64,000 nt of DNA from Actinomycetota bacterium (GTDB lineage Bacteria > Actinomycetota > Actinomycetes > S36-B12): positions 22,716 through 86,715 of the forward strand of contig JAUSNB010000063.1 in the NCBI GenBank assembly GCA_030645615.1, written 5' to 3'. Below, piece by piece: positions 1-64,000 of this stretch (position 1 is the stretch's first letter; every line of letters begins with the position of its first letter). Under the pieces are notes generated by a model. That model was not told the DNA's origin. It saw only the letters and a list, made by a program, of their open reading frames with translations, and did no database searches. A program made the translations under genes and the position numbers.

Positions 1-3000
1 AGCGCTCGCCGCCGCCCTCCGGTAGACCTTGGTCGATGTACGGGTTCGCGGACACCCGACCGCCATCGGCAATGCCGACCGGGGTCGGCTTGCCGTCGGC
101 TACCACGCGGGCCCGCGACGTCGTTCCGGCGACCCGCCACAGCACCTCGCCGCCCGACGTGGACAGGCGGCGGAGCCCGGGTTCGCCGTCGAGGGTCGGG
201 ACCAGGGCGCTGTCGGCGCCCTTGGCGAGCAGCACGTAGCGGATCCCGTACCCGGCGAGTGCCTCGATCTCGTCGCCGCCCCGGCCCGACGCCATGGCCG
301 CGACGTAGGGGTCGAGCGCCTCCCAGGAGGACGCGGGCGGCCCGGTCTCGGCATCCCCGAGGCGCGGGCCGGGCCCGTTGAGCAGGGAGTACGTCACGCG
401 CCCGGCGACATCGCCTTCGATGACCAGGGTGCGGGGTGCTTGCGGCGTCTCGCTGTCGGCGGCCACGAACGCCGGGACCGCGGACGCTGGGGCGCGGCGC
501 AGGTCCGAGGTCAGCCCGGCCACGTACCAGCCCGCCGACAGGAGGGGTGCCAGCAGCGCGACGACGGCAACGACGAGGGCGATGGGCTGGCCGAGGGTGA
601 AGCTACGCCCGATGAACCGGTCGCGCAGGCCGTCGAAGCCGAGTGCCGCGGCCGCGATCATCATCATGCCGAGCAGCAACGTGGCCTGGCCTGGCCAAGG
701 CCGCAGGCTCGTCGTGGACCCCGGAGGCGTCACCATGACCATCGTCTGGGCAATCCCCAGAAGAAGCGCCAGCCCACCGAAGGCGGCTATCGCGCCGATG
801 GCCCGGAAGCGGTCCGTGCGCAGGAGGGCCAGGAAGCCCCCGAGCACGATCCCGATCGTGAGCCAGAGCGGGGTCATGCCGGGGCCGCCTGGATGCAGGA
901 GCAGAACGTCCCAGGGCTCGAGTGCGGGATCGTTGAGGTCCGCGCTGATCACCCCGGGCTCCAGCAGCAGGAGCGCCGGGTTGAGCAGCAGGTAGCCGGT
1001 CCACGGCAGCAACAGGACCAGCGGCCCGGCCAGCGCCAGTACCAGCCGGGCACTGATGCCGCGATCCGACGCGCCGCGGGTCCGCACCGCGAGGACACCG
1101 ACGACGATGCCGGCCACGACAAGCAGCAGCCACAGTGCCGGGGCGACGGACAGGACGAGGGCGACGAGGATCGCCGTACCGGCCGCCCGGCGCAACGTGC
1201 CGGTCGGAGCGGAGATGCGCACGAGGGACCTCAGCGCGAACGGCAGCACGATGGCGGCGATGGTGGTGCCGATCCGCCCCGACGCGATGGCTCCCGTCAT
1301 GGCCGGGAGCAAGGCATACGCGGCGCCAGCCCACACCCGGACGCCGCGACTGCTCACCACGCCACGCAGGGCGACGTAGGCGCTGGCCCCGGCGAGCGGG
1401 ATGGCGAGCAGCAGGGCCAGGGTCACGGCGGCCGGGGCCTTGCCCAGGAGGACCAAGGCGACGGCCGACAGCGCGGCCAGGTACGGCGGCGACGGGGTCA
1501 CCGAGCCGGGGCCGACGTCGTGCCACGCCTGCTGGTAGGTCTCCCACAGGTCGCTGGCGCCTTCGGGCGGCGGCAGCAAGGCCCCGCCCTGGAGCACGCC
1601 GTCGCCCAGCCATAGCCCGCGGGTGCCGGCGATCGCGATGACGGCAAGCGCGATCGCGAGCAGGACGCCGGGGCGAAGGAACAGCCGCCGCATCAGGCCC
1701 GGCGAGCTGGCGTCCATGAAGTCGGCATCGTCGCCGACCGGGCCGCTGTCCAGCCCGCTGACCGAGCCTGCGGATTCCGCCGCGCCGCTGGTGGTCGCCA
1801 CCGCGCCGACGACCTCAAGCAGGTGCCTGGCCTGGGACGCTGCGGTGGGGCGCAACGACCGGACGACGCCCGCAGGCTCGACGGCCGTCCGCCCGACGAG
1901 GTCGCGCGACGATCGCAGCCGGGACGGGCGAAGGGCCACCGCCAGCACGGCGCCGATCTCGTCGCGGGCGGCCCGCACGTCCTTGCCCAGCAGGTAGACG
2001 GCCGAGCGGAGGAGGCTGCCCAGTACCAGGCGCAGCGCCACGAACGGGGCCGCGAGCGTCGTGGCGTGCGCCAGCAGCACGTGCACGGCAGCCTCGCGGT
2101 CGGCCCGCGCCGGACGCGGCGCGATGTCGTCTGCCCGTCGGCCGTGCGCGGATGCCTCGCGGTGGTGCAGGACGGCATCGGTCGCGACGAGCACCCGCTC
2201 GCCGCGCCGGTGGGCACGCCAGCAGAAGTCCATGTCGTCGCGGAAGAGCGGCAGCGCCGGGTCGAAGCCCGTGAGGTCGTCCCAGACGTCTCGGCGCACG
2301 AGCATTCCGGCCGAGCTGACGGCCAGGACGTCGCGGACGCCGTCGTGCTGGCCTTGGTCGTGCTCGCGACGCTCCAGGCCGGTGACCCGGCGCCCCGAGC
2401 CGGTGACGGTGACCCCGACCTCCAGGAGAAGCCGGCGGTCGTGCCAGCCGAGGATCTTGGGGCCGAGGATCGCCGCGCTCGGGTTGTCGTCGGCGGTGTC
2501 GAGCAGGGCCGACAGGCACTCGCCGCTGGGCGCGCTGTCGTCGTGCAGCAGCCACACCCACTCGATCGGGTCGGGCATGAACGGCTCGTGGCCGGCCCGG
2601 CCGAGATGGTCCAGCCCCGCCTGGACGGCCTCGCCGAACCCCACCCGGTGGTCCAGCACGACGGTGCGCTGCACTCCGAAGGAGGCCGCGAGCAGCGCCG
2701 GGCTGGCATCGACCGAACCGGTGTCGACGCCGACGGCGGCGTCGGGCGGCCGGGTCTGCTGGGCAAGGGTGGTCAGCACCGCGGACAACCAGACGGCGCC
2801 ATCATGGCTGACCACGACCGCGGTGACGTGGTGGTCCCGGCGGGGCAGGGGGGGCGGTGAGTCCTCCTCCGACAGGAACTCCTCGACGCTGAACCACTCG
2901 GTGGTCTGGTCGGGGGCGGGCTCCTCGAGCCCCGGTTCGGGGGCGTCGGCCAGGGGCGACGGCGGGGCCAGCGCGGCTGCGAGGTCGTCCTCACGCCAGT

Positions 3001-3013
3001 CCTCGTGCGTCAC
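1..3013 (-). CDS. Glycosyltransferase family 2 domain fused to a large polytopic membrane domain (3' end runs off the window; at least 1004 aa)
   Basis: Absent from the ORF track because no stop lies inside the window. My translation of the minus strand from GTG at 3013 (in-frame TAG at 3023-3025 just upstream) stays open to base 2. The N-terminal third has GT2 hallmarks (HHVTAVVVSHDGAVWLSAVLTTL, WVWLLHDDSAP, LAVSSAGMLVRRDVW, FRDDMDFCWRA). The rest is more than 10 hydrophobic helices (e.g. GVLLAIALAVIAIAG, LWLLLVVAGIVVGVLAV, LWLTIGIVLGGFLALL) plus a soluble tail. Confidence 0.8.
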   Translation of the reverse strand, partial: MTHEDWREDDLAAALAPPSPLADAPEPGLEEPAPDQTTEWFSVEEFLSEEDSPPPLPRRDHHVTAVVVSHDGAVWLSAVLTTLAQQTRPPDAAVGVDTGSVDASPALLAASFGVQRTVVLDHRVGFGEAVQAGLDHLGRAGHEPFMPDPIEWVWLLHDDSAPSGECLSALLDTADDNPSAAILGPKILGWHDRRLLLEVGVTVTGSGRRVTGLERREHDQGQHDGVRDVLAVSSAGMLVRRDVWDDLTGFDPALPLFRDDMDFCWRAHRRGERVLVATDAVLHHREASAHGRRADDIAPRPARADREAAVHVLLAHATTLAAPFVALRLVLGSLLRSAVYLLGKDVRAARDEIGAVLAVALRPSRLRSSRDLVGRTAVEPAGVVRSLRPTAASQARHLLEVVGAVATTSGAAESAGSVSGLDSGPVGDDADFMDASSPGLMRRLFLRPGVLLAIALAVIAIAGTRGLWLGDGVLQGGALLPPPEGASDLWETYQQAWHDVGPGSVTPSPPYLAALSAVALVLLGKAPAAVTLALLLAIPLAGASAYVALRGVVSSRGVRVWAGAAYALLPAMTGAIASGRIGTTIAAIVLPFALRSLVRISAPTGTLRRAAGTAILVALVLSVAPALWLLLVVAGIVVGVLAVRTRGASDRGISARLVLALAGPLVLLLPWTGYLLLNPALLLLEPGVISADLNDPALEPWDVLLLHPGGPGMTPLWLTIGIVLGGFLALLRTDRFRAIGAIAAFGGLALLLGIAQTMVMVTPPGSTTSLRPWPGQATLLLGMMMIAAAALGFDGLRDRFIGRSFTLGQPIALVVAVVALLAPLLSAGWYVAGLTSDLRRAPASAVPAFVAADSETPQAPRTLVIEGDVAGRVTYSLLNGPGPRLGDAETGPPASSWEALDPYVAAMASGRGGDEIEALAGYGIRYVLLAKGADSALVPTLDGEPGLRRLSTSGGEVLWRVAGTTSRARVVADGKPTPVGIADGGRVSANPYIDQGLPEGGGER

Positions 3014-3107
3014 CGGATCACTCTACGTGCTGGGCTGCGGTGGCTTGCCGACCCGCGCCGTGGGGCGGGCGGGCGCTTGCCCCATGCGGACGAGGGCCGG
3101 GTGCGGA

Positions 3108-3365
3108 CTAGACGACGCGGCGCTTGAGGCGGCGCCGCTCGCGTTCGGACAGGCCGCCCCAGATCCCGAAGCGCTCGTCCTGGGCGAGGGCGTACTCCAG
3201 GCACTCCACGCGGACCTCGCAGGTCAGGCAGACCTTCTTGGCCTCGCGAGTGCTGCCGCCCTTCTCGGGGAAGAACGCCTCGGGGTCGGTCTGCGCGCAC
3301 AGGGCGCGCTCCTGCCAATCCAGCTCCTCGACGTCGGACAGCGGCACCAGCACCACGTCAGCCAC
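3108..3365 (-). CDS. whiB: WhiB-family [4Fe-4S] transcription factor (WhiB / WhiB2 orthologue type)
   Basis: 85 aa. Four Cys in C-x22-C-x2-C-x5-C spacing (ALCAQTDPEAFFPEKGGSTREAKKVCLTCEVRVEC), a GIWGG turn and a basic tail RRRLKRRVV. The core is nearly identical to Streptomyces WhiB / M. tuberculosis WhiB2 as I remember them. The GTG start has GAGGAGG 8 nt upstream. Confidence 0.95.
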   Translation of the reverse strand: MADVVLVPLSDVEELDWQERALCAQTDPEAFFPEKGGSTREAKKVCLTCEVRVECLEYALAQDERFGIWGGLSERERRRLKRRVV

Positions 3366-3443
3366 CTAGAGGACCTCCTCGACCCAGCCGAACGAGCGAC
3401 CAGTTGACACTCGGCGAGCGTAACGACACGCCGTTGGGACCGC

Positions 3444-3473
3444 ATTACATCGTTGTGATTCACCCTTCGTCAA
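3444..3473 (-). promoter_or_regulatory. Candidate sigma-A type promoter for whiB (-35 TTGACG, 18-nt spacer, -10 TGTAAT)
   Basis: Read on the minus strand, the only AT-richer patch upstream of whiB is cTTGACGaagggtgaatcacaacgaTGTAATgcgg. The -35 is at 3473-3468 and the -10 at 3449-3444, which would leave a leader of about 75 nt. This is a pattern match only. Confidence 0.3.
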
Positions 3474-3540
3474 GAGGAAACCGGACATAACGGACGCAAT
3501 GCCCACTTTCTCGGCCGGAAAGGCCACTGGGACCGCGGAA

Positions 3541-4713
3541 TCAGCCCGGTGCCACCTGCTGCAGGAACCCGGCGAGCAGCGCCCGGTAGCGGTCCGGGTC
3601 TGAGTTCCACGAGAGCCCGTGGCCGGCACCGTCGAACAGCACCAGGTCCACGAGGCCCGGCGGCGCCGCGGCCGCGAACTCCTCGCTGACAGCGGCCGGG
3701 ACGGTGCGGTCGGCGGTCCCGTGCACGATGAGGATCGGCGTGCGCAACGATGCGGCGTCGGCCACGTGGTCCGCCGCCTCGAGATCCAGCCCGTACCGCC
3801 AGGCCGCCACCCGCAGGGCCGGCCCGGCGACGAACGCCGGCATGCCGAGATCGTCGGCGGTCAGCCGGACCGCTCGGCCGAGGTCGGTGACCGGGGAGTC
3901 GAGGAAGGCGCCGACGATCCGGTCCGCGAGCGGTGAGTTCTGCAGGAAGGCCAGCACGATCGAGCCGCCACTGCCCGCGCTGGCCAGCACGATGCGCCCA
4001 GCCCCGCCGTCCAGCGCGAACCGGACGGCCGCCTCCAGGTCGGTCCACTCGTCGGCTCCGAAGCCGGCGTACCCGTCGCCCTGGGGCGCGCGGGCGTCGT
4101 CGCGGTAGCGGACGAGCAGCATCGGGTTGCCCAGTCCCGACACTGTCTCGGCAATGCGGAGCCCCTCGGCCGGCGTGGCACCTCGCCCGTGCACGAACAC
4201 GACCCACGTCGATGACGTCCCGGGGACCAGCCAGGCCGGCGCGGGGCCGCCGGGAGCGTCGTACGTGACCTCCTCGAACTCCAGCCCGAGACCGATCCGC
4301 GGGTCGCGCGGGAAGTACCAGGCATCGAGGGCGGCCGCCTCCCCCGGTTCGGGCGGCGGGGCCACCACCTGGCCAGTGATGGTCCGCGAAGTCCCGGTTG
4401 CCGACACGACGGGGTCGGCCGTCTGCACGTAGCCCCCGCCCGTGGTCGCGATCCCCATCAGGCCCTGGTCATCCCGGCCTCCCGTGCTGCCCGAGTACCG
4501 AAGGCCGGCAGCATCCACCGAGGAGACGACAAGGGGGAAGACCGGGTCAGGCTGCCCTGCGCGCACCGCGTCCCCGATCAGCCCGCTCGCCTGCCACAGG
4601 CCGGCGGCCGCAACCACCGCCAGCACGACCAGCGCGGATCCGGCAACGGCCCACGGCCAGCGGCGACGCCTTTCGGCGTGGGACCGTCGCCGGGCGGCAT
4701 GGGAGGCGGCCAT
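3541..4713 (-). CDS. Alpha/beta-fold hydrolase with N-terminal membrane anchor
   Basis: Track ORF 3541..5004 trimmed to ATG 4713 (MAASHAARRR..), because the upstream part is Arg/Pro-rich and antisense to fbiA. It has a basic n-region plus a TM helix (WPWAVAGSALVVLAVVAAAGLW). The hydrolase core shows VVFVHGRGATP (HG oxyanion region), an elbow-like LASAGSGGS, ILIVHGTADRTVP and GAGHG near the C-terminus. Confidence 0.8.
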   Translation of the reverse strand: MAASHAARRRSHAERRRRWPWAVAGSALVVLAVVAAAGLWQASGLIGDAVRAGQPDPVFPLVVSSVDAAGLRYSGSTGGRDDQGLMGIATTGGGYVQTADPVVSATGTSRTITGQVVAPPPEPGEAAALDAWYFPRDPRIGLGLEFEEVTYDAPGGPAPAWLVPGTSSTWVVFVHGRGATPAEGLRIAETVSGLGNPMLLVRYRDDARAPQGDGYAGFGADEWTDLEAAVRFALDGGAGRIVLASAGSGGSIVLAFLQNSPLADRIVGAFLDSPVTDLGRAVRLTADDLGMPAFVAGPALRVAAWRYGLDLEAADHVADAASLRTPILIVHGTADRTVPAAVSEEFAAAAPPGLVDLVLFDGAGHGLSWNSDPDRYRALLAGFLQQVAPG

Positions 4714-4765
4714 GGCGCCATTGTGCTCCCGGTCACGCCCACCGCGCCTCTGACAGGATGACCCG

Positions 4766-5779
4766 ATGCGCATCACGGTCCTGGCCGGTGGCATCGGTGG
4801 CGCGCGCTTCCTCCGCGGCCTGCGGGCGCACCTCGGGAGCAGCCATCCCGGCGCGGAGATCACCGTCATCGGCAACACCGGCGACGACATCTGGGTGCAC
4901 GGACTGCGGGTCTGCCCCGATCTCGACTCGATCATGTACACCCTTGGCGGGGGCATCAGCGAGGAGCGCGGGTGGGGCCGCGACGGCGAGACATACGTCG
5001 TCAAGGACGAGCTGGCCGGCTACGGCGTGGAGCCCACGTGGTTCGGCCTGGGCGACAAGGACCTCGCCACCCACCTCGTGCGCACGCAGTCGCTCGCCGC
5101 AGGGTTCACGCTCAGCGAGGTCACCGCCGCCCTGTGCGAGCACTGGGAACCGGGCGTGCGCCTGCTGCCCATGAGCGACGACCGCGCCGAGACCCATGTC
5201 ATCGTCGACGACCAGTCGGGTGCGGTCGACGACGCAGGCCGACCCCTGCGGCACGCCATCCACTTCCAGGAGTGGTGGATCCGGTACCGGGCCGCGATCC
5301 CCGCGCATGGCTTCGTGCTCGTCGGTGGCGAATCCGCGAAGCCGGCGCCCGGTGTCCTGGCCGCGATCGCCGAGGCCGATGTCGTGCTTCTCCCGCCCAG
5401 CAACCCCGTCGTCTCGATCGGCACGATCCTGCAGGTCGCCGGCATCGCCGATGCGCTGCGCACCACTGCCGCCCCCGTCGTCGGGGTCTCGCCCATCGTC
5501 GCGGGCGCCCCCGTGCGCGGCATGGCCGACGCATGCCTTGCGGCGATCGGCGTGGACACCACGGCGGGGGCGGTCGCCCGGCACTACGGAGGGCGGGGCT
5601 CGGGCGGCTTCCTCGACGGCTGGCTGGTCGATGACCGCGATGCTGCCGTTGTCGACGCGGTGGAGTCGGCCGGGATCGCCTGCCGGGCCGCTCCGATGAT
5701 GATGACCGACGTCGAGGCCACCGCGGCGATGGCGGCCGCGTGCGTCGCCCTGGCAGCCGACCTGCGCACCGGTCCATGA
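4766..5779 (+). CDS. fbiA: 2-phospho-L-lactate transferase (coenzyme F420 biosynthesis, CofD/FbiA)
   Basis: 337 aa. [20 protein letters not shown]-terminus, [39 protein letters not shown]. This is a typical CofD. It is followed by fbiB with an ATGA overlap, as in mycobacteria. Confidence 0.93.
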
Positions 5780-7134
5780 CCGGACGGTGGCTGCAGGTCG
5801 TCCCGGTCCCCGGGCTGCCGCGGATCGTGCCTGGGGACGACCTCGGGGCCCTGATCGGGGAGGCCCTCGCGTCGGTCGGGTGGCCGGATGGCACGACCGG
5901 GCTCCTGGACGGCGACATCGTCGTCGTCACGAGCAAGGTCGTGGCCAAGGCCGAGGGACGGGTCGTGCGGGCGGACTCGCGCGACGAGGCCATCGCCGGC
6001 GAGGCCGTTCGGGTGGTCGCGTCCAAGGTGACCCCGCGCGGAGCCACGCAGATCGTGCAGACGGCGCACGGCCTGGTGCTGGCAGCCGCGGGAGTCGATG
6101 CCAGCAACGTCGACGAGGGCTACGTCGTGCTGCTCCCCGAGGATCCCGATGGGTCGGCGCGCGCCCTGCGCGGCGCGCTCGGCGCCCGACTGGGCGTGCG
6201 CGTCGGAGTCGTGATCACGGACACCCTCGGCCGGCCGTGGCGGCTGGGGGTCGCCGACGCGGCGATCGGCTGCGCTGGAGTCGTGCCGCTCGACGACCAC
6301 ACCGGACGCGTCGACGGGTTCGGCCGCACGCTGGAGATGACCGTCGTCGCCGTGGCGGACGAAGTGGCCTCGGCCGCTGACCTGGCAAAAGGAAAGGTCA
6401 GCGGTGTGCCCGTCGCCATCGTGCGCGGCCTGGGTGAATACGTGACCGACGACGACGGGCCGGGGGCCGCTGCGATCGTGCGGCCGCTCGACGAGGACCT
6501 GTTCACGCTGGGCACGGCCGAGGCCCTGGCGGAGGGACGACGCAGTGCGGCATACGCCCGACGGACGGTGCGCTCGTTCACCGACGAGCCGGTGCCCCCG
6601 GAAGCCATCGAGGCCGCTGTCGCTGCGGCAGTCAGCGCCCCCGCACCGCACCATTCCGAGCCCTGGCGGTTCATCGTGCTGGGCGACCCGTCGGAGAGGG
6701 TCCGCGTGCTGGACGCCATGCGCGAGCAGTGGATCCGTGATCTGACCGGACTGGACGGCTACGACGCGGAGTCGGTGACCCGCCGGGTCCGCCGCGGCGA
6801 CATCCTGCGCACCGCCCCCGCCGTGGTGCTGGCCTTCGTCGACCTGCAAGGCGCCGCGCACGAGTACCCGGACGAGCGCAGGGCCTCTCATGAGCGCGAC
6901 CTCTTCATCGTCGCGGGGGGCGCGGCCGTGCAGAACCTCATGGTCGCGCTGGCCGCGGACGGGTGGGGCTCGGCCTGGATCTCGTCGACCGTCTTCTGCG
7001 GCGACGTGGTGCGGGACACGCTGGCGCTGCCGGGCACGTGGCAGCCACTCGGCGCGATCGCGGTGGGCCGGCCGTCGGCGCCCCCCGCCGACCGGGCGGC
7101 ACGCGACCCGCGGCAATTCCTCAGCTACCGCTGA
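5776..7134 (+). CDS. fbiB: Bifunctional F420 gamma-glutamyl ligase / dehydro-F420-0 reductase (CofE domain plus nitroreductase-like domain, FbiB)
   Basis: Track ORF trimmed to ATG 5776, which overlaps the fbiA stop. The N-terminal CofE-like part shows [42 protein letters not shown]. The C-terminal nitroreductase-like part shows [22 protein letters not shown]. Confidence 0.9.
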
Positions 7135-7158
7135 CCCATCGTCGAGCGAGCAGTACGA

Positions 7159-7737
7159 CTACCAGGGCAGGTCGCAGCCCACCGACGTGTAGTACTCGGC
7201 GATGGTCATCTCCGTCCCTCCGAAGGCTTCGACGAAGTCCTGGGGCTGGGTGTCCTCCGCGAACCCGCCCCCGTCGGCCGTACCAATCACGAGGAAGCGA
7301 TCCGAGGCGACCAGCGGGGTGCTCGTGAGGACATCGCGCGCCTCCTCGAAGTTGGCTTCGTTCTCGGTGCAGGTAGCCAACGAGTCCGTGTTGAACGCCG
7401 CCGCATCGAGGACCAGGATCACGTCGAAGTCGTCACAGTTGATCTCCGTCCACTTGTCGGTGACCTCGCCGTCGAGGGTCTTGCCTTCCTGGACGAACGG
7501 GCCGACACCGGATTCCATGCAGGTCAGGCCGTTGGCTTCCAGCGAGTCCCGCACGTCCTGAACCGTGGCCCACTGCACCGTGGCCGGGGCGATCGACGGG
7601 GCGGACGTCGACGACCCTCCGCCGCACGCGGCCAGGGCGAGCACCGCGAGCACAGCCGTGGCGGAGAGCTTGGCGGGAACGAGCACGGCGGTGACCTCTC
7701 GACGGCGGAACCGGAGCGCCAGATTATTGGTATCCAA
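7159..7737 (-). CDS. Putative secreted lipoprotein, family unknown
   Basis: Basic n-region RFRRRE, a hydrophobic h-region and lipobox LALAAC followed by GGGSS. The mature part is acidic and has 4 more Cys. The start is uncertain (TTG 7737 or GTG 7686). Confidence 0.65.
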   Translation of the reverse strand: MDTNNLALRFRRREVTAVLVPAKLSATAVLAVLALAACGGGSSTSAPSIAPATVQWATVQDVRDSLEANGLTCMESGVGPFVQEGKTLDGEVTDKWTEINCDDFDVILVLDAAAFNTDSLATCTENEANFEEARDVLTSTPLVASDRFLVIGTADGGGFAEDTQPQDFVEAFGGTEMTIAEYYTSVGCDLPW

Positions 7738-7740
7738 CCG

Positions 7741-8688
7741 TCAACGTGAGCGATTGTCGGGCACGGACATACGTGGCCCGCGACGCGGGCGCTCGATCCC
7801 GCTGGTCTCGACCAGCCGCTGCACCCGGTACCGGTGCCCGGCGAACGGCTCGAGCAGATCCGCCATGTCCTCGTCGGTCCCGTCGCGCCGGCCGGTGAAC
7901 GCGTAGGCCAGTCCGGCGGCGAGGTGGTAGTCGCCGAACGAGACCGCATCGGCGTCACCGAGGGCACGAGCGCACGTCTCGGCGACGGTCCACCTGCCGA
8001 CGCCGTCCACCGCGGCGAGCCGCCGGCGGGCATCGGGCAGGGGCCGGCCGGCGCACGCGTCCAGCCGGCCCGCATGCTGGGCCGCCCGAACGACGGTGGC
8101 CGACGCGAAGGGCTCGGTGCCCCACCTGTGCCACTGCCACGAAGCGACGGCACGGATCCGCTCGGGGTCGGGGAAGACCCGCATGGGCCGGGGCGTCGGC
8201 CCGGGCGCGGGGTCGCCGACCTCCTTGAGCAACGCGGTCCACGACCGGCGCGAGGCGATGCCGGTGACCTTCTGCTCGAGTACTGCCGGGACGAGTGCCT
8301 CCAGCACGAGCCCGCTGCGCGGGACCCGCCACCGCCCGGCGAGCGCGCGCCACTGCGGCTGCAGGTGGGCGGGCAGCAGGTGGGCGGGGAAGCCCGTCGG
8401 GTCGTCCCCGGCGCCGAGCAGGCCCGGCACGGATCCGATGGCCCAGCCGGCCCCTGGGCCCCAGGCCCGAGCCCGGACCGTCGAGGCACTACCGGACTGC
8501 CCCTGGTCGTCGGCGGCCAGCGCGAGGGTGGCCGGGCCGTCGGGGGTGCGCAAGGTGCGCCAATGGCGCCCGGACCGCTCCCGAAGTGCACTGGGGTCAT
8601 GGCCGCCGCGCAGGAACGGGCCCAGCACGAGGTCGAGGTCGACGCCGTAGGGCGCGACCCAGTCCAACGCCGCGTCGCCGGGTAGCAC
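7741..8688 (-). CDS. HhH-GPD superfamily DNA glycosylase (AlkA / 3-methyladenine glycosylase II-like)
   Basis: 315 aa. Helix-hairpin-helix plus Asp block LAAVDGVGRWTVAETCARALGDADAVSFGDYHL, preceded by an AlkA-like N-terminal domain. GTG start. Confidence 0.8.
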   Translation of the reverse strand: MLPGDAALDWVAPYGVDLDLVLGPFLRGGHDPSALRERSGRHWRTLRTPDGPATLALAADDQGQSGSASTVRARAWGPGAGWAIGSVPGLLGAGDDPTGFPAHLLPAHLQPQWRALAGRWRVPRSGLVLEALVPAVLEQKVTGIASRRSWTALLKEVGDPAPGPTPRPMRVFPDPERIRAVASWQWHRWGTEPFASATVVRAAQHAGRLDACAGRPLPDARRRLAAVDGVGRWTVAETCARALGDADAVSFGDYHLAAGLAYAFTGRRDGTDEDMADLLEPFAGHRYRVQRLVETSGIERPRRGPRMSVPDNRSR

Positions 8689-8694
8689 CGGGGC

Positions 8695-9771
8695 TCAGCG
8701 GTCGGAGGAGAAGCGCACCGTGCCCGGCGCGAGGATCGCTCCCGGCCACACCCGCACGCCGGTCAGCAACTCGTTGCCCGCGCCGATGACCGCGCCGTCG
8801 CCCACGACGGTGCCGTGCAGCACGCAGCCCTCGCCGACGACCGCGCCCACGCCCACGATGCTGTTGTGCACGCGGGCACCGGCCTCGATGCGCGCGCCAT
8901 CGAAGACCACGCAGCCATCGACGACCGCACCGTCGGCGATGAAGGCCTCGCGCCCGACGACGGTGCCCCCGTGCACCTGCGCCCGGCTCGAGACCTGTGC
9001 CCCCGGAAGCACCAGCAGGTCTCCGTGCGAGGGCACCGCCGGCGATGGCGCCGCGCCCAGCACGAGGTCGCGCGACCCCTGCACGAAGGCAAGTGGCGTG
9101 CCGAGGTCAAGCCAGTAGCCGCTGTCCACGACGCCCGTGACCAGCGCGCCGGATTCCAGCAGGGCGGGGAAGGTCTCACGCTCGACCGATACGGGACGGC
9201 CACCCGGGATGGAGTCGATGACGGACCGGCGGAAGACGTAGCAGCCGGCATTGATGTTGTGCGTGACGATCTCGGCGTCCGTCGTCGGCTTCTCCAGGAA
9301 GGCGGTGACGCGCCCGGACAGGTCGGTCGGCACCAGGCCGTAGGCACGCGGGTCGTCGACCGGAGTGAGGTACAGGGTCACGTCGCTGCCGGTCGAGTCG
9401 TGGTGATCGACGAGGCCACGGATGTCAAGGCCGGTCAGCACGTCGCCGTTGAAGACCAGCACCGGCTCATCGGGGCCGCTGTCCAGGAAGGGCAGCGCGT
9501 GCCGGATGGCCCCGCCGGTGCCCAGCGGCTCGTCCTCGGTCGCGATGACGACCTCGATACCGAGGTCCGAAACGTCGATGAACTCGCGGAACACATCGGC
9601 TCGGTAGGACGTCGCCAGGACGATGCGGGTCACCCCGGCCTCGCGGGCACGGGTGATCTGGTGCACCGTGAACGGGACCCCGGCCACGGGCAGCATGGGC
9701 TTGGGGGTGTTGATGGTCAGCGGGCGAAGGCGGGTGCCCTGTCCCCCGACGAGCAGCACGGCTTCGGTCAT
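8695..9771 (-). CDS. Mannose-1-phosphate guanylyltransferase-type sugar nucleotidyltransferase (Rv3264c ManB-like)
   Basis: Trimmed to ATG 9771. MTEAVLLVGGQGTRLRPLT (G-x-G-T-R-L signature) and NTPKPMLPVAG. The C-terminal part is a left-handed beta-helix of hexapeptide repeats (VVGEGCVLHGTVVGDGAVIGAGN). It sits in the same position relative to fbiAB as ManB in M. tuberculosis. Confidence 0.88.
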   Translation of the reverse strand: MTEAVLLVGGQGTRLRPLTINTPKPMLPVAGVPFTVHQITRAREAGVTRIVLATSYRADVFREFIDVSDLGIEVVIATEDEPLGTGGAIRHALPFLDSGPDEPVLVFNGDVLTGLDIRGLVDHHDSTGSDVTLYLTPVDDPRAYGLVPTDLSGRVTAFLEKPTTDAEIVTHNINAGCYVFRRSVIDSIPGGRPVSVERETFPALLESGALVTGVVDSGYWLDLGTPLAFVQGSRDLVLGAAPSPAVPSHGDLLVLPGAQVSSRAQVHGGTVVGREAFIADGAVVDGCVVFDGARIEAGARVHNSIVGVGAVVGEGCVLHGTVVGDGAVIGAGNELLTGVRVWPGAILAPGTVRFSSDR

Positions 9772-9826
9772 CCGGCAAGCGTCCCACACGGGGCGCAAGC
9801 CAGGCCCGTGCAGCGGGACGGTGACG

Positions 9827-11596
9827 TCATCCCGGCTGGACGAACCACAGGGTCAGCCGACCCGGCCCGCCGGCGGCCGAGTAGTCCTCGGTGGCGAACG
9901 CCACGACGGACTGGTCGCTGCCGAAGCGCCAGTCCGACGGGCATGCCGAATCGGTCATGACGTACACGACGCCTGCCGCGCGGAGAGCGTCCGGCCGCTC
10001 GGCCGACCGACGCTCCGCATCCTGGAACGTCCGGAAGGCCGGCTCGTCCTGCGGCCAGGCCAGGCCGGCGTTGTAGAACGCGACCGGGCCCGGGGAGACG
10101 AGCTTCAGGAGCCGCGGGTCCAGGCACTGGCTGCTCGCGACGAGATCCTCGTGCCCGCCGAGCAGGGCGTGGATGGCCCGGGCGCGGTCGTCGTCGGCCA
10201 CCACGATCCCCTCGCCTCCGGCGAAGCGCCAGAAGGCCGGCAGATCGGCCACGCTGGCGGACCAGGCGACCACGGCGGCCGCCGCGAGGGCCACGACAGC
10301 CACCCGACGCCGTATCGCCATGTGCTTGACCTCGGCCAGGGACCACGCCAGCGCGACGGTGAGGAGCAGCGCCGACAGCACCTCGAACTGCAGCCAGAAC
10401 CGGTACGGCTCCTGGTCGAAGCCCCAGCGGTCATTGGCGGCGAGGACGATCCACCCGGCGCCGAGCGCCGTCAGCAGTGATGCCAGCGCGACCTGCCTGC
10501 GTCCGCGCATGGCGACGGCGCACACCATGCCGACGAGCAGCAGCGGCAGCGCGGCGAGCAGCCCGGGACCCAGCGGCACGCCGAGCCCCTCCGTCGATGC
10601 CTGGCGGTAGGTGAGGAAGGGATCGCCCTGCGCGAGGCCCACGACGGTGCGTGCCACCTGCGGAGCCGAGCACGCAGCGGCAACCACGCCCACCGACACG
10701 GCCAGGCGCGGGTGCCTGACGATGAGCGGGAGGGCGGCCGGGAGGATCGCCAGCAGCAGCAAGGCGTACACAGGAAGCGGCCCGGTCACTGCGGCGATGG
10801 CCGGGCCGCCCAGCAGGACCACGCACACGACACCAATCGCGGCGGCGAGCAGGGGCCAGGAGCGGTACCGCTGGACCGACCAGGCCGCGGCGAACACCGC
10901 AGCGATGAGCACGCCCGTGAAGAAGCTGTAGGTCTGGATGTTGGCCAGCAGGCCGAGCATGGCAGCGGCGGCAAGCACCATGCCCGCCCGCAGGCGCGGC
11001 GCCGGTGGCGGGTCCGTCCTCGTCGCCAGCAGCAGCAACGACATCGCGATCGCCGCGAGGGACAGTCCCGCCACCTCGGCGTTCAGCGTGAACAGCGTTC
11101 CGTAGGGCCCCCACAGCACCGCATGGTTGCCGGCCGGCGTGTACCAGTCGCCCGCCGCCGACCACGAGAACGTGCCGGTGAGCAGGGCTGCCGCAGGGAG
11201 AACCGGCGCGAACCAGAGACCGGAGTAGCGGTATGCGGCCCAGCCCACGATGGCGACCGCCGCGCCGACGACGAGCAGTCCCGCTGCCGTCCAGGCAACG
11301 TAGACCGGCAGCCCGGTCGCCAGCGAGACGAGCCCGACTGCCTGGTACCACAGGCTCGGGTAGTACAAGGTGCCCGTCAGCGTGAACGGCTCGACGAGGT
11401 CCAGCGTTCCGCCGGCGACGTTGGAGGCGATCGCGGCATAGGACAACTGGTCGTTGTCGAAGTACCCGCGGAACCCCCGCCACCACTCCTGCTGCCAGAC
11501 CGGGCCGAGCAGAAGGGCGGCGACCACGGCCTGCGCCAGGGCGAAGGCGAGGGCCACGGGGATCGCCGTTCGGCTCGGCGAGGCGATGCCGTTCAT
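9827..11596 (-). CDS. Polytopic integral membrane protein with C-terminal extracytoplasmic domain (GT-C-like topology, function unknown)
   Basis: 589 aa, ATG 11596. At least 12 hydrophobic helices cover residues 1-430, followed by a hydrophilic domain of about 160 aa (..VADDDRARAIHALLGGHEDLVASSQCLDPRLLKL..CPSDWRFG..). I recognise no diagnostic family motif. Confidence 0.8.
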   Translation of the reverse strand: MNGIASPSRTAIPVALAFALAQAVVAALLLGPVWQQEWWRGFRGYFDNDQLSYAAIASNVAGGTLDLVEPFTLTGTLYYPSLWYQAVGLVSLATGLPVYVAWTAAGLLVVGAAVAIVGWAAYRYSGLWFAPVLPAAALLTGTFSWSAAGDWYTPAGNHAVLWGPYGTLFTLNAEVAGLSLAAIAMSLLLLATRTDPPPAPRLRAGMVLAAAAMLGLLANIQTYSFFTGVLIAAVFAAAWSVQRYRSWPLLAAAIGVVCVVLLGGPAIAAVTGPLPVYALLLLAILPAALPLIVRHPRLAVSVGVVAAACSAPQVARTVVGLAQGDPFLTYRQASTEGLGVPLGPGLLAALPLLLVGMVCAVAMRGRRQVALASLLTALGAGWIVLAANDRWGFDQEPYRFWLQFEVLSALLLTVALAWSLAEVKHMAIRRRVAVVALAAAAVVAWSASVADLPAFWRFAGGEGIVVADDDRARAIHALLGGHEDLVASSQCLDPRLLKLVSPGPVAFYNAGLAWPQDEPAFRTFQDAERRSAERPDALRAAGVVYVMTDSACPSDWRFGSDQSVVAFATEDYSAAGGPGRLTLWFVQPG

Positions 11597-11609
11597 CGGC
11601 CTTCAGCCT

Positions 11610-12356
11610 ATGCCCGCGCCCTACAGTCATCCCGTGATCGATGCCTGGACGCTGATGCAGCACCGCCGCAAGGATTCCGGGGCGCAGCCCCTCGTCACGT
11701 ACGTGGATGCGGGCACGGGCGAGCGGACCGAGCTGTCCGCGATCTCGCTGGAGAACGCGGCGGCGAAGATCGCCAACGCCCTGCGCGACGAGTACGGGCT
11801 TGAGCCTGGCGCGCGCATCGGGATCCACCTGCCGCTGCACTGGCAGCGGGCGACCTGGTGTGCTGGCGCATGGACGGCCGGCTGCGCCTTGTGGCCGGGC
11901 CTGGTGGATGCGGACCTCGTGGTCGCTGACGTCACCGCCGCGGCCGCGCTGGGCGGCGCGGCCGGGCGCACCGTCGCGGTGTCGCTTCACCCGATGGGCC
12001 TGCCGATCACCTCGACGCTGCCGCATGGCGTGAGCGACGCGACCGTGGCCGTGCTGAGCCAGCCCGACGCCTACCTGTTCGAGTCGCCGTCGTCATCGAC
12101 GGGTGCCTTCGGGCTGGCCGGCCGGTCGTGGACCCAGGACGAGGTCCTGCACCTCGCGGCCGGACGGGCCACGGACTGGGGGCTCGGCCCGGGCGGGCGG
12201 CTCCTGGTCACCGAGTCCGCGGACGAGCAGGATGGCTGGCTGGCCGCCCTGGCCGTGCCGCTGGTGGCCCGGGCATCCGTCGTTCTCGTCGGCGGGGAGG
12301 GCGACGTGGAGTCGATCGCCGAGCGGGAGCGGGCAACGGCGATCGCGACCTCCTGA
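11610..12356 (+). CDS. TIGR03089-family conserved actinobacterial protein (Rv3268-like)
   Basis: Reads ..VIDAWTLMQHRRKDSGAQPLVTYVDAGTGERTELSAISLENAAAKIANALRDEYGLEPGARIGIHLPLHWQ.., which matches my memory of TIGR03089 proteins. The start is ambiguous (ATG 11610 or GTG 11634). Track start 11454 overlaps the divergent gene and is rejected. Confidence 0.75.
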   Translation: MPAPYSHPVIDAWTLMQHRRKDSGAQPLVTYVDAGTGERTELSAISLENAAAKIANALRDEYGLEPGARIGIHLPLHWQRATWCAGAWTAGCALWPGLVDADLVVADVTAAAALGGAAGRTVAVSLHPMGLPITSTLPHGVSDATVAVLSQPDAYLFESPSSSTGAFGLAGRSWTQDEVLHLAAGRATDWGLGPGGRLLVTESADEQDGWLAALAVPLVARASVVLVGGEGDVESIAERERATAIATS

Positions 12357-12365
12357 GCGGGCCGG

Positions 12366-14081
12366 TCAGGTCACCGTGACCGTGAACTCCGGGCTGACGC
12401 CGACCACGACGCCTTTCTTGACGACCAGGACGCGATAGGTCTTGACGGAGCCCGCCTTGCCCGGGTCGGCAACCACGAAGCGGTACCGGCCCTTGGCGGT
12501 CGTGCGGGTGACCTGCTTGGTCTTCCACTGCCCGTCGACGAGCACCTGCCGCCACGCCTTGAGCCCGGCCTTGGCCGGGCGCACGAGGCCGACAACCTTG
12601 TAGCGCGCGTTGTCGCCGACGGTGACCGCGGTCGGCGACAGCAGCGACACGGTGCGCTGGGTGATGCCCTGCGTCGGGTCAGGCGCGGGGGCAGGAGCCG
12701 GGGTGGGTGCGGGGGCGGGGGCGGGGGCGGGGGCCGGGGCGGGGGCGGGGGCGGGGGCCGGGGCAGGCAGCGGCGCTCCGACGTTGCCGCTGATCGAGGT
12801 GATGAAGGACGACTTCAGCCGCAGCGCGCCCTGGAACTGGTTGCCCGTCTTGGTGATCACGCTGCCGTCGGCGGCCGTCGCCTGGACCCGCCGGATCGCG
12901 CCGGACACGAACCGCTCGGTGACGTCGACCCGCACGACCGCCCCCACCCCGAAGGCCTGCGCCATCTGCGCCTGGCTGACGTTGACCGTCCAGGTGCGGT
13001 TCGGGTTGTCCTCGTGCAGGGACCACGGGTCCGGGACGCTCGTCGCATAGGGCAGCACGCCGCCCCACACGTCCTTGGAGCTCTGGCTCGCACCGCCGTT
13101 GGAGGCGCTGTAGAACGCGCTGATCGGCTTGCCGTCGTAGAGGATGGCCAGCCCCGCATTGGGTGCGGCATGCGTCGCGTTGACCGCCTCCAGCCATCGG
13201 CCGCCCTTGGCCGAGCTCGCCTTGATCCAGCCCGTGAACGTCTGGTCGTAGTAGGGGCCGCCGCCGTCATCGAGGTGGCACGAGCAGGCCTGGCGCACGC
13301 CGCGGCCGACCTTGCTCAGCGCGTACGACCGCGCCGCCAGCACCTGCGCCTGCATCGCAGCGGCCGGCCAGGAACTGGACACCTCCGATATCCCGTAGAG
13401 GTACTCCTCGTGGACCCGCACGGAGTTCACCACGTTCAGCCGCATGCCCTTCGAGGTCGATACGGGAAGCACCTCGACGTAGCCGTACCGGTAGCGGTGA
13501 CCCGACGACGACAGCGCGCTGCCCGGGCCCACCACGTTGAGGAGGGTGGCCGGACCTGAGGCGGAGCCCGGCGTGCGGGTGCCGGCCCACCTGATGGTCG
13601 CGGTCGGTCCGGTGCCGACGTCGCTCACGACGCCTCCCACCACCCGCTGGACGGCGATGTCCGGGCCTACCGGGGCGAAGCGGAACTCGTCCGCCGCGGA
13701 ACCGATCACGACGATCGCGCCGACGGTCACCTCGACTGCGCCCCCGCCGGGCTCCTGCGCCTCTCCGCGCACGGATGCCGAGGCGGCCTGGTACAGCAGG
13801 TTGACCCGGATGTCCATGTCGTCCGGCACCGCCGTGACGGCCGTGCCGGAGTAGTAGTGGGTGACGATCGACGCCGCGTCGTAGCCGGCCTTCGCCATGC
13901 CGTACGCCCCCCATTGCGACATGCCCACCGCATGCCCATAGCCCGACCCGACGACGGGGAACGAGGCCGGCAGGCCGGCCGGGTCGACGGGGGCGTCCTC
14001 GGCGAGCGCTGCCCCCGGCAGCAGCAGCCCGGGCAGCGCGACGGCGCTCGCCAGGAGTGCCACGAGGGCGGCGCGTCGCAT
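12366..14081 (-). CDS. Secreted SpoIID/LytB-domain protein with (AP)n linker and C-terminal beta-rich domain
   Basis: Trimmed to ATG 14081 (MRRAALVALLASAVALPGLLLPGAALA signal peptide). The SpoIID-type core shows HAVGMSQWGAYGMA, HEEYLYGISEV, QVLAARSYAL, YDQTFTGW, SAFYSASNGGASQS. It is followed by an APLPAPAPAP... linker and a tail domain of about 110 aa. Confidence 0.88.
   Translation of the reverse strand: MRRAALVALLASAVALPGLLLPGAALAEDAPVDPAGLPASFPVVGSGYGHAVGMSQWGAYGMAKAGYDAASIVTHYYSGTAVTAVPDDMDIRVNLLYQAASASVRGEAQEPGGGAVEVTVGAIVVIGSAADEFRFAPVGPDIAVQRVVGGVVSDVGTGPTATIRWAGTRTPGSASGPATLLNVVGPGSALSSSGHRYRYGYVEVLPVSTSKGMRLNVVNSVRVHEEYLYGISEVSSSWPAAAMQAQVLAARSYALSKVGRGVRQACSCHLDDGGGPYYDQTFTGWIKASSAKGGRWLEAVNATHAAPNAGLAILYDGKPISAFYSASNGGASQSSKDVWGGVLPYATSVPDPWSLHEDNPNRTWTVNVSQAQMAQAFGVGAVVRVDVTERFVSGAIRRVQATAADGSVITKTGNQFQGALRLKSSFITSISGNVGAPLPAPAPAPAPAPAPAPAPAPAPTPAPAPAPDPTQGITQRTVSLLSPTAVTVGDNARYKVVGLVRPAKAGLKAWRQVLVDGQWKTKQVTRTTAKGRYRFVVADPGKAGSVKTYRVLVVKKGVVVGVSPEFTVTVT
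12682..12774 (-). repeat. Tandem hexanucleotide (GGGGCG/GGGGCC on the plus strand) repeat encoding an (Ala-Pro)n linker
   Basis: Plus strand reads ggcgcgggggcaggagccggggtgggtgcgggggcgggggcgggggcgggggccggggcgggggcgggggcgggggccggggcagg. It translates on the minus strand to APLPAPAPAPAPAPAPAPAPAPAPTPAPAPAPDP inside the SpoIID-like CDS. Confidence 0.9.
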
Positions 14082-14252
14082 CGTTGGGCTCCAAGTGCTG
14101 GGCAGGGCCGGGGCGGCCGGGAAGGGTGCCGACACCACGGTGCCACATGGACCCCGGGATCCCTATCTCCCACTCGCCACTTAAGTCACATTCGTCACAG
14201 GGCTCAGGGCGCGCCGGAACCCGCGGACGTGCGCGTGCGTCGATTGGCTCGG

Positions 14253-15743
14253 ATGGCCGTTTACCATGGCCTGACCCCGCCGCGCCTCGTGCCGGCGACC
14301 CCGAGAGGACTCATCGTGGCAGCAGGCAGCGCCGGACGGACAGCCGTCCGAACCGTGCTGGCGGTCGTCTCGGTGCTGGTCCTGCTCACGACGGCCGCGG
14401 GGGCCGCGGCCACCGTCTACATGAACCAGCTTCAGGGGAACATCACGTCGGTCGACGTCAGCGACCAGATCGGGCCGGTCGACACCAGCGCTCCGATCGC
14501 CGCCATCAACGAGGAGACCGGCACGTACGAGCCGCTGAACATCGTCCTCATGGGCAGCGACACCCGGGTCGGCAAGGGCAACGGCGGCTTCGGCGGCGTG
14601 GAGCAGTTCGGCACCGCCCAGCGCTCCGACACCGTGATCGTGCTGCACATCGCGGCGGACCGAAAGTCGGCCATCGGGGTGAGCATCCCCCGCGACACCA
14701 TGATCACCCTGCCCACCTGCAAGAAGGACGGCAAGAAGGTGGGCGGCTACGTCGCCCGCTTCAACCAGGCCATCGAGATCGGCGGACCCGGCTGCACGAT
14801 CAAGGCCATCAAGGAGATGTCCGGCCTGGACATCAAGAACTTCATGCTCGTCGACTTCGGGGGGTTCAAGCGCATCGTCGACGCCATCGGCGGCGTGGAG
14901 ATCTGCCTGACCGAGGCGGTCGACGACCCGCTGAGCGGCCTCGACCTCGAGGCCGGCAAGCACCTCGTCGAGGGAGAGGAGGCGCTCGCCTTCGTGCGCG
15001 TGCGCCATGGCATCGGCGACGGGTCGGACACCTCCCGCATCCGGCGCCAGCAGGCCTTCATCTCCTCGCTCATGCGCAAGGTGCTGTCCTCAGGCACCCT
15101 GCTCAACCCGGCCGCGCTGCTCAACGTCCTCGATGCGGCCACCAAGTCTTTGACGGCGGACCCGCAACTCGCCGATATCAACAACCTCAAGGACCTCGCC
15201 CTCAGCCTCAAGGACCTCAATCCCGCCGACGTCACCTTCACGACGATGCCGTGGATCCCCAGCGGCGACGGGGCGACGGTACTCGTCAACGCCAAGAAGG
15301 CCGCCCCGCTGTGGGAGGCCATGGCCAACGACACGGCCTGGCCCCCGAAGGACGGCACGACCAGCGACCAGCCCCTGCTGCGGACCGAGCCCGAGCAGAT
15401 CCGCGTGAACGTGCTCAACGGGACCGCGACGAAGGGCCTGGCCAAGAAGGCCGCCAAGCAATTGCGCAAGCAGGGCTACCTCGTGCAGGAGGTCGGCAAC
15501 GCCGAGACCTCCGATTACGCGCTCACGACGGTCCAGTTCGACCCGAACTGGGACGTGTCGGCCAAGACCCTGATCTATGCGACGAATGCGTCGGAGACGG
15601 AGAAGGTCAAGAAGCAGGGCGGGACGATGAACCTCATCGTCGGCGCGGACTGGGCCGGCGTGCGACCGGTCGAGATCGACGAACTGGCCCAGGACAACAC
15701 GGCGAACGTGAACACCGCCGACGAGAGTTTCTGCGCGTCCTGA
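14253..15743 (+). CDS. LytR-CpsA-Psr (LCP) family cell-wall glycopolymer ligase with LytR_C-like C-terminal domain
   Basis: Trimmed to ATG 14253. TM anchor RTVLAVVSVLVLLTTAAGAAA. The LCP core shows NIVLMGSDTR, RSDTVIVLHI, SIPRDT, GGFKRIVDAIGGVEIC, ALAFVRVRH, DTSRIRRQQAF. The C-terminal part shows IRVNVLNGTATKGLAKKAAKQLRKQGY. Confidence 0.9.
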   Translation: MAVYHGLTPPRLVPATPRGLIVAAGSAGRTAVRTVLAVVSVLVLLTTAAGAAATVYMNQLQGNITSVDVSDQIGPVDTSAPIAAINEETGTYEPLNIVLMGSDTRVGKGNGGFGGVEQFGTAQRSDTVIVLHIAADRKSAIGVSIPRDTMITLPTCKKDGKKVGGYVARFNQAIEIGGPGCTIKAIKEMSGLDIKNFMLVDFGGFKRIVDAIGGVEICLTEAVDDPLSGLDLEAGKHLVEGEEALAFVRVRHGIGDGSDTSRIRRQQAFISSLMRKVLSSGTLLNPAALLNVLDAATKSLTADPQLADINNLKDLALSLKDLNPADVTFTTMPWIPSGDGATVLVNAKKAAPLWEAMANDTAWPPKDGTTSDQPLLRTEPEQIRVNVLNGTATKGLAKKAAKQLRKQGYLVQEVGNAETSDYALTTVQFDPNWDVSAKTLIYATNASETEKVKKQGGTMNLIVGADWAGVRPVEIDELAQDNTANVNTADESFCAS

Positions 15744-15750
15744 CCCTCCC

Positions 15751-15818
15751 GAGCGGCCAGTCGTGGGGGTGCCTTGGACGCGCACGACCCCCACGCCTGG
15801 CCGCTCGCCGGGGTGGTG
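15751..15818. repeat. Palindromic intergenic element, family 1, copy A
   Basis: GAGCGGCCAGTCGTGGGGGT (15751-15770), a 16-nt loop, then ACCCCCACGCCTGGCCGCTC (15787-15806; one mismatch to a perfect inverted repeat), followed by GCCGGGGTGGTG. It starts 8 nt after the LCP stop codon. Confidence 0.85.
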
Positions 15819-15911
15819 TCGGGCCTTCCACAGGTGGCGGCCGCAAGGTCACGCGATCACAACCCGCTGACGGCCGTTGGCGATCGGCCTTGGTCGCGGC
15901 TCACTGGTCGG

Positions 15912-16835
15912 ATGCCAACCGACGACACGCCGATCAGCGAGGTCAACGGCGCCTTCCGCGTGACCGCCCTCGGAGCCGACGGGCTGAGCCGGGAGGCCGC
16001 CCGTGGTCCGCGCTTTGCCGCACCGTCCCGCGGCGTGCGGTACCGAGTCGACCACGCGGATCCGCGGCTGGCCCGGCACACCGCTGCCGTTCTGGGCAGC
16101 AGTGGACACGCCATCCTGGCGGGATTGTCGGCCGCCCAGGCCTGGGGCCTGCCCACCCCGCCGTGGATCGGCCTGGAGTGGGCAAACCGACCGGTGAGCG
16201 TCGCGGTCGGCGATGGCAACCGGCCGCGGCGCGGCGACGTCGAGGGACATCGCCTGCTGCTGCCGACCGGTCACGTCACCCACTTCCAGGGGGTGCGGCT
16301 GACGACGCCAGCACGGACGTGGCTCGACTGCGCGGCGTCGATCCCGCTCCCGCACGCGGTCGCCATGGGGGATGCTGTCCTCGCACAGGGCCTGGCCAGT
16401 CAGGAGGACCTCGCCGCCATCGTCAGCTGGGCCAAGCGACGTCGAGGCGTCGTCGCGGCGCGCCGGGCAGGCGCGCTGCTGGATGAGCGGTCGGCGTCCC
16501 CTGGGGAGTCGCTTGCGCGGGCGCACCTCGTCCTCGGTGGCGTGGCGGCTCCGGTCTGCAACCACGACGTCATCGTCAACGGCGAGTGGATCGCCCGAGT
16601 CGATCTCGCGTGGCTCGCGGCTCGCCTGGCCGTGGAGTACGACGGAGAAGTCCACCTGACGGAAGTACGCCGACGCCACGACGCGGCGCGCCGGAACCTG
16701 CTGCAGGCCGCGGGATGGCAGGTCATCACGCTCACGGCCGCGGACCTTGGCCGCCCCTGGGCCATGGTGTCGTTGGTCCGGGCAGCCATCGTCGAGCGGA
16801 CACCACCCCCGCCACCGCGCCACCGCCGTCGATGA
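15912..16835 (+). CDS. DUF559 / Vsr-like (restriction-endonuclease fold) domain protein
   Basis: Trimmed to ATG 15912. The C-terminal block VDLAWLAARLAVEYDGEVHLTEVRRRHDAARRNLLQAAGWQVITLTAADL matches the DUF559 pattern (D..EYDG..H....D..R...L...GW.V). The N-terminal half is unassigned (possibly wHTH). Pro-rich tail PPPPPRHRRR. Confidence 0.8.
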   Translation: MPTDDTPISEVNGAFRVTALGADGLSREAARGPRFAAPSRGVRYRVDHADPRLARHTAAVLGSSGHAILAGLSAAQAWGLPTPPWIGLEWANRPVSVAVGDGNRPRRGDVEGHRLLLPTGHVTHFQGVRLTTPARTWLDCAASIPLPHAVAMGDAVLAQGLASQEDLAAIVSWAKRRRGVVAARRAGALLDERSASPGESLARAHLVLGGVAAPVCNHDVIVNGEWIARVDLAWLAARLAVEYDGEVHLTEVRRRHDAARRNLLQAAGWQVITLTAADLGRPWAMVSLVRAAIVERTPPPPPRHRRR

Positions 16836-16900
16836 GCGGCCAGTCGTGGGGGCGGGCGAGGACGTGCGGCCCCCACGACTGGCCGCTCGACGGGGTGGTG
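16834..16900. repeat. Palindromic intergenic element, family 1, copy B
   Basis: GAGCGGCCAGTCGTGGGGG (16834-16852), a 17-nt loop, then CCCCCACGACTGGCCGCTC (16870-16888; perfect 19-bp inverted repeat), followed by GACGGGGTGGTG. It overlaps the DUF559 stop codon and is in the same orientation as copy A. Confidence 0.9.
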
Positions 16901-16915
16901 GTGGGCGTGGTGGTG

Positions 16916-17785
16916 TCAGATGACCGGGGGCCGGCCCGCCTTCGTCATCGCCCAGACGGTGCGCCACTTCATCCGGCGCCTCCCGATCGGCCGTTCGGTG
17001 ATCCCCTCGCGCAGCCCGCCGAACCAGGCGCCGAGAGCTTCGCGGTCTCGCACGCGCAGCAAGGTCATGCCGACCCACGTGCCCACGTAGACCGGTTCGA
17101 GCACGAGCGGCAGGTTGCGCCTGGCCAGCCACACCCGGTTGCGTGCATTGAGCCGGTAGTAGACGTCGTGCCGGGCCGGGTCGATCACCGGGTGGTGCAC
17201 CACGAGATCAGCCGCGTACCACGGCACGTAGCCGGCGTCCCACACCCGCCACACCAGGTCGATTCCCTCGTGCGCGTAGAAGAACTCGTCGGCCCACCCG
17301 TCGATGGCCTCGAACACCGACCGGCGCATCATGACGGCCCCCTCCCACAGGGCGGTCGCCGGGCCCGGCTCGTGCGGGTCCCCCACCCGCAGCCGGGGCA
17401 CCCACCTGCGTGGCGCCGGGAGGCCCGTCGGGTCCTCCACGCGCGGCTGCACCAGCCCGAGGAGCGGATCGGCGGAGAACCGGGCCGCAAGGGTGGCGAG
17501 GAACCGCGGGTCCGGCAGCCACGCGTCGTCGTCAAGGAAGAACAGCAGCTCGCCCGAAACGTGCGGCACCCCGGCGTTGCGGCCCGCCGGGATTCCCACG
17601 TTCCGCGGCAGCGCGACCGCGCGCACGCCGTCGGGCAGGCCCGCCGGGATCCAGCCGTTGCCGACGACGACGACGTCGACGTCAACCCCCTCCTGCGCCA
17701 GAACCGAGCGGAGGCTCGCATCCAGTCCTTCGGGGCGGGTGCCCATGGTGAGGACGACGACCCCGATGCTCGGCAGGACGTCCAC
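16916..17785 (-). CDS. Glycosyltransferase family 2 (WbbL-like by size and context)
   Basis: 289 aa. VVVLTMGTRPEGL, RNVGIPAGRNAG, FFLDDDAW (DxD), GAVMMRRSVFEAIDGW, EGIDLVWR. Its family, size and proximity to the LCP gene parallel WbbL1 (Rv3265c), but donor specificity cannot be read from the sequence. Confidence 0.85.
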   Translation of the reverse strand: MDVLPSIGVVVLTMGTRPEGLDASLRSVLAQEGVDVDVVVVGNGWIPAGLPDGVRAVALPRNVGIPAGRNAGVPHVSGELLFFLDDDAWLPDPRFLATLAARFSADPLLGLVQPRVEDPTGLPAPRRWVPRLRVGDPHEPGPATALWEGAVMMRRSVFEAIDGWADEFFYAHEGIDLVWRVWDAGYVPWYAADLVVHHPVIDPARHDVYYRLNARNRVWLARRNLPLVLEPVYVGTWVGMTLLRVRDREALGAWFGGLREGITERPIGRRRMKWRTVWAMTKAGRPPVI

Positions 17786-17787
17786 CG

Positions 17788-18594
17788 CTAGCGGAGCCGG
17801 CTCGACGACAGGATGGCCATGAGGTGGCCCACGATCGTGACCACCCCGAGCACCGCAAGGCCGGCCACCAGTACGCGCGTCGCCGCGAGGCCGCCCAAGG
17901 GCACGTCGACCACCGCGGCGGCGAGGGCCAGCAGGGTCAGCTCGACGGAGTGGTACGCGCGGTGGAACGGGAAGAAGCGCGCGACGGACCGCAGCCGCCG
18001 CAGGCCGCCGGTGCGGGGCGCGGAGACCTCGGCCTTCTCCTCCAGGCGCGGCAGCCCGTTGTACGCGCGAGCGACGTGGACCATGTCATTGAGGGCCTTG
18101 TTGTACAGGACGATCACCGACAGCAGCGCGCCGATGAGTGGCCAGGGCGTGTCCATCCATCCCTCGCCTGGGAAGCCCGCGGCGCGCAGGCCGAGCGCAA
18201 TGGGGATGAGCCCCTCGGCCGTGTAGTGGCCGACGCGGTCGAGGAAGACTCCCTTCGGCGATGAGGTGCGGCGCCAGCGCGCGACCTCGCCGTCGGAGCA
18301 GTCCCAGAGCATCTGCAACTGACCGAGCAGGGCAGCCAGGAAGGCACCGGGAAGTCCGGGGATGAGCAGCGCGGAGGCAGCCGAGACGCCTGTCAGGATC
18401 ATCAGCCACGTGACGCCGTTGGCGGTGATCGAGGTGCGCAGCAGCGCCCTGGTGAGGTACGGCGACAGGCGGCGCAGGTAGACGTCGGCGACCCAGTGCT
18501 CGGAGTTTCGCCGGCCGCGCACCGCGGGCGGCTGGCCGACCTCACGGACCTGCGCGACGCTGGGGCGCGCCGGACGCGGCTCCTCGTCGCTCAT
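17788..18594 (-). CDS. CDP-alcohol phosphatidyltransferase family membrane protein (stand-alone paralogue, last motif Asp replaced by His)
   Basis: Track ORF trimmed to ATG 18594, which overlaps the upstream stop (ATGA). 268 aa, about 6 TM helices. The signature reads DCSDGEVARWRRTSSPKGVFLDRVGH, i.e. D-x2-D-G-x2-A-R-x8-G-x3-D-x3-H instead of ...D-x3-D. Confidence 0.85.
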   Translation of the reverse strand: MSDEEPRPARPSVAQVREVGQPPAVRGRRNSEHWVADVYLRRLSPYLTRALLRTSITANGVTWLMILTGVSAASALLIPGLPGAFLAALLGQLQMLWDCSDGEVARWRRTSSPKGVFLDRVGHYTAEGLIPIALGLRAAGFPGEGWMDTPWPLIGALLSVIVLYNKALNDMVHVARAYNGLPRLEEKAEVSAPRTGGLRRLRSVARFFPFHRAYHSVELTLLALAAAVVDVPLGGLAATRVLVAGLAVLGVVTIVGHLMAILSSSRLR

Positions 18595-20369
18595 GACCCG
18601 TCCGCCGGCCTGCTCGACCGGGAAGCTCCGCGCTGCACGGAGAGCCACTGTACGGAAGCGACGACGACGAACCACCCAGCCAGGAGCCAGGCCCCCCACG
18701 TCAGGCCGGTCGCGAGCGAACCGGCCCCGAGGACGGCCAGCCCGATGACCACGATGGTGCGCCCGTCCCAGCCAAGCCCGGGCCACGCCAGCCACCGCGG
18801 CGCGGCCGAGCCCTGGAGGGCCCGGTAGAGGTTGTCGTAGTGGTGGAAGGCCACGACGGCCATCCACCAGAACGCGGCCACCAGGGGCTGCGGCGACACC
18901 AGGAAGGCGGCGACAGCGACCGCTGACAGTTCGACCAGCCGTAACAGCGCAGGGACCGCCCAGGCTCCGCGGCCCTGCCACCAGGTGATGCGCCGGGCGG
19001 GCGGCACGAGCCGGGTGACCGCGCTGAGCAGGGGGCCGGCGTCGGCCTGCCGCGTGAGCAGCAGGACCCCGGACGCCGCGGTCGGACCGCGCCACGTGAG
19101 CGTGCGAAGGGTCCGCCCCACCGTGACATACGCGAGCGCGAGCAAACCGGCGCCTAGCAGGACGCCGAGCGCCCACGCCGGGCCGAGCGCCGCCGCGAAG
19201 ACACTGATGATCAGCCAGCGCTCGCCGATGGGCAGGTGGATCGCCCGCTTCGCCCAGCGGACGGCATCGCGACGGTTCATGCGCGAGGACAGCTCCATGG
19301 CTCCGCTCACCGACCAGCCGCCGGCCGAGCCATCCGCACCGTCATCGGCGATGGCGATGTCCCGCGGAGGCACGTACGCCTCGCGCAACCGCTGGACGCG
19401 GGAGAAGTCATAGTCGGACATGTGCCGGGTCGTCTGCAGGACGACCAGCACGACGGCCAGCCACCAGATGTCCAGCCCGCCGCGGGCGCCCCCGATGGCC
19501 AGGCCCGCATAGGCGAGGAATTCCTTGACCCGATCGGTCGATGCGTCGAGCCAGGCACCCAGCGCCGAGAACCGCCGGGTCGCACGGGCCACCTCGCCGT
19601 CGACGCAATCCACCACGAGGCTGGCCTGCAGGAGGATTGCCCCGACGACCAGCGCCCACCGCGACCCCCACGCAAAGGATGCTGCGGCCGCGATGCCGAT
19701 CGCGAAGGACAGCAGGGTGATCGCGTTCGGGGTCCAGCCCAGGCTCAGGGCCGCCCGGGTGAGCGGCTTGGACAGGCGACGGACGACGAAGGTCGAGTAG
19801 AAGCCGTCGTCGACGCGATTGGCCTGCAGCCGGGCGATTCTGGCCTCGTCGACGCTCTCCGCGGCGGCCCGGGCAGCAGCCGGTTCCGGCGCACCTCGCG
19901 ACCACGGCACGTCCACCATGCCGACCGCACGCACAGCGACGCCGCCTCGAGTAAGCGCGACGGCGACCAGCTCGACCGCGTCCCGGCCGTGCGTCGGCAC
20001 CACGCCGGCGGCCACGGCGGCAGCGAGGGCGGACACGGCAGCCCCCGCGGCCTCGGCATCGGCCGCAGAGATGAGCAGCGCGCCTACGGAGCGGTGGTCT
20101 GGGGCGGTCACGCCGTGGAACCCCGAGCCGGCGCTCGTGACGAGGTGATGGCGCACGCGCACGTCGCCATCACGGGAAGCCGGTCGCACGAGGAGGCTCG
20201 TGGGGGCGAAGGGGTCGTGGGTCAGCGGCGCAAGGGCGGCATCCGCAACGACGAGGTCGTCGGCAACGAGCACGACCGGAGCGGTCCAGGACGCGAGGCC
20301 GGCTGCCAGTGAATGCAGGGCCGTCGCCGGCTCCGCTCCACCGGGCAGGCTGACCAGGCGCGCGCTCAC
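18591..20369 (-). CDS. Multi-domain CDP-alcohol phosphatidyltransferase (N-terminal soluble domain, transferase core and extra C-terminal membrane domain)
   Basis: 592 aa. The GTG start overlaps the upstream stop. Residues about 1-190 are soluble and Ala-rich, with no G-x-G-x-R-L signature. The core has the perfect motif DCVDGEVARATRRFSALGAWLDASTD. The C-terminal 230 aa or so form an extra multi-TM domain (..WWMAVVAFHHYDNLYR..) that I believe corresponds to DUF5941. Confidence 0.85.
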   Translation of the reverse strand: MSARLVSLPGGAEPATALHSLAAGLASWTAPVVLVADDLVVADAALAPLTHDPFAPTSLLVRPASRDGDVRVRHHLVTSAGSGFHGVTAPDHRSVGALLISAADAEAAGAAVSALAAAVAAGVVPTHGRDAVELVAVALTRGGVAVRAVGMVDVPWSRGAPEPAAARAAAESVDEARIARLQANRVDDGFYSTFVVRRLSKPLTRAALSLGWTPNAITLLSFAIGIAAAASFAWGSRWALVVGAILLQASLVVDCVDGEVARATRRFSALGAWLDASTDRVKEFLAYAGLAIGGARGGLDIWWLAVVLVVLQTTRHMSDYDFSRVQRLREAYVPPRDIAIADDGADGSAGGWSVSGAMELSSRMNRRDAVRWAKRAIHLPIGERWLIISVFAAALGPAWALGVLLGAGLLALAYVTVGRTLRTLTWRGPTAASGVLLLTRQADAGPLLSAVTRLVPPARRITWWQGRGAWAVPALLRLVELSAVAVAAFLVSPQPLVAAFWWMAVVAFHHYDNLYRALQGSAAPRWLAWPGLGWDGRTIVVIGLAVLGAGSLATGLTWGAWLLAGWFVVVASVQWLSVQRGASRSSRPADGS

Positions 20370-21526
20370 GGACGAAGTGACTTCAGCCGCCAGCGAGTGT
20401 TCACGTCGGCCTTGGCACGCGAGATGAGCTGCGTGCTGAGCTCGCGGGCGCTGAGCTCAGGGTTCTCGCGGGTCATCTCGATGACGGTCATGACGGCCTG
20501 CACCGCGGCATCGGTCGGCAGCTCAGTAGCGGAGCTCGCGGGGGGCGGCGGCGGCGAGTCGACCCGCACCCCGAGGGCGTCCAGGTCGCCGAGGACGCGC
20601 ACCCCGAGGTCGCGGATCCGGTCCACCGACTCCGCTCCTCGCTCGGCCGCTGCGTCCAGCGCCCAGTCGGGGGTGTGCAGCCGCGGCTCCTCAGGCGCAG
20701 GCTCGCGTCCCTCCACCATGCCCAGGGCGACGCCACGGCGCACGAAGCGCACGTATTCGTCCCATGTCATCTCCTTCTTGACCCGGCGGTTGAGCCGGAT
20801 CAAGAACTCCGCCTCAGCCGCCGTCATCGAGCGGTTCGACGTGAGGTTCATGCGCGAGACGAGCACGTCCTCGGGCAGGTCCAGCAGTTGGGCGAAGGTG
20901 CGGTACATCTGCTGGTGCTCGAGGCCCTCGAGGACGAGCACGGTGACGGCATGCGGGCCGAGTGCCTCCGCCCACCGCTGGATCACGTTCGCATGGTCAT
21001 TGCGCCGCCAGAACGACGGCGTCATGTGGCCCTTGTCCTCGCTGAACACATTGCGCAGCCACTTGTCGTAGTTCGCGACGAGGCCGTACTTGAGGTACTG
21101 CTGCCAGGAGGACGGCAGGAGCCTGCCGAGGTTGCGGAGCGTGACCACGACGTGCACGCGCGAGCCGCCGAGGTCCGCGACGACCTTCGCTGCCGTCGGC
21201 CCGTCGCACTCGCAGAAGAACTCGCTGCTGACCGCCACCCGGCCGGGGTGCTTGCGCACCTGCTTGGCCATGGTGTCGAAGAACTTCATGTCGTACGACT
21301 CGCCGCCCCGCTCCTTCCAGCCCCACGTTCGCTGGGTGACGGCCAGCGCCTGGCGGTGCTGTGCGCTGCGCTTGCCCGGGTACAGGATCCCGTGCTCGCG
21401 GAGCTGCGGACGCGCGTCGGCGAGGGCGGCCTGGATGGCCGTCGTTCCGGTCTTGTGCACCCCGACGTGCAGGAGCACCCCGTCCGCCGGGAGCGCGGAC
21501 ACCTCGGGCAGCGACGACATGGCCAT
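20366..21526 (-). CDS. Sulfotransferase-fold (P-loop) protein
   Basis: Trimmed to ATG 21526. 386 aa, soluble. It has a 5'-PSB-like loop LLHVGVHKTGTTAIQ and a 3'-PB-like VVTLRNLGRLLPSSWQQY, as in PAPS-dependent sulfotransferases. Its stop overlaps the next gene's start (GTGA). Confidence 0.7.
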   Translation of the reverse strand: MAMSSLPEVSALPADGVLLHVGVHKTGTTAIQAALADARPQLREHGILYPGKRSAQHRQALAVTQRTWGWKERGGESYDMKFFDTMAKQVRKHPGRVAVSSEFFCECDGPTAAKVVADLGGSRVHVVVTLRNLGRLLPSSWQQYLKYGLVANYDKWLRNVFSEDKGHMTPSFWRRNDHANVIQRWAEALGPHAVTVLVLEGLEHQQMYRTFAQLLDLPEDVLVSRMNLTSNRSMTAAEAEFLIRLNRRVKKEMTWDEYVRFVRRGVALGMVEGREPAPEEPRLHTPDWALDAAAERGAESVDRIRDLGVRVLGDLDALGVRVDSPPPPPASSATELPTDAAVQAVMTVIEMTRENPELSARELSTQLISRAKADVNTRWRLKSLRP

Positions 21527-21530
21527 CAGC

Positions 21531-22355
21531 CTAGAGGGGGCCGCCGGACTCCTCGGTCGAGGTTTCGGGCTCCTCGGGTGGCGTGTCCTGGCCGCGCCGA
21601 CGGGATTCCCGGAAGAGGGCGATCGCCTCGGGCACCGTCCCCTGCGCCACGAGCGCACCGGCCTCGAGGACGATCGCGCGGTCGCAGAAGCGCCGGAACT
21701 GCCGGGGGCTGTCGGATGCCAGCAGGAACGTGACGCCGTCCTTGCGCATCTGGTCGACCCGCGTCCAGCATTGCTGCCGGAAGTCCCGCTCGCCGACGAC
21801 CAGCACCTGCTCGACGGCGTAGGCCCGGGCCTCGGTGGCCATGCTGATCGACCACGCCAGCTTCTGCCGCACCATCGGGATCGCCGTCCCCAGGTACTTG
21901 TCGAGGCTGCCCTCCAGGCCGGAGAACGCGGCGATGCCGGCGACCCGGTCGCCAGCCTCGTCCGGAGTCATGCCGAGCAGGCCGCCCACGAAGTAGATGT
22001 TCTGCCTGATCGTGAAGCCACGCTGCAACGCCCGCGCGACGTCGATCATCGGCACGACGGCCACCCGCCTGCGCACCGCTCCCTCGTCCGGAATCAACGT
22101 GCCCGCGGCGAGCCGCAGGAGGGTCTCCCGGCCGGAGCCCTTGCCGCCGACGATGGCCACGGACTCGCCCTCGGCGACGCTGAACGTCGCCCCGCGCAGC
22201 CGCCACACCTCGTCACGGCGGGTCTCCCCCGCGATCCGGCGCAGCCGCTGGCGTCGCCCCCCGCCCCGGCGCCGGACCTGGCGCGGCATCCGCACGCCGA
22301 CGGCGTCGAACTCCAGCACGGGGCCTAGACCGGGCGTGAGCGGTGCGCGCGCCAT
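21531..22355 (-). CDS. TagH/Wzt-like ABC nucleotide-binding domain protein with degenerate catalytic motifs
   Basis: Trimmed to ATG 22355 (1-nt overlap with the permease stop). It aligns end to end with B. subtilis TagH as I recall it. However, Walker A is GGKGSGRET (nt 22122-22148), the signature position is TAIPMVRQKL, Walker B is AYAVEQ and the H-loop is LLASDS. It has an Arg-rich N-extension of about 55 aa. Confidence 0.8.
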   Translation of the reverse strand: MARAPLTPGLGPVLEFDAVGVRMPRQVRRRGGGRRQRLRRIAGETRRDEVWRLRGATFSVAEGESVAIVGGKGSGRETLLRLAAGTLIPDEGAVRRRVAVVPMIDVARALQRGFTIRQNIYFVGGLLGMTPDEAGDRVAGIAAFSGLEGSLDKYLGTAIPMVRQKLAWSISMATEARAYAVEQVLVVGERDFRQQCWTRVDQMRKDGVTFLLASDSPRQFRRFCDRAIVLEAGALVAQGTVPEAIALFRESRRRGQDTPPEEPETSTEESGGPL

Positions 22356-23128
22356 CAGGCCTCCTTCAGGATGCGCGGCTCGAGGCGGCGGAACACGATG
22401 ATGCCGACGACGAACGTGGCGGTGCAGATGCCGAGCGAGATCGCGTAGGCACCCACCGTCTCGATCTCCTCTGGCCAGAACCCGATGCGGTACAGGCCGA
22501 GGATCCCGACGAGCGGATTGAACGCGGCGAACGGCTGCACCTGTGCAGGGATGTTCGAGATCGAGTACAAGACGGGCGACAGGTAGAACAGGGCACGCAT
22601 CACGATGCGCACGATGCGGGCAAGATCGGGGACGACGACGGACCATGACGCGATGAGCAGCCCAAGCCCGTACATGAAGAAGAACTGCACGAGGATCGCC
22701 ACGGGGAAGAACACGATCAGTGGCCCGGGCAGGGTCTTGGTGAGGGCCATCGCGAGGAGCACGACCGGCAGCGACAGCAGGAACTCGATCATCGTCGACG
22801 CGATCACCCTCAGGATCCACAGTTCCGTCGGGAGCAGGCTGATCCGCAACTGGCCGCCCTTGCGGCGGAATACGCGCGTCGTCGCCGAGATCCCCCGAGT
22901 GAACCACCACCACGGCAGGATCGCGATGGACAGGAACAGCAGGTACGGCTGCAGGCCGAGATCGCGGGCACCGAGCAGGACCGAGAACACGAACCACAGC
23001 ACCACGGACATGCCGAGCGGCTCGAGGATCGTCCAGAGGTACCCGAGGCGGAACTTCTTGTACTGCGTCTGCAAGTCACGAAGGACCAGCATGCGGAGCA
23101 CCTGACGGTGCTCCCAGAGAGATCGCAC
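22355..23128 (-). CDS. ABC-2 type (TagG/Wzm-like) polysaccharide/teichoic acid exporter permease
   Basis: 257 aa with 6 predicted TM helices. Characteristic N-terminal LVLRDLQTQYKKFRLGYLWTILEPL and FNPL near the last helices. Confidence 0.9.
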   Translation of the reverse strand: MRSLWEHRQVLRMLVLRDLQTQYKKFRLGYLWTILEPLGMSVVLWFVFSVLLGARDLGLQPYLLFLSIAILPWWWFTRGISATTRVFRRKGGQLRISLLPTELWILRVIASTMIEFLLSLPVVLLAMALTKTLPGPLIVFFPVAILVQFFFMYGLGLLIASWSVVVPDLARIVRIVMRALFYLSPVLYSISNIPAQVQPFAAFNPLVGILGLYRIGFWPEEIETVGAYAISLGICTATFVVGIIVFRRLEPRILKEA

Positions 23129-23203
23129 GCTGGTTACGATAGGTCACGCCCGTGCCAGGCCAGCCAGGAGCCACGCGGGATCCAAGACTCACGGGCGGGG
23201 ACA

Positions 23204-24487
23204 GTGACGACAGCCGGCAAGAGGCGCGATGGTGCCGTCACCACCTTCACCAAGAAGGCGGCGCGCGCCACGGCCAACCGGCTCCGCGCCTACGGCAGCG
23301 CCCGCGAGCCCGAGGGCTTCGACCTCGACGACGTACCCACCGCCGACATTGCCCTGTATTTCGCGGACACGCCCCACAAGCTGTACCAGCTGAGCCAGTG
23401 GCTGCCCGTCTTCGAGGCACGCACGGACATGCGCACCATCGTGGTCGTGCGCTACGTGGAGACGTACAACGAGCTCCTCGGCCGCACGTCGCTCAAGGTC
23501 CTGCTCGTCCCCCGCTACGAGGTGCTCATGGCGCTGTACGACCGGGCGGACTTCCATGCCGTCGTCTACGTCAATAACGGGTGGACCAACTTCCAGTCGT
23601 TGTCGTTCCAGCAGGCCGTGCACGTGCACGTGAACCACGGCGAGAGCGACAAGATCTGCATGGTCAGCAACCAGGCGAAGGCCTACGACAAGGTGTTCGT
23701 CGCCGGCGAGGCGGCCGTGCGGCGCCATGCAGCCGCACTGGCGTGGTTCGACCCCGCCCACCTCGTGCGGGTGGGCCGCCCGCAGCTCGACCTCCAGGTG
23801 CCGCCCGTCGTGGGGCCGTTCGACGGCATGACGATCACGTACGCGCCGACCTGGGAAGGCGAGGACGAGGCCAACAACTACACGTCGGTTGACCGCTACG
23901 GTCCGCGGATCGTCGCTGCCGCCCTGGCCCAGCCGAGCGCCCGCGTGATCTACAAGCCGCACCCGCGCGTCGCGTCGACGAAGGACGCCGGGGTGGCCCG
24001 CGGCCACGCGGAGATCGTTGACCTGGTGCGGTCGGCCGCGGCTGCCGACCCGGCCCGTGGCCACGCCGTCCTGCTCAACGCGGACGTGCTGGGCGTCATC
24101 CGCTCGACCGACCTCATGATCGCCGACGTGTCGAGCGTCAGCCTGGACCACCTGTACCTGAGGCCCGACGCCCCCCTCGCCCTGACCGACCGGCGCACCA
24201 ACCGGGCACGGCTGCTCGAGGATGCGCCCGTCGCTGCCGGGGCGCATGTCATCGACGAAACGAGCATCGGAACGCTCGACCAGGCACTGGCGTCCATGGT
24301 CTCGCACGACTCGATGCGGGAAACCCGCAACGGACTGCGCGACCTGTACTTCGACTCCCTCGCCCCGGGACAGAGCACGGTGCGCTTCTGGCAGGAACTC
24401 GAACGGGCGATGCATGAGCATGATCAGGCCCTGCGGGAACTCAGCCGGCTAAGGGTTGTCGACGACGTGGCGGAGGACAGGCGATGA
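23204..24487 (+). CDS. CDP-glycerol glycerophosphotransferase family protein (TagB/TagF-like)
   Basis: Family motifs ITYAPTWEGEDE, VIYKPHPRV, LMIADVSSVSLDHLYLRPDAPL. The start is uncertain: track start 23108 would overlap the divergent permease gene, so I chose GTG 23204. Confidence 0.82.
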   Translation: MTTAGKRRDGAVTTFTKKAARATANRLRAYGSAREPEGFDLDDVPTADIALYFADTPHKLYQLSQWLPVFEARTDMRTIVVVRYVETYNELLGRTSLKVLLVPRYEVLMALYDRADFHAVVYVNNGWTNFQSLSFQQAVHVHVNHGESDKICMVSNQAKAYDKVFVAGEAAVRRHAAALAWFDPAHLVRVGRPQLDLQVPPVVGPFDGMTITYAPTWEGEDEANNYTSVDRYGPRIVAAALAQPSARVIYKPHPRVASTKDAGVARGHAEIVDLVRSAAAADPARGHAVLLNADVLGVIRSTDLMIADVSSVSLDHLYLRPDAPLALTDRRTNRARLLEDAPVAAGAHVIDETSIGTLDQALASMVSHDSMRETRNGLRDLYFDSLAPGQSTVRFWQELERAMHEHDQALRELSRLRVVDDVAEDRR

Positions 24488-25173
24488 CCGTGCAGGCAGT
24501 GATCCTTGCAGCGGGCATGGGGACCCGTCTGGGCAAGCCCTGGCCGAAGCCACTGACCCCGCTGTCCGACGGGCGCACCATCATGCGGCAGCAGATGGAC
24601 AACCTGGCAGCCGCCTTCGCGGACCTGCGTGTCCTGACCGTCGTGGGCTTCAAGCTGGAGCTGATCCTCGAGGCCTTTCCCGACGTGACGTACGTCTACA
24701 ACGAGAACTACGACCGCACCAACACCAACCGCAGCCTGCTGAAGGCACTACGGCTGTCCGCCGACGGCGGCGTGCTGTGGATGAACGGGGACGTCGTGTT
24801 CGACCCCCAGGTCCTCGAGCGGACGAAGGACCTCATGGCCGCGGAGCAGTCGTTCATCTGCGTCAACACGGCCATGGTCGGCGAGGAGGAGGTCAAGTAC
24901 ACCGTCGACGGGGAAGGCTTCGTCGACCGGCTGTCCAAGACCGTCGCGGACGCCCTTGGCGAGTCCGTCGGCATCAACTACGTGAGCGCGACCGACAAGG
25001 CCCGGCTCATCGAGCGTCTCGCGGAGTGCGACGACTCCGATTACTTCGAGCGTGGCCTGGAGCTCATGATCGAGAAGGACGCCGCCCGCGTGGTGCCGTT
25101 CGACATCCGCGACCTCTTCGCCGTCGAGGTCGACTTCGAAGAGGACCTTTCCCGGGCGAACAAGCACCTCTAG
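24484..25173 (+). CDS. Small nucleotidyltransferase (LicC-like alcohol-phosphate or sugar-phosphate cytidylyltransferase)
   Basis: 229 aa. AVILAAGMGTRLGKPWPKPL signature. Single-domain enzyme. The ATG overlaps the upstream stop (ATGA). Confidence 0.82.
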   Translation: MTVQAVILAAGMGTRLGKPWPKPLTPLSDGRTIMRQQMDNLAAAFADLRVLTVVGFKLELILEAFPDVTYVYNENYDRTNTNRSLLKALRLSADGGVLWMNGDVVFDPQVLERTKDLMAAEQSFICVNTAMVGEEEVKYTVDGEGFVDRLSKTVADALGESVGINYVSATDKARLIERLAECDDSDYFERGLELMIEKDAARVVPFDIRDLFAVEVDFEEDLSRANKHL

Positions 25174-25192
25174 CCAACGCCAGCGCACCCTG

Positions 25193-25255
25193 CCGACCTT
25201 GAGGTTGGCGCCTGAATTTGGGCTCGGGATGCGCGCCAACCTCAAGGTCGGCGGG
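25193..25255. repeat. Palindromic intergenic element, family 2, copy 1 (candidate bidirectional terminator)
   Basis: CCGACCTTGAGGTTGGCGC (25193-25211), a 21-nt loop, then GCGCCAACCTCAAGGTCGG (25233-25251), a perfect 19-bp inverted repeat, followed by CGGG. It lies between convergent stops at 25173 and 25258. Confidence 0.85.
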
Positions 25256-25257
25256 GG

Positions 25258-26409
25258 TCAGCGCAGGACCCGGGCGATCAGCGCCTCCCACTCGTCCATG
25301 ACGAGGTCCGCCCGATAGGGCCGGACGGCCTCGCGGGCCCGGCGGCCCAGCGCGGCACGGTCATCTGCCGAGCCCATCAGGGCGGCCATCTGCTCCCCCA
25401 GGGCCGCCGGGTCGGCACGAGGCACGAGGCGCGCGGCCGCACCGTCGCGGCTGAGCAGCCGCACGCCGGCCGAGCAGTCCGTGGCGATGCAGGGCAGGCC
25501 GCTGGCCATCGCCTCGGCGAGCGCAAGTGGCAGTCCCTCGGTGAGCGAGGGCAGCACGAACAGGTCCGCCTCGCGCAGCAACCCCTCGGCATCGGCGACC
25601 GGCGGGCTGAACTGCACCCGGTCGGCGCCCGCCGGAAGTCCCGCAGCCTGCTTGCGCAGGGACTTCTCGTCCGGCCCGGAGCCCGCCAGACGCAGCGTCC
25701 AGCCGGGGAACTCGCCGGCCACCAGGCCCCATGCCGACAGCAGGAACCCGGCTCCCTTCTCCACCGCGAGCCGCCCGAGGAACATGACCGTGCCCGTGTC
25801 TCCCGGGCGCACGGCCACCGGCTCCGCGGGCCAGAAGGCCAGCGGGTTCGCCAGCCATGTCGTGTTGTTCAGCCCTGCCCGACGGAAGGCGTCCGCGTCA
25901 GCGGGGGTCAGCAGGGTGACCAGGTCGACGTCGGCGTACAGGCCGATGGCACGGGCGAGGTCACGACCTGCGGCCGCGGCCTCGAAGGACGAGTGGTACT
26001 GCCCCACCACGGCCCAGTCGTCGTGCGGAACCTCGGCGAGGTGCTCCATCGCCCACAACTGCGTGGTCACGATGACCCCTGGCGGTCCGTCGGCCAGCAG
26101 GGCAGCCAGGCCGGCGACCGCCTCCGCCCGCAGCAGGGACCGCGTGGCGAGGCGCTGCTTCGTGGCCCGGCTGTGGCGGGCCCGGAAGCCCAGGTCCTTC
26201 GGCGGCGCCGGCCACTCGTGGCTCATCAGCGTGACCCGCCGGACCCGGGGGTCGAGCGCGTAGTCATGCGGGGGCAGGTATGGCGCGATGCCCAGGAGGT
26301 CGACGGCGTAGCCACGACGGGCCAGGCCGTCGGCCACGACATGTGCCACGCGCTGCGCTCCGCCGACCTCGTCGATGGTGTTCGCGGCGATGACGACCCG
26401 CGCGCTCAT
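25258..26409 (-). CDS. Glycosyltransferase family 4 (GT-B fold)
   Basis: Trimmed to ATG 26409 (ATGA overlap). N-terminal VVIAANTIDEVGGAQRV; C-terminal FLGRLAVEKG and LPSLTEGLPLALAEAMASGLPCIATD (E-x7-E region). Confidence 0.88.
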   Translation of the reverse strand: MSARVVIAANTIDEVGGAQRVAHVVADGLARRGYAVDLLGIAPYLPPHDYALDPRVRRVTLMSHEWPAPPKDLGFRARHSRATKQRLATRSLLRAEAVAGLAALLADGPPGVIVTTQLWAMEHLAEVPHDDWAVVGQYHSSFEAAAAGRDLARAIGLYADVDLVTLLTPADADAFRRAGLNNTTWLANPLAFWPAEPVAVRPGDTGTVMFLGRLAVEKGAGFLLSAWGLVAGEFPGWTLRLAGSGPDEKSLRKQAAGLPAGADRVQFSPPVADAEGLLREADLFVLPSLTEGLPLALAEAMASGLPCIATDCSAGVRLLSRDGAAARLVPRADPAALGEQMAALMGSADDRAALGRRAREAVRPYRADLVMDEWEALIARVLR

Positions 26410-29192
26410 GCGAACCCCTCGTCCAGAACGACGGCCGCGGCCCGGGCCGCCGATTGGCCGTCCGCTGGCGCGCACCTCTGCTGCGCGAACGACCGGCGGC
26501 CCGGGCCGTGGAGCGCGTCCCACGCGATCGGGTCGTCGAGCCACGAGCTCACCTCGTCGACGAGGGACTCCATCGACATCACGACCGGCGCTACCGCGAC
26601 CTGCAGCTCGTAGACGCCCGTGGTGCGCCGCACGAAGGTGTCGTGGTCGGGCTCGAAGCACACGACCGGCACGTCGAGCGCCGCCGCCAGGCCGATCACT
26701 GACGAGTAGTCCGAGATGACGAGGTCCGAAGCCGCGACCCAGTCGGCCTGGTCGCCTGCCCCGCGCACGTCGCGGACTGCGTAGGCCAGGCGCGCCGGCA
26801 CGTCCAGCCCGGCCGGACCGCGGACGAGCAGGTAGCAGTGAGCGCCCAACGCGCCCGCCCAGGCGTCCAGGTCGAAGTCGGAAACCGGCACGGCGCTCGC
26901 GCGGGCCACCGGGTCGTACAGGACGATGCGCCGGTCCGCCGGCAGGTCCAGTCCTGCCCGCAGCGCCGCGATTGCCACTGTCCCGGACCTGAGGACCTGC
27001 GCTGCCCGGTCGGCCCGGGGCTGGCCCACCACGGCGGCCGGCCCGCGGACCGCCAGCGCGGGCCGGATGATGTCGGCCGTCCAGTCCGAGGCGACGAGGA
27101 CGCTCGTCGTACGCCCCCCGCGGCGCCGCACCTCGCGCACGGCGGGAGGCGACACCAGCACGCCCGGGTCGTCCAGGCCGATGCGGTGCACGGGCACGTC
27201 GCAGGCGGCCATGACCGCTCGGGTGCTGCGGCGTCGCCGGACGGTCAGCGGCGACGTGCCGTCATCGAGCCAGAGCCTCGCCCGGACCATGAGCCACTGG
27301 TGCCGCAGCCCGTAACGCGCCACCGCGCGGGCGTACGAGGGGACGTCGGTGGGCACCGCGCCGCGGTACGCCCACGCCTGGGCGAGGCCGGGGCGGCTGG
27401 CGTGCAGCGCCTCCCCGATCGCCCGGATGTCGTCTCGCCTCTCCGCGCCGTCGAGCACGACGAGGTTGCGCGCCGGCAGCAGGAGCCCAAGCCGCTGGAC
27501 GAGCCCGGGCAGGATGTCCGCCCGGATGGTCGCGGCAAGGGCGAGCAGGCTCCTGATCACGGGGGCGCTGCGCCGGCTGGCGCGCCGACGGGCCGAGCGA
27601 CGAACGGCTGGTGAGGCGGCGGCCCGCCAGCCGATGGCGCCGAAGTCGTACGGGCCGACGGCGAGGAGATCGGGGCCGTCCGTCACCCTCGTTCCGGGGT
27701 GGTCGATCTCGACGCGCGGCGCCTGCTCGGTGCAGGCCCGGACCGGCAGGGCGCTGACCACCCCGCCGCGAGCCATCGCCAGCATGACGGTGCCGCGCTC
27801 ATGCGCGGCGAGGGGCGCGGGGTCGACGGCTGCGGGCGGGCCTGTCGCGCGCCACGCGCGCACGGCTCCCGACGTCGCTTCCCACTGCGCCGGCACGGCC
27901 AGCACGACGCGGCCGGGGCCCGCCACGAAGCGCAGTTCGAGGGAGTCGACCGCGTCGAGGGTTCCGTCATAGTCGACCGTCGTACCGCGTGCCGACAGCA
28001 CTCCGCCGACGTAGTCCATCGACGCCACTTCGTGCAGGAAGCGCCGCTGGCTGAACGGCACGCGCAGCGGCTGGACGTCCGCAAGGTCGAGCCAGTCGCG
28101 CGCGAGACGGCCGCCTGCCGGCGGGCCGGACGCGAGGTGGCTGCACCCCCAGTACTCCCGGTCCCCTTCGCGCACGATGGACTCGCCGACCACGGACGCC
28201 CACTTCACCATGGCCATGGCAGCGCGGACGCCGGGCAGGTCGTCCACGAGCAGGTGGTAGATGGCCACGCGCAGCCCGGGCCGCACTTTCCAGACCGGGC
28301 CAAGGTCCATGGCAGACACATACGGGATCAGCCGATCCATGAGCGCACGTGCGGTGTCGTCGTCGGCTTCCAGGATGGACGACAGGTAGAGGTAGAGGTC
28401 GTGCCGCAGGAACTTCAGGTCCTTGATCTGCCGCAGTGCACCCAGCCCCTGGGCCTGCAGGAACGCGTCGATGCGCCGGTTGATCTCGATCCGGCTCTCG
28501 ACGTTGCGCACCTCGTGGCGGCTCTGGGTGATCGACGGCTCGTCCGACAGCCGGTCGACGTACCAGAGATAGACCGTCTCCGGGATGGCCGCCACGCGCC
28601 GCGAGGAGGCAAGCGCCTCCAGGGTGAACAGCTGGTCCTCGAACAGCAGCCCTTCCGGGAAGCGCAGCCCGGCCCGCTCCAGCATCGAGCGCCGGAAGAT
28701 CTTGTTGACGGTGATGGTGTCGTTCAGCAGCTCGGGGAACGCTTCGAGGCCGTCCTCGACCCGCTCGGACTCGTGCACCTCGGGCCGCCACCGTCGGGTG
28801 CGCCCCGTCGCCACGTCCACGCGCTCTGCCGTGCCGCAGACGACGTCGGCATCGAGTCGCTCCGCCGCCTCGAGCAGGTTCTTGCACGCGTGCCGGTCGT
28901 ACTCGTCGTCGGAGTCGCAGAACATCACCCACGGGGACTGGGCCACGTCCATCCCGCGGTTGCGCGGGGCACTGCAGCCGCCCGAGTTCTGCTCCAGGCG
29001 CTCGTAGCGGATGCGTGGATCCTTCGCGGCGAGGGCTGCCACCGCGTCGGCGGTGCCGTCGGTCGAGGCATCGTCCACCACGACGATCTCAAGGTTGCGC
29101 AACGTCTGCCTCTGCACGGATCGGATGGCTCGAGGCAACCGATCGGCGTCGTTGAACGAGATGACGACGACCGTGACGTCGGGAACGGCCAT
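26406..29192 (-). CDS. Bifunctional GT2 glycosyltransferase / TagF-like glycerophosphotransferase-domain protein
   Basis: 928 aa. The N-terminal GT2 part shows VTVVVISFNDADRLPRAIRSVQRQT, VVDDASTDGT, NSGGCSAPRNRG, FCDSDDEY. The C-terminal TagF-like part shows DLVISDYSSVIGLAAALDVPVVCFEPD. Confidence 0.88.
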   Translation of the reverse strand: MAVPDVTVVVISFNDADRLPRAIRSVQRQTLRNLEIVVVDDASTDGTADAVAALAAKDPRIRYERLEQNSGGCSAPRNRGMDVAQSPWVMFCDSDDEYDRHACKNLLEAAERLDADVVCGTAERVDVATGRTRRWRPEVHESERVEDGLEAFPELLNDTITVNKIFRRSMLERAGLRFPEGLLFEDQLFTLEALASSRRVAAIPETVYLWYVDRLSDEPSITQSRHEVRNVESRIEINRRIDAFLQAQGLGALRQIKDLKFLRHDLYLYLSSILEADDDTARALMDRLIPYVSAMDLGPVWKVRPGLRVAIYHLLVDDLPGVRAAMAMVKWASVVGESIVREGDREYWGCSHLASGPPAGGRLARDWLDLADVQPLRVPFSQRRFLHEVASMDYVGGVLSARGTTVDYDGTLDAVDSLELRFVAGPGRVVLAVPAQWEATSGAVRAWRATGPPAAVDPAPLAAHERGTVMLAMARGGVVSALPVRACTEQAPRVEIDHPGTRVTDGPDLLAVGPYDFGAIGWRAAASPAVRRSARRRASRRSAPVIRSLLALAATIRADILPGLVQRLGLLLPARNLVVLDGAERRDDIRAIGEALHASRPGLAQAWAYRGAVPTDVPSYARAVARYGLRHQWLMVRARLWLDDGTSPLTVRRRRSTRAVMAACDVPVHRIGLDDPGVLVSPPAVREVRRRGGRTTSVLVASDWTADIIRPALAVRGPAAVVGQPRADRAAQVLRSGTVAIAALRAGLDLPADRRIVLYDPVARASAVPVSDFDLDAWAGALGAHCYLLVRGPAGLDVPARLAYAVRDVRGAGDQADWVAASDLVISDYSSVIGLAAALDVPVVCFEPDHDTFVRRTTGVYELQVAVAPVVMSMESLVDEVSSWLDDPIAWDALHGPGRRSFAQQRCAPADGQSAARAAAVVLDEGFA

Positions 29193-30124
29193 CAGCCGGC
29201 CTCGCCACGCAGCGACCTGGCCCGATCGATGAGGACCGCCGCCCGCGCGTCGAAGCTGTGCTCCCGGGCGACGCGTTGCGCGAGGGCGAGCCGCGATGCC
29301 CGGTCGGGGAAGGCGCCCGGCCCAGCCTCCAGGATCTCGGCCAGCTGCGCAGCCGAGGAGAAGGAGCGGACGTCGCCGCCGAACGCGTCGGCTAGGCCCG
29401 TGGCGGCGTCCGTCAGCACGCGGGCACCAGCGGCGGTCGCGTCGAAGAGCCGGTTGGACAGGAAGCCCTCGGCCGCCATGTCCGGCCAGTGGTCGTTCAG
29501 GACGATCCCGGCAGCCGCGTAGGCGGCTGGCAGTTCGGCGTTCGCGAGGAACTGCCCCGCGATGCGCTCAGGTGGCAGGTAGGCCTCCCACCCCGCGCCG
29601 AACACCGCTACGTCAAAGCCGGCGGCGAGCGCGTCGCGCACCGCGGGGCGGAACTCGCCGCGGGTGGAACCGACGAACAGCACCGCCGGGCCGGTGTCGG
29701 GAACGGCCGCATCGGGCCGGAATCGACGAGGGTTGGTCGCCTGCAGCAGCGGCTGAACCGGCACGTCGAAGTGGCGGGTCCAATGGGCGCTCGCGGCGAA
29801 GCAGGCGTCGAAGCCCGCCGGCTCGTCCTCCTCGACCAGTTCGGGGTGGCTGATCACCCAGAGCAGCCAGGTCGCCCCGCCGCGTCGCGGGCGCACCCGG
29901 CGAAGCCCTCGCAGGACGACGACGACATCGTCCTGCTCGCGTGCCGGAGCCTCCGCCCCCGGGCGGGCCACGACCGACGCCTCCTGCCCGGCGCGGGCAA
30001 GGGCGTCGACGAGGTCGGCAGCGAAGTGCGTGTCCCCCCACTGGTCGCCGGCCTCGCCCTTGGGCGCCGACGTGACGACCGACCAGCGCAGCGGCCGGCC
30101 CCGCCTGCGCCAGCGCGCCAGCAC
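29192..30124 (-). CDS. CgeB-like / GT1-type glycosyltransferase domain protein
   Basis: Track ORF trimmed to GTG 30124, 3 nt after the upstream stop. The C-terminal half AVLFVGSTRGEFRPAVRDAL..VFGAGW..YAAAGIVLNDHWPDMAAEGFLSNRLFDATAAGARVL resembles Glyco_trans_1_2-type domains. Its stop overlaps the next start by 1 nt. Confidence 0.7.
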   Translation of the reverse strand: MLARWRRRGRPLRWSVVTSAPKGEAGDQWGDTHFAADLVDALARAGQEASVVARPGAEAPAREQDDVVVVLRGLRRVRPRRGGATWLLWVISHPELVEEDEPAGFDACFAASAHWTRHFDVPVQPLLQATNPRRFRPDAAVPDTGPAVLFVGSTRGEFRPAVRDALAAGFDVAVFGAGWEAYLPPERIAGQFLANAELPAAYAAAGIVLNDHWPDMAAEGFLSNRLFDATAAGARVLTDAATGLADAFGGDVRSFSSAAQLAEILEAGPGAFPDRASRLALAQRVAREHSFDARAAVLIDRARSLRGEAG

Positions 30125-30126
30125 CC

Positions 30127-31164
30127 TCAGCCCCCCGCCTTGCGGGGCACGCCGCGAAGGAACCCGGTCCCCCAGGCACCATGCATGGTCGCGTACACGG
30201 CCGGGAGCCGGGCTGCCTCGCGCCATGCCAGTCGGGGCGCCGTCATGGCGCTCTGCGCGCTGGCGGCCAGGTCGAGCAGTGCGTAACCGACCGGCGCGAC
30301 CAGGCCGAGGCCGACCAGCCAGGGCTGGCGGGCCACCGCGCCGGCGACGGCCAGGGCAACCCCGGCGCCGGCGCCCACGACGGCAACCGGTGCGGCGAGG
30401 TAGCGCAGCGAGACGGTGTCAGGGTGTCGGCGGGCCACCTCGCGTCGCCACCGGCCGTAGTCGTGATACTGCCGCGCGAGCGCCTTCGTGTCGTGCCGCG
30501 GCCGATACGTCACCCGCATGTCCGGCGTGAACCACACCGCGCCGCCGGACTGGCGGATCCGCAGGTTCATCTCCCAGTCCTGCGCGCGGACCATCGACTC
30601 GTCGTAGCCGCCGACGCGCTCCAGCGCCGAACGGCGGAAGCACCCCAGGTAGACGGTGAGCGCCGGGCCCGGGTCGCCGCCGACGTGGAACGCGGCACCG
30701 CCCACACCGAAGCGCGAGGTCATCGCCCGGGCCACCGCTCGCTCGAACCCGGTGGTCCCCTCCGCGGCCATGATCCCGCCGACATTGTCGGCACCGGTCG
30801 CGAGCAGCGTGCGCACGCCGGTGGTCACGTAGTCGGGCGGCACCATGGCATGGCCGTCGATCCGCACCACGACGGTGCTGTCCGTCGCCCCGATCGCGGC
30901 ATTGAGCCCGGACGGGGTCTTGCCGGTGGGGTTGTCGACGACGGTGACGTGGTCGTGCCTGGCCGCGATGGCGTCAGCGACCTCCCGGGTGCGATCCCTC
31001 GACGGACCGACGGCGATGACGATGTCGAGCACGCCCGGGTAGTCCTGCGCGAGCAGTCGATCGATGGCGTGCCGAAGGTGCCGTTCCTCGTTGACGACCG
31101 TCATGACGACGGATGCCGTAGGCCATTCGTGCGGAGGCTGACCGTCCGACGGGCCTACCGTCAT
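30127..31164 (-). CDS. Glycosyltransferase family 2 with C-terminal TM helices
   Basis: 345 aa. ASVVMTVVNEERHL, DIVIAVGPSRDRT, DGHAMVPPDY, RAQDWEMNLR, followed by hydrophobic helices (LAAPVAVVGAGAGVALAVAGAV, LVGLGLVAPVGYALLDLAA). Confidence 0.88.
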   Translation of the reverse strand: MTVGPSDGQPPHEWPTASVVMTVVNEERHLRHAIDRLLAQDYPGVLDIVIAVGPSRDRTREVADAIAARHDHVTVVDNPTGKTPSGLNAAIGATDSTVVVRIDGHAMVPPDYVTTGVRTLLATGADNVGGIMAAEGTTGFERAVARAMTSRFGVGGAAFHVGGDPGPALTVYLGCFRRSALERVGGYDESMVRAQDWEMNLRIRQSGGAVWFTPDMRVTYRPRHDTKALARQYHDYGRWRREVARRHPDTVSLRYLAAPVAVVGAGAGVALAVAGAVARQPWLVGLGLVAPVGYALLDLAASAQSAMTAPRLAWREAARLPAVYATMHGAWGTGFLRGVPRKAGG

Positions 31165-32801
31165 TCCTCGCTCCGGAGCACCAGGCCCGCCTGCGTCCCG
31201 AAGGCCTCGTGTGCGATGACTCCGTCGTACTTGTCGACGACCTTGGTGAGGAAGTGGTCATCCGAGACCGACGCAGTGTGGCCGGCCTGGTGGCGCACGT
31301 AGATGTACCCCAGACCGTGGGTTCGGTAGACCAGCCCGCCGTCGGCGATGACGCGATCGAGCAGCGCGCGGTCGACGGACTTCGGAACCGGCCGCCACCC
31401 CCCGATGGACATCAGGTCGGCGCACGAGATGAGGATCGTGCCGCCGGCGACGAAGTCCGCGTACCGCTCGGCTCCGTACGCGGGCCGGAACACGGTGGTG
31501 TCCTGCGCCTGCAGATAGATCCAGTCGAGGGTCTTGCCCACGACCTGCGCGCCCGAGTACTCCCGCGCGATCACGAGGTCCCAGATGTGCTCGGGTGCAT
31601 AGATGTCGTCGTCGTCCATCTTGGTGAACAGGTCGCCCTCGGCCCGATCGCTGCACATCTGCAGCGCCTGCCCGAGGGTCTTGCCCGAATCGATGGGCAG
31701 GACGGTCACCCGGTGCGGCACGTTCGTGGCCCGCTCCCAGATCCGCGCGGCGCTCATGCGGTCACCGTGCGACCCGATGACCACCTCGAGGTCGGGGTAG
31801 CGGAGCCCGGACAGCATGGCCAGCATGTGGTCGAGGTGGTCGGGCCTGTTCGTGACGATGATGACGCTGACCGAGGGCCACGTCCGCATGCCCGCGACCG
31901 GGCTGTGGTCCCTCAGCGCGGCTCGACGCGCGCGGACGGAAGCGGCCTGCCAGCCGAGCCCGTCGTCGTCCGGGGGCAGCAGTCCCCGGTCGTCCGACAC
32001 CACGAGCCCGCAGGCTGCTAGTTGCGTGGAGAGGCGAAGCGGCAGGGGCGCGTCGACGACGACCCCCTTGACGCCGCGCAGTTCGCGCACGTGCGATGTG
32101 TTGACATCGCCGTTGACGACCACCGTGACGCCCGGCGCACTCACGGTGAACCGCTCGCCGGCCAGCGTCCCGCGCGCGACCACGCCGCCGACAGATCGGC
32201 GGCCTACGGGCCGCTGCACGGCGGGGTCGACGTGCACGCCCATGGGAACGCCGTCCAGGTACCATTCGGCCCCCGAGACGACGACCGTGCGGGCACGCTC
32301 GACCTCGGCCGCCGAATCCTGGCTGGGCACGACGAGGACGTCGGCGCGGCGCACGTGCGGGTCACGCACCTCCTCGGGGGTCAGGACGTCGACGACCTTC
32401 GCCGCGAACGGGGCGGCCTCCTCCGTCAGCCCGGGGGCGAAGGTCAGCATCGCGGTCGCCTCGCCGGACGGGATCGGCCGCAAGCAGCGCAGCGCCGCCG
32501 ACAGCACGACACCCGCGTCAGACGGGGCGGAGGTCACCAGGCGCACGACCACGCCGGACCCCTTCAGCGATGCCTCGAACTGGGCGACCCTCCCGATCGA
32601 CGGGTAGCCGAGCCAGCCCTCCTGCGGGGGCCCCCACAGGTCGACCGTGAGGTCGAGCTCAGTGATCCGCGCCGCCCCGATCGAGACAGGCACCAGGCGA
32701 GCGAGATCCTCGGTGCGGGTGACGCGCACCTGCCAGGTCGTGCCGCGGCGGCGCTGGCGCACGCGCGCACCCGGGAGCTGCGGCACCGTCACGTGATGCA
32801 C
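31161..32801 (-). CDS. Two-domain protein: unknown 300-aa N-terminal domain plus GT2-like C-terminal domain
   Basis: 546 aa. Residues about 310-546 are GT2-like (VSVIIVTNRPDHLDHMLAML, FTKMDDDDIY, GGTILISCADLMSIGGW). Residues 1-300 have no motif I recognise. GTG start. The stop overlaps the next start (ATGA). Confidence 0.78.
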   Translation of the reverse strand: MHHVTVPQLPGARVRQRRRGTTWQVRVTRTEDLARLVPVSIGAARITELDLTVDLWGPPQEGWLGYPSIGRVAQFEASLKGSGVVVRLVTSAPSDAGVVLSAALRCLRPIPSGEATAMLTFAPGLTEEAAPFAAKVVDVLTPEEVRDPHVRRADVLVVPSQDSAAEVERARTVVVSGAEWYLDGVPMGVHVDPAVQRPVGRRSVGGVVARGTLAGERFTVSAPGVTVVVNGDVNTSHVRELRGVKGVVVDAPLPLRLSTQLAACGLVVSDDRGLLPPDDDGLGWQAASVRARRAALRDHSPVAGMRTWPSVSVIIVTNRPDHLDHMLAMLSGLRYPDLEVVIGSHGDRMSAARIWERATNVPHRVTVLPIDSGKTLGQALQMCSDRAEGDLFTKMDDDDIYAPEHIWDLVIAREYSGAQVVGKTLDWIYLQAQDTTVFRPAYGAERYADFVAGGTILISCADLMSIGGWRPVPKSVDRALLDRVIADGGLVYRTHGLGYIYVRHQAGHTASVSDDHFLTKVVDKYDGVIAHEAFGTQAGLVLRSEE

Positions 32802-32873
32802 TGTATTCGGTCAAGGAGTCGCAGCGTCCCGCGAACCACGCGCCGCTGCGCAGGCGCGGACGATGAGGCCGGG

Positions 32874-33716
32874 CTACCCGCCACCCCACGTCACGGGCCC
32901 GACGCCAGGCAGCCTGGTGATCTGGTAGCCATGTCCCGCTGCCCACGCCTCCGCGGCGCGCTCGAGCCGGCGGCTGCCGGAGTTCAGGTAGCACTCAGCC
33001 ATGTCGGGCGTGCCCCATCCTTTGGCGAACGGGGCGACGAGCGCCTTCTCCGTCCCCTGCTGGCCGAGTCTGATGAGCGGCCCGAACACCCAGAGCGTGT
33101 CGAAGGAACGGAGGTACGGCAGGAGCGGCGTCGCATCGGCCCGGTTGATGGCCACGAGCGCATCGGAGAAGCCCGAGCCCTGGCAGCCGATCGTCCGGCC
33201 GTGCTCCACGAGGAGGGCGTTGTGCTGCACGCCCCCGAGGACGCCCAGGAGCCCGGCGGCCCGGCTGGCCAGATGCGGAGCGGAATCGTCCGCGGCCCAC
33301 GCCACGATGACATCCAGGACGGCCGGGCCGCCGATCCTCGCCAGCGCCGCCCAGGCGGCCTCCGCCGCATCGTGGTGCGTCGTCGGGTCCTCGATCGCAG
33401 TGGCCAGAGCGGGGACGCCCGCGGGGTCGCCCCTGTCCCCGAGCTCCTCCGCCGCGCCGGTGGCCGCGTGGCCGCAGGCAAGGTCGACGTAGCCCGAGGG
33501 ATCGAGTTCGCAGTCGGTAGCGGCCGCGGGATCGGCCAGGACGGCGGACAGCTCGGCGACGGTCCGCTCATCGGCCGACGACGACGGAACCGGCTGCTCC
33601 GATGCCCCGGAGCAGGCCACCAGCACCAGGCCCGCGGTCAGGACTCCCAACGCTGACAACGCACTCGTCGTCACGCTCCCAATGTGCCCGGCGGGCAGCG
33701 CGCGCGGTAGGGCCAT
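32874..33716 (-). CDS. Putative lipoprotein with HEAT/PBS-lyase-like helical repeats
   Basis: 280 aa. Signal peptide with lipobox LVLVAC followed by SG. The mature part has repeat-like helices (VPALATAIEDP..AAWAALARIGGPAVLDVIV; APHLASRAAGLLGVLGG). No family assigned. Confidence 0.65.
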   Translation of the reverse strand: MALPRALPAGHIGSVTTSALSALGVLTAGLVLVACSGASEQPVPSSSADERTVAELSAVLADPAAATDCELDPSGYVDLACGHAATGAAEELGDRGDPAGVPALATAIEDPTTHHDAAEAAWAALARIGGPAVLDVIVAWAADDSAPHLASRAAGLLGVLGGVQHNALLVEHGRTIGCQGSGFSDALVAINRADATPLLPYLRSFDTLWVFGPLIRLGQQGTEKALVAPFAKGWGTPDMAECYLNSGSRRLERAAEAWAAGHGYQITRLPGVGPVTWGGG

Positions 33717-33738
33717 TGGACCCGGCGCGACGGGTGAG

Positions 33739-34902
33739 TCAGCGCGCGAACAGCCGCTTCGCCATGACGATCCGCTGCACCTGGTTGGTGCCCTCGTAGA
33801 TCTGCGTGATCTTGGCGTCGCGCATGTATCGCTCCACCGGCCAGTCCTTCGTGTAGCCCGCCCCGCCCAGTACCTGCACGGCGTCGGTGGTGATCTCCAT
33901 GGCCACGTCGGACGCGAAGCACTTGGCCGCCGCGCCGAAGAAGGTCAGGTCCGGGGCATCCCGCTCGCTCCTGGCCGCCGCCGCGTACACCAGTTGCCGC
34001 GCGGCCTCCAGCTTCATCGCCATGTCGGCCAGCATGAACTGGATGCCCTGGAACGAGGAGATCGGCTTGCCGAACTGCTGCCGGTCCTGCGCGTACGCCA
34101 GCGCCACGTCAAGGGCGCCCTGCGCCACGCCGACCGCCTGGGCACCGATGGTGACGCGGGTGTGGTCGAGGGTGGTCATGGCGGTCCTGAAGCCGGTCCC
34201 TGGCTCGCCGATGATCCGGTCGGCCGGGATCCAGCAGTCCTCGAAGTGGATCTCCCGGGTCGGCGATCCGTGGATCCCGAGCTTGCGCTCCGGCGTGCCT
34301 AGGGAGAAGCCCGGATCGTCGGCATGGACGACGAAGGCCGAGATGCCGCGGGAGCCGATGCCAGGCTCGGTCACCGCCATGACCGTGTAGTACGTGGAGA
34401 TTCCTGCGTTGGAGATCCAGCTCTTCTGGCCATTGAGCACCCAGCCGCCGTCGCCGGCCACCGCGCGCGCCTTCATCGACGCCGCGTCGCTGCCCGCCTC
34501 TCGCTCGCTCAGCGCGTAGGAGAACATCGCCTCGCCGCTGGCGACCTTGGGCAGGTACTCCGCCCGAAGCTGCTCGCTCCCGCTGACCATCAACGGCAGG
34601 GTGCCGAGCTTGTTCACGGACGGGATGAGGGCGCTGGACATGCAGGCGCGGGAGATCTCCTCGATCACCAGGCAGGCGGCCAGGGCGTCGCCCCCCTCCC
34701 CTCCGTACTGCTCGGGGATGTGGATGGCGTGGAACCGGGCATCGCGCAATGCCTCGTAGACGTCCCACGGGAACTCGGCCGTCTCATCGATCTCCGACGC
34801 GCGGGGAGCGATCTTGTCGGCGACGAGGTCACGCACGGCCGCCCGCAATGCCTCGTGCTCCTCGCTCAGCATGAAATCGTGGAAATCCGGATTGCCGGCC
34901 AC
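33739..34902 (-). CDS. Acyl-CoA dehydrogenase (FadE25-like)
   Basis: 387 aa. FSYALSEREAGSDAASMK, GQKSWISNAG and C-terminal YEGTNQVQRIVMAK (catalytic Glu region). Its position upstream of purE/purK is the same as fadE25 in M. tuberculosis. Confidence 0.92.
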   Translation of the reverse strand: MAGNPDFHDFMLSEEHEALRAAVRDLVADKIAPRASEIDETAEFPWDVYEALRDARFHAIHIPEQYGGEGGDALAACLVIEEISRACMSSALIPSVNKLGTLPLMVSGSEQLRAEYLPKVASGEAMFSYALSEREAGSDAASMKARAVAGDGGWVLNGQKSWISNAGISTYYTVMAVTEPGIGSRGISAFVVHADDPGFSLGTPERKLGIHGSPTREIHFEDCWIPADRIIGEPGTGFRTAMTTLDHTRVTIGAQAVGVAQGALDVALAYAQDRQQFGKPISSFQGIQFMLADMAMKLEAARQLVYAAAARSERDAPDLTFFGAAAKCFASDVAMEITTDAVQVLGGAGYTKDWPVERYMRDAKITQIYEGTNQVQRIVMAKRLFAR

Positions 34903-34946
34903 GGCTCGCTCCCTTCCCTCGTGTGCACATCAACTAGCCTGCAGGG

Positions 34947-36263
34947 ATGACACTACGACTGTCGGTGGTGGGGACGGGCTACCTCGGCGTCACGCACGCG
35001 GCGTGCATGGCGGAGCTCGGCTACGAGGTCCTCGGCCTCGACATCGACGCCGCGAAGGTGGACCTGCTCCGCTCGGGCACGGTGCCGTTCTACGAGCCCG
35101 GACTCGACGAGGTGCTCCAGCGGAACATCGCCTCCGGGCGCCTGTCGTTCACAACCTCGTTCGAGGAGGTGGCTGCGTTCGCGGACATCCACTTCATCTG
35201 TGTCGGCACCCCCCAGGCCGCAGGTGCCCAGCGTGCCGACCTTTCGCAGGTCATCGGCTCCATCGACTCGCTTGCCCCACACCTTCGGCCGGACGCCCTC
35301 GTCGTCGGCAAGTCCACCGTCCCCGTCGGCACCGCCGACGGCCTGGCCACGCGACTGGCCGGGGCCGCCGACGGTGTGGAGGTTGCCTGGAACCCCGAGT
35401 TCCTGCGCGAGGGCTTTGCGGTCGAGGACACCCTGCACCCCGACCGGCTGGTCGTCGGCGTGCGCTCGGCGCGCGCGGAGGCCATGCTGCGCGAGGTCTA
35501 CGCCCCCCTCATCGCCGCCGGCACCCCATTCCTGGTCACCGACTTCCCCACGGCCGAACTGGTCAAGGTCGCCGCCAACTCGTTCCTCGCGACGAAGATC
35601 TCGTTCATCAACGCGATGGCAGAGGTATGCGAGGCCGCAGGGGCGGACGTGTCCCAGCTTGCCCAGGCCATCGGCATGGACCCGCGCATCGGGCACCGCT
35701 TCCTCGGGGCGGGCCTGGGCTTCGGCGGCGGGTGCCTGCCCAAGGACATCCGAGCCTTCATGGCCAGGGCCGGGGAGCTCGGCGCGGAGGAAGCCGTTGC
35801 CTTCCTGCGCGAGGTCGATCAGATCAACCTGCGGCGACGCAGCCACACCGTGGACCTCGCCCGGCTCACCCTCGGCGGCTCCTTCCACGGGCGCCGGGTC
35901 GCCATGCTGGGCGCGTCCTTCAAGCCCGATAGCGACGATGTCCGGGACTCGCCCGCGCTTGACGTCGCCGTGGCGATCGGCAACGCCGGGGCAAGCGTCG
36001 TGGTCCATGATCCGAAGGCCCTGGCCAATGCGGCGCGCGTCTACCCGCACCTGCGATACGAACCCGACCTCGCCACCGCGCTGGCCGCAGCGGAGCTCGT
36101 CATCCTGGGCACCGAGTGGCGCGAGTACCGCGAGATCGACCCGGCGTGGGCGGCCACCCTCGTCGATGACCGGTCGGTCATCGACGGCCGCAACGCGCTC
36201 GACCCGGCGGCCTGGCGTGCCGCAGGCTGGCGCTACCGGGCGCTGGGCCGTCCGCACGCCTGA
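34947..36263 (+). CDS. UDP-glucose 6-dehydrogenase family nucleotide-sugar dehydrogenase
   Basis: 438 aa. Rossmann motif VVGTGYLGVTHAACMAELG, catalytic Cys block GFGGGCLPKDI and a UDPG_MGDP_dh C-terminal domain. The exact nucleotide-sugar substrate cannot be determined from the sequence. Confidence 0.88.
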   Translation: MTLRLSVVGTGYLGVTHAACMAELGYEVLGLDIDAAKVDLLRSGTVPFYEPGLDEVLQRNIASGRLSFTTSFEEVAAFADIHFICVGTPQAAGAQRADLSQVIGSIDSLAPHLRPDALVVGKSTVPVGTADGLATRLAGAADGVEVAWNPEFLREGFAVEDTLHPDRLVVGVRSARAEAMLREVYAPLIAAGTPFLVTDFPTAELVKVAANSFLATKISFINAMAEVCEAAGADVSQLAQAIGMDPRIGHRFLGAGLGFGGGCLPKDIRAFMARAGELGAEEAVAFLREVDQINLRRRSHTVDLARLTLGGSFHGRRVAMLGASFKPDSDDVRDSPALDVAVAIGNAGASVVVHDPKALANAARVYPHLRYEPDLATALAAAELVILGTEWREYREIDPAWAATLVDDRSVIDGRNALDPAAWRAAGWRYRALGRPHA

Positions 36264-36676
36264 TGGTGAACGAGCCCGACGGGATCCGTGCCGCCCTCGA
36301 CCAGACCCACATCTGGTTCGTGGTCGGCCTCGGCAACAGTCCGGGGCGCGATGCCTACCACGTTGCCCTGTTCCTCCAGTCGATCGGCAAGCGCGTCATC
36401 CCGATCCACCCGCGCGCCGAGGCCGTCCACGGCGAGCAGGGTTACCCCACCATCGCGGATGCGGCGGCAGCCGTCGGGCGGCCCGACGTGGTCGACGTGT
36501 TCGTCAGGTCCGACCGGGCGGGGACGTTCGCGGACCAGGCGATCGAGGCGGGCGCCACGGTCGTCTGGTTCCAGCAGGGGGTCGTGGACGCTGACGCGGC
36601 ACGGCGCGTCGAGGCCGCCGGGCTGGCCATGGTCATGGACCGCTGCCCCGTGGTGGAGCGCCGGTTCAGCGGCTGA
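36263..36676 (+). CDS. CoA-binding domain protein (YccU/YneT-like)
   Basis: 137 aa. [44 protein letters not shown]. The ATG overlaps the upstream stop. Its 3' end overlaps the convergent purE 3' end by 11 nt. Confidence 0.85.
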
Positions 36677-37157
36677 GGCCCTGCCCCTTCGCCTTGGCCT
36701 GCGCATTGAGCTCGGCCTGGAAGGCAGTCATCGACTGAACGAGGTCGGGGTCGGCCACGCCCAGGATTCGCACGGCGAGCAACCCCGCGTTGCGCGCGTT
36801 GCCGATGGCCACCGTCGCCACGGGAACGCCGGCCGGCATCTGCACGATCGACAGCAGCGAGTCCATCCCGTCGAGCGTCCCGACGGGCACTGGCACTCCG
36901 ACGACCGGCAGTGGCGTGAGGGACGCCAGCATGCCGGGCAGGTGCGCCGCGCCTCCCGCTCCGGCGATGATCACCTTCAGGCCACGGCTTGCGGCCGCCG
37001 ATCCGAACTCCACCATTTCCAGCGGCATCCGGTGCGCCGACAGCACGAGGACTTCGTGCGGAACGTCGAACTCCTCGAGGGCGAGTGCCGCGGCCTGCAT
37101 CACCGGCCAGTCCGAGTCGCTCCCCATGCAGATGGCGACCAGCGGCTGCTCACTCAT
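36666..37157 (-). CDS. purE: N5-carboxyaminoimidazole ribonucleotide mutase
   Basis: Trimmed to ATG 37157 ([20 protein letters not shown]). Motifs [30 protein letters not shown]. Confidence 0.95.
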
Positions 37158-38313
37158 CGATGACTCCCGCGAAGTAGTCGGCCGCGTGCCGGCCCCGGGC
37201 CAATAGTTCCTCAACGTCATGGCCGAGGACGGTCACATGGCCGACCTTGCGCCCGGGCCGCACCGCCTTCCCGTACAGGTGCACCTTCAGGCCGGGGTCC
37301 CGTGCCAGCACGTGCCGGTAGGCCGACGGCAGGTCGCCGACGTCCCTGCCGAGGATGTTGACCATCACCGCGTAGGGGGCCAGGGGGGCAGGACTGCCCA
37401 GGGGGAGGTCGAGCACTGCGCGCAGGTGGTTCTCGAACTGGCTGGTGACGGCTCCCTCGATGGTCCAGTGCCCCGAGTTGTGCGGGCGCATGGCGAGCTC
37501 GTTCACGTACAGGTCGTAGCCGTCATCGAACATCTCCACGGCAAGCATGCCGGTGACGTTGAGGTCCTTCGCGATCCGCAGGGCCAGTTCCTGGGCCGCC
37601 ACCGCCCGGGACGCGGGCAGGCCGGGGGCGGGGGCCACGACCTCCGCGCAGATCCCGTCCTTCTGCAAGGTGCGCACGACCGGGTAGGCCACCGCCTGGC
37701 CGTGCGGCGAGCGGGCCACCTGAGCCGAGAGCTCCTGCGCGAAGTCGATGCACTCCTCCGCCAGCCATTCGGCCCCGTCGGCCAGCGGTTGCTCGAGAAT
37801 GTCCGCGGCCGCCGCCAGCGACTCCACCCGCCAGACGCCCCGCCCGTCGTAGCCCCCGCGGGAGGCCTTGAGGATGACCGGCCAGCCAGTGTCGTCGGCG
37901 AACTGGGCGAGCGTGGCGAGGTCCGGGACCCGGCTCCACTTGGGCGAGGGGACCCCGATGTCGCTGAGCGCCTGCCGCATGTGCAGCTTGTCCTGGGCGT
38001 GGAACAGGGCTGCCGGCCCAGGCCGCACGGCGATGCCCATGGACTCCAGCCGCTCGAGGTGGGCCGGCGGGACGTGCTCGTGGTCGAACGTCACCACGTC
38101 GCACCCCGTCGCGAAGCGGACGAGGTCGTCGAGGTCGTCGTGCCTGCCGATGACGGTGTCGGCGATGGCCTGCGCGGCAGGATCGACGGGTGTCGGGGCG
38201 AGCACCCGCAGGGCGATGCCCAATGCGGTGGCGGGGGCAGCGCTCATGCGCGCCAGTTGGCCGCCGCCGACGATGCCTACGCGGGCGAACGCGCCGGTGT
38301 CAACGAGGTCCAC
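37150..38313 (-). CDS. purK: N5-carboxyaminoimidazole ribonucleotide synthase
   Basis: 387 aa, ATP-grasp fold. [53 protein letters not shown]. Its stop overlaps the purE start by 8 nt. Confidence 0.95.
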
Positions 38314-38349
38314 TCCGGAAACCTACCGAGGCGGCTCTCGGCCGTGGGA

Positions 38350-38889
38350 TCAGGTGCCGTCAGTCGGCGGGACGGGGTCGCCCCCGAGCTCGTCCGAGCG
38401 GCTGCGACGACGCGCGTCGTCCTCCTCGTGCAGCCGGTACACCTCGCGCTGGATCCGCTCTACATCCGGTACGTCGACGATGACCAGGTCGCCCTCGGTG
38501 TTGGCCGAGTCGATCTTCAGCGCGCCGTAGTTGAGGATGCGCCCCATAACGCTGATGTCGAACGAGACGTTGTTGACCTTCGACAGGGGCATGTCGCGAC
38601 CCTGCTTGGTGATGATGCCGCGCCGCGTGATGATGCGCCGGTTGGTGAACACGTACTGCGTCGTCAGCCATCGCAGGAAGGCGACCAGAACGAACGGGAA
38701 GAAGAGCACGATCGCGATGATCAGGATCGCCCATCGCAGGAACGTGTTGTCGGTCAGGAAGAACAGCCACGACCCCACGAAGACGATGGCCAGCAGGATG
38801 AGGATCGGGACGAGCAGGGCCCGGAAGTGCGGGCGCAGCTCGAACTGCACGGTCTCGCCGTCGGCCAGGAGCTTCTGCGGGTATGCCAT
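38350..38889 (-). CDS. Membrane protein with bacterial PH domain (bPH_2, YdbS/YdbT-like; Rv3278c position)
   Basis: 179 aa. Two TM helices ([40 protein letters not shown]), then [32 protein letters not shown]. Confidence 0.88.
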
Positions 38890-38892
38890 GGG

Positions 38893-39693
38893 TCAGATGG
38901 TGGCATGGATGACGTCGCCCGCGGCGACATACACGGTCTTTCCGCTCACGTGGATGCCCAGCCGGCCGTCGTCCGCGATGCCGATTGCCCGGCCGACCAG
39001 CACCTCGCCCGACGGCAGGGACGCCGTGACGTCGCGGCCGACAGTCACGCACAGCCGCCGGTACTCAGCCATGGTGTCGGCACCGCCCGTCGCCCGCAGG
39101 TCGAGCAAGTGCCCGTGCAGCCTGGTGAGGATTTCCACCAGCAAGTCGGCCCGTCCCACCTCCGCACCCTCGAGGGCCAGCGACGTCGCTTCGGGGACAG
39201 GAAGTCCGTCGACGACCTGGGACACGTTCACGCCGATGCCGACTACGGCGGCGCCGGCGCCGTCGGATTCCGCCAGGATCCCTGCGAGCTTGCCGCTGCG
39301 CCCGTCCCGCTTGCGCTGCTCGACGATGACGTCATTCGGCCACTTCAGCACGGCCGGCACGCCCAGCCCAGCGACCGCCCCGGCGACGCTCACCCCGGCC
39401 AGCAACGGGAGGCGGGCGATCGCCCCTCGCTCGTCGGGGCCGAACCGCACCAGCACCGAGCACCACAGCCCGGCGCCGGGAGCGCTCGCCCAGGCCCGCC
39501 CCATGCGCCCGCGACCGGCGGTCTGCTCGTCGGCGACGAGGACGCTGCCTTCGGGGAGGCCATCGGCGGCCCGCGCCAGCAGCTCGGCGTTGGTCGACCC
39601 GAGGATGGCCACGACGACCGGCCGGGGCCACGCGACCTCGCGATCGGCCAGCCGGCCCTCGACGTAGTTCGGATCGATGTCGGGAACTGCCAC
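38893..39693 (-). CDS. birA: Biotin--[acetyl-CoA-carboxylase] ligase (group I, no HTH)
   Basis: 266 aa. GRGRMGRAW loop, [15 protein letters not shown]. It is divergent from the carboxylase beta subunit gene, as in mycobacteria. Confidence 0.92.
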
Positions 39694-39729
39694 GCGACTA
39701 AGGTACGCAGACGAGGGCTAGGAGGACAG

Positions 39730-41322
39730 ATGACCGCGGCACCCGTCCAGGACAACGCGCCGGACCGACGCACCACCGCCGGCAAGGCGGCCGACCTCGA
39801 GGCCAGGCGGGCCGAGGCCCTCGGCCGGCGCGAGACGGCCGTCGAGAAGCAGCATGCGAAGGGCAAGAAGACCGCGATGGAGCGCATCGTGGCGCTGCTC
39901 GACGAGGATTCCTTCCAGCAGCTCGACGGCCTTGCCCGGCACCGTTCGTATGCCTTCGGCCTGGAGCAGACCCGGCCCTACGGCGACGGCGTCGTGACCG
40001 GATACGGCACCATCGACGGTCGCCCTGTATGCGTCTTCGCGCAGGACTTCACCGTCTTCGGCGGTTCGCTGGGCGAGGTCTTCGGCGAGAAGATCGTCAA
40101 GGTCATGGACATGGCCATGAAGATCGGCTGCCCGGTCATCGGCCTGAACGACTCCGGCGGGGCCCGCATCCAGGAAGGCGTCGTGTCCCTGGGGCTCTAC
40201 GGCGAGATCTTCCGTCGCAACGTCATGGCATCGGGCGTGATCCCGCAGATCTCTCTGGTGCTCGGCCCCTGCGCCGGCGGTGCTGTCTACTCCCCCGCCA
40301 TCACCGACTTCACGATCATGGTCGACAAGACATCGCACATGTTCATCACCGGCCCCGACGTCATCAAGACGGTGACGGGCGAGGACGTGGAGTTCGAGGA
40401 CCTCGGGGGTGCCCGCACCCACAACTCCAAGTCAGGCGTGGCCCACTACATGGCCACCGACGAGGACGACGCCTTCGAGTACGTCAAGGCGCTGCTGTCC
40501 TACCTGCCTAGCAACAACCTCGAGGACGCGCCGACCTACCCGATCGAGTCCGACCTGTCCTTCACCGACGAGGACCACGAGCTCGACACGCTCATGCCGG
40601 ACTCGCCCAACCAGCCGTACGACATGCACCGGGTCATCGAGCACATCCTCGATGACAACGAGTTCCTCGAGGTGCAGTCGCTGTTCGCCCCCAACATCGT
40701 CGTCGGCTTCGGCCGCGTCGAGGGGCATGCCGTGGGCATCGTCGCGAACCAGCCCATGCAGTTCGCCGGCACCCTCGACATCGCGGCCTCTGAGAAGGCC
40801 GCCCGCTTCGTCCGCACGTGCGACGCGTTCAACATCCCCGTCCTGACCTTCGTCGACGTACCCGGCTTCCTGCCGGGCACCGGCCAGGAGTGGGAGGGCA
40901 TCATCCGCCGCGGGGCGAAGCTCATCTACGCCTACGCCGAGGCGACGGTGCCGCTCATCACCGTCATCACCCGCAAGGCCTACGGCGGCGCCTACGACGT
41001 CATGGGGTCCAAGCACCTCGGGGCCGACATCAACCTGGCCTGGCCCACCGCGGAGATCGCGGTCATGGGCGCGCAAGGCGCCGTCAACATCCTCTACCGC
41101 AAGGAGCTGGCCGGGGCCGACGATCCCGAGGCCGAGCGCAAGCGGCTGATCGACGAGTACCAGGACGAGCTCGCGAACCCCTACACCGCGGCCGAGCGCG
41201 GCTACATCGACCGGGTGATCTTCCCGCACGAGACCCGGATGATGGTCACTCGCGCACTGCGCGCCCTGCGGAACAAGCGGGCCAGCCGGCCGCCGCGCAA
41301 GCACGGGAACATCCCCCTATGA
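39730..41322 (+). CDS. Acyl-CoA (propionyl/acetyl-CoA) carboxylase carboxyltransferase beta subunit (AccD5/PccB-like)
   Basis: Only the last 530 codons of the 1367-aa track ORF are real. ATG 39730 is preceded by AGGAGG (39720-39725). Motifs [79 protein letters not shown]. Confidence 0.95.
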
Positions 41323-41552
41323 CCGCCGAAGGCAATCGCGTGAACGAGCAAGACAGGCCCACCCTGCACGTGGTGGCCGGCTCGCCCACCGCGGAGGAAC
41401 TGGCCATCGTCCTGGCGCTGACGAGCAGCCGCCGGGCGACCGCCGCCGCCGATGCCCCGCACTTCAGCCTGTGGGCGCGCAAGAGCTGCCAGACCCGGCC
41501 CTCCCTGCGCCCCGGGTTCGGGGCGTGGCGCGCGTCGATGATGCCCCGCTAG
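41319..41552 (+). CDS. Acyl-CoA carboxylase epsilon subunit (AccE5-like)
   Basis: 77 aa. The ATG overlaps the accD5-like stop (ATGA). [30 protein letters not shown] is the typical epsilon-subunit pattern. Confidence 0.85.
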
Positions 41553-41559
41553 CCGCGTC

Positions 41560-42168
41560 GTGCGGCTGGTTCTCGCCTCCGCCTCCCCCGCCAGGCTGTC
41601 GCTGCTGAGGTCGGCGGGCGTCGAGCCCATCGTGATGGTCAGCGACGTCGACGAGGCCACGATGATCCGGGAGCTCGCGACGCTCAGCCCAGCCGACCTG
41701 TGCCAGGAGCTCGCCCGCGCCAAGGCACGCGACGTCGCGGCCCGCGTGGATCCGGCCGAGGACCTGGTGGTCGTCGGCTGTGACTCCGTGCTGGAGGTGG
41801 ACGGGGTGGCGCACGGCAAGCCGGCCACCGCCGACGAGGCGAAGGACCGCTGGCGGGCCATGGCCGGTTCGATGGGGACCCTGCGTACGGGCCACTGGAT
41901 CGTGCGGCCCGCGACGGGAGAGGAGTCCGGCGCGGTGGCCAGCACGCAGGTCTTCCACGGCACGCCGTCCGAGCAGGAGATCGACGCGTACATCGCGACC
42001 GGGGAGCCGATGCGGGTGGCGGGAGGCTTCACCCTCGACGGCCTGGGCGGCCCGTTCGTCGACCGCATCGACGGCGACCCGTCCAACGTCATCGGCCTCT
42101 CCCTCCCGCTGCTCAGGCTCCTGCTGCGCAACCTCGGGATCGTCTGGACAGACTTGTGGGACCGATAG
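41560..42168 (+). CDS. maf: Maf-like nucleoside triphosphate pyrophosphatase
   Basis: 202 aa, GTG start. LVLASASPARLSLLRSAG, VVGCDSVLE, GGFTLDGLGGPFVDRIDGDPSNVIGLSLPLL. Confidence 0.92.
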   Translation: MRLVLASASPARLSLLRSAGVEPIVMVSDVDEATMIRELATLSPADLCQELARAKARDVAARVDPAEDLVVVGCDSVLEVDGVAHGKPATADEAKDRWRAMAGSMGTLRTGHWIVRPATGEESGAVASTQVFHGTPSEQEIDAYIATGEPMRVAGGFTLDGLGGPFVDRIDGDPSNVIGLSLPLLRLLLRNLGIVWTDLWDR

Positions 42169-42201
42169 CATGACGCGAGTCGACAGAAGGGTGACGGCAC
42201 C

Positions 42202-43962
42202 GTGCAGACCGTCCTGATCGCCAATCGCGGCGAGATCGCCATTCGCGTCATCCGGGCCTGCAAGGACGCCGGCCTGCAGTCGGTGGCGGTGTACGCGGAG
42301 CCGGACCGCGACGCCCTTCATGTGCGGCTTGCCGACCAGGCATTCGCCCTCGGCGGGTCGACGGCGGCCGAGTCCTACCTCGTCATCGACAAGCTGCTCA
42401 AGGCCGCCCGCGACTCGGGGGCGGACGCCGTGCACCCGGGCTACGGATTCCTGTCCGAGAATGCCGACTTCGCCCAGGCCGTCATCGACGCGGGGCTGAC
42501 CTGGATCGGTCCTCCGCCGGACGCCATCCGCTCGCTCGGCGACAAGGTCTCCGCTCGTCATATCGCCCAGCGTGCCGGGGCGCCGCAGGTGCCGGGCACC
42601 GCCGACCCCGTCGCGGGGGCCGACGAAGTCGTCGCGTTCGCGAAGGAGCATGGCCTCCCGGTGGCGATCAAGGCGGCCTTTGGCGGCGGCGGCCGCGGGC
42701 TGAAGGTGGCCCGCTCGCTCGATGAGATCCCCGACCTCTTCGACTCGGCGGTGCGGGAGGCCGTCGCTGCGTTCGGCCGTGGGGAGTGCTTCGTCGAGCG
42801 CTACCTCGACAACCCCCGCCACGTCGAGACCCAGTGCCTGGCCGACAAGCACGGCAACGTCGTCGTCGTCTCGACGCGCGATTGCTCTCTGCAGCGTCGC
42901 CACCAGAAGCTCGTCGAGGAGGCGCCCGCCCCGTTCCTCACCGACGACCAGCTGCACGAGCTGTACGCGTCCTCGAAGGCGATCATCAAGGAGGCCGGGT
43001 ACTACAACGCCGGCACCTGCGAGTTCCTGGTCGGGGTCGACGGCACCATCTCCTTCCTCGAGGTCAACACCAGGCTCCAGGTCGAGCACCCGGTGACCGA
43101 GGAGGTCGCGGGCATCGACCTGGTCCGCGAGCAGTTCCGCATCGCCGAGGGCGGCGTCATCGACTACGACGACCCGGTGCTGCGCGGGCACTCATTCGAG
43201 TTCCGGATCAACGGTGAGGACCCGGGGCGCAACTTCCTCCCGGCGCCAGGCGTGCTCAGCGTCTGGAAGCCGCCGAGCGGCCCGGGCATCCGGGTCGATG
43301 CCGGCTTCGAGGCCGGCGATGTCATCGGCGGCAACTTCGACTCGCTGCTGGCCAAGCTGGTCGTCACGGGGGCGACGCGGCAGGAGGCCCTCGAGCGGTC
43401 CCGCCGCGCGCTCGACGAGTTCTCGGTCGACGGCATCGCCACCGCGCTGACCTTCCACCGGGCGGTCGTCCGTGATCCCGCGTTCGCGCCGGCCGACCCC
43501 GAGCAGCCCTTCACCATCCATACCCGTTGGATCGAGACCGAGTTCGACAACACGATCCCGGCCTACTCCGGCAGCACCGACCCAGCCGAGGAGCCCGAGC
43601 CCCGCGAGAGCGTCGTCGTCGAGGTTGCCGGCAAGCGAATCGAGGTCACCCTGCCCGCAGGGCTCGGCTCAGGGTCGGCACCGACCGGGTCCGCCGGCCC
43701 GAAGAAGCGCAAGGCCGGGGGCAAGAAGGCGGGAGCCGGTGCCAGCGGGGACTCCGTCGTGGCTCCCATGCAGGGCACCATCGTCAAGGTCGAGGTCACC
43801 GAGGGCCAGGAGGTCGCCGAAGGCGATCTGGTCGTCGTGCTGGAGGCCATGAAGATGGAGCAGCCGCTCACCGCCCACAAGGCCGGCACCATCACCAAGC
43901 TCACCGCCGAGAAGGGCGCCACCGTCCCGACGGGCACCGTCCTGTGCGAGATTGCCGGCTGA
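42202..43962 (+). CDS. Acetyl/propionyl-CoA carboxylase alpha subunit (biotin carboxylase plus BCCP; AccA3-like)
   Basis: 586 aa, GTG start. [51 protein letters not shown]. The C-terminal biotinyl domain has VLEAMKMEQ. Confidence 0.95.
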
Positions 43963-43999
43963 GTTGGCGCGCGCGTAGCAGGCCTCGTACCGTGGAGGG

Positions 44000-45289
44000 A
44001 TGACCCCCCGCCACCTGATCGGCGCCCTGGGCGCGAGCCTGGCCGTCGCCGTCCTTGCCGGACTCGCCGCCGTCCCTGCCCAGGCTGCCGTCGACGTCTC
44101 CCCCGCCGCGACGGCCTTCCGTGCAGGCGAGTACGTCTACAACGACCCGTCGGCCGAGAATGCCCTGTCCACCGGTGATGCCGACCAGCTCGCCGCCCAG
44201 GTGCGCGACACCAAGCTGCCCATGTTCATCGCTGTGCTGCCGCAGTCGGCGGCGGGCGGCGGCACAGCTGACGAGGTGCTCGTCGAGCTCAAGGTCGAAG
44301 TCGGGCTGGCCGGGATCTATGCCGTCATCGTGGGCGACCAGTTCCGGGCCGGCTCGACGTCAGGCTCGGCCGCCGACCTCGCCACGCAGGCATTCCGCGA
44401 GCAGCGCGAGGCCGGCCCCTATGCCGTGCTGAGCGCCTTCGTCACGCTGGCGAACGAGCGGTTCAACGGTGCCGCGCCGGAATCCTCCGGCGGCGGCGCC
44501 GGGTTCCTCATCTTCCTGGCCATCGCCGGGATCGTGGTCGTCGTCATCGTGGTCATCGCCCGGCGTCGCGCCCGCGCCCGCACCGCGGTCCAGTTGGCCT
44601 CGGTGCAGGCCGCGATCGACGCGGACATCACCGAGTACGGCGAGCGGCTGGGCGCGTTCAGCCTCGACGATCCCGACTTCGACGACGCCACCCGCACCGA
44701 CATGCAGCGCGCCCTCGATGCCTATGACAAGGCGAAGTCCGCCACATCGGCCATGAAGTCCCCGGCGGACGCCGGATCCGTGACATCGGCGCTGGAGGAC
44801 GGCCGCTACGCCCTCGCCTGCGTGCGTGCCCGGCTGGACGGCCAGCCGCTCCCCGAGCGCAGGCCGCCCTGCTTCGTCGACCCTCGGCATGGTCCCAGCG
44901 TCGCGGACGTCGCCTGGGCACCCCCCGGACTGGGCGAGCGAGAGCTGCCGCTGTGCGCCGCATGCCGGACGAGCGTTGAGGCCGGTGGGCAGCCGCAAGG
45001 GCTGCTGGTCGGCTCAGGCGCAAGCCAGCAGCCGTACTGGCAGGCCGGTCCCGAGTACCGGTCCTATGCGGCTGGCTATTACTCCCCGTTCGGCACGGTC
45101 ATGACCGGTGCCTTGGTCGGGACGATGCTGGGCGGGATGTGGGCGGCACCGGCAGCGGCCGCCGCCCCGGTCGACTCGGGTGCATTCGGCAGCGGCGGGG
45201 GCTTCGGGTCGTTCGGCGGCGGGGGCGGCGGGGACTTCGGCGGCGGGGACTTCGGTGGCGGCGACTTCGGCGGCGGCGGCGACTTCTGA
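44000..45289 (+). CDS. Secreted single-pass membrane protein with TPM-like N-domain, Cys-containing cytoplasmic domain and Gly-rich GGDF-repeat tail
   Basis: 429 aa. Signal peptide ..AAVPAQA. Ectodomain LPMFIAVLPQSAAGGGTADEVL..GIYAVIVGDQFRAGS. TM helix FLIFLAIAGIVVVVIVVIARRRAR. The cytoplasmic part has RRPPCFVDPRHGPS and LPLCAACRTS, then a second hydrophobic patch and GGGGGGDFGGGDFGGGDFGGGGDF. Family not assigned. Confidence 0.75.
   Translation: MTPRHLIGALGASLAVAVLAGLAAVPAQAAVDVSPAATAFRAGEYVYNDPSAENALSTGDADQLAAQVRDTKLPMFIAVLPQSAAGGGTADEVLVELKVEVGLAGIYAVIVGDQFRAGSTSGSAADLATQAFREQREAGPYAVLSAFVTLANERFNGAAPESSGGGAGFLIFLAIAGIVVVVIVVIARRRARARTAVQLASVQAAIDADITEYGERLGAFSLDDPDFDDATRTDMQRALDAYDKAKSATSAMKSPADAGSVTSALEDGRYALACVRARLDGQPLPERRPPCFVDPRHGPSVADVAWAPPGLGERELPLCAACRTSVEAGGQPQGLLVGSGASQQPYWQAGPEYRSYAAGYYSPFGTVMTGALVGTMLGGMWAAPAAAAAPVDSGAFGSGGGFGSFGGGGGGDFGGGDFGGGDFGGGGDF
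45187..45286 (+). repeat. Gly-rich low-complexity / tandem 15-nt (GGCGGGGACTTCGGC-like) repeat encoding the GGDF tail
   Basis: ggcagcggcgggggcttcgggtcgttcggcggcgggggcggcggggacttcggcggcggggacttcggtggcggcgacttcggcggcggcggcgacttc, at the 3' end of CDS 44000..45289. Confidence 0.85.
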
Positions 45290-45292
45290 CCC

Positions 45293-45370
45293 CACCCCTC
45301 GGTGACTGGCCAGTCGTGGGGGGCGAATCCGGCGATTCTGCCCCCACGACTGGCCGCTCGCCGAGGGGTG
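45293..45370. repeat. Palindromic intergenic element, family 1, copy C
   Basis: CACCCCTCGGTGACTGGCCAGTCGTGGGGG (45293-45322), an 18-nt loop (which itself contains GAATCcggcGATTC), then CCCCCACGACTGGCCGCTCGCCGAGGGGTG (45341-45370). The arms are 30 nt with 3 mismatches. It lies between convergent stops at 45289 and 45388. Confidence 0.9.
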
Positions 45371-45387
45371 CGGCTGGCTGCTCGACG

Positions 45388-45843
45388 TCAGTCCGGGGGC
45401 GGGCCGCAGGGGTGCTCGCGCAGCCGGCGAACGTAGTCGGCCGGGGCGCCGCCGGCGTGCGCGGCATCGGCGACGATGCCCAGCTGCTCAACAGTCGGCA
45501 GGCCGCCCTCGTAGGCATCCAGGACGTACAGCCAGGCCAGCGGCTCACCGTCACGCGTGTGCACCCGGACCCTGATCTTGCGCCATAGCCCGAGGTCGAT
45601 GTCCTCCCATACGTCCAGCGCCTGCTCGTCCGCGGGCGGCACGTCGTACAGCACGACGAACACCGATTCGCCGTCGGCCTCCACCACCGTTGCCATCGCC
45701 GCGCCGAACTCCTCCCCGCCCGCGAAGGTCAGCCGCCAGCCCCGGAGCCAGCCGGTCGCGAACACGGGGGACGCTGGCGCACGCAGGGCCATGCGACGCG
45801 GATCAAGGTTCGTCCCGTAGGCCGCGTACAGCGTCACGCGCAC
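45388..45843 (-). CDS. Gamma-glutamylcyclotransferase / AIG2-like family protein
   Basis: Reads V(R)VTLYAAYGTNLDPRRM.. (the YGSNL-type N-terminal motif of the GGCT fold). I chose GTG 45843 (or 45837) because track start 45882 overlaps the divergent lpdA start. Confidence 0.75.
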   Translation of the reverse strand: MRVTLYAAYGTNLDPRRMALRAPASPVFATGWLRGWRLTFAGGEEFGAAMATVVEADGESVFVVLYDVPPADEQALDVWEDIDLGLWRKIRVRVHTRDGEPLAWLYVLDAYEGGLPTVEQLGIVADAAHAGGAPADYVRRLREHPCGPPPD

Positions 45844-45875
45844 CAGAGTAGGGACACGGCGGCGGGTACGGAAGA

Positions 45876-47279
45876 ATGCCACGAGTGACGAGCGTGACGA
45901 TCCTGGGAGGCGGTCCGGGCGGTTACGAGGCTGCCCTCGTCGCCCGCCAGCTCGGTGCCGACGTCACCCTTGTCGACAGGGACGGCATCGGCGGCTCGGC
46001 CGTGCTGACCGACTGCGTGCCGAGCAAGGCGCTGATCTCCACCGCGAACGCCATCACGGCTGCGTCCAGCAGCGCGGACCTCGGCGTACGGATCAATGGC
46101 CAGGCCCCAGAGGCCGGCCTCATCGGCGTGAGCCTGGCCGAGGTCAACGGCCGGATCCAGCGGTTGGCGCGGGCGCAGAGCGACGACATCTCGGCGCGGC
46201 TCGATCGTGAGGGCGTGGTCGTCCTGCGCGGGACTGGTCGCCTGGCCCCGGACGGCAGCGTGGTCGTGTCTGGACCTGGCGGCGTCGAGACGTCCCTTGT
46301 GGCGGACGCCGTCCTCATCGCGACGGGCGCCCGGCCGCGCGTGCTGGAGGCCGCGGTGCCGGATGGCCAGCGGATCCTGACCTGGGAGCAGGTCTACGAC
46401 CTTCCTGACGTGCCCGAGCGGCTCATCGTCGTCGGCTCCGGGGTCACGGGCGCCGAGTTCGCCGGCGCCTACCACGCACTCGGGGCCAACGTCGTGCTCA
46501 TCTCCTCCCGCGCGCACGTGCTGCCCAGCGAGGATCCGGACGCGGCCGCCGTTCTCGAGGCCGTGTACGGGCGACGAGGGCTCGAAGTGCTGAGCCGCTC
46601 GCGTGCCGTGTCCGCGCGAAACACCGGCACAGGAGTCGAGGTCGAGCTCAGCGACGGCACGGTCGTGGTGGGATCTCATGTGCTCTTGGCTGTCGGCTCG
46701 TTGCCGAACACGGACAGCCTCGGCCTTGGCGAGGCCGGCATCGAGACGGACGAGCGCGGCTTCATCAAGGTCGATCGCGTCTCGCGCACATCACGTCGCG
46801 GTGTGTATGCAGCCGGCGACTGCACCGGAGTGCTCATGCTCGCCTCGGTCGCCGCCATGCAAGGACGCATCGCCATGTGGCACGCACTCGGCGACGCCGT
46901 CACACCCCTCGAGCTGACCACCGTGTCCAGCACGGTGTTCACCGATCCCGAGATCGCGACCGTCGGGCTGACCCAGGCCGACCTCGCGGACGGGGCCTTC
47001 CGTGGCGACGTCGTCACCGTCCCGCTCGCCACCAATGCGCGGGCGAAGATGGAAGGCCACACCGACGGGTTCGTCAAGTTGTTCTGCCGGCGAGGCTCGC
47101 GCATCGTGGCCGGCGCCGTCATCGTCAGCGCGCACGCAAGCGAGCTCATCCACCCCCTCACGATCGCGGTTGAGCAGCGGCTCACCGTCGACCAGCTCGC
47201 ATCGACGTTCACCGTGTATCCGAGCCTCAGCGGCTCGATTGCCGAGGCTGCCCGACGCCTCCACATCGCCGCGGAGTAG
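45876..47279 (+). CDS. lpdA: Class I pyridine nucleotide-disulfide oxidoreductase, LpdA (Rv3303c)-type NAD(P)H quinone reductase
   Basis: 467 aa. ILGGGPGGYEAAL, VVGSGVTGAEFA, YAAGDC and a dimerisation domain. The redox-centre region GGSAVLTDCVPSKAL has a single Cys instead of C-x4-C. Confidence 0.85.
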   Translation: MPRVTSVTILGGGPGGYEAALVARQLGADVTLVDRDGIGGSAVLTDCVPSKALISTANAITAASSSADLGVRINGQAPEAGLIGVSLAEVNGRIQRLARAQSDDISARLDREGVVVLRGTGRLAPDGSVVVSGPGGVETSLVADAVLIATGARPRVLEAAVPDGQRILTWEQVYDLPDVPERLIVVGSGVTGAEFAGAYHALGANVVLISSRAHVLPSEDPDAAAVLEAVYGRRGLEVLSRSRAVSARNTGTGVEVELSDGTVVVGSHVLLAVGSLPNTDSLGLGEAGIETDERGFIKVDRVSRTSRRGVYAAGDCTGVLMLASVAAMQGRIAMWHALGDAVTPLELTTVSSTVFTDPEIATVGLTQADLADGAFRGDVVTVPLATNARAKMEGHTDGFVKLFCRRGSRIVAGAVIVSAHASELIHPLTIAVEQRLTVDQLASTFTVYPSLSGSIAEAARRLHIAAE

Positions 47280-47295
47280 CGGCTAGGGTCATTGC

Positions 47296-48111
47296 GTGAC
47301 CGACCACGCCAGCACCATTGCTGCCGGCGCGCGCGCCGCGGAGGCAGCCGCCGTCCTCGCCGGGCTCTCCGGGTTGCCCCGTCACGACGTGGCCGTCGTC
47401 CTGGGATCGGGGTGGGTCCCGGCCGCCGACTTGCTCGGCGAGACGACGCTGGACCTCGCCAACACCGACCTGCCGCACTTCACCCCGCCGGCCGTGGCCG
47501 GTCATGCCGGACGGGTGCGCAGCGTCGAGGCCGACGGCATCCGGGTGCTGGTCTTCCTGGGCCGGACGCACCTGTACGAGGAGCACGGCGTCGATGCCGT
47601 GACACATGCCGTCCGGACTGCCTCCGCCGCTGGCTGCTCGACAGTCGTCCTCACGAACGGATGCGGAGGACTGGACCCGACGTGGCAGCCCGGCACGCCG
47701 GTGCTGATCAAGGACCACATCAACCTCACCGGGGCGTCGCCCTTGCACGGTGCCCACTTCGTGGACCTGACCGACCTGTACTCGGCCCGGCTGCGGGCCA
47801 TGTGCCAATCGGTCGAACCTGGGCTGGCTGAGGGGGTGTACGCCCAGTTCCGCGGTCCGATGTACGAGACACCCGCCGAGATCGGCATGGTCCGAGCTAT
47901 GGGCGGGACCCTCGTCGGCATGAGCACCGCGCTGGAGGCGATCGTGTGCCGGTCACTGGGCATGGAGGTGCTGGGCCTGTCCCTCGTCACCAACCTCGCC
48001 GCGGGCATGAGCGGCGCCCCCCTGAACCACGAGGAAGTGCTCGAGGCGGGCACGTCGGCGGCCACCCGCATGGGCTCCCTGCTCGCGAAGGTGATCCGCG
48101 AGCTGCGATGA
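47296..48111 (+). CDS. punA: Purine nucleoside phosphorylase (trimeric PunA type)
   Basis: 271 aa, GTG start. VVLGSGW, AGHAGR, FLGRTHLYEE, RGPMYETPAE, VGMSTALE, LVTNLAAG. Confidence 0.93.
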   Translation: MTDHASTIAAGARAAEAAAVLAGLSGLPRHDVAVVLGSGWVPAADLLGETTLDLANTDLPHFTPPAVAGHAGRVRSVEADGIRVLVFLGRTHLYEEHGVDAVTHAVRTASAAGCSTVVLTNGCGGLDPTWQPGTPVLIKDHINLTGASPLHGAHFVDLTDLYSARLRAMCQSVEPGLAEGVYAQFRGPMYETPAEIGMVRAMGGTLVGMSTALEAIVCRSLGMEVLGLSLVTNLAAGMSGAPLNHEEVLEAGTSAATRMGSLLAKVIRELR

Positions 48112-49763
48112 CCGATGTCCTGGACCAGGCGCGCGCGTGGGCGGCGAGCGACCCCGATCCCCAGACCCGCGAGGAACTGCTGGGCCTGATCGGTGCCGCC
48201 GAGTCCGGCGACGGGCCCGCGGCGGCCGAGGTCGCGGATGCTTTCGCGGGGACGCTTCAGTTCGGCACCGCGGGGCTGCGTGGACGCCTCGGACCTGGGC
48301 CCAACCGCATGAACATCGTCGTGGTGGCCCGGGCCGCGGCCGGGCTGGCCGCGTACCTGAACGAGTCCGGCGGCGGAGCCATCGTCATCGGCTACGACGC
48401 GCGGCGCAACTCCGAGGCATTCGCTCGCGCGACGGCGCAGATCATGGCCGGCGCTGGACTCGCTGCATACGTGCTCCCGCACCCGCTGCCGACACCCGTG
48501 CTCGCGTTCGCCATCCGGCGACTGGGCTGCGCAGCCGGCGTGATGGTCACCGCGAGCCACAACCCGCCCGAGGACAACGGGTACAAGGTCTACCTGGCCG
48601 ATGGCAGCCAGATCGTGCCGCCGGCCGATGCGCAGATCAGGGCGCACATCGACGCCGTGGCCGACCTGGGGCCCGTCGCCGGGCTGCCGCACGGCGATGA
48701 ATGGACCACGCTCGGGGACGACGTCGTCGATGACTATGTCGCGCGGGCCACGTCGCTGCTCGAGCCAGGCCCGCCATCGGAGCTGCTCGTCGGCTACACC
48801 GCCATGCACGGCGTGGGAGGCGAGGTCTTCCTGAAGGTCATGCGCGAGGCCGGCTTCCGTTCCCCCGTCGTCGTGACCGAGCAGTTCGACCCCGACCCGG
48901 CCTTCCCCACCGTCGCGTTTCCCAACCCGGAGGAACCGGGCGCCATGGACCTCGCCTTCGCGACGGCGCGTGCGTCCGGCGTCGACATCGTCATCGCGCA
49001 TGATCCCGATGCCGACCGGTGTGCCGTTGGCGTCCAAGGCCCTGCCGGATGGCGCATGCTCACCGGTGACGAGGTGGGCGCCCTCCTCGGCTGGTGGATC
49101 GCCTCGGGCAACCGACGCGTGGCCCGTCACGGCGTGTTCGCGCAGTCCATCGTGTCGGGGTCACTCCTGCAGTCCATCGCGGCCGACTTCCACATCGGAT
49201 ACGCGCAGACGCTCACGGGCTTCAAGTGGATCGCCCGGGTGCCCGACCTCATGTTCGGCTACGAGGAGGCCCTCGGCTACTGCGTGGACCCCAATGGCGT
49301 CCGCGACAAGGACGGAATCACGGCGGCGCTCATGGTCGTCGAGATGGCCTCGCGACTGCAGCAGAAAGGCCGCACGCTGCTCGACGTGCTCGACGACCTG
49401 GCCCATCTTCACGGCGTGCACGCGACAGCGCAGGTGTCCGTCCGGGTGACGCACATCGACCGGATAGGGGAGGTCATGCACGCCCTCCGGACCGACCCTC
49501 CTCGCGAGGTCGCCGGCCGGGCGGTCACGGGCTTCGCCGACCTAGGCCGGGGCGCCGAGGGGCTGCCGCCGACCGACGGCCTGCGCTTCACTCTCGATTC
49601 GGGCGCCCGCATCGTCGTGCGGCCGAGCGGGACGGAGCCCAAGGTGAAGTGCTACCTGCAGAGCGTGGTGCCGGTTCACGATCAGGACCTCGAGGGCGCA
49701 CGGGCGTCGGCCGACGCCGAGCTCGCCTTGCTCAAGGCCGCCGTGTCCGACTGGCTCTCGTGA
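48108..49763 (+). CDS. Phospho-sugar mutase (alpha-D-phosphohexomutase superfamily, PmmB-like; likely phosphopentomutase role)
   Basis: ATG 48108 overlaps the PNP stop (ATGA). FGTAGLRG, active-site Ser loop VTASHNPPEDNGYKV, metal loop AHDPDADR. Confidence 0.9.
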   Translation: MTDVLDQARAWAASDPDPQTREELLGLIGAAESGDGPAAAEVADAFAGTLQFGTAGLRGRLGPGPNRMNIVVVARAAAGLAAYLNESGGGAIVIGYDARRNSEAFARATAQIMAGAGLAAYVLPHPLPTPVLAFAIRRLGCAAGVMVTASHNPPEDNGYKVYLADGSQIVPPADAQIRAHIDAVADLGPVAGLPHGDEWTTLGDDVVDDYVARATSLLEPGPPSELLVGYTAMHGVGGEVFLKVMREAGFRSPVVVTEQFDPDPAFPTVAFPNPEEPGAMDLAFATARASGVDIVIAHDPDADRCAVGVQGPAGWRMLTGDEVGALLGWWIASGNRRVARHGVFAQSIVSGSLLQSIAADFHIGYAQTLTGFKWIARVPDLMFGYEEALGYCVDPNGVRDKDGITAALMVVEMASRLQQKGRTLLDVLDDLAHLHGVHATAQVSVRVTHIDRIGEVMHALRTDPPREVAGRAVTGFADLGRGAEGLPPTDGLRFTLDSGARIVVRPSGTEPKVKCYLQSVVPVHDQDLEGARASADAELALLKAAVSDWLS

Positions 49764-49808
49764 ACTCGTTCAGGCCGGCGCCAGTACCGCGCTGGCTAGA
49801 ATAGGCGG

Positions 49809-50738
49809 GTGACCGCAACGCTCCCCGATGCCAGCCCCGCTTCGCTGCGGCGCTTCCTGCACGGGCTGCCCGGCGTCGACGAGGTGGGCGCTCACGGCCG
49901 CGTGGCGATGCTGGGCACGCGCTCGATCAAGAACCAGGCCAAGGCATGGGCCATCGACCTGGCCATCCGCATGGTCGACCTGACGACCCTCGAGGGCATG
50001 GACACGCCCGGCAAGGTGCGTGCCCTGTGCGCCAAGGCGCTGCGGCCCGACCCCACCGATCCGACCACGCCCAGTGTCGCCGCCGTGTGCGTGTACGGCG
50101 ACCTCGTCCAGGTGGCCCGCGAGGTCGTCGGTGACCGGGTCCACGTCGCGGCCGTCGCGACCGCGTTCCCCTCAGGGCGGGCGAGCCTGGCCGTGAAGCT
50201 CATGGACACCCGCGAGGCCGTGGCGGCTGGTGCCGACGAGATCGACATGGTCATCGACCGCGGCGCCTTCCTCGCCGGCGACTTCGCGCTGGTCCACGAT
50301 GAGATCGTCGCCGTCAAGGACGCCTGCGGTCCGGCCCATCTCAAGGTGATCCTGGAGACCGGCGAGCTGCGCACGCTCGACAACGTCCGCCGCGCATCGT
50401 GGCTCGCGATGCTGGCCGGCGCGGACTTCATCAAGACGTCGACCGGCAAGGTCGTGCCGGCCGCGACTCCGCACGTGACCCTCGTGATGCTCGAGGCCGT
50501 GCGCGACTTCGAGCAGGCTACGGGGCGACGTGTGGGCGTCAAGGCCGCTGGCGGCATCCGCACCAGCAAGGACGCGATCAAGTACCTGGTCCTCGTCAAC
50601 GAGACCGTGGGCGACGCATGGCTGGACCCTGACCACTTTCGGTTCGGGGCATCTACTCTGCTCAACGACCTGCTGCAGCAACGGCAGCGCATGGCCACGG
50701 GCCACTACTCCGGCCCCGACTACGTCACGATCGACTAG
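49809..50738 (+). CDS. deoC: Deoxyribose-phosphate aldolase (long form)
   Basis: 309 aa, GTG start. EIDMVI, KVILETGEL, Schiff-base Lys region DFIKTSTGK, KAAGGIRT. Confidence 0.92.
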   Translation: MTATLPDASPASLRRFLHGLPGVDEVGAHGRVAMLGTRSIKNQAKAWAIDLAIRMVDLTTLEGMDTPGKVRALCAKALRPDPTDPTTPSVAAVCVYGDLVQVAREVVGDRVHVAAVATAFPSGRASLAVKLMDTREAVAAGADEIDMVIDRGAFLAGDFALVHDEIVAVKDACGPAHLKVILETGELRTLDNVRRASWLAMLAGADFIKTSTGKVVPAATPHVTLVMLEAVRDFEQATGRRVGVKAAGGIRTSKDAIKYLVLVNETVGDAWLDPDHFRFGASTLLNDLLQQRQRMATGHYSGPDYVTID

Positions 50739-50757
50739 CGCGAACGGATCCACGCTT

Positions 50758-52203
50758 ATGAGCTTCGAGTACGCCCCGGCACCCGAGTCCCGCGCCGTAG
50801 TCGACATCGCCTCGTCGTACGGCCTGTTCATCGATGGGCAGTTCACCGAACCCGCCGATGGCGGCACCTTCAAGACCGTCAACCCGGCCACTGAGGAAGT
50901 CCTCTCCGAGGTGTCGGAGGCGGGCGCCGACGATATCGACAGGGCCGTGCTCGCCGCCCGGCGTGCCTACGACGAGGTCTGGGGACCCATGAGCGGCCGG
51001 GAGCGGGCCAAGTACCTGTTCCGCATCGCCCGGCTGGTGCAGGAGCGTTCCCGCGAATTGGCCGTGCTGGAGACGCTCGACAACGGCAAGCCGATCCGTG
51101 AGTCCCGCGATGTCGACATCCCGCTCGTCGCCGCTCACTTCTTCTACCACGCTGGCTGGGCGGACAAGCTCGAGCACGCCGGCTACGGACCCGACCCGAG
51201 GCCGGTCGGCGTGGCCGCCCAGGTGATCCCGTGGAACTTCCCGCTGCTCATGCTCGCGTGGAAGATCGCGCCCGCTCTCGCGTGCGGCAACACCGTCATC
51301 CTGAAGCCGGCCGAGACGACCTCGCTCACGGCGCTTGCCTTTGCCGACATCTGCCGGCAGGCCGACCTCCCGCCTGGAGTCGTCAACATCGTCACGGGCG
51401 CCGGCGAGACCGGGCGCCTCCTGGTTGAGCATCCAGGGGTCGACAAGGTGGCCTTCACCGGCTCGACCGAGGTGGGCAAGGCGATTATGCGCTCGCTTGC
51501 GGGCAGCACGAAACGGCTCACGCTGGAACTCGGTGGCAAGGCTGCCAACATCCTGTTCGACGATGCCCCGATCGACCAGGCCGTCGAGGGCATCGTCAAC
51601 GGCATCTACTTCAACCAAGGGCATGTCTGCTGCGCCGGCTCACGCCTCCTGCTGCAGGAGTCAATCGCCGACGAGGCCATCGACTCGCTCAAGCGGCGGC
51701 TCGGCACGCTGCGCCTGGGCGACCCACTGGACAAGAACACCGACATCGGCGCGATCAACAGCGCGGAGCAGCTCGCCCGGATCGATTCCCTCGTGAAGTC
51801 CGGAGAGGACGAGGGGGCCGACCGTTGGAGCGCGCCATGCGACCTGCCCGAGCGCGGCTACTGGTTCCCGCCGACCGTCTTCACCGGCGTGACCCAGGCC
51901 CATCGCATCGCCCGCGAGGAGATCTTCGGGCCGGTTCTGTCGGTCCTGACCTTCCGGACACCCGACGAGGCCGTCGAGAAGGCCAATAACACCCCGTACG
52001 GCCTGTCTGCCGGGATCTGGACCGAGAAGGGCAGCCGCATCCTGTGGATGGCCGACCGGCTGCGCGCCGGCGTCGTCTGGGCGAACACGTTCAACCGCTT
52101 CGACCCGGCCAGCCCGTTCGGCGGCTACAAGGAGTCCGGCTTCGGCCGGGAGGGCGGCATCCAGGGCCTCGGGGCCTACCTCGATGCGGAGGCGGCATCA
52201 TGA
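50758..52203 (+). CDS. NAD(P)-dependent aldehyde dehydrogenase (full length)
   Basis: Track ORF trimmed to ATG 50758. VIPWNFPLLMLAWKIAPALACGNTVILKP, FTGSTEVGK, LELGGKAANILF (catalytic Glu), FNQGHVCCAGSRL (catalytic Cys), EEIFGPVL. Confidence 0.93.
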   Translation: MSFEYAPAPESRAVVDIASSYGLFIDGQFTEPADGGTFKTVNPATEEVLSEVSEAGADDIDRAVLAARRAYDEVWGPMSGRERAKYLFRIARLVQERSRELAVLETLDNGKPIRESRDVDIPLVAAHFFYHAGWADKLEHAGYGPDPRPVGVAAQVIPWNFPLLMLAWKIAPALACGNTVILKPAETTSLTALAFADICRQADLPPGVVNIVTGAGETGRLLVEHPGVDKVAFTGSTEVGKAIMRSLAGSTKRLTLELGGKAANILFDDAPIDQAVEGIVNGIYFNQGHVCCAGSRLLLQESIADEAIDSLKRRLGTLRLGDPLDKNTDIGAINSAEQLARIDSLVKSGEDEGADRWSAPCDLPERGYWFPPTVFTGVTQAHRIAREEIFGPVLSVLTFRTPDEAVEKANNTPYGLSAGIWTEKGSRILWMADRLRAGVVWANTFNRFDPASPFGGYKESGFGREGGIQGLGAYLDAEAAS

Positions 52204-53063
52204 GCGAGCGCATCGAGGTCCGCAAGACCTACAAGCTGTTCATCGGTGGTGCGTTCCCGCGGAGCGAGTCGGGCCGCAGCTACGAGGTCGCAGCCGCCGA
52301 CGGCACGTTCCTGGCCAACGCGGCAAAGGCCTCCCGCAAGGACGCCCGCGATGCCGTGCTCGCCGCCCGGAAGGGGTTCATCGCGTGGTCTGCGGCGACC
52401 GCGTACAACCGCGGCCAGGTGCTGTACCGGGTCGCGGAGGTCATGGAGGGCCGGCGCGGGCAATTCGCCGCGGACGTGCAGGCGGCCGAGGGGTGTGCTG
52501 CGCGGGACGCACAGGCGCAGGTCGACGCCGCCATCGACCGCTGGGTCTGGTACGCGGGCTGGACGGACAAGCTGGCCCAGGCGCTGGGATCAGCAAATCC
52601 GGTCGCCGGCCCGTACTTCAACTTCTCCCTCCCCGAGCCGACCGGCGTCGTGGCCGCGTCCGCTCCGCAGGACTCCAGCCTGCTGGGCCTGGTGAGCGTC
52701 GTCGCGCCCATCGTCGCCGCCGGCAACGCGGCCGTGGTGATCGCCAGCCACGGCCGGCCGCTGCCGGCAATCACCCTGACCGAGGTCCTCGCCACGTCCG
52801 ACGTCCCGGCCGGCACGATCAATGTCCTGACCGGAGACCCGGCCGAGTCCATGCCGTGGCTGGCCAGCCACGCCGACGTGAATGCGCTCGACCTCACCGG
52901 GATCGTGGACCCCGAGCTCGCCGCGACCCTCGAGCGCGATGCCGCCGGAACCGTCAAGCGAGTGCGGCGCCCGGAGCGACCCGACTGGTACGGCACTCCC
53001 TCCCTGTCTCGGCTCCGGGGGGTGCTCGAGACGAAGACCGTCTGGCACCCGCTGGGCGTCTAG
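52200..53063 (+). CDS. Aldehyde dehydrogenase-like protein lacking the catalytic domain (287 aa)
   Basis: ATG 52200 overlaps the upstream ALDH stop (ATGA). The N-terminal part is ALDH-like (YKLFIGGAFPRSESGRSYEV.., RGQVLYRVAEVMEGRRGQFA, VVAPIVAAGNAAVVIAS, NVLTGDPAES..ADVNALDLTG) and it has a C-terminal ETKTVWHPLGV strand. It has no ELGGK or catalytic-Cys block. Confidence 0.8.
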   Translation: MSERIEVRKTYKLFIGGAFPRSESGRSYEVAAADGTFLANAAKASRKDARDAVLAARKGFIAWSAATAYNRGQVLYRVAEVMEGRRGQFAADVQAAEGCAARDAQAQVDAAIDRWVWYAGWTDKLAQALGSANPVAGPYFNFSLPEPTGVVAASAPQDSSLLGLVSVVAPIVAAGNAAVVIASHGRPLPAITLTEVLATSDVPAGTINVLTGDPAESMPWLASHADVNALDLTGIVDPELAATLERDAAGTVKRVRRPERPDWYGTPSLSRLRGVLETKTVWHPLGV

Positions 53064-53147
53064 GCCATCGACACGGAGGCGCTCGCCGACGCGGACGGCC
53101 CGGTCCTGGCGTACCGCAGGGCGGAGAAGCGACCTGACGATGGCGGC

Positions 53148-53834
53148 ATGCCGAAGGCTGACCTTGCCAGCGTCTGCCCGGGCCGCGCGGCCGACGATGC
53201 GGCTGCCGCGGCCATCACCGATCTGGCCGGCTGGCGGCTCAGCACCGGCGACGACACGCTCGCCGAGGGGCTGGTGGCCGCCGGGGCACAGGTCGAGCGA
53301 CGCGCCCACGTCCTGCGCCGTGACCTGAGCGGACCCGCCGGCGACGAGCCGAGCCTGGCGCCCTTCACGCCGCGTCCGGTTCCCCTCGACCGCGACCGGC
53401 TCGCCTGGGAACCGATCCTGCCGAGCTGGCATGCGGCCTTCCCGCCCGGACATCCTGACCACCTCGCCATCGACGAGGAGCAGTCGATCGAGTTCTTCAT
53501 GCGGCTGGTGGACGGCTCCGACATGGGGGTGCTGCACCGGTCTGCGTGCGTGGTGGCTGACCCGTCGGGCCACGTCGTCGCCGGGATCATGGTCAACATC
53601 CGCCCGGACCCCCCGCCTTGGGGCGGCGCCTGGATCGCCGACATCTGGCGCGACCCGTCGCTGCACGGCAGCGGCCTGGGCTCGCGGCTCATGGGGCGCG
53701 CGATGCACCAGTTGGCGCAGGACGGGCTGCCCTCGCTGACCCTCGCCGTGACCCACGGAAACGACGCCGCGCTCGCCTACGAACGCTTGGGCTTTCGCGC
53801 CGTGACGAACTGGACCACCGTCCGGATCCCCTGA
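53148..53834 (+). CDS. GNAT family N-acetyltransferase with N-terminal extension
   Basis: 228 aa. The C-terminal GNAT core shows VVAGIMVNI.., IADIWRDPSLHGSGLGSRLMGRAM (acetyl-CoA loop) and YERLGFR. Confidence 0.75.
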   Translation: MPKADLASVCPGRAADDAAAAAITDLAGWRLSTGDDTLAEGLVAAGAQVERRAHVLRRDLSGPAGDEPSLAPFTPRPVPLDRDRLAWEPILPSWHAAFPPGHPDHLAIDEEQSIEFFMRLVDGSDMGVLHRSACVVADPSGHVVAGIMVNIRPDPPPWGGAWIADIWRDPSLHGSGLGSRLMGRAMHQLAQDGLPSLTLAVTHGNDAALAYERLGFRAVTNWTTVRIP

Positions 53835-53846
53835 CCCGCTCGCGAG

Positions 53847-53904
53847 CTTGAGGTTGGCGCCCCCGGACGGCGGCGGAAGCCACGCCAACCTCAAGGTCGG
53901 CGGG
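53847..53904. repeat. Palindromic intergenic element, family 2, copy 2
   Basis: CTTGAGGTTGGCG (53847-53859), a 23-nt loop, then CGCCAACCTCAAG (53883-53895), followed by GTCGGCGGG. The 21-nt right half GCCAACCTCAAGGTCGGCGGG is identical to copy 1. It lies between convergent stops at 53834 and 53914. Confidence 0.85.
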
Positions 53905-53913
53905 ACGTAGAGG

Positions 53914-54186
53914 CTAGGCGTCGAGGCCGTCCGCCGCCTCGCGCTGGCTGCGACGCCGGATCACGATGAAGGCCACCGCACCCACGACCGCCACGCCGAG
54001 GGCCACCGCAAGGACCGGGCCCCACCGGCGACTGGACACGATCGCTGCCTCGGCCCGCTCGAGGGTGCCGTCCGCCACGGCGAGGACCGCATCCGTGCGG
54101 TCGAGGGCGACGCGGGCTCGGTCGAGCTCGGTCCGCAGCTCGTTCACCCGCTCCTGCCCTGTCTCGACCACGTCGAGCAATGCCAT
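53914..54186 (-). CDS. Small coiled-coil protein with C-terminal TM anchor (hypothetical)
   Basis: 90 aa. LLDVVETGQERVNELRTELDRARVALDRTDAVLAVADGTLERAEAAI, then WGPVLAVALGVAVVGAVAFIVIRRR. The ATG lies 1 nt after the add stop codon, which suggests co-transcription. Confidence 0.55.
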   Translation of the reverse strand: MALLDVVETGQERVNELRTELDRARVALDRTDAVLAVADGTLERAEAAIVSSRRWGPVLAVALGVAVVGAVAFIVIRRRSQREAADGLDA

Positions 54187-54187
54187 G

Positions 54188-55324
54188 TCAGCTCCTCTCG
54201 GTGAGCCGCTCGGCGAGGACTGCTCGCAGGGCGGTGTACTGCGGCTTGATCTGGTCGTTGATGATGGACAGCCGCTCGTCGAACGGCAGGAACGAGCTCT
54301 TCATGGCGTTGATCGTGAACCACTGCATGTCGTTGAGCCCGTAGCCGAATGCCTCGTTGAGCAATTCGAACTCCTTGCTCATCGAGGTCCCGGACATGAG
54401 CCGGTTGTCGGTGTTGACTGTCACGCGGAAGCCGAGCCGTCGCAGCAGCCCGATCGGGTGCCGCTCGATGCTCTCGGCTGCCCCGGTCTGCACGTTGGAC
54501 GACGGGCACATCTCCAACGGGATCCGGCGGTCACGCACGTACGCGGCAAGACGGCCCAGGTGCGGCTCCCCGTCGGGCCCGATCTGGATGTCATCGACGA
54601 TCCGCACGCCGTGGCCGAGCCGATCGGCCCCGCACCACTGCAGGGCCTCCCAGATCGACGGCAGCCCGAATGCCTCGCCCGCGTGGATCGTGAAGTGCGC
54701 GTTCTCCCGTCGCAGGTACTCGAACGCGTCAAGGTGCCGGGTCGGCGGGAAGCCCGCCTCGGCCCCCGCGATGTCGAAGCCGACCACGCCTGCGTCCCGG
54801 TAGTCCACCGCGAGCTCGGCGATCTGTCGCGAATGGGTGGCCGTCCGCATGGCCGTCAGCAGGACACCGACCCGGATGCGATGGCCAGCCGCGGCGGCGC
54901 TGCGCTGCCCCTCGGCAAATCCGGCAAGCACAGCTTCCACGACCTGGTGCACCTCCAGGCCCTTCTCCAGGTGCAGTTCCGGGGCGTAGCGCACTTCTGC
55001 GTAGACCACGCCGTCGGCGGCCAGGTCCTCGGCGCACTCGCGGGCCACCCGCCGAAGCGCTTCCGCCGTCTGGGTCACCCCCACGGTGTGCTTGAAGGTC
55101 TCCAGGTAGCGCTCCAGCGACCCCGAGAACGCGGCCGCGGCGAACCAGCGGGCCAGCTCGTCGGCATCCTGCTCGGGCAGGTCCGGGTATCCGGTCTCGA
55201 CAGCCAGGTCCACGACCGTCTGCGGGCGCAGTCCACCATCGAGGTGGTCGTGCAGGAGGACCTTGGGCGCCCGCCGGACGAGGTCGGCGGGCACGGGCGT
55301 GATGGTGCCGGCATCAAGGACCAT
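54188..55324 (-). CDS. add: Adenosine deaminase
   Basis: 378 aa. [49 protein letters not shown]. Confidence 0.95.
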
Positions 55325-55378
55325 GAGGTGAACCTACCCGTATGTCGGCGCGGTTGGCGGGGTCGCAGCAGGCGTGGA

Positions 55379-55720
55379 CTAACGGGGTGAGCCGGCGGCC
55401 AGCCAGGCCTCGCGCACGGCCGGCGCCACGCGCCCGCGGTCGGTGACCGCGACTCCGTTGGCCCGGGCCCAGGCGCGGATGGCCGCGCTGTCGCCGGTTG
55501 CCGGACCAGCCCCCGCCTTGCGCCGGCTGCCGCGACGGGACTCGGGGGCACCGCTGACGGCACGTGCGGCGCGAAGGTACGGCTTGAGAGCTGACCGGAG
55601 GTCGGCGAAGGACGCCTCGGTCAGGTCAATCTCGTACTCGATCCCGTCGAAGCGCAGGGTGCGTGTACGGGCACCGGGCTCGCCGGTCAGGTCGTCGACG
55701 ATCACAGTCTGCTTGGCCAC
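55379..55720 (-). CDS. lsr2: Lsr2-family nucleoid-associated protein
   Basis: Trimmed to GTG 55720 (AGGA 7 nt upstream). VAKQTVIVDDLTGEPGARTRTLRFDGIEYEIDLTEASFADLRSAL (dimerisation domain), an RG-rich linker, then the C-terminal DNA-binding part SAAIRAWARANGVAVTDRGRVAPAVREAW. Confidence 0.9.
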   Translation of the reverse strand: MAKQTVIVDDLTGEPGARTRTLRFDGIEYEIDLTEASFADLRSALKPYLRAARAVSGAPESRRGSRRKAGAGPATGDSAAIRAWARANGVAVTDRGRVAPAVREAWLAAGSPR

Positions 55721-55764
55721 GGGGCCATCCTGCCGCACCACGGGTGCGTCAGTAGGGTCAGTCG

Positions 55765-56619
55765 GTGATCAGCATCATCTGCGGCCTCGGCACGGCGATC
55801 CTCTTCGCCACGAGTTCGCTGCTGTCATCACGAGCCGTGAAGATCATCGACTCGTGGTCCGTGGTGGCGTGGACCATGACCATCGGGCTGGTCATCACCC
55901 TCCCCTTCGTGCTCCTCGCCGGCATTCCCGACGACCTGGGCAGCGACGACGTCGCGTGGATGGCGGCTGCAGGCATCGGCAACGTCACCGGCCTGGTCTG
56001 CGCAGCGCTCGCGTTCCGGGTGGGCAAGGTCGGCGTCATCACCCCGATCCTCGCGACGGAGGGAGCGCTGGCCGCCGTCATCGCCGCGTTCCTCGGCGAG
56101 AGCATCGCGCCGGTGGTTGCCTTCCTGCTCATGGCCATGGTCGTCGGCGTCGTCATCGCGGGGATCGCCCCGGACCCCGAGCCGCTGGCCCACGAGCGTC
56201 CCGTGCTCGCCGTGCTGCTCTCGGTGGGTGGCGCGCTCGTCTTCGGCGTGTCCCTCTTCGCCGTCGGGCACCTCAGTGCGGAACTGCCCATCTCGTGGGT
56301 GCTGCTGCCCGCCCGGCTGGTCGGAGTCGTGGCCCTCGCCGTGCCGCTGGTGCTCATGCGGCGGCTGCACCTCACCAGGGTGACCGCGCCACTGGTCGCC
56401 GGCATGGGGTTCGCGGAGGTCATCGGCTTCCTGCTCTTCGCCATCGGGGCGCAGTACCAGGTGGCCGTGACGTCCGTGCTGGCGTCGCAGTTCGCGCCGA
56501 TCGCTGCCGTCATGGCCTACGTGCTGTTCAAGGAGCGACTGGGCCGGATGCAGATCACGGGAGTCGCGGTGATCGTCGTCGCCGTGACCGTCCTGTCGGC
56601 CGTAACCTCGACGAGCTAG
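55765..56619 (+). CDS. EamA/DMT superfamily transporter
   Basis: 284 aa, about 10 TM helices arranged as two EamA-like halves. GTG start. Confidence 0.82.
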   Translation: MISIICGLGTAILFATSSLLSSRAVKIIDSWSVVAWTMTIGLVITLPFVLLAGIPDDLGSDDVAWMAAAGIGNVTGLVCAALAFRVGKVGVITPILATEGALAAVIAAFLGESIAPVVAFLLMAMVVGVVIAGIAPDPEPLAHERPVLAVLLSVGGALVFGVSLFAVGHLSAELPISWVLLPARLVGVVALAVPLVLMRRLHLTRVTAPLVAGMGFAEVIGFLLFAIGAQYQVAVTSVLASQFAPIAAVMAYVLFKERLGRMQITGVAVIVVAVTVLSAVTSTS

Positions 56620-56621
56620 GC

Positions 56622-56996
56622 CTACTCCCCGTCTCCGTAGTCGTCGTCCCCGTCGCGGTTCACCAGTTCTCCGTGGAAGGCCGGGACGCAGACGGCGACA
56701 TACCGGGCGCCCTCGCGGGTCGTGTACCGGATGCGCTCCCCCGCCCGGGTGATGACGGCCTGGCCGGCGCGCACATGGATGACGCCGTCGTCATGCTCGA
56801 CGTCTATCGAGCCGTCGAGGACGACTGTGACCTCGTCGAACTGCGGCTCCTGGGCGGGCTCCTCCCACCCCGCGGGGGCAATCATGTGTGCCACCGATAC
56901 CGAATCGTCTCCGCTGGAGGCATGACCGGCGTACTCCTCGATCACCTTCCCCCCGGGGACGGGGATGATGGCGGGGGCCGGGATGAGTTCAGGCAT
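56622..56996 (-). CDS. Cupin domain protein
   Basis: 124 aa. Beta-barrel-like pattern ..VSVAHMIAPAGWEEPAQEPQFDEVTVVLDGSIDVEHDDGVIHVRAGQAVITRAGERIRY.. with an acidic tail. Confidence 0.75.
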   Translation of the reverse strand: MPELIPAPAIIPVPGGKVIEEYAGHASSGDDSVSVAHMIAPAGWEEPAQEPQFDEVTVVLDGSIDVEHDDGVIHVRAGQAVITRAGERIRYTTREGARYVAVCVPAFHGELVNRDGDDDYGDGE

Positions 56997-57192
56997 CGTC
57001 GCCGTCTGGCCCCAGCGCCACGATCACGTAGGTGCCGAAGAGGAAGAGCAAGGCAGCCCCAGCGGCGCCGAGCCGGATGTCGCCGCCGTTCATCAGCCCG
57101 AAGCCCCAGGCGGCAAGCAGGCAGATGATCGCCAGCAGGATGAATGCCCCGACCGGGTGCCCCTTGGTGGCGTGCTCGCTCATGTCCTGCAC
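56989..57192 (-). CDS. Small two-TM membrane protein (hypothetical)
   Basis: 64-67 aa (GTG 57192 or ATG 57183). Two TM helices, VGAFILLAIICLLAAWGFGL and AAGAALLFLFGTYVIVAL. It is wedged between the deoA stop (57196) and the cupin start, which it overlaps by 8 nt. Confidence 0.5.
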   Translation of the reverse strand: MQDMSEHATKGHPVGAFILLAIICLLAAWGFGLMNGGDIRLGAAGAALLFLFGTYVIVALGPDGDDA

Positions 57193-57195
57193 CTC

Positions 57196-58485
57196 TCAGT
57201 CGACGCGGCCGATGACCAGCGGAAGCCGCTCAATCGTAGTGCCCGCCGGCCCGACCTTGACGGCGCCGTCGAGGGCCTCGCGCGCGAGGGCGAAGCGCGC
57301 CGGCTCGTCGGCCAGGAGCGTGAGCAACGGGTCGCCCACGGACACGGGATCGCCCGGCTTGGCGTGCAGGAGGACCCCGGCCCCGGCGACGACCGCGTCC
57401 TCCTTGCGGGCCCGGCCTGCCCCGAGACGCCATGCAGCGACACCGATGCCCATGGCATCCATGCGGGTGACGACACCATCGGTCTCCGCCCGGATGACGT
57501 CCGATTCCCGTGCTGCCGGGAGCGGCGCATCCGGGTCGCCGCCCTGCGCGGCGATCATCCGGCGCCACACGTCCATGGCAGAGCCGTCGGAGAGCGTGGT
57601 GGCCGGGTCGATGCCCGTGATGCCGGCGAGGTCGAGCATCTCGCGGGCCAGCAGGAGTGTCAGTTCCACGACGTCGGCCGGTCCTCCTCCCGCCAGCACC
57701 TCGACCGATTCGGCGACTTCGACAGCGTTGCCGACCGCCAGTCCGAGGGGGACGTCCATCGCCGTGATCAGGGCCCTGGTCGTGACACCCGCGTCCTTGC
57801 CGAGACGCACCATGGTCTCCGCCAGTTCGCGGGCCTTGGCCGGGTCGCTCATGAAGGCACCCGAGCCGGTCTTGACGTCGAGGACAAGGCCACCCGCGCC
57901 CTCGGCGATCTTCTTGCTCATGATGCTGCTCGCGATGAGCGGGATGGCCTCGACGGTGCCGGTCACGTCGCGCAGCGCGTACAGCTTGCGATCAGCGGGT
58001 GCCAGCCCATCTCCGGCGGCGCAGATCACCCCGCCGGTTTCGCGCAGGACTTCCATCATCTCGTCGTTGCTGAGCGACGCGCGCCAGCCCGGGATGGACT
58101 CGAGCTTGTCGAGCGTGCCGCCGGTGTGGCCCAGGCCTCGTCCGCTGAGCTGGGGCACGGCGGCACCGCAGGCAGCCACGATCGGCACCAAGGGCAGCGT
58201 GATCTTGTCGCCCACGCCGCCCGTCGAGTGCTTGTCGACCGTGGGCCTGGGCAGGCTGCTGAAGTCCATCCGCACGCCGGTGTCGATCATGGCGGTGGTC
58301 CAGCGGACGATCTCATCGTTGGTCATGCCGTTGAGCAGGATTGCCATGGCCAGGGCCGCCATCTGCTCGTCGGCGACGACGCCGCGCGTGTAGGCACGAA
58401 CGACCCAGTCGATCTGCGCGCCGGTGAGCTCGTGCCGGTCCCGCTTGGCCTTGATGACGTCGACGGCCGCGAAGGGCTCAACCAT
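57196..58485 (-). CDS. deoA: Thymidine (pyrimidine-nucleoside) phosphorylase
   Basis: 429 aa. KRDRHELTGAQIDW, DKHSTGGVGDK, SGRGLGHTGGTLDKLE. Confidence 0.95.
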   Translation of the reverse strand: MVEPFAAVDVIKAKRDRHELTGAQIDWVVRAYTRGVVADEQMAALAMAILLNGMTNDEIVRWTTAMIDTGVRMDFSSLPRPTVDKHSTGGVGDKITLPLVPIVAACGAAVPQLSGRGLGHTGGTLDKLESIPGWRASLSNDEMMEVLRETGGVICAAGDGLAPADRKLYALRDVTGTVEAIPLIASSIMSKKIAEGAGGLVLDVKTGSGAFMSDPAKARELAETMVRLGKDAGVTTRALITAMDVPLGLAVGNAVEVAESVEVLAGGGPADVVELTLLLAREMLDLAGITGIDPATTLSDGSAMDVWRRMIAAQGGDPDAPLPAARESDVIRAETDGVVTRMDAMGIGVAAWRLGAGRARKEDAVVAGAGVLLHAKPGDPVSVGDPLLTLLADEPARFALAREALDGAVKVGPAGTTIERLPLVIGRVD

Positions 58486-58906
58486 GACGATCCTCTGCGC
58501 GGTCGACCAGGTCCTGCGGGCCGAACGCCTGGGGCAGGATCTCGGCCAGCGTGCGGATCCCCTCGGGAGTCGCGATCACGGTCCCGGAACGGCCGTTCTC
58601 CCACAGCAGTTGCCGGCATCGGCCGCAGGGCATGAGCGGCTGGCCGTGCTGGTCGACGCACGCAACCGCGACCAGCCTGCCCCCGCCGGTCGCGTGGATG
58701 CTGGAGACCATTCCGCACTCGGCGCACAGGCCCACGCCGTAGCACGCGTTCTCGACGTTGCAGCCGACGACGATCCTGCCGTCGTCCATCAATCCGGCGA
58801 CGCCGACCTTGAAGCGCGAGTAGGGGGCGTAGGCATGGTGCATGACGTCGACGGCGGCGGCGTTGAGGGCCGCCCAGTCGACCTGCTCAGCCGGCACGGG
58901 GTTCAT
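58478..58906 (-). CDS. cdd: Cytidine deaminase
   Basis: Track ORF trimmed to ATG 58906 (ATGA overlap with the upstream stop). 142 aa. Zinc motifs CAECG and PCGRCRQ. The 3' end overlaps the deoA start by 8 nt. Confidence 0.93.
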   Translation of the reverse strand: MNPVPAEQVDWAALNAAAVDVMHHAYAPYSRFKVGVAGLMDDGRIVVGCNVENACYGVGLCAECGMVSSIHATGGGRLVAVACVDQHGQPLMPCGRCRQLLWENGRSGTVIATPEGIRTLAEILPQAFGPQDLVDRAEDRHG

Positions 58907-60198
58907 TCCTTGTCGTACGGCACGCCGTCGGCGGCCGGCGGGCGAGCCCGGCCGACGAGGCCGGCCACCACGACGATGGTCACCAGGTACGGCGCCATGG
59001 CGAGGATCTCCGTGGGGATCGGCGTGTCGAGGAGGGCGAACTTCTGCTCGAGGGATTCGGAGAAGCCGAAGATCAGCGCCGCTCCCAGGGCCCCGATCGG
59101 GTTCCAGGCGCCGAAGATCATGGCGGCCAGCCCGATGAAGCCGGTGCCTGCCGTCATCCCCTCGTCGAACCGGCCCACCGTGCCGAGCGTGAACCAGGCA
59201 CCTGCGAAGCCGCCGACCATGCCGCCGAAGATCACCGCCACGTACCGCACCCTGGCGACCCCGACCCCGAGGCTGTCGGCGGCCCGCGGGTTCTCGCCGA
59301 CGGATCGGGTGCGCAGGCCCCATCGGGTGCGGAACAGGAGGAACGTCACGACCCCGATGAGGACGAACATGCCGTAGACGATGATCGTCTGGTTGAAGAA
59401 CATCTGCCCGATGATGGGGATGTCCGACAGCAGCGGAATCGCGATGGACGGGAAGATGGGCGCGTCGTTCCACTCCGGGTTGTCGATAAGCAACTGCGAG
59501 GTGAGGAACGACGTCAGCCCCAGCACGAGGATGTTGATCACTACGCCGATGATGATCTGGTCGACCTTGAAGCTGACCGCCAGCACCGCGAGCAGCAGGG
59601 CGAGGATGCCACCCGTGATGGTCGCCGACAGCAGGCCCACCCATCCGCCGAGCAGCGACCCCATGACGACGCCCGTGAACGCACCGCCGAGCAGCATGCC
59701 CTCGATGCCGATGTTCACCACGCCGGACCGCTCGCAGAGGATGCCGCTCAGGGCACCGAGCGCGATCGGCGTGCAGCGCGAGACCGTGGCCACGAGCATG
59801 CTCTCGAGGTTGAACTCCTGGCCGGCGGTCGCCCACACCATCATCGCGACGGTGAAAAGCCCGAACGAAATGCCGAGGATGAGCGTGGAACGGCGCTGGA
59901 AGCCGCGGTAGAACTGGGTGGCCCCGAGGAAGGCCAGCGCCGAGGTGAGCAGCCACAGCGCAGGCTGGACCGGCACCTCGAGCGGGTCGAGCTGGATCGT
60001 CTCGGACGGCAGGCTCAGGCCGAACGTCGCCACGCCCTCGACGTTCGGGATGAAGAGCACCACGACCGCTGCGGCGAGGAGCAGCATCACGACACCCGTG
60101 ACCTGCGCCCGGCGGATCTGCGAGGAGTTCAGTGCCTTCGTGCGCTTGCCCGTCTCCTCGTAGGCCTCGACCGGCGGACGGTCGAACGTCGCGCTCAC
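58903..60198 (-). CDS. ABC transporter permease (BMP-family nucleoside uptake system, second permease)
   Basis: Trimmed to GTG 60198 (GTGA overlap). 431 aa, polytopic. ERSGVVNIGIEGMLLGGAF, TRWGLRTRSVGENPRAADSLG. Confidence 0.9.
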   Translation of the reverse strand: MSATFDRPPVEAYEETGKRTKALNSSQIRRAQVTGVVMLLLAAAVVVLFIPNVEGVATFGLSLPSETIQLDPLEVPVQPALWLLTSALAFLGATQFYRGFQRRSTLILGISFGLFTVAMMVWATAGQEFNLESMLVATVSRCTPIALGALSGILCERSGVVNIGIEGMLLGGAFTGVVMGSLLGGWVGLLSATITGGILALLLAVLAVSFKVDQIIIGVVINILVLGLTSFLTSQLLIDNPEWNDAPIFPSIAIPLLSDIPIIGQMFFNQTIIVYGMFVLIGVVTFLLFRTRWGLRTRSVGENPRAADSLGVGVARVRYVAVIFGGMVGGFAGAWFTLGTVGRFDEGMTAGTGFIGLAAMIFGAWNPIGALGAALIFGFSESLEQKFALLDTPIPTEILAMAPYLVTIVVVAGLVGRARPPAADGVPYDKE

Positions 60199-61367
60199 GC
60201 TCCCCACCCCTTGCTGATCTGCGTGGACGTGGCGTCCGTCTTCACGCGGTAGATGGCCGAGATGAGTGCCGGAGCGGCCACGAAGATGATGATGAGGGCC
60301 TGGATCACCGAGATGAGGTCGATGCCCACGTCGGCGTTCGCCTGCATGTACTGGCCTCCCGCATTGAGCCCGCCGAAGAGGACAGCCGCGGCCACGACGC
60401 CCACAGGGTTCGACCTGCCCAGCAGGGCAACGGCGATCCCGTCGAACCCGAGGCCAGCGGAGAAGCCCGGGCTGGCCCGGTCGAGCAGGCCGAGCACCTG
60501 CCCGGTGCCGGCCAGGCCGGCCAGCGCCCCGGAGATCGACATCACGAGGATGTACACCTTCGTGACGGACATGCCGGCATACCTCGCCGCACTGGGGTTC
60601 GCGCCGACAGCACGGAACTCGAAGCCCGTGTTGGTGCGGAAGAGCAGCCACCAGATGAAGGCGGCAGCGCCGAGGGCGAGGAACAGGCCGAAGTGCACCG
60701 TGGCGGCCGGGTCCAGCCACTGCAGCAACGGCGGCAGCTGGGCGGAGTCCTGGATGTTCTTCGAGATGGGGTCATTGCGCCCCTCCCGCTGGAACAGGGT
60801 CGACTTGAGCAGGTAGTCGACGAGCCGGTAGGCGATGTAGTTCATCATGATCGTCACGATGACCTCGTGGGCACCGGTCTTCGCCTTGAGGAAGCCCGGG
60901 ATGAACCCCCAGATGGCGCCGCCGATCGCACCGGCCACGATCGCAAGCGGCAGGTGGATGAACCACGGCAGGCCCGTGAACGTGAAGCCGGCGAGGACCG
61001 CCAGCATGCCGCCCATGAGCAACTGCCCCTCGCCGCCGATGTTGAACAGTCCGGCACGGAACGCCAGTGCCACGGCGAGGCCCGTGAAGATCAGCGGGGT
61101 GGCCTCGGTGAGCGTCTGCGAGATCGCGCGCAGGGAGCCGACCGAGCCCTGCAGCAGGGCCTTGTAGGCGTCCAGCATCTCGGCGAACGAGGACCCCGTC
61201 AGCATGATGATGGCACCGCTGATGACGAGGGCGGTGAACACCGCCAGCAGGGGGATGACCAGGCCCGTCTTCCAGTCGGTGGCGGTGGTGAGGCGACGGA
61301 GGAAGGAGGGACCCTTCCCGGGATCCGGGTCGATCGTGACGCTTCCGTCCGGCGAGGTGATGCTCAT
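60195..61367 (-). CDS. ABC transporter permease (BMP-family nucleoside uptake system, first permease)
   Basis: 390 aa. FRAGLFNIGGEGQLLMG, FEFRAVGANPSAARYAGM. ATGA overlap with the upstream ATPase gene. Confidence 0.9.
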   Translation of the reverse strand: MSITSPDGSVTIDPDPGKGPSFLRRLTTATDWKTGLVIPLLAVFTALVISGAIIMLTGSSFAEMLDAYKALLQGSVGSLRAISQTLTEATPLIFTGLAVALAFRAGLFNIGGEGQLLMGGMLAVLAGFTFTGLPWFIHLPLAIVAGAIGGAIWGFIPGFLKAKTGAHEVIVTIMMNYIAYRLVDYLLKSTLFQREGRNDPISKNIQDSAQLPPLLQWLDPAATVHFGLFLALGAAAFIWWLLFRTNTGFEFRAVGANPSAARYAGMSVTKVYILVMSISGALAGLAGTGQVLGLLDRASPGFSAGLGFDGIAVALLGRSNPVGVVAAAVLFGGLNAGGQYMQANADVGIDLISVIQALIIIFVAAPALISAIYRVKTDATSTQISKGWGA

Positions 61368-62887
61368 GCTGCCTTCCCCGCCATGTAGAGGCCGACCTCG
61401 GTGGGGGTCGTCTCGGACGCGGTCATCTCGGCCACGATCTTCCCGTCGTACATCACGACGATGCGGTCCGAGAGCGCGAAGATCTCGTCGAGCTCGGTCG
61501 AGACGATGAGGATGGCCTTGCCCTCGTCTCGCTTGCGGATGATCTGCTCGTGGATGTACTCGATCGACCCGACGTCGATGCCACGGGTCGGCTGCGCGCA
61601 GATGACCAAGGGAACGTCGCGGGAGAACTCGCGCGCCACGATCATCTTCTGGGCATTCCCACCGGACAGCGCACCGCCCGTGTTGTCGATCAGCGGCGGG
61701 CGCACGTCGTACGACTCCACCAGGGACTCGGCCGACTCCCGGATGGCATCGCCGTCCATGACCCCCCTGCGCGAGAACGGCGGCTGGTAGTAGGAGTCCA
61801 GGATCAGGTTCTCGCTGACGGTGAATGAGGAGATCATGCCCATGTGGTTGCGGTCCTCCGGGACGTGGGCGATGCCCGCGGCGTGGCGCTGTCGCGGTGA
61901 GGCCTTGCTGATGTCCTTGCCCAGGAACTCCACGGTCCCCCCTGCGAGCGGGAGCAGGCCCGTGATCGCCTCCACCAGCTCGGTCTGCCCGTTCCCCTGG
62001 ATGCCCGCCACGCCGACGATCTCGCCAGCGCGCACGGTCAGGTCGATGCGGTTCAGGAGGGCGCGGCCGTAGTCGTCCACCATGTGCACGCCGCGCAGGG
62101 TCAGGACATCGTCGCCGGGGGTGGCCTCGGTCTTGTCGACGGTGAGGTCAATATCGCGGCCGACCATCATCGAGGCGAGCTGCTCCGGCGTGGCCGTGCG
62201 TGGGTCCGCGTGACCCATGACCTTCCCCCCGCGAAGCACCGTGATGTCGTCGGCGACGGCCAGCGCCTCCTTCAGCTTGTGGGTAATGAAGATGATGGTG
62301 GCTCCCCGGCCCTTGAGCTCCGCGACGATGCCGAAGAACTCCTCCACCTCCTGGGGCGTCAGCACGGCCGTCGGCTCGTCGAAGACCAGGATCTTGGCCC
62401 CGCGCAGCAGGACCTTGATGATCTCGACGCGCTGCTGGATGCCCACGGGCAGGTCCTCGACCAGGGCATCCGGGTCGACCGCGAGGCCGAAGCGCTCGGA
62501 GATCTCGCGGACCTCGGAGCGTGCCTTCTTGCGGTTCAGCACTCCAGGACCGTGGACCGGCTCGACGCCCAGGACGACGTTCTCGTACACCGAGAACACC
62601 GGGACCAGCATGAAGTGCTGGTGCACCATGCCGATGCCGGCCTTGATGGCGTCGCCGGGGTCGCGGAAGTCCTGCACCTTGCCGTCGATGAGGATCTCCC
62701 CCGCGTCCTGCTTGTACAGGCCGGACAGGACGTTCATGAGGGTGCTCTTGCCGGCTCCGTTCTCGCCGATCAGGGCGAGCACCTTGCCGGACCTCGCGGT
62801 GAGGGTCACCTCGTCGTTGGCAAGGACGCCGGGGAAGCGCTTGGTGATGCCGCGCAGTTCCAGTTCCACGAGGTCTCCGTATGTCAC
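61364..62887 (-). CDS. ABC transporter ATP-binding protein with duplicated NBDs (sugar/nucleoside importer type)
   Basis: 507 aa. Intact Walker A GENGAGKST, signature and Walker B (ILVFDEPTA) in NBD1. A second NBD has LSGGNAQK and VICAQPTRGID. Confidence 0.93.
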   Translation of the reverse strand: MTYGDLVELELRGITKRFPGVLANDEVTLTARSGKVLALIGENGAGKSTLMNVLSGLYKQDAGEILIDGKVQDFRDPGDAIKAGIGMVHQHFMLVPVFSVYENVVLGVEPVHGPGVLNRKKARSEVREISERFGLAVDPDALVEDLPVGIQQRVEIIKVLLRGAKILVFDEPTAVLTPQEVEEFFGIVAELKGRGATIIFITHKLKEALAVADDITVLRGGKVMGHADPRTATPEQLASMMVGRDIDLTVDKTEATPGDDVLTLRGVHMVDDYGRALLNRIDLTVRAGEIVGVAGIQGNGQTELVEAITGLLPLAGGTVEFLGKDISKASPRQRHAAGIAHVPEDRNHMGMISSFTVSENLILDSYYQPPFSRRGVMDGDAIRESAESLVESYDVRPPLIDNTGGALSGGNAQKMIVAREFSRDVPLVICAQPTRGIDVGSIEYIHEQIIRKRDEGKAILIVSTELDEIFALSDRIVVMYDGKIVAEMTASETTPTEVGLYMAGKAA

Positions 62888-62983
62888 GCGGCCGGGGCGA
62901 CGGCCGGCCCGGCTGGTCTCACTCTGGCACAGGAAAGACGAGGAGGGGCCCGAAACCGGGCCCCTCCCGCCTAACGTGCGCTA

Positions 62984-64000
62984 CTACATCTTGACGTCGA
63001 TCGATCCATCGATGATGCCTGCCTTGATGGTCTCGATCTGGTCCTTCAGCTCCTGCGGAACGGCCGCGTCGAAGTCGTGGTACGGGGCCAGGCCCACGCC
63101 ACCGTTCTCCAGCGTGCCGACCGTGACGCCACCCTCGAAGGTGCCGTCGACCACGGACTTGATCGCATTGAACGTCGTGACGTCCATGTTCTTCAGGACC
63201 GAGGTCAGGTAGACCGACGCGTTCTGGGTGTCGGACTCGAACTGGTCGCTGTCCACGCCGATGATCATGAGCTTGTCGGGACCGAGCTCGCTGGCCAGGG
63301 CGGCAGAGCCAAGGCCGACCGGACCGGCGACGGGCATGACGACGTCAGCGCCCTCGTCGACCAGGTTCTGCGCGAAGGTGCGGCCGTCGTCGAGGCTCTC
63401 GAAGTTCTCGGTGAACAGGCCCTTCTGCTTGGCCGGATCCCAGCCGAGAACCTCGACCTCAGCGCCGTTGTCGGCGTTGAACTTCTGGACGCCACGGTAG
63501 AAGCCGTCCATGAAGATGGTCACCGGCGGGATGTTGATGCCGCCGAAGGTGCCGACCACGCCGGTCTTGCTCATGCCGGCCGCGAGGTAGCCGGCCAGGA
63601 AGGCCGCCTCATCGGTGTTGAACACCTGGCCGAGCACGTTGTTGTTCGCAATCTGCGGCGTGCCGTCCTCGTTCTCGCCGTACGCGTAGTCGACGATCGT
63701 GAACGGGGTGTCGGGGTTGGCGTTGGCGGCCTCCATGGTCGCGTCGCCGAGGAGGAAGCCGACCGTCACCACGATGTTGCAGCCCTGGTCGATGAAGGAC
63801 TGGATGTTGGTGGCGTAGTCGGTCTCGGCCTGTGACTCCAGGACCAGGCCCTCGATGCCGAGCTGCTCCACGGCGTCGGTGACGCCCTTGTAGGCCTTCT
63901 GGTTGAAGCCCTTGTCGTCGACACCGCCGACGTCAGTGACCTCGCAGGCCTTCACCATGGCCGCGGGCTCCTCGGAGGGCGCCTCGGACGACGCGGCCTC
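62984..64000 (-). CDS. BMP-family (PnrA/Med-like) substrate-binding lipoprotein, 5' end beyond the window
   Basis: The reading frame stays open upstream of the track's ATG 63958 to base 64000 (..EAASSEAPSEEPAAMVKACEVTDVGGVDDKGFNQ..), as expected for a lipoprotein linker. Core motifs DKGFNQ, GFLLG, FLAGYLAA, VGTFGG, IGVDSDQ. Confidence 0.88.
   Translation of the reverse strand, partial: EAASSEAPSEEPAAMVKACEVTDVGGVDDKGFNQKAYKGVTDAVEQLGIEGLVLESQAETDYATNIQSFIDQGCNIVVTVGFLLGDATMEAANANPDTPFTIVDYAYGENEDGTPQIANNNVLGQVFNTDEAAFLAGYLAAGMSKTGVVGTFGGINIPPVTIFMDGFYRGVQKFNADNGAEVEVLGWDPAKQKGLFTENFESLDDGRTFAQNLVDEGADVVMPVAGPVGLGSAALASELGPDKLMIIGVDSDQFESDTQNASVYLTSVLKNMDVTTFNAIKSVVDGTFEGGVTVGTLENGGVGLAPYHDFDAAVPQELKDQIETIKAGIIDGSIDVKM

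Follow-up and report, generated by a model that had tools for sequence, protein, structure and literature searches.

The gene at 21531..22355 (minus strand) of the 64,000-nucleotide stretch of Actinomycetota DNA analyzed here (the window) encodes a 274-aa protein with a Wzt/TagH-type ABC fold in which every catalytic motif is substituted. In our reading, the protein is probably a catalytically dead pseudo-NBD, a descendant of the Wzt/TagH ATPases that has remained the obligate partner of its permease, onto which it would dock and to which it would recruit an anionic lipid-linked polymer.

In a HMMER alignment with the Wzt of Aquifex aeolicus (6m96/6amx), the protein was collinear across aa 43-245 (E 1e-31), and the substitutions that the preliminary description had listed for Walker A, the signature, Walker B, and the H-loop were all found in this alignment. 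The Walker A remnant GGKGSGRET (22122..22148, minus strand) lies opposite GPNGAGKST, with Arg in place of Lys and Glu in place of Ser. Among 120 homologues, the Lys column holds Arg in 106, Gln in 14, and Lys in none, while the Ser column holds Glu in 64, Gln in 42, and Asp in 13. The signature remnant TAIPMV (21870..21887, minus strand) is aligned to TYSSGM, so that YSSGM reads AIPMV, and its columns are weakly conserved across the pseudo-NBD family. For the Walker B remnant AYAVEQ (21807..21824, minus strand), IIDE has become AVEQ, with Glu replacing Asp and Gln replacing the catalytic Glu; across the family, the first of these columns contains Asp (54), Glu (45), or Ser (16), and the second Gln (93), Arg (18), or Glu (8). 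The His of the H-loop is replaced by Asp215 (21711..21713, minus strand; SHD aligned with SDS), a conserved switch from the His of canonical NBDs to the Asp of the family (Asp in 109, Glu in 8, Asn in 2). A fifth loss, absent from the preliminary description, is that of the A-loop aromatic: Met23 (22287..22289, minus strand) occupies the position of the adenine-stacking Phe or Tyr of canonical relatives (Phe in the actinobacterial ones), and the column holds Met in 71, Leu in 41, and Ile in 5 sequences. In A. aeolicus Wzt, the role of the A-loop residue belongs to Tyr11 (PMC6379404).

Neither the Walker A pattern GxxGxGK(S/T) of the ABC superfamily, nor the signature LSGGQ or its subfamily form YSSGM, nor a Walker B hhhhDE with the catalytic Glu and the H-loop His is present, and the protein is predicted from these residues not to hydrolyze ATP by the canonical mechanism. 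The name "ABC transporter ATP-binding protein", which automated annotation gives to the proteins of this family, is probably wrong as to function. The start codon of the gene, an ATG, shares 1 nt with the stop of the permease gene (TGATG) and is preceded by the ribosome-binding site AAGGAGG, and the codon-position GC of the gene (0.73/0.53/0.94) is like that of the neighboring genes; both the overlap and the neighbor-like composition had been noted before.

The fold itself is well preserved. The AF2 monomer model (pLDDT 88, pTM 0.83) has the RecA-like core and the helical subdomain of an ABC NBD, and Foldseek returned more than 1000 ABC NBD matches to it, the best of which were Wzt, TagH, and TarH only (TM 0.71-0.78), with the Wzt structures as the best structural match (TM 0.74-0.78). 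The alignment to PF00005 (ABC_tran), one of the checks proposed in the preliminary description, covered only aa 53-99 and 47 of the 137 profile positions (29.4 bits, cut-off 25), and it did not restore the canonical motifs. The best NCBIfam matches all scored far below their equivalog cut-offs: the Wzt/RfbE model NF050108 gave 79.3 bits (cut-off 400), and for the TagH models NF010065 and NF010066, the scores were 73.7 bits against 538 and 67.5 against 320, respectively. As is usual for Wzt and TagH, the gene adjoins and is co-transcribed with an ABC-2 permease within a glycopolymer cluster.

The substitutions are shared by the whole family, which is carried by uncultured Actinomycetota only, all of them MAGs; among the carriers are the complete chromosomes OZ245718.1 (3.46 Mb) and OZ257128.1 (3.55 Mb) and the 2.08-Mb contig CAWJHN010000004.1. 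The canonical combination of K-S/T, D-E, and H occurs in 0 of the 128 members, and the D-loop glycine is invariant. The core family keeps a glycine-rich loop (G-x-x-G-x-G-R) and its positive charge, with which it could still bind nucleotide or another phosphate ligand. In the deep members P0135, P0139, and P0162, however, even the P-loop glycines are gone, and nucleotide binding therefore cannot be the conserved function of the family; most likely, the pseudo-NBD is nucleotide-independent. A word-indexed search with the deep-branch P0139 as query found canonical Wzt proteins only, and the 4-kb contig of P0139 is syntenic with the cluster in the window. Because most pairs of sequences are near saturation (all-pairs dS ∼1.0-1.2, with inflated all-pairs dN/dS of 0.16-0.31), we relied on the 13 close pairs with dS below 0.4 (0.02-0.4). 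In these pairs, the dN/dS of the pseudo-NBD was 0.072, compared with 0.033 for the permease, the cluster gene under the strongest constraint, 0.053 for NTP, 0.066 for UNK, 0.112 for TagF, and 0.123 for CDP1. The gene is not decaying but is kept intact by purifying selection, as the absence of canonical members, the dN/dS, and the confident Wzt/TagH fold attest. The orthologue collection and dN/dS estimate called for in the preliminary description thus agree with its view that this is no decaying pseudogene.

The origin of the family is illuminated by a related genome in which a locus with the same gene order (L053) has a canonical NBD (GANGQGKST, FSSGM, VDE, and SHN) in the slot of the pseudo-NBD. 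Between the window and L053, identity is 68% for ACAD, 63% for CDP2, 62% for NTP, 55-58% for GT2, 40% for the permease, and 36% for the NBD, whereas the NBDs of L053 and of a second canonical locus (L052), at a similar genomic distance, are 64% identical. These values show a sharp burst of divergence confined to the NBD. Accelerated evolution of the permease was considered and rejected, since the permeases of L053 and L052 are also only 38% identical. Orthologues with normal motifs had been named in the preliminary description as a sign of strain-specific decay. Such a positional orthologue does exist in L053, but it falls outside the degenerate clade, which is monophyletic (17/17), and this shows one ancient loss followed by constraint and not decay in a single strain. 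The clustering indicates a single origin of the pseudo-NBD family. Relative to canonical NBDs, the family has lost constraint at F23, N72, S77, T78, H157, S160, G161, D182, and D189 and has gained it at P24, G31, G33, R34, R37, A42, G43, E44, and E49, a pattern that indicates loss at the ATP site and gain in the Arg-rich gate helix. The mean net charge is +6.4 in the family and -1.9 in the canonical proteins. The canonical NBD closest to the family is P0189.

The gate helix had previously been taken for part of a 55-aa Arg-rich N-terminal extension (RQVRRRGGGRRQRLRR). The Arg-rich stretch is indeed present, but it corresponds to the gate helix enclosed by beta1 and beta2. The segment RQVRRRGGGRRQRLRRI (aa 25-41; 22233..22283, minus strand) lies between these strands, with a helix at 34-41 flanked by strands 14-28 and 45-60 in the AF2 model, and canonical relatives have an aligned segment of equal length at this position, so that both model and alignment identify it as the gate-helix insert of Wzt/TagH NBDs. 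In the pseudo-NBD family, R28, R29, R40, A42, and G43 of this region are invariant. The gate helix of Wzt was defined between beta1 and beta2 (PMC6379404) and is the proposed binding site of the UndPP-linked substrate (PMC6379404, PMC13649706). Also strongly conserved is RGFTIRQNIYFVGGLLGM (aa 112-129; 21969..22022, minus strand), at the start of the helical subdomain, in which R117, Q118, and N119 are invariant and G128 and M129 nearly so; its counterpart in canonical Wzt/TagH is TGxENIY. Because of the ABC architecture, we infer that this segment is the docking groove for the coupling helix of the permease. The C-terminal tail ESRRRGQDTPPEEPETSTEESGGPL (21534..21608, minus strand), first basic and then acidic, is predicted to be disordered (pLDDT <50 at aa 258-274 in the AF2 model), and Asp/Glu-rich C-terminal tails are found in most family members, distant ones included.

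The locus, called an island in the preliminary description, is not foreign; it is a wall-polymer locus of the core chromosome and is conserved. Its ABC-2 permease (Wzm/TagG/KpsM-like; 22355..23128, minus strand; PF01061, 7e-14) is translationally coupled to the pseudo-NBD and matches the KpsM and galactan Wzm models under their cut-offs. On the other side, 4 nt past the pseudo-NBD stop, begins the gene of a conserved 386-aa protein with no assigned family (20366..21526, minus strand), for which no Pfam, NCBIfam-level, or PDB match was found either with the single sequence or with a 9-sequence profile; its single-sequence AF2 model has a pLDDT of 35. Its motifs HKTGTT and RNxxRxxxSSWQQ resemble, in our impression, the PAPS-binding motifs of sulfotransferases. 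When the window and 49 fetched loci, 50 NBD-bearing sequences in all, were searched, the gene of this protein was detected downstream in 45 of them. A homologue of 45% identity is encoded in the deep-branch L054, and the gene is absent from the canonical-NBD locus L053 and from the streamlined L033 and L024. Since these two streamlined loci keep the pseudo-NBD, the 386-aa protein is not an obligate partner, and it was rejected as a co-gained energizer.

Farther along the minus strand are a CDP-alcohol phosphatidyltransferase fused to DUF5941 (18591..20369), syntenic in other loci including L053, a second, small CDP-alcohol phosphatidyltransferase (17788..18594), whose ATG overlaps the upstream stop (ATGA), and a GT2 glycosyltransferase (16916..17785), the last gene of this tightly packed operon. 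A TagF-like glycerophosphotransferase (23108..24487, plus strand; PF04464) is transcribed divergently, with a MobA-like nucleotidyl (cytidylyl) transferase (24484..25173, plus strand; PF12804, 1.4e-15) behind it, and a GT2 fused to a TagF-like polymerase is encoded at 26406..29567 (minus strand). Beside the cluster, in the window (13560..15743, plus strand; PF03816, 7e-45) as in orthologous loci, is a ligase of the LytR-CpsA-Psr (LCP) family, which attaches wall polymers to peptidoglycan. A scan for promoters and terminators between 16.5 and 25.5 kb gave nothing over the shuffled expectation. The window contains one other ABC ATPase (61364..62980, minus strand), which is part of a Bmp/PnrA nucleoside importer, so the pseudo-NBD is the only one of the wall-polymer locus, as had been claimed.

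We propose that the pseudo-NBD arose in situ, its ancestor being the canonical Wzt/TagH-type ATPase that belonged to a conserved actinobacterial cluster for a wall glycopolymer (teichoic-acid-like), and that the pseudo-NBD would still be the obligate cytoplasmic partner of the adjoining ABC-2 permease. Two tasks of a Wzt NBD that require no catalysis may have been kept. One would be docking, with the conserved RQNIY..GGLLGM groove as the contact to the permease; the second would be the presentation, at the membrane interface, of a very electropositive gate helix able to capture the pyrophosphate-lipid-linked anionic polymer and to feed it into the Wzm-like channel. If only these tasks remain, translocation would draw no power from ATP hydrolysis by this subunit. 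Because all the ATP-handling motifs are lost and yet the gene is kept by selection, the exporter may not be ATP-driven in the usual way. As a speculation, the most plausible substitutes for ATP would be a ratchet created by LCP ligation outside or else the membrane potential or PMF, which could drive a polyanionic substrate through a channel that is continuous. The Wzm channel is continuous whether or not ATP is present, and in the same work the membrane potential was suggested to help move the anionic head-group (PMC6379404). Carried this far, the proposal describes a type V "ABC" exporter that is naturally independent of ATP and whose Wzm-like channel would move a polyanionic, lipid-linked wall polymer outward by the potential or PMF or by the LCP ratchet, with the former ATPase as a permanently bound Arg-rich capture gate, possibly auto-regulated by its own acidic tail; this we put forward only tentatively, as a possibility that is rather doubtful.

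Other explanations leave the energy source or the transport function elsewhere. The permease could be powered in trans by a canonical NBD encoded at another site, the pseudo-NBD being a regulator, an assembly chaperone, or a competitor for the docking site, and canonical NBDs of the same subfamily do exist in related Actinomycetes. However, NBDs of ABC-2 exporters are normally encoded beside their permease, and here it is the pseudo-NBD, orthologous by position to the canonical NBD of L053, that holds the translationally coupled slot next to the permease in all 49 loci, with no second NBD within 10 kb in any of them. A simple rescue by heterodimerization is also unlikely, because the Walker A and signature sides are both degenerate and neither composite site would be consensus. 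We therefore consider energization in trans to be unlikely. The loss of the motor would also be compatible with a loss of transport, in which case the permease and the pseudo-NBD, embedded as they are among synthesis genes, would serve the cytoplasmic synthesis machinery as a membrane scaffold or sensor, comparable to ABC proteins without a transport role, and the polymer would be exported in another way. This is improbable in view of the permease, whose dN/dS is the lowest of the cluster, and of the failure to find a Wzx, MurJ, or GtrA flippase in the window, or any alternative flippase in the window or the orthologous clusters. Moreover, the conserved LCP ligase acts outside the membrane, so something must be exported.

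A non-canonical but active ATPase, with Arg in place of the Walker A Lys, Glu, Gln, or Asp as the Mg2+ ligand, and other catalytic residues, would agree with the P-loop glycines and the positive charge at the Lys position of the core family and with the invariant D-loop glycine. Nevertheless, the losses comprise six elements at once: the aromatic of the A-loop, both the Lys and the Ser of Walker A, the signature, the catalytic Glu, and the His of the H-loop. Each such change alone is strongly inactivating. The replacement residues vary (R/Q, E/Q/D, D/E/S, and Q/R/E), deep members are without any P-loop, and constraint is relaxed at the substituted sites with none newly gained there, all of which makes an active enzyme very unlikely. 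A decaying pseudogene, or an artifact of sequencing or assembly, would be suggested only by the unusual motifs and by the frameshifts seen in several genes of some nanopore-derived orthologous loci. It can practically be dismissed, as the window and about 46 loci of independent assemblies all have an uninterrupted ORF, an identical protein is present in a separate assembly, and the dN/dS (0.07), the GC3 (0.94), and the confident AF2 model all speak against it.

To our knowledge, all the characterized glycopolymer ABC-2 exporters (Wzm-Wzt, TagGH/TarGH, and KpsMT) use two active ATP sites, and it is owing to these sites that TarGH and the mycobacterial Wzm-Wzt are drug targets. In the lineage described here, the permease is kept throughout and the one NBD that the cluster encodes has turned into a conserved pseudo-ATPase. 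This raises the questions of whether, for some substrates, a Wzm-type channel can do entirely without ATP and of what an NBD contributes beyond energy, be it in docking, through its gate helix, or in capturing the substrate. For transport studies, the pseudo-NBD provides a naturally occurring separation-of-function variant and, for pseudoenzyme research, a clear example from bacterial membrane transport.

Among known systems, the Wzm-Wzt exporters of O-antigen (A. aeolicus; 6m96, 7k2t, 8dku) and of galactan (M. tuberculosis and M. abscessus) are the most similar, giving the best sequence and structural matches and sharing the beta1-beta2 gate helix, the adjoining ABC-2 permease, and the glycopolymer cluster. 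Wzt, however, is catalytically active as an ATPase and has consensus Walker A and B motifs, YSSGM, and the His, all replaced family-wide in the pseudo-NBD. The pseudo-NBD also has no C-terminal carbohydrate-binding domain, its gate helix contains far more Arg, and the net charge is +6 versus about -2. The wall teichoic acid exporters TagGH/TarGH (B. subtilis TagH, 7dd0; S. aureus TarGH, 9cfl; 6jbh) have an NBD of the same subfamily, the TagH models being the second and third best NCBIfam matches, and a cluster with TagF-like polymerases, a cytidylyltransferase, and an LCP ligase. Unlike the pseudo-NBD, which is without the canonical mechanism and scores 67-74 bits where 320-538 are required, TagH and TarH hydrolyze ATP.

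In heterodimeric ABC exporters of which one ATP site is degenerate (TM287/288, BmrCD, TmrAB, CFTR, and Pdr5), the positions of the catalytic Glu, the H-loop, and the signature carry non-consensus residues that are tolerated and conserved (PMC7756269). Those exporters always have one consensus site and two different NBDs, whereas each of the 49 loci has a single NBD gene. Both faces of its product are degenerate, so that in a homodimer the two sites would both be dead. Finally, the membrane domains of LmrA (including LmrA-MD) and MsbA can move substrate by ion-motive force without ATP hydrolysis (PMC2704374, PMC4979069). These are type IV exporters, either experimentally truncated or ATP-competent, while the loss of the ATPase described here would be natural and conserved, and in a type V polymer exporter.

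The ORF at 21531..22355 (minus strand; 274 aa) is preceded by the ABC-2 permease gene (22355..23128, minus strand), whose stop codon shares one base with its ATG (TGATG). This overlap, and a composition resembling that of the adjoining genes, had been reported in the preliminary description, and both were confirmed, the codon-position GC (0.73/0.53/0.94) being as in the neighbours. An AAGGAGG ribosome-binding site lies upstream of the ATG, and the stop is followed after 4 nt by the start of the next gene. The Pfam ABC_tran match is confined to residues 53–99 (29.4 bits), and the top NCBIfam model, galactan Wzt/RfbE, gave 79 bits against a cut-off of 400 (TagH models, 67–74 bits against cut-offs of 320–538). 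Among proteins of solved structure, the best match is to the Aquifex aeolicus Wzt NBD (E 1e-31; residues 43–245 collinear), and the top structural matches of an AlphaFold model built from a 75-sequence alignment (pLDDT 88, pTM 0.83) are all Wzt, TagH, TarH, or mycobacterial Wzt (TM 0.71–0.78). Fold, gate helix, and genomic context place the protein in the Wzt/TagH NBD lineage. Because it lacks every catalytic motif that defines ABC ATPases and does not reach the NCBIfam equivalog cut-offs, we filed it as a degenerate offshoot (pseudo-NBD) and not as Wzt or TagH.

Each of the four substitutions noticed earlier was recovered in the HMMER alignment to A. aeolicus Wzt: Walker A changes from GPNGAGKST to GGKGSGRET (nt 22122–22148), the signature from YSSGM to AIPMV, Walker B from IIDE to AVEQ, and the H-loop from SHD to SDS. 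The D-loop reads VLVVGE in place of ALAVGD. A fifth loss, missed in the preliminary description, affects the adenine-stacking aromatic residue of the A-loop, which is Phe in canonical actinobacterial relatives, Met23 in the pseudo-NBD, and M, L, or I across the family. A word-indexed search retrieved 342 homologues, and in the best 120 of these (52–100% identity) the Walker A Lys column holds R106/Q14, never K, the Walker A Ser column E64/Q42/D13, the catalytic Glu column Q93/R18/E8, and the H-loop column D109/E8/N2. The canonical motif combination occurs in none of 128 family members. Degeneration is still greater in the distant ones (P0122–P0125, P0135, P0139, and P0162; 37–47% identity); in three of them the P-loop glycines are gone.

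When 1.84 billion cluster representatives were searched exhaustively with HMMER, only 114 proteins reached E ≤ 1e-30, about a dozen of them family members and the others canonical Wzt/TagH NBDs with at most 35% identity. Ranking just under the family, because two domain scores add up, are proteins of about 770–920 aa (P0127–P0182), many of which combine a tandem pair of Wzt-type NBDs with a C-terminal domain in a single chain; in those inspected, both halves carry canonical motifs. A genome scan gave 48 relatives, including 46 clear family members (49–99% identity), all carried by MAGs from uncultured Actinomycetota, most of which bear the label Nanopelagicales, with no cultured organism among the 46.

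All 17 degenerate sequences sampled for a neighbour-joining tree fell into one clade, sister to a canonical actinobacterial clade, which points to a single ancient loss of the ATP-site motifs. A search with the closest canonical relative as query led to L053, a locus with the gene order of the window (NTP_transf_3, ABC-2 permease, NBD, CDP-OH+DUF5941, CDP-OH, GT2), LCP and acyl-CoA dehydrogenase nearby, and a fully canonical NBD (GANGQGKST, FSSGM, VDE, SHN). Orthologues with normal motifs had been named as a sign of strain-specific decay; one does occupy the same slot in L053, but the degenerate sequences nonetheless form a separate clade. Between the window and L053, identity is 68% for the acyl-CoA dehydrogenase, 63% for the small CDP-OH_P_transf, 62% for the cytidylyltransferase, 55–58% for GT2, 51% for the TagF-like protein, 48% for the CDP-OH_P_transf+DUF5941 fusion, 40% for the permease, and 36% for the NBD. 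In the control pair L053 and L052, both canonical, the corresponding values are 73% (acyl-CoA dehydrogenase), 57% (GT2), 38% (permease), and 64% (NBD). These identities indicate a burst of change in the NBD alone, at comparable genomic distance. Purifying selection has maintained it since. A parallel burst in the permease was ruled out, as its 40% is close to the 38% of the control pair.

The conserved neighbourhood comprises glycosyltransferases with a GT2-TagF fusion, a GT4, the opposite-strand NTP_transf_3 and TagF-like gene (23108..24487, plus strand), the permease, the pseudo-NBD, a ~385-aa protein of no known family, CDP-OH_P_transf+DUF5941, a second CDP-OH_P_transf, and GT2, with an LCP ligase close by. 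In the window, these genes overlap or are separated by a few bases. No paper mentioning DUF5941 was found in a full-text literature search. The rest of the window holds purE/purK, birA, maf, biotin carboxylase, PNP, PGM, deoC, adenosine deaminase, and a Bmp-type nucleoside importer; because these surroundings are core chromosome, the supposed "island" is a conserved wall-polymer locus and not a foreign insert. The order across 8695..39717 (manB-like NTP_transferase, LCP, wall-polymer cluster, acyl-CoA dehydrogenase, UDP-glucose dehydrogenase, purE, purK, birA) presumably resembles that of the mycobacterial Rv3264c–Rv3279c region, suggesting that teichoic-like genes are embedded in an ancient actinobacterial wall-linkage locus. 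A minimal cluster is seen in two lake-derived Nanopelagicales MAGs (L033, 8424..13752, and L024), with cytidylyltransferase, permease, pseudo-NBD, small CDP-alcohol transferase, GT2, and LCP, and without the ~385-aa protein, the DUF5941 fusion, or an adjacent TagF-like gene.

In almost every family locus, the gene next downstream of the pseudo-NBD encodes that conserved protein (20366..21526, minus strand; 386 aa in the window), for which no Pfam or PDB match was found. It is kept in the deep-branching locus L054 (45% identity) and missing from the syntenic canonical locus L053 and the streamlined L033 and L024. Its invariant residues include H18-x-G-V-H-K-T-G-T-T and R129-N-L-G-x-x-L-P-S-S-W-Q-Q-Y-L-K, motifs that we take to resemble the PAPS-binding motifs of sulfotransferases. 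Elsewhere in the window, a DUF559/MTES_1575 endonuclease-like ORF (15744..16835, plus strand) lies between the LCP ligase and the operon-end GT2, as it does in the orthologous locus L001 (15566..16453; 68% identical). Coding signal is good (GC3 0.88–0.91) in four ORFs that matched no Pfam family at E ≤ 0.001, at 9827..11602, 7741..8694, and 7159..7740 on the minus strand and 43979..45289 on the plus strand; one of them is of 591 aa. A fusion of F420-0:gamma-glutamyl ligase with a nitroreductase domain (FbiB-type; 5635..7134, plus strand) is consistent with an F420-using actinobacterium.

The earlier reading of the Arg-rich segment as a 55-aa N-terminal extension was mistaken. In the AlphaFold model, a helix at 34–41 lies between strands 14–28 and 45–60, and canonical relatives have a basic segment of the same length at the same place; it is the "gate helix" of Wzt, an extended connection joining beta-strands 1 and 2 (PMC6379404). 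Column-by-column comparison of 120 family members with 119 canonical relatives showed constraint lost at F23 (A-loop), N72/S77/T78 (Walker A), H157/S160/G161 (signature), D182, and D189, and gained in or beside the gate helix (P24, G31, G33, R34, R37, A42, G43, E44, and E49) and at Q118, Y121, and R163. Fixed switches from canonical to family include H215D, K81R, V96R, G112R, F168W, and Y197W, and the mean net charge moves from −1.9 to +6.4. Where the helical subdomain begins, canonical NBDs have TGxENIY..LLG; the matching family segment, R117-Q118-N119...G128-M129, is invariant or nearly so. The C-terminal tail (21534..21608, minus strand) consists of a basic patch and then a disordered Asp/Glu-rich stretch, which is found in most family members, is very long in some (P0122), and is present weakly in canonical relatives. 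This acidic tail could mimic a polyanionic substrate or mask the Arg-rich gate.

In published structures, the Wzt gate helix lies at the cytosolic membrane interface, where the electropositive pocket that it creates has been put forward as the binding site of the UndPP-linked substrate; in the transporter of M. tuberculosis, the helix touches the lipid-linked galactan (PMC6379404, PMC13649706). We consider that the pseudo-NBD is probably a non-catalytic subunit that would still dock on the ABC-2 permease and be specialised in capturing an anionic lipid-linked polymer electrostatically and in gating it. Truly ATP-independent transport is a more tentative proposition; the drive would then come from membrane potential or PMF, or from a ratchet by LCP ligation. 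The Wzm channel is continuous with and without nucleotide, and the authors of that work expect membrane potential to promote the outward passage of the anionic head-group (PMC6379404); for an ABC exporter driven by ion-motive force there is a precedent in LmrA (PMC2704374).

That the gene is an artefact or a pseudogene is refuted, in agreement with the initial view that it is not decaying. Besides the confident model and the family-wide occurrence of the substitutions, its dN/dS (Nei–Gojobori, pairs with dS 0.02–0.4) is 0.072, indicating purifying selection, and the same measure gave 0.033 for the permease, 0.066 for the 386-aa protein, 0.053 for the cytidylyltransferase, 0.112 for the TagF-like gene, and 0.123 for CDP-OH/DUF5941; all-pair values are inflated because of saturation. 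These family, selection, and structure results support and extend the pseudo-NBD interpretation. In L015, L019, and L048, several genes (NBD, TagF, CDP-OH_P_transf+DUF5941, and that of the 386-aa protein) are broken into multiple frames; because many genes are hit at once, these look like assembly indel errors and not real pseudogenes, and we suspect that the MFD MAGs concerned are long-read assemblies.

The claim that this is the locus's only ABC ATPase stood: the sole other one in the window is the tandem-NBD ATPase of the Bmp-type importer (61364..62980), and no second NBD was found within 10 kb in 49 orthologous loci. An NBD encoded in trans might take the place of the pseudo-NBD completely, which we judge unlikely. 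A scaffold with no part in transport is improbable as well; the window yielded no flippase of the Wzx, MurJ, or GtrA type. Given the replaced motifs, a non-canonical but active ATPase is very improbable.

Full-text literature searches turned up no previously described TagH/Wzt-type NBD that is fully degenerate. Because the pseudo-NBD is degenerate on both its Walker A face and its signature face, pairing with a canonical NBD could not, as judged from its motifs, restore a consensus ATP site. Known degenerate ABC systems, in contrast, are heterodimeric exporters built from two different NBDs, in which one consensus site is retained (PMC7756269).
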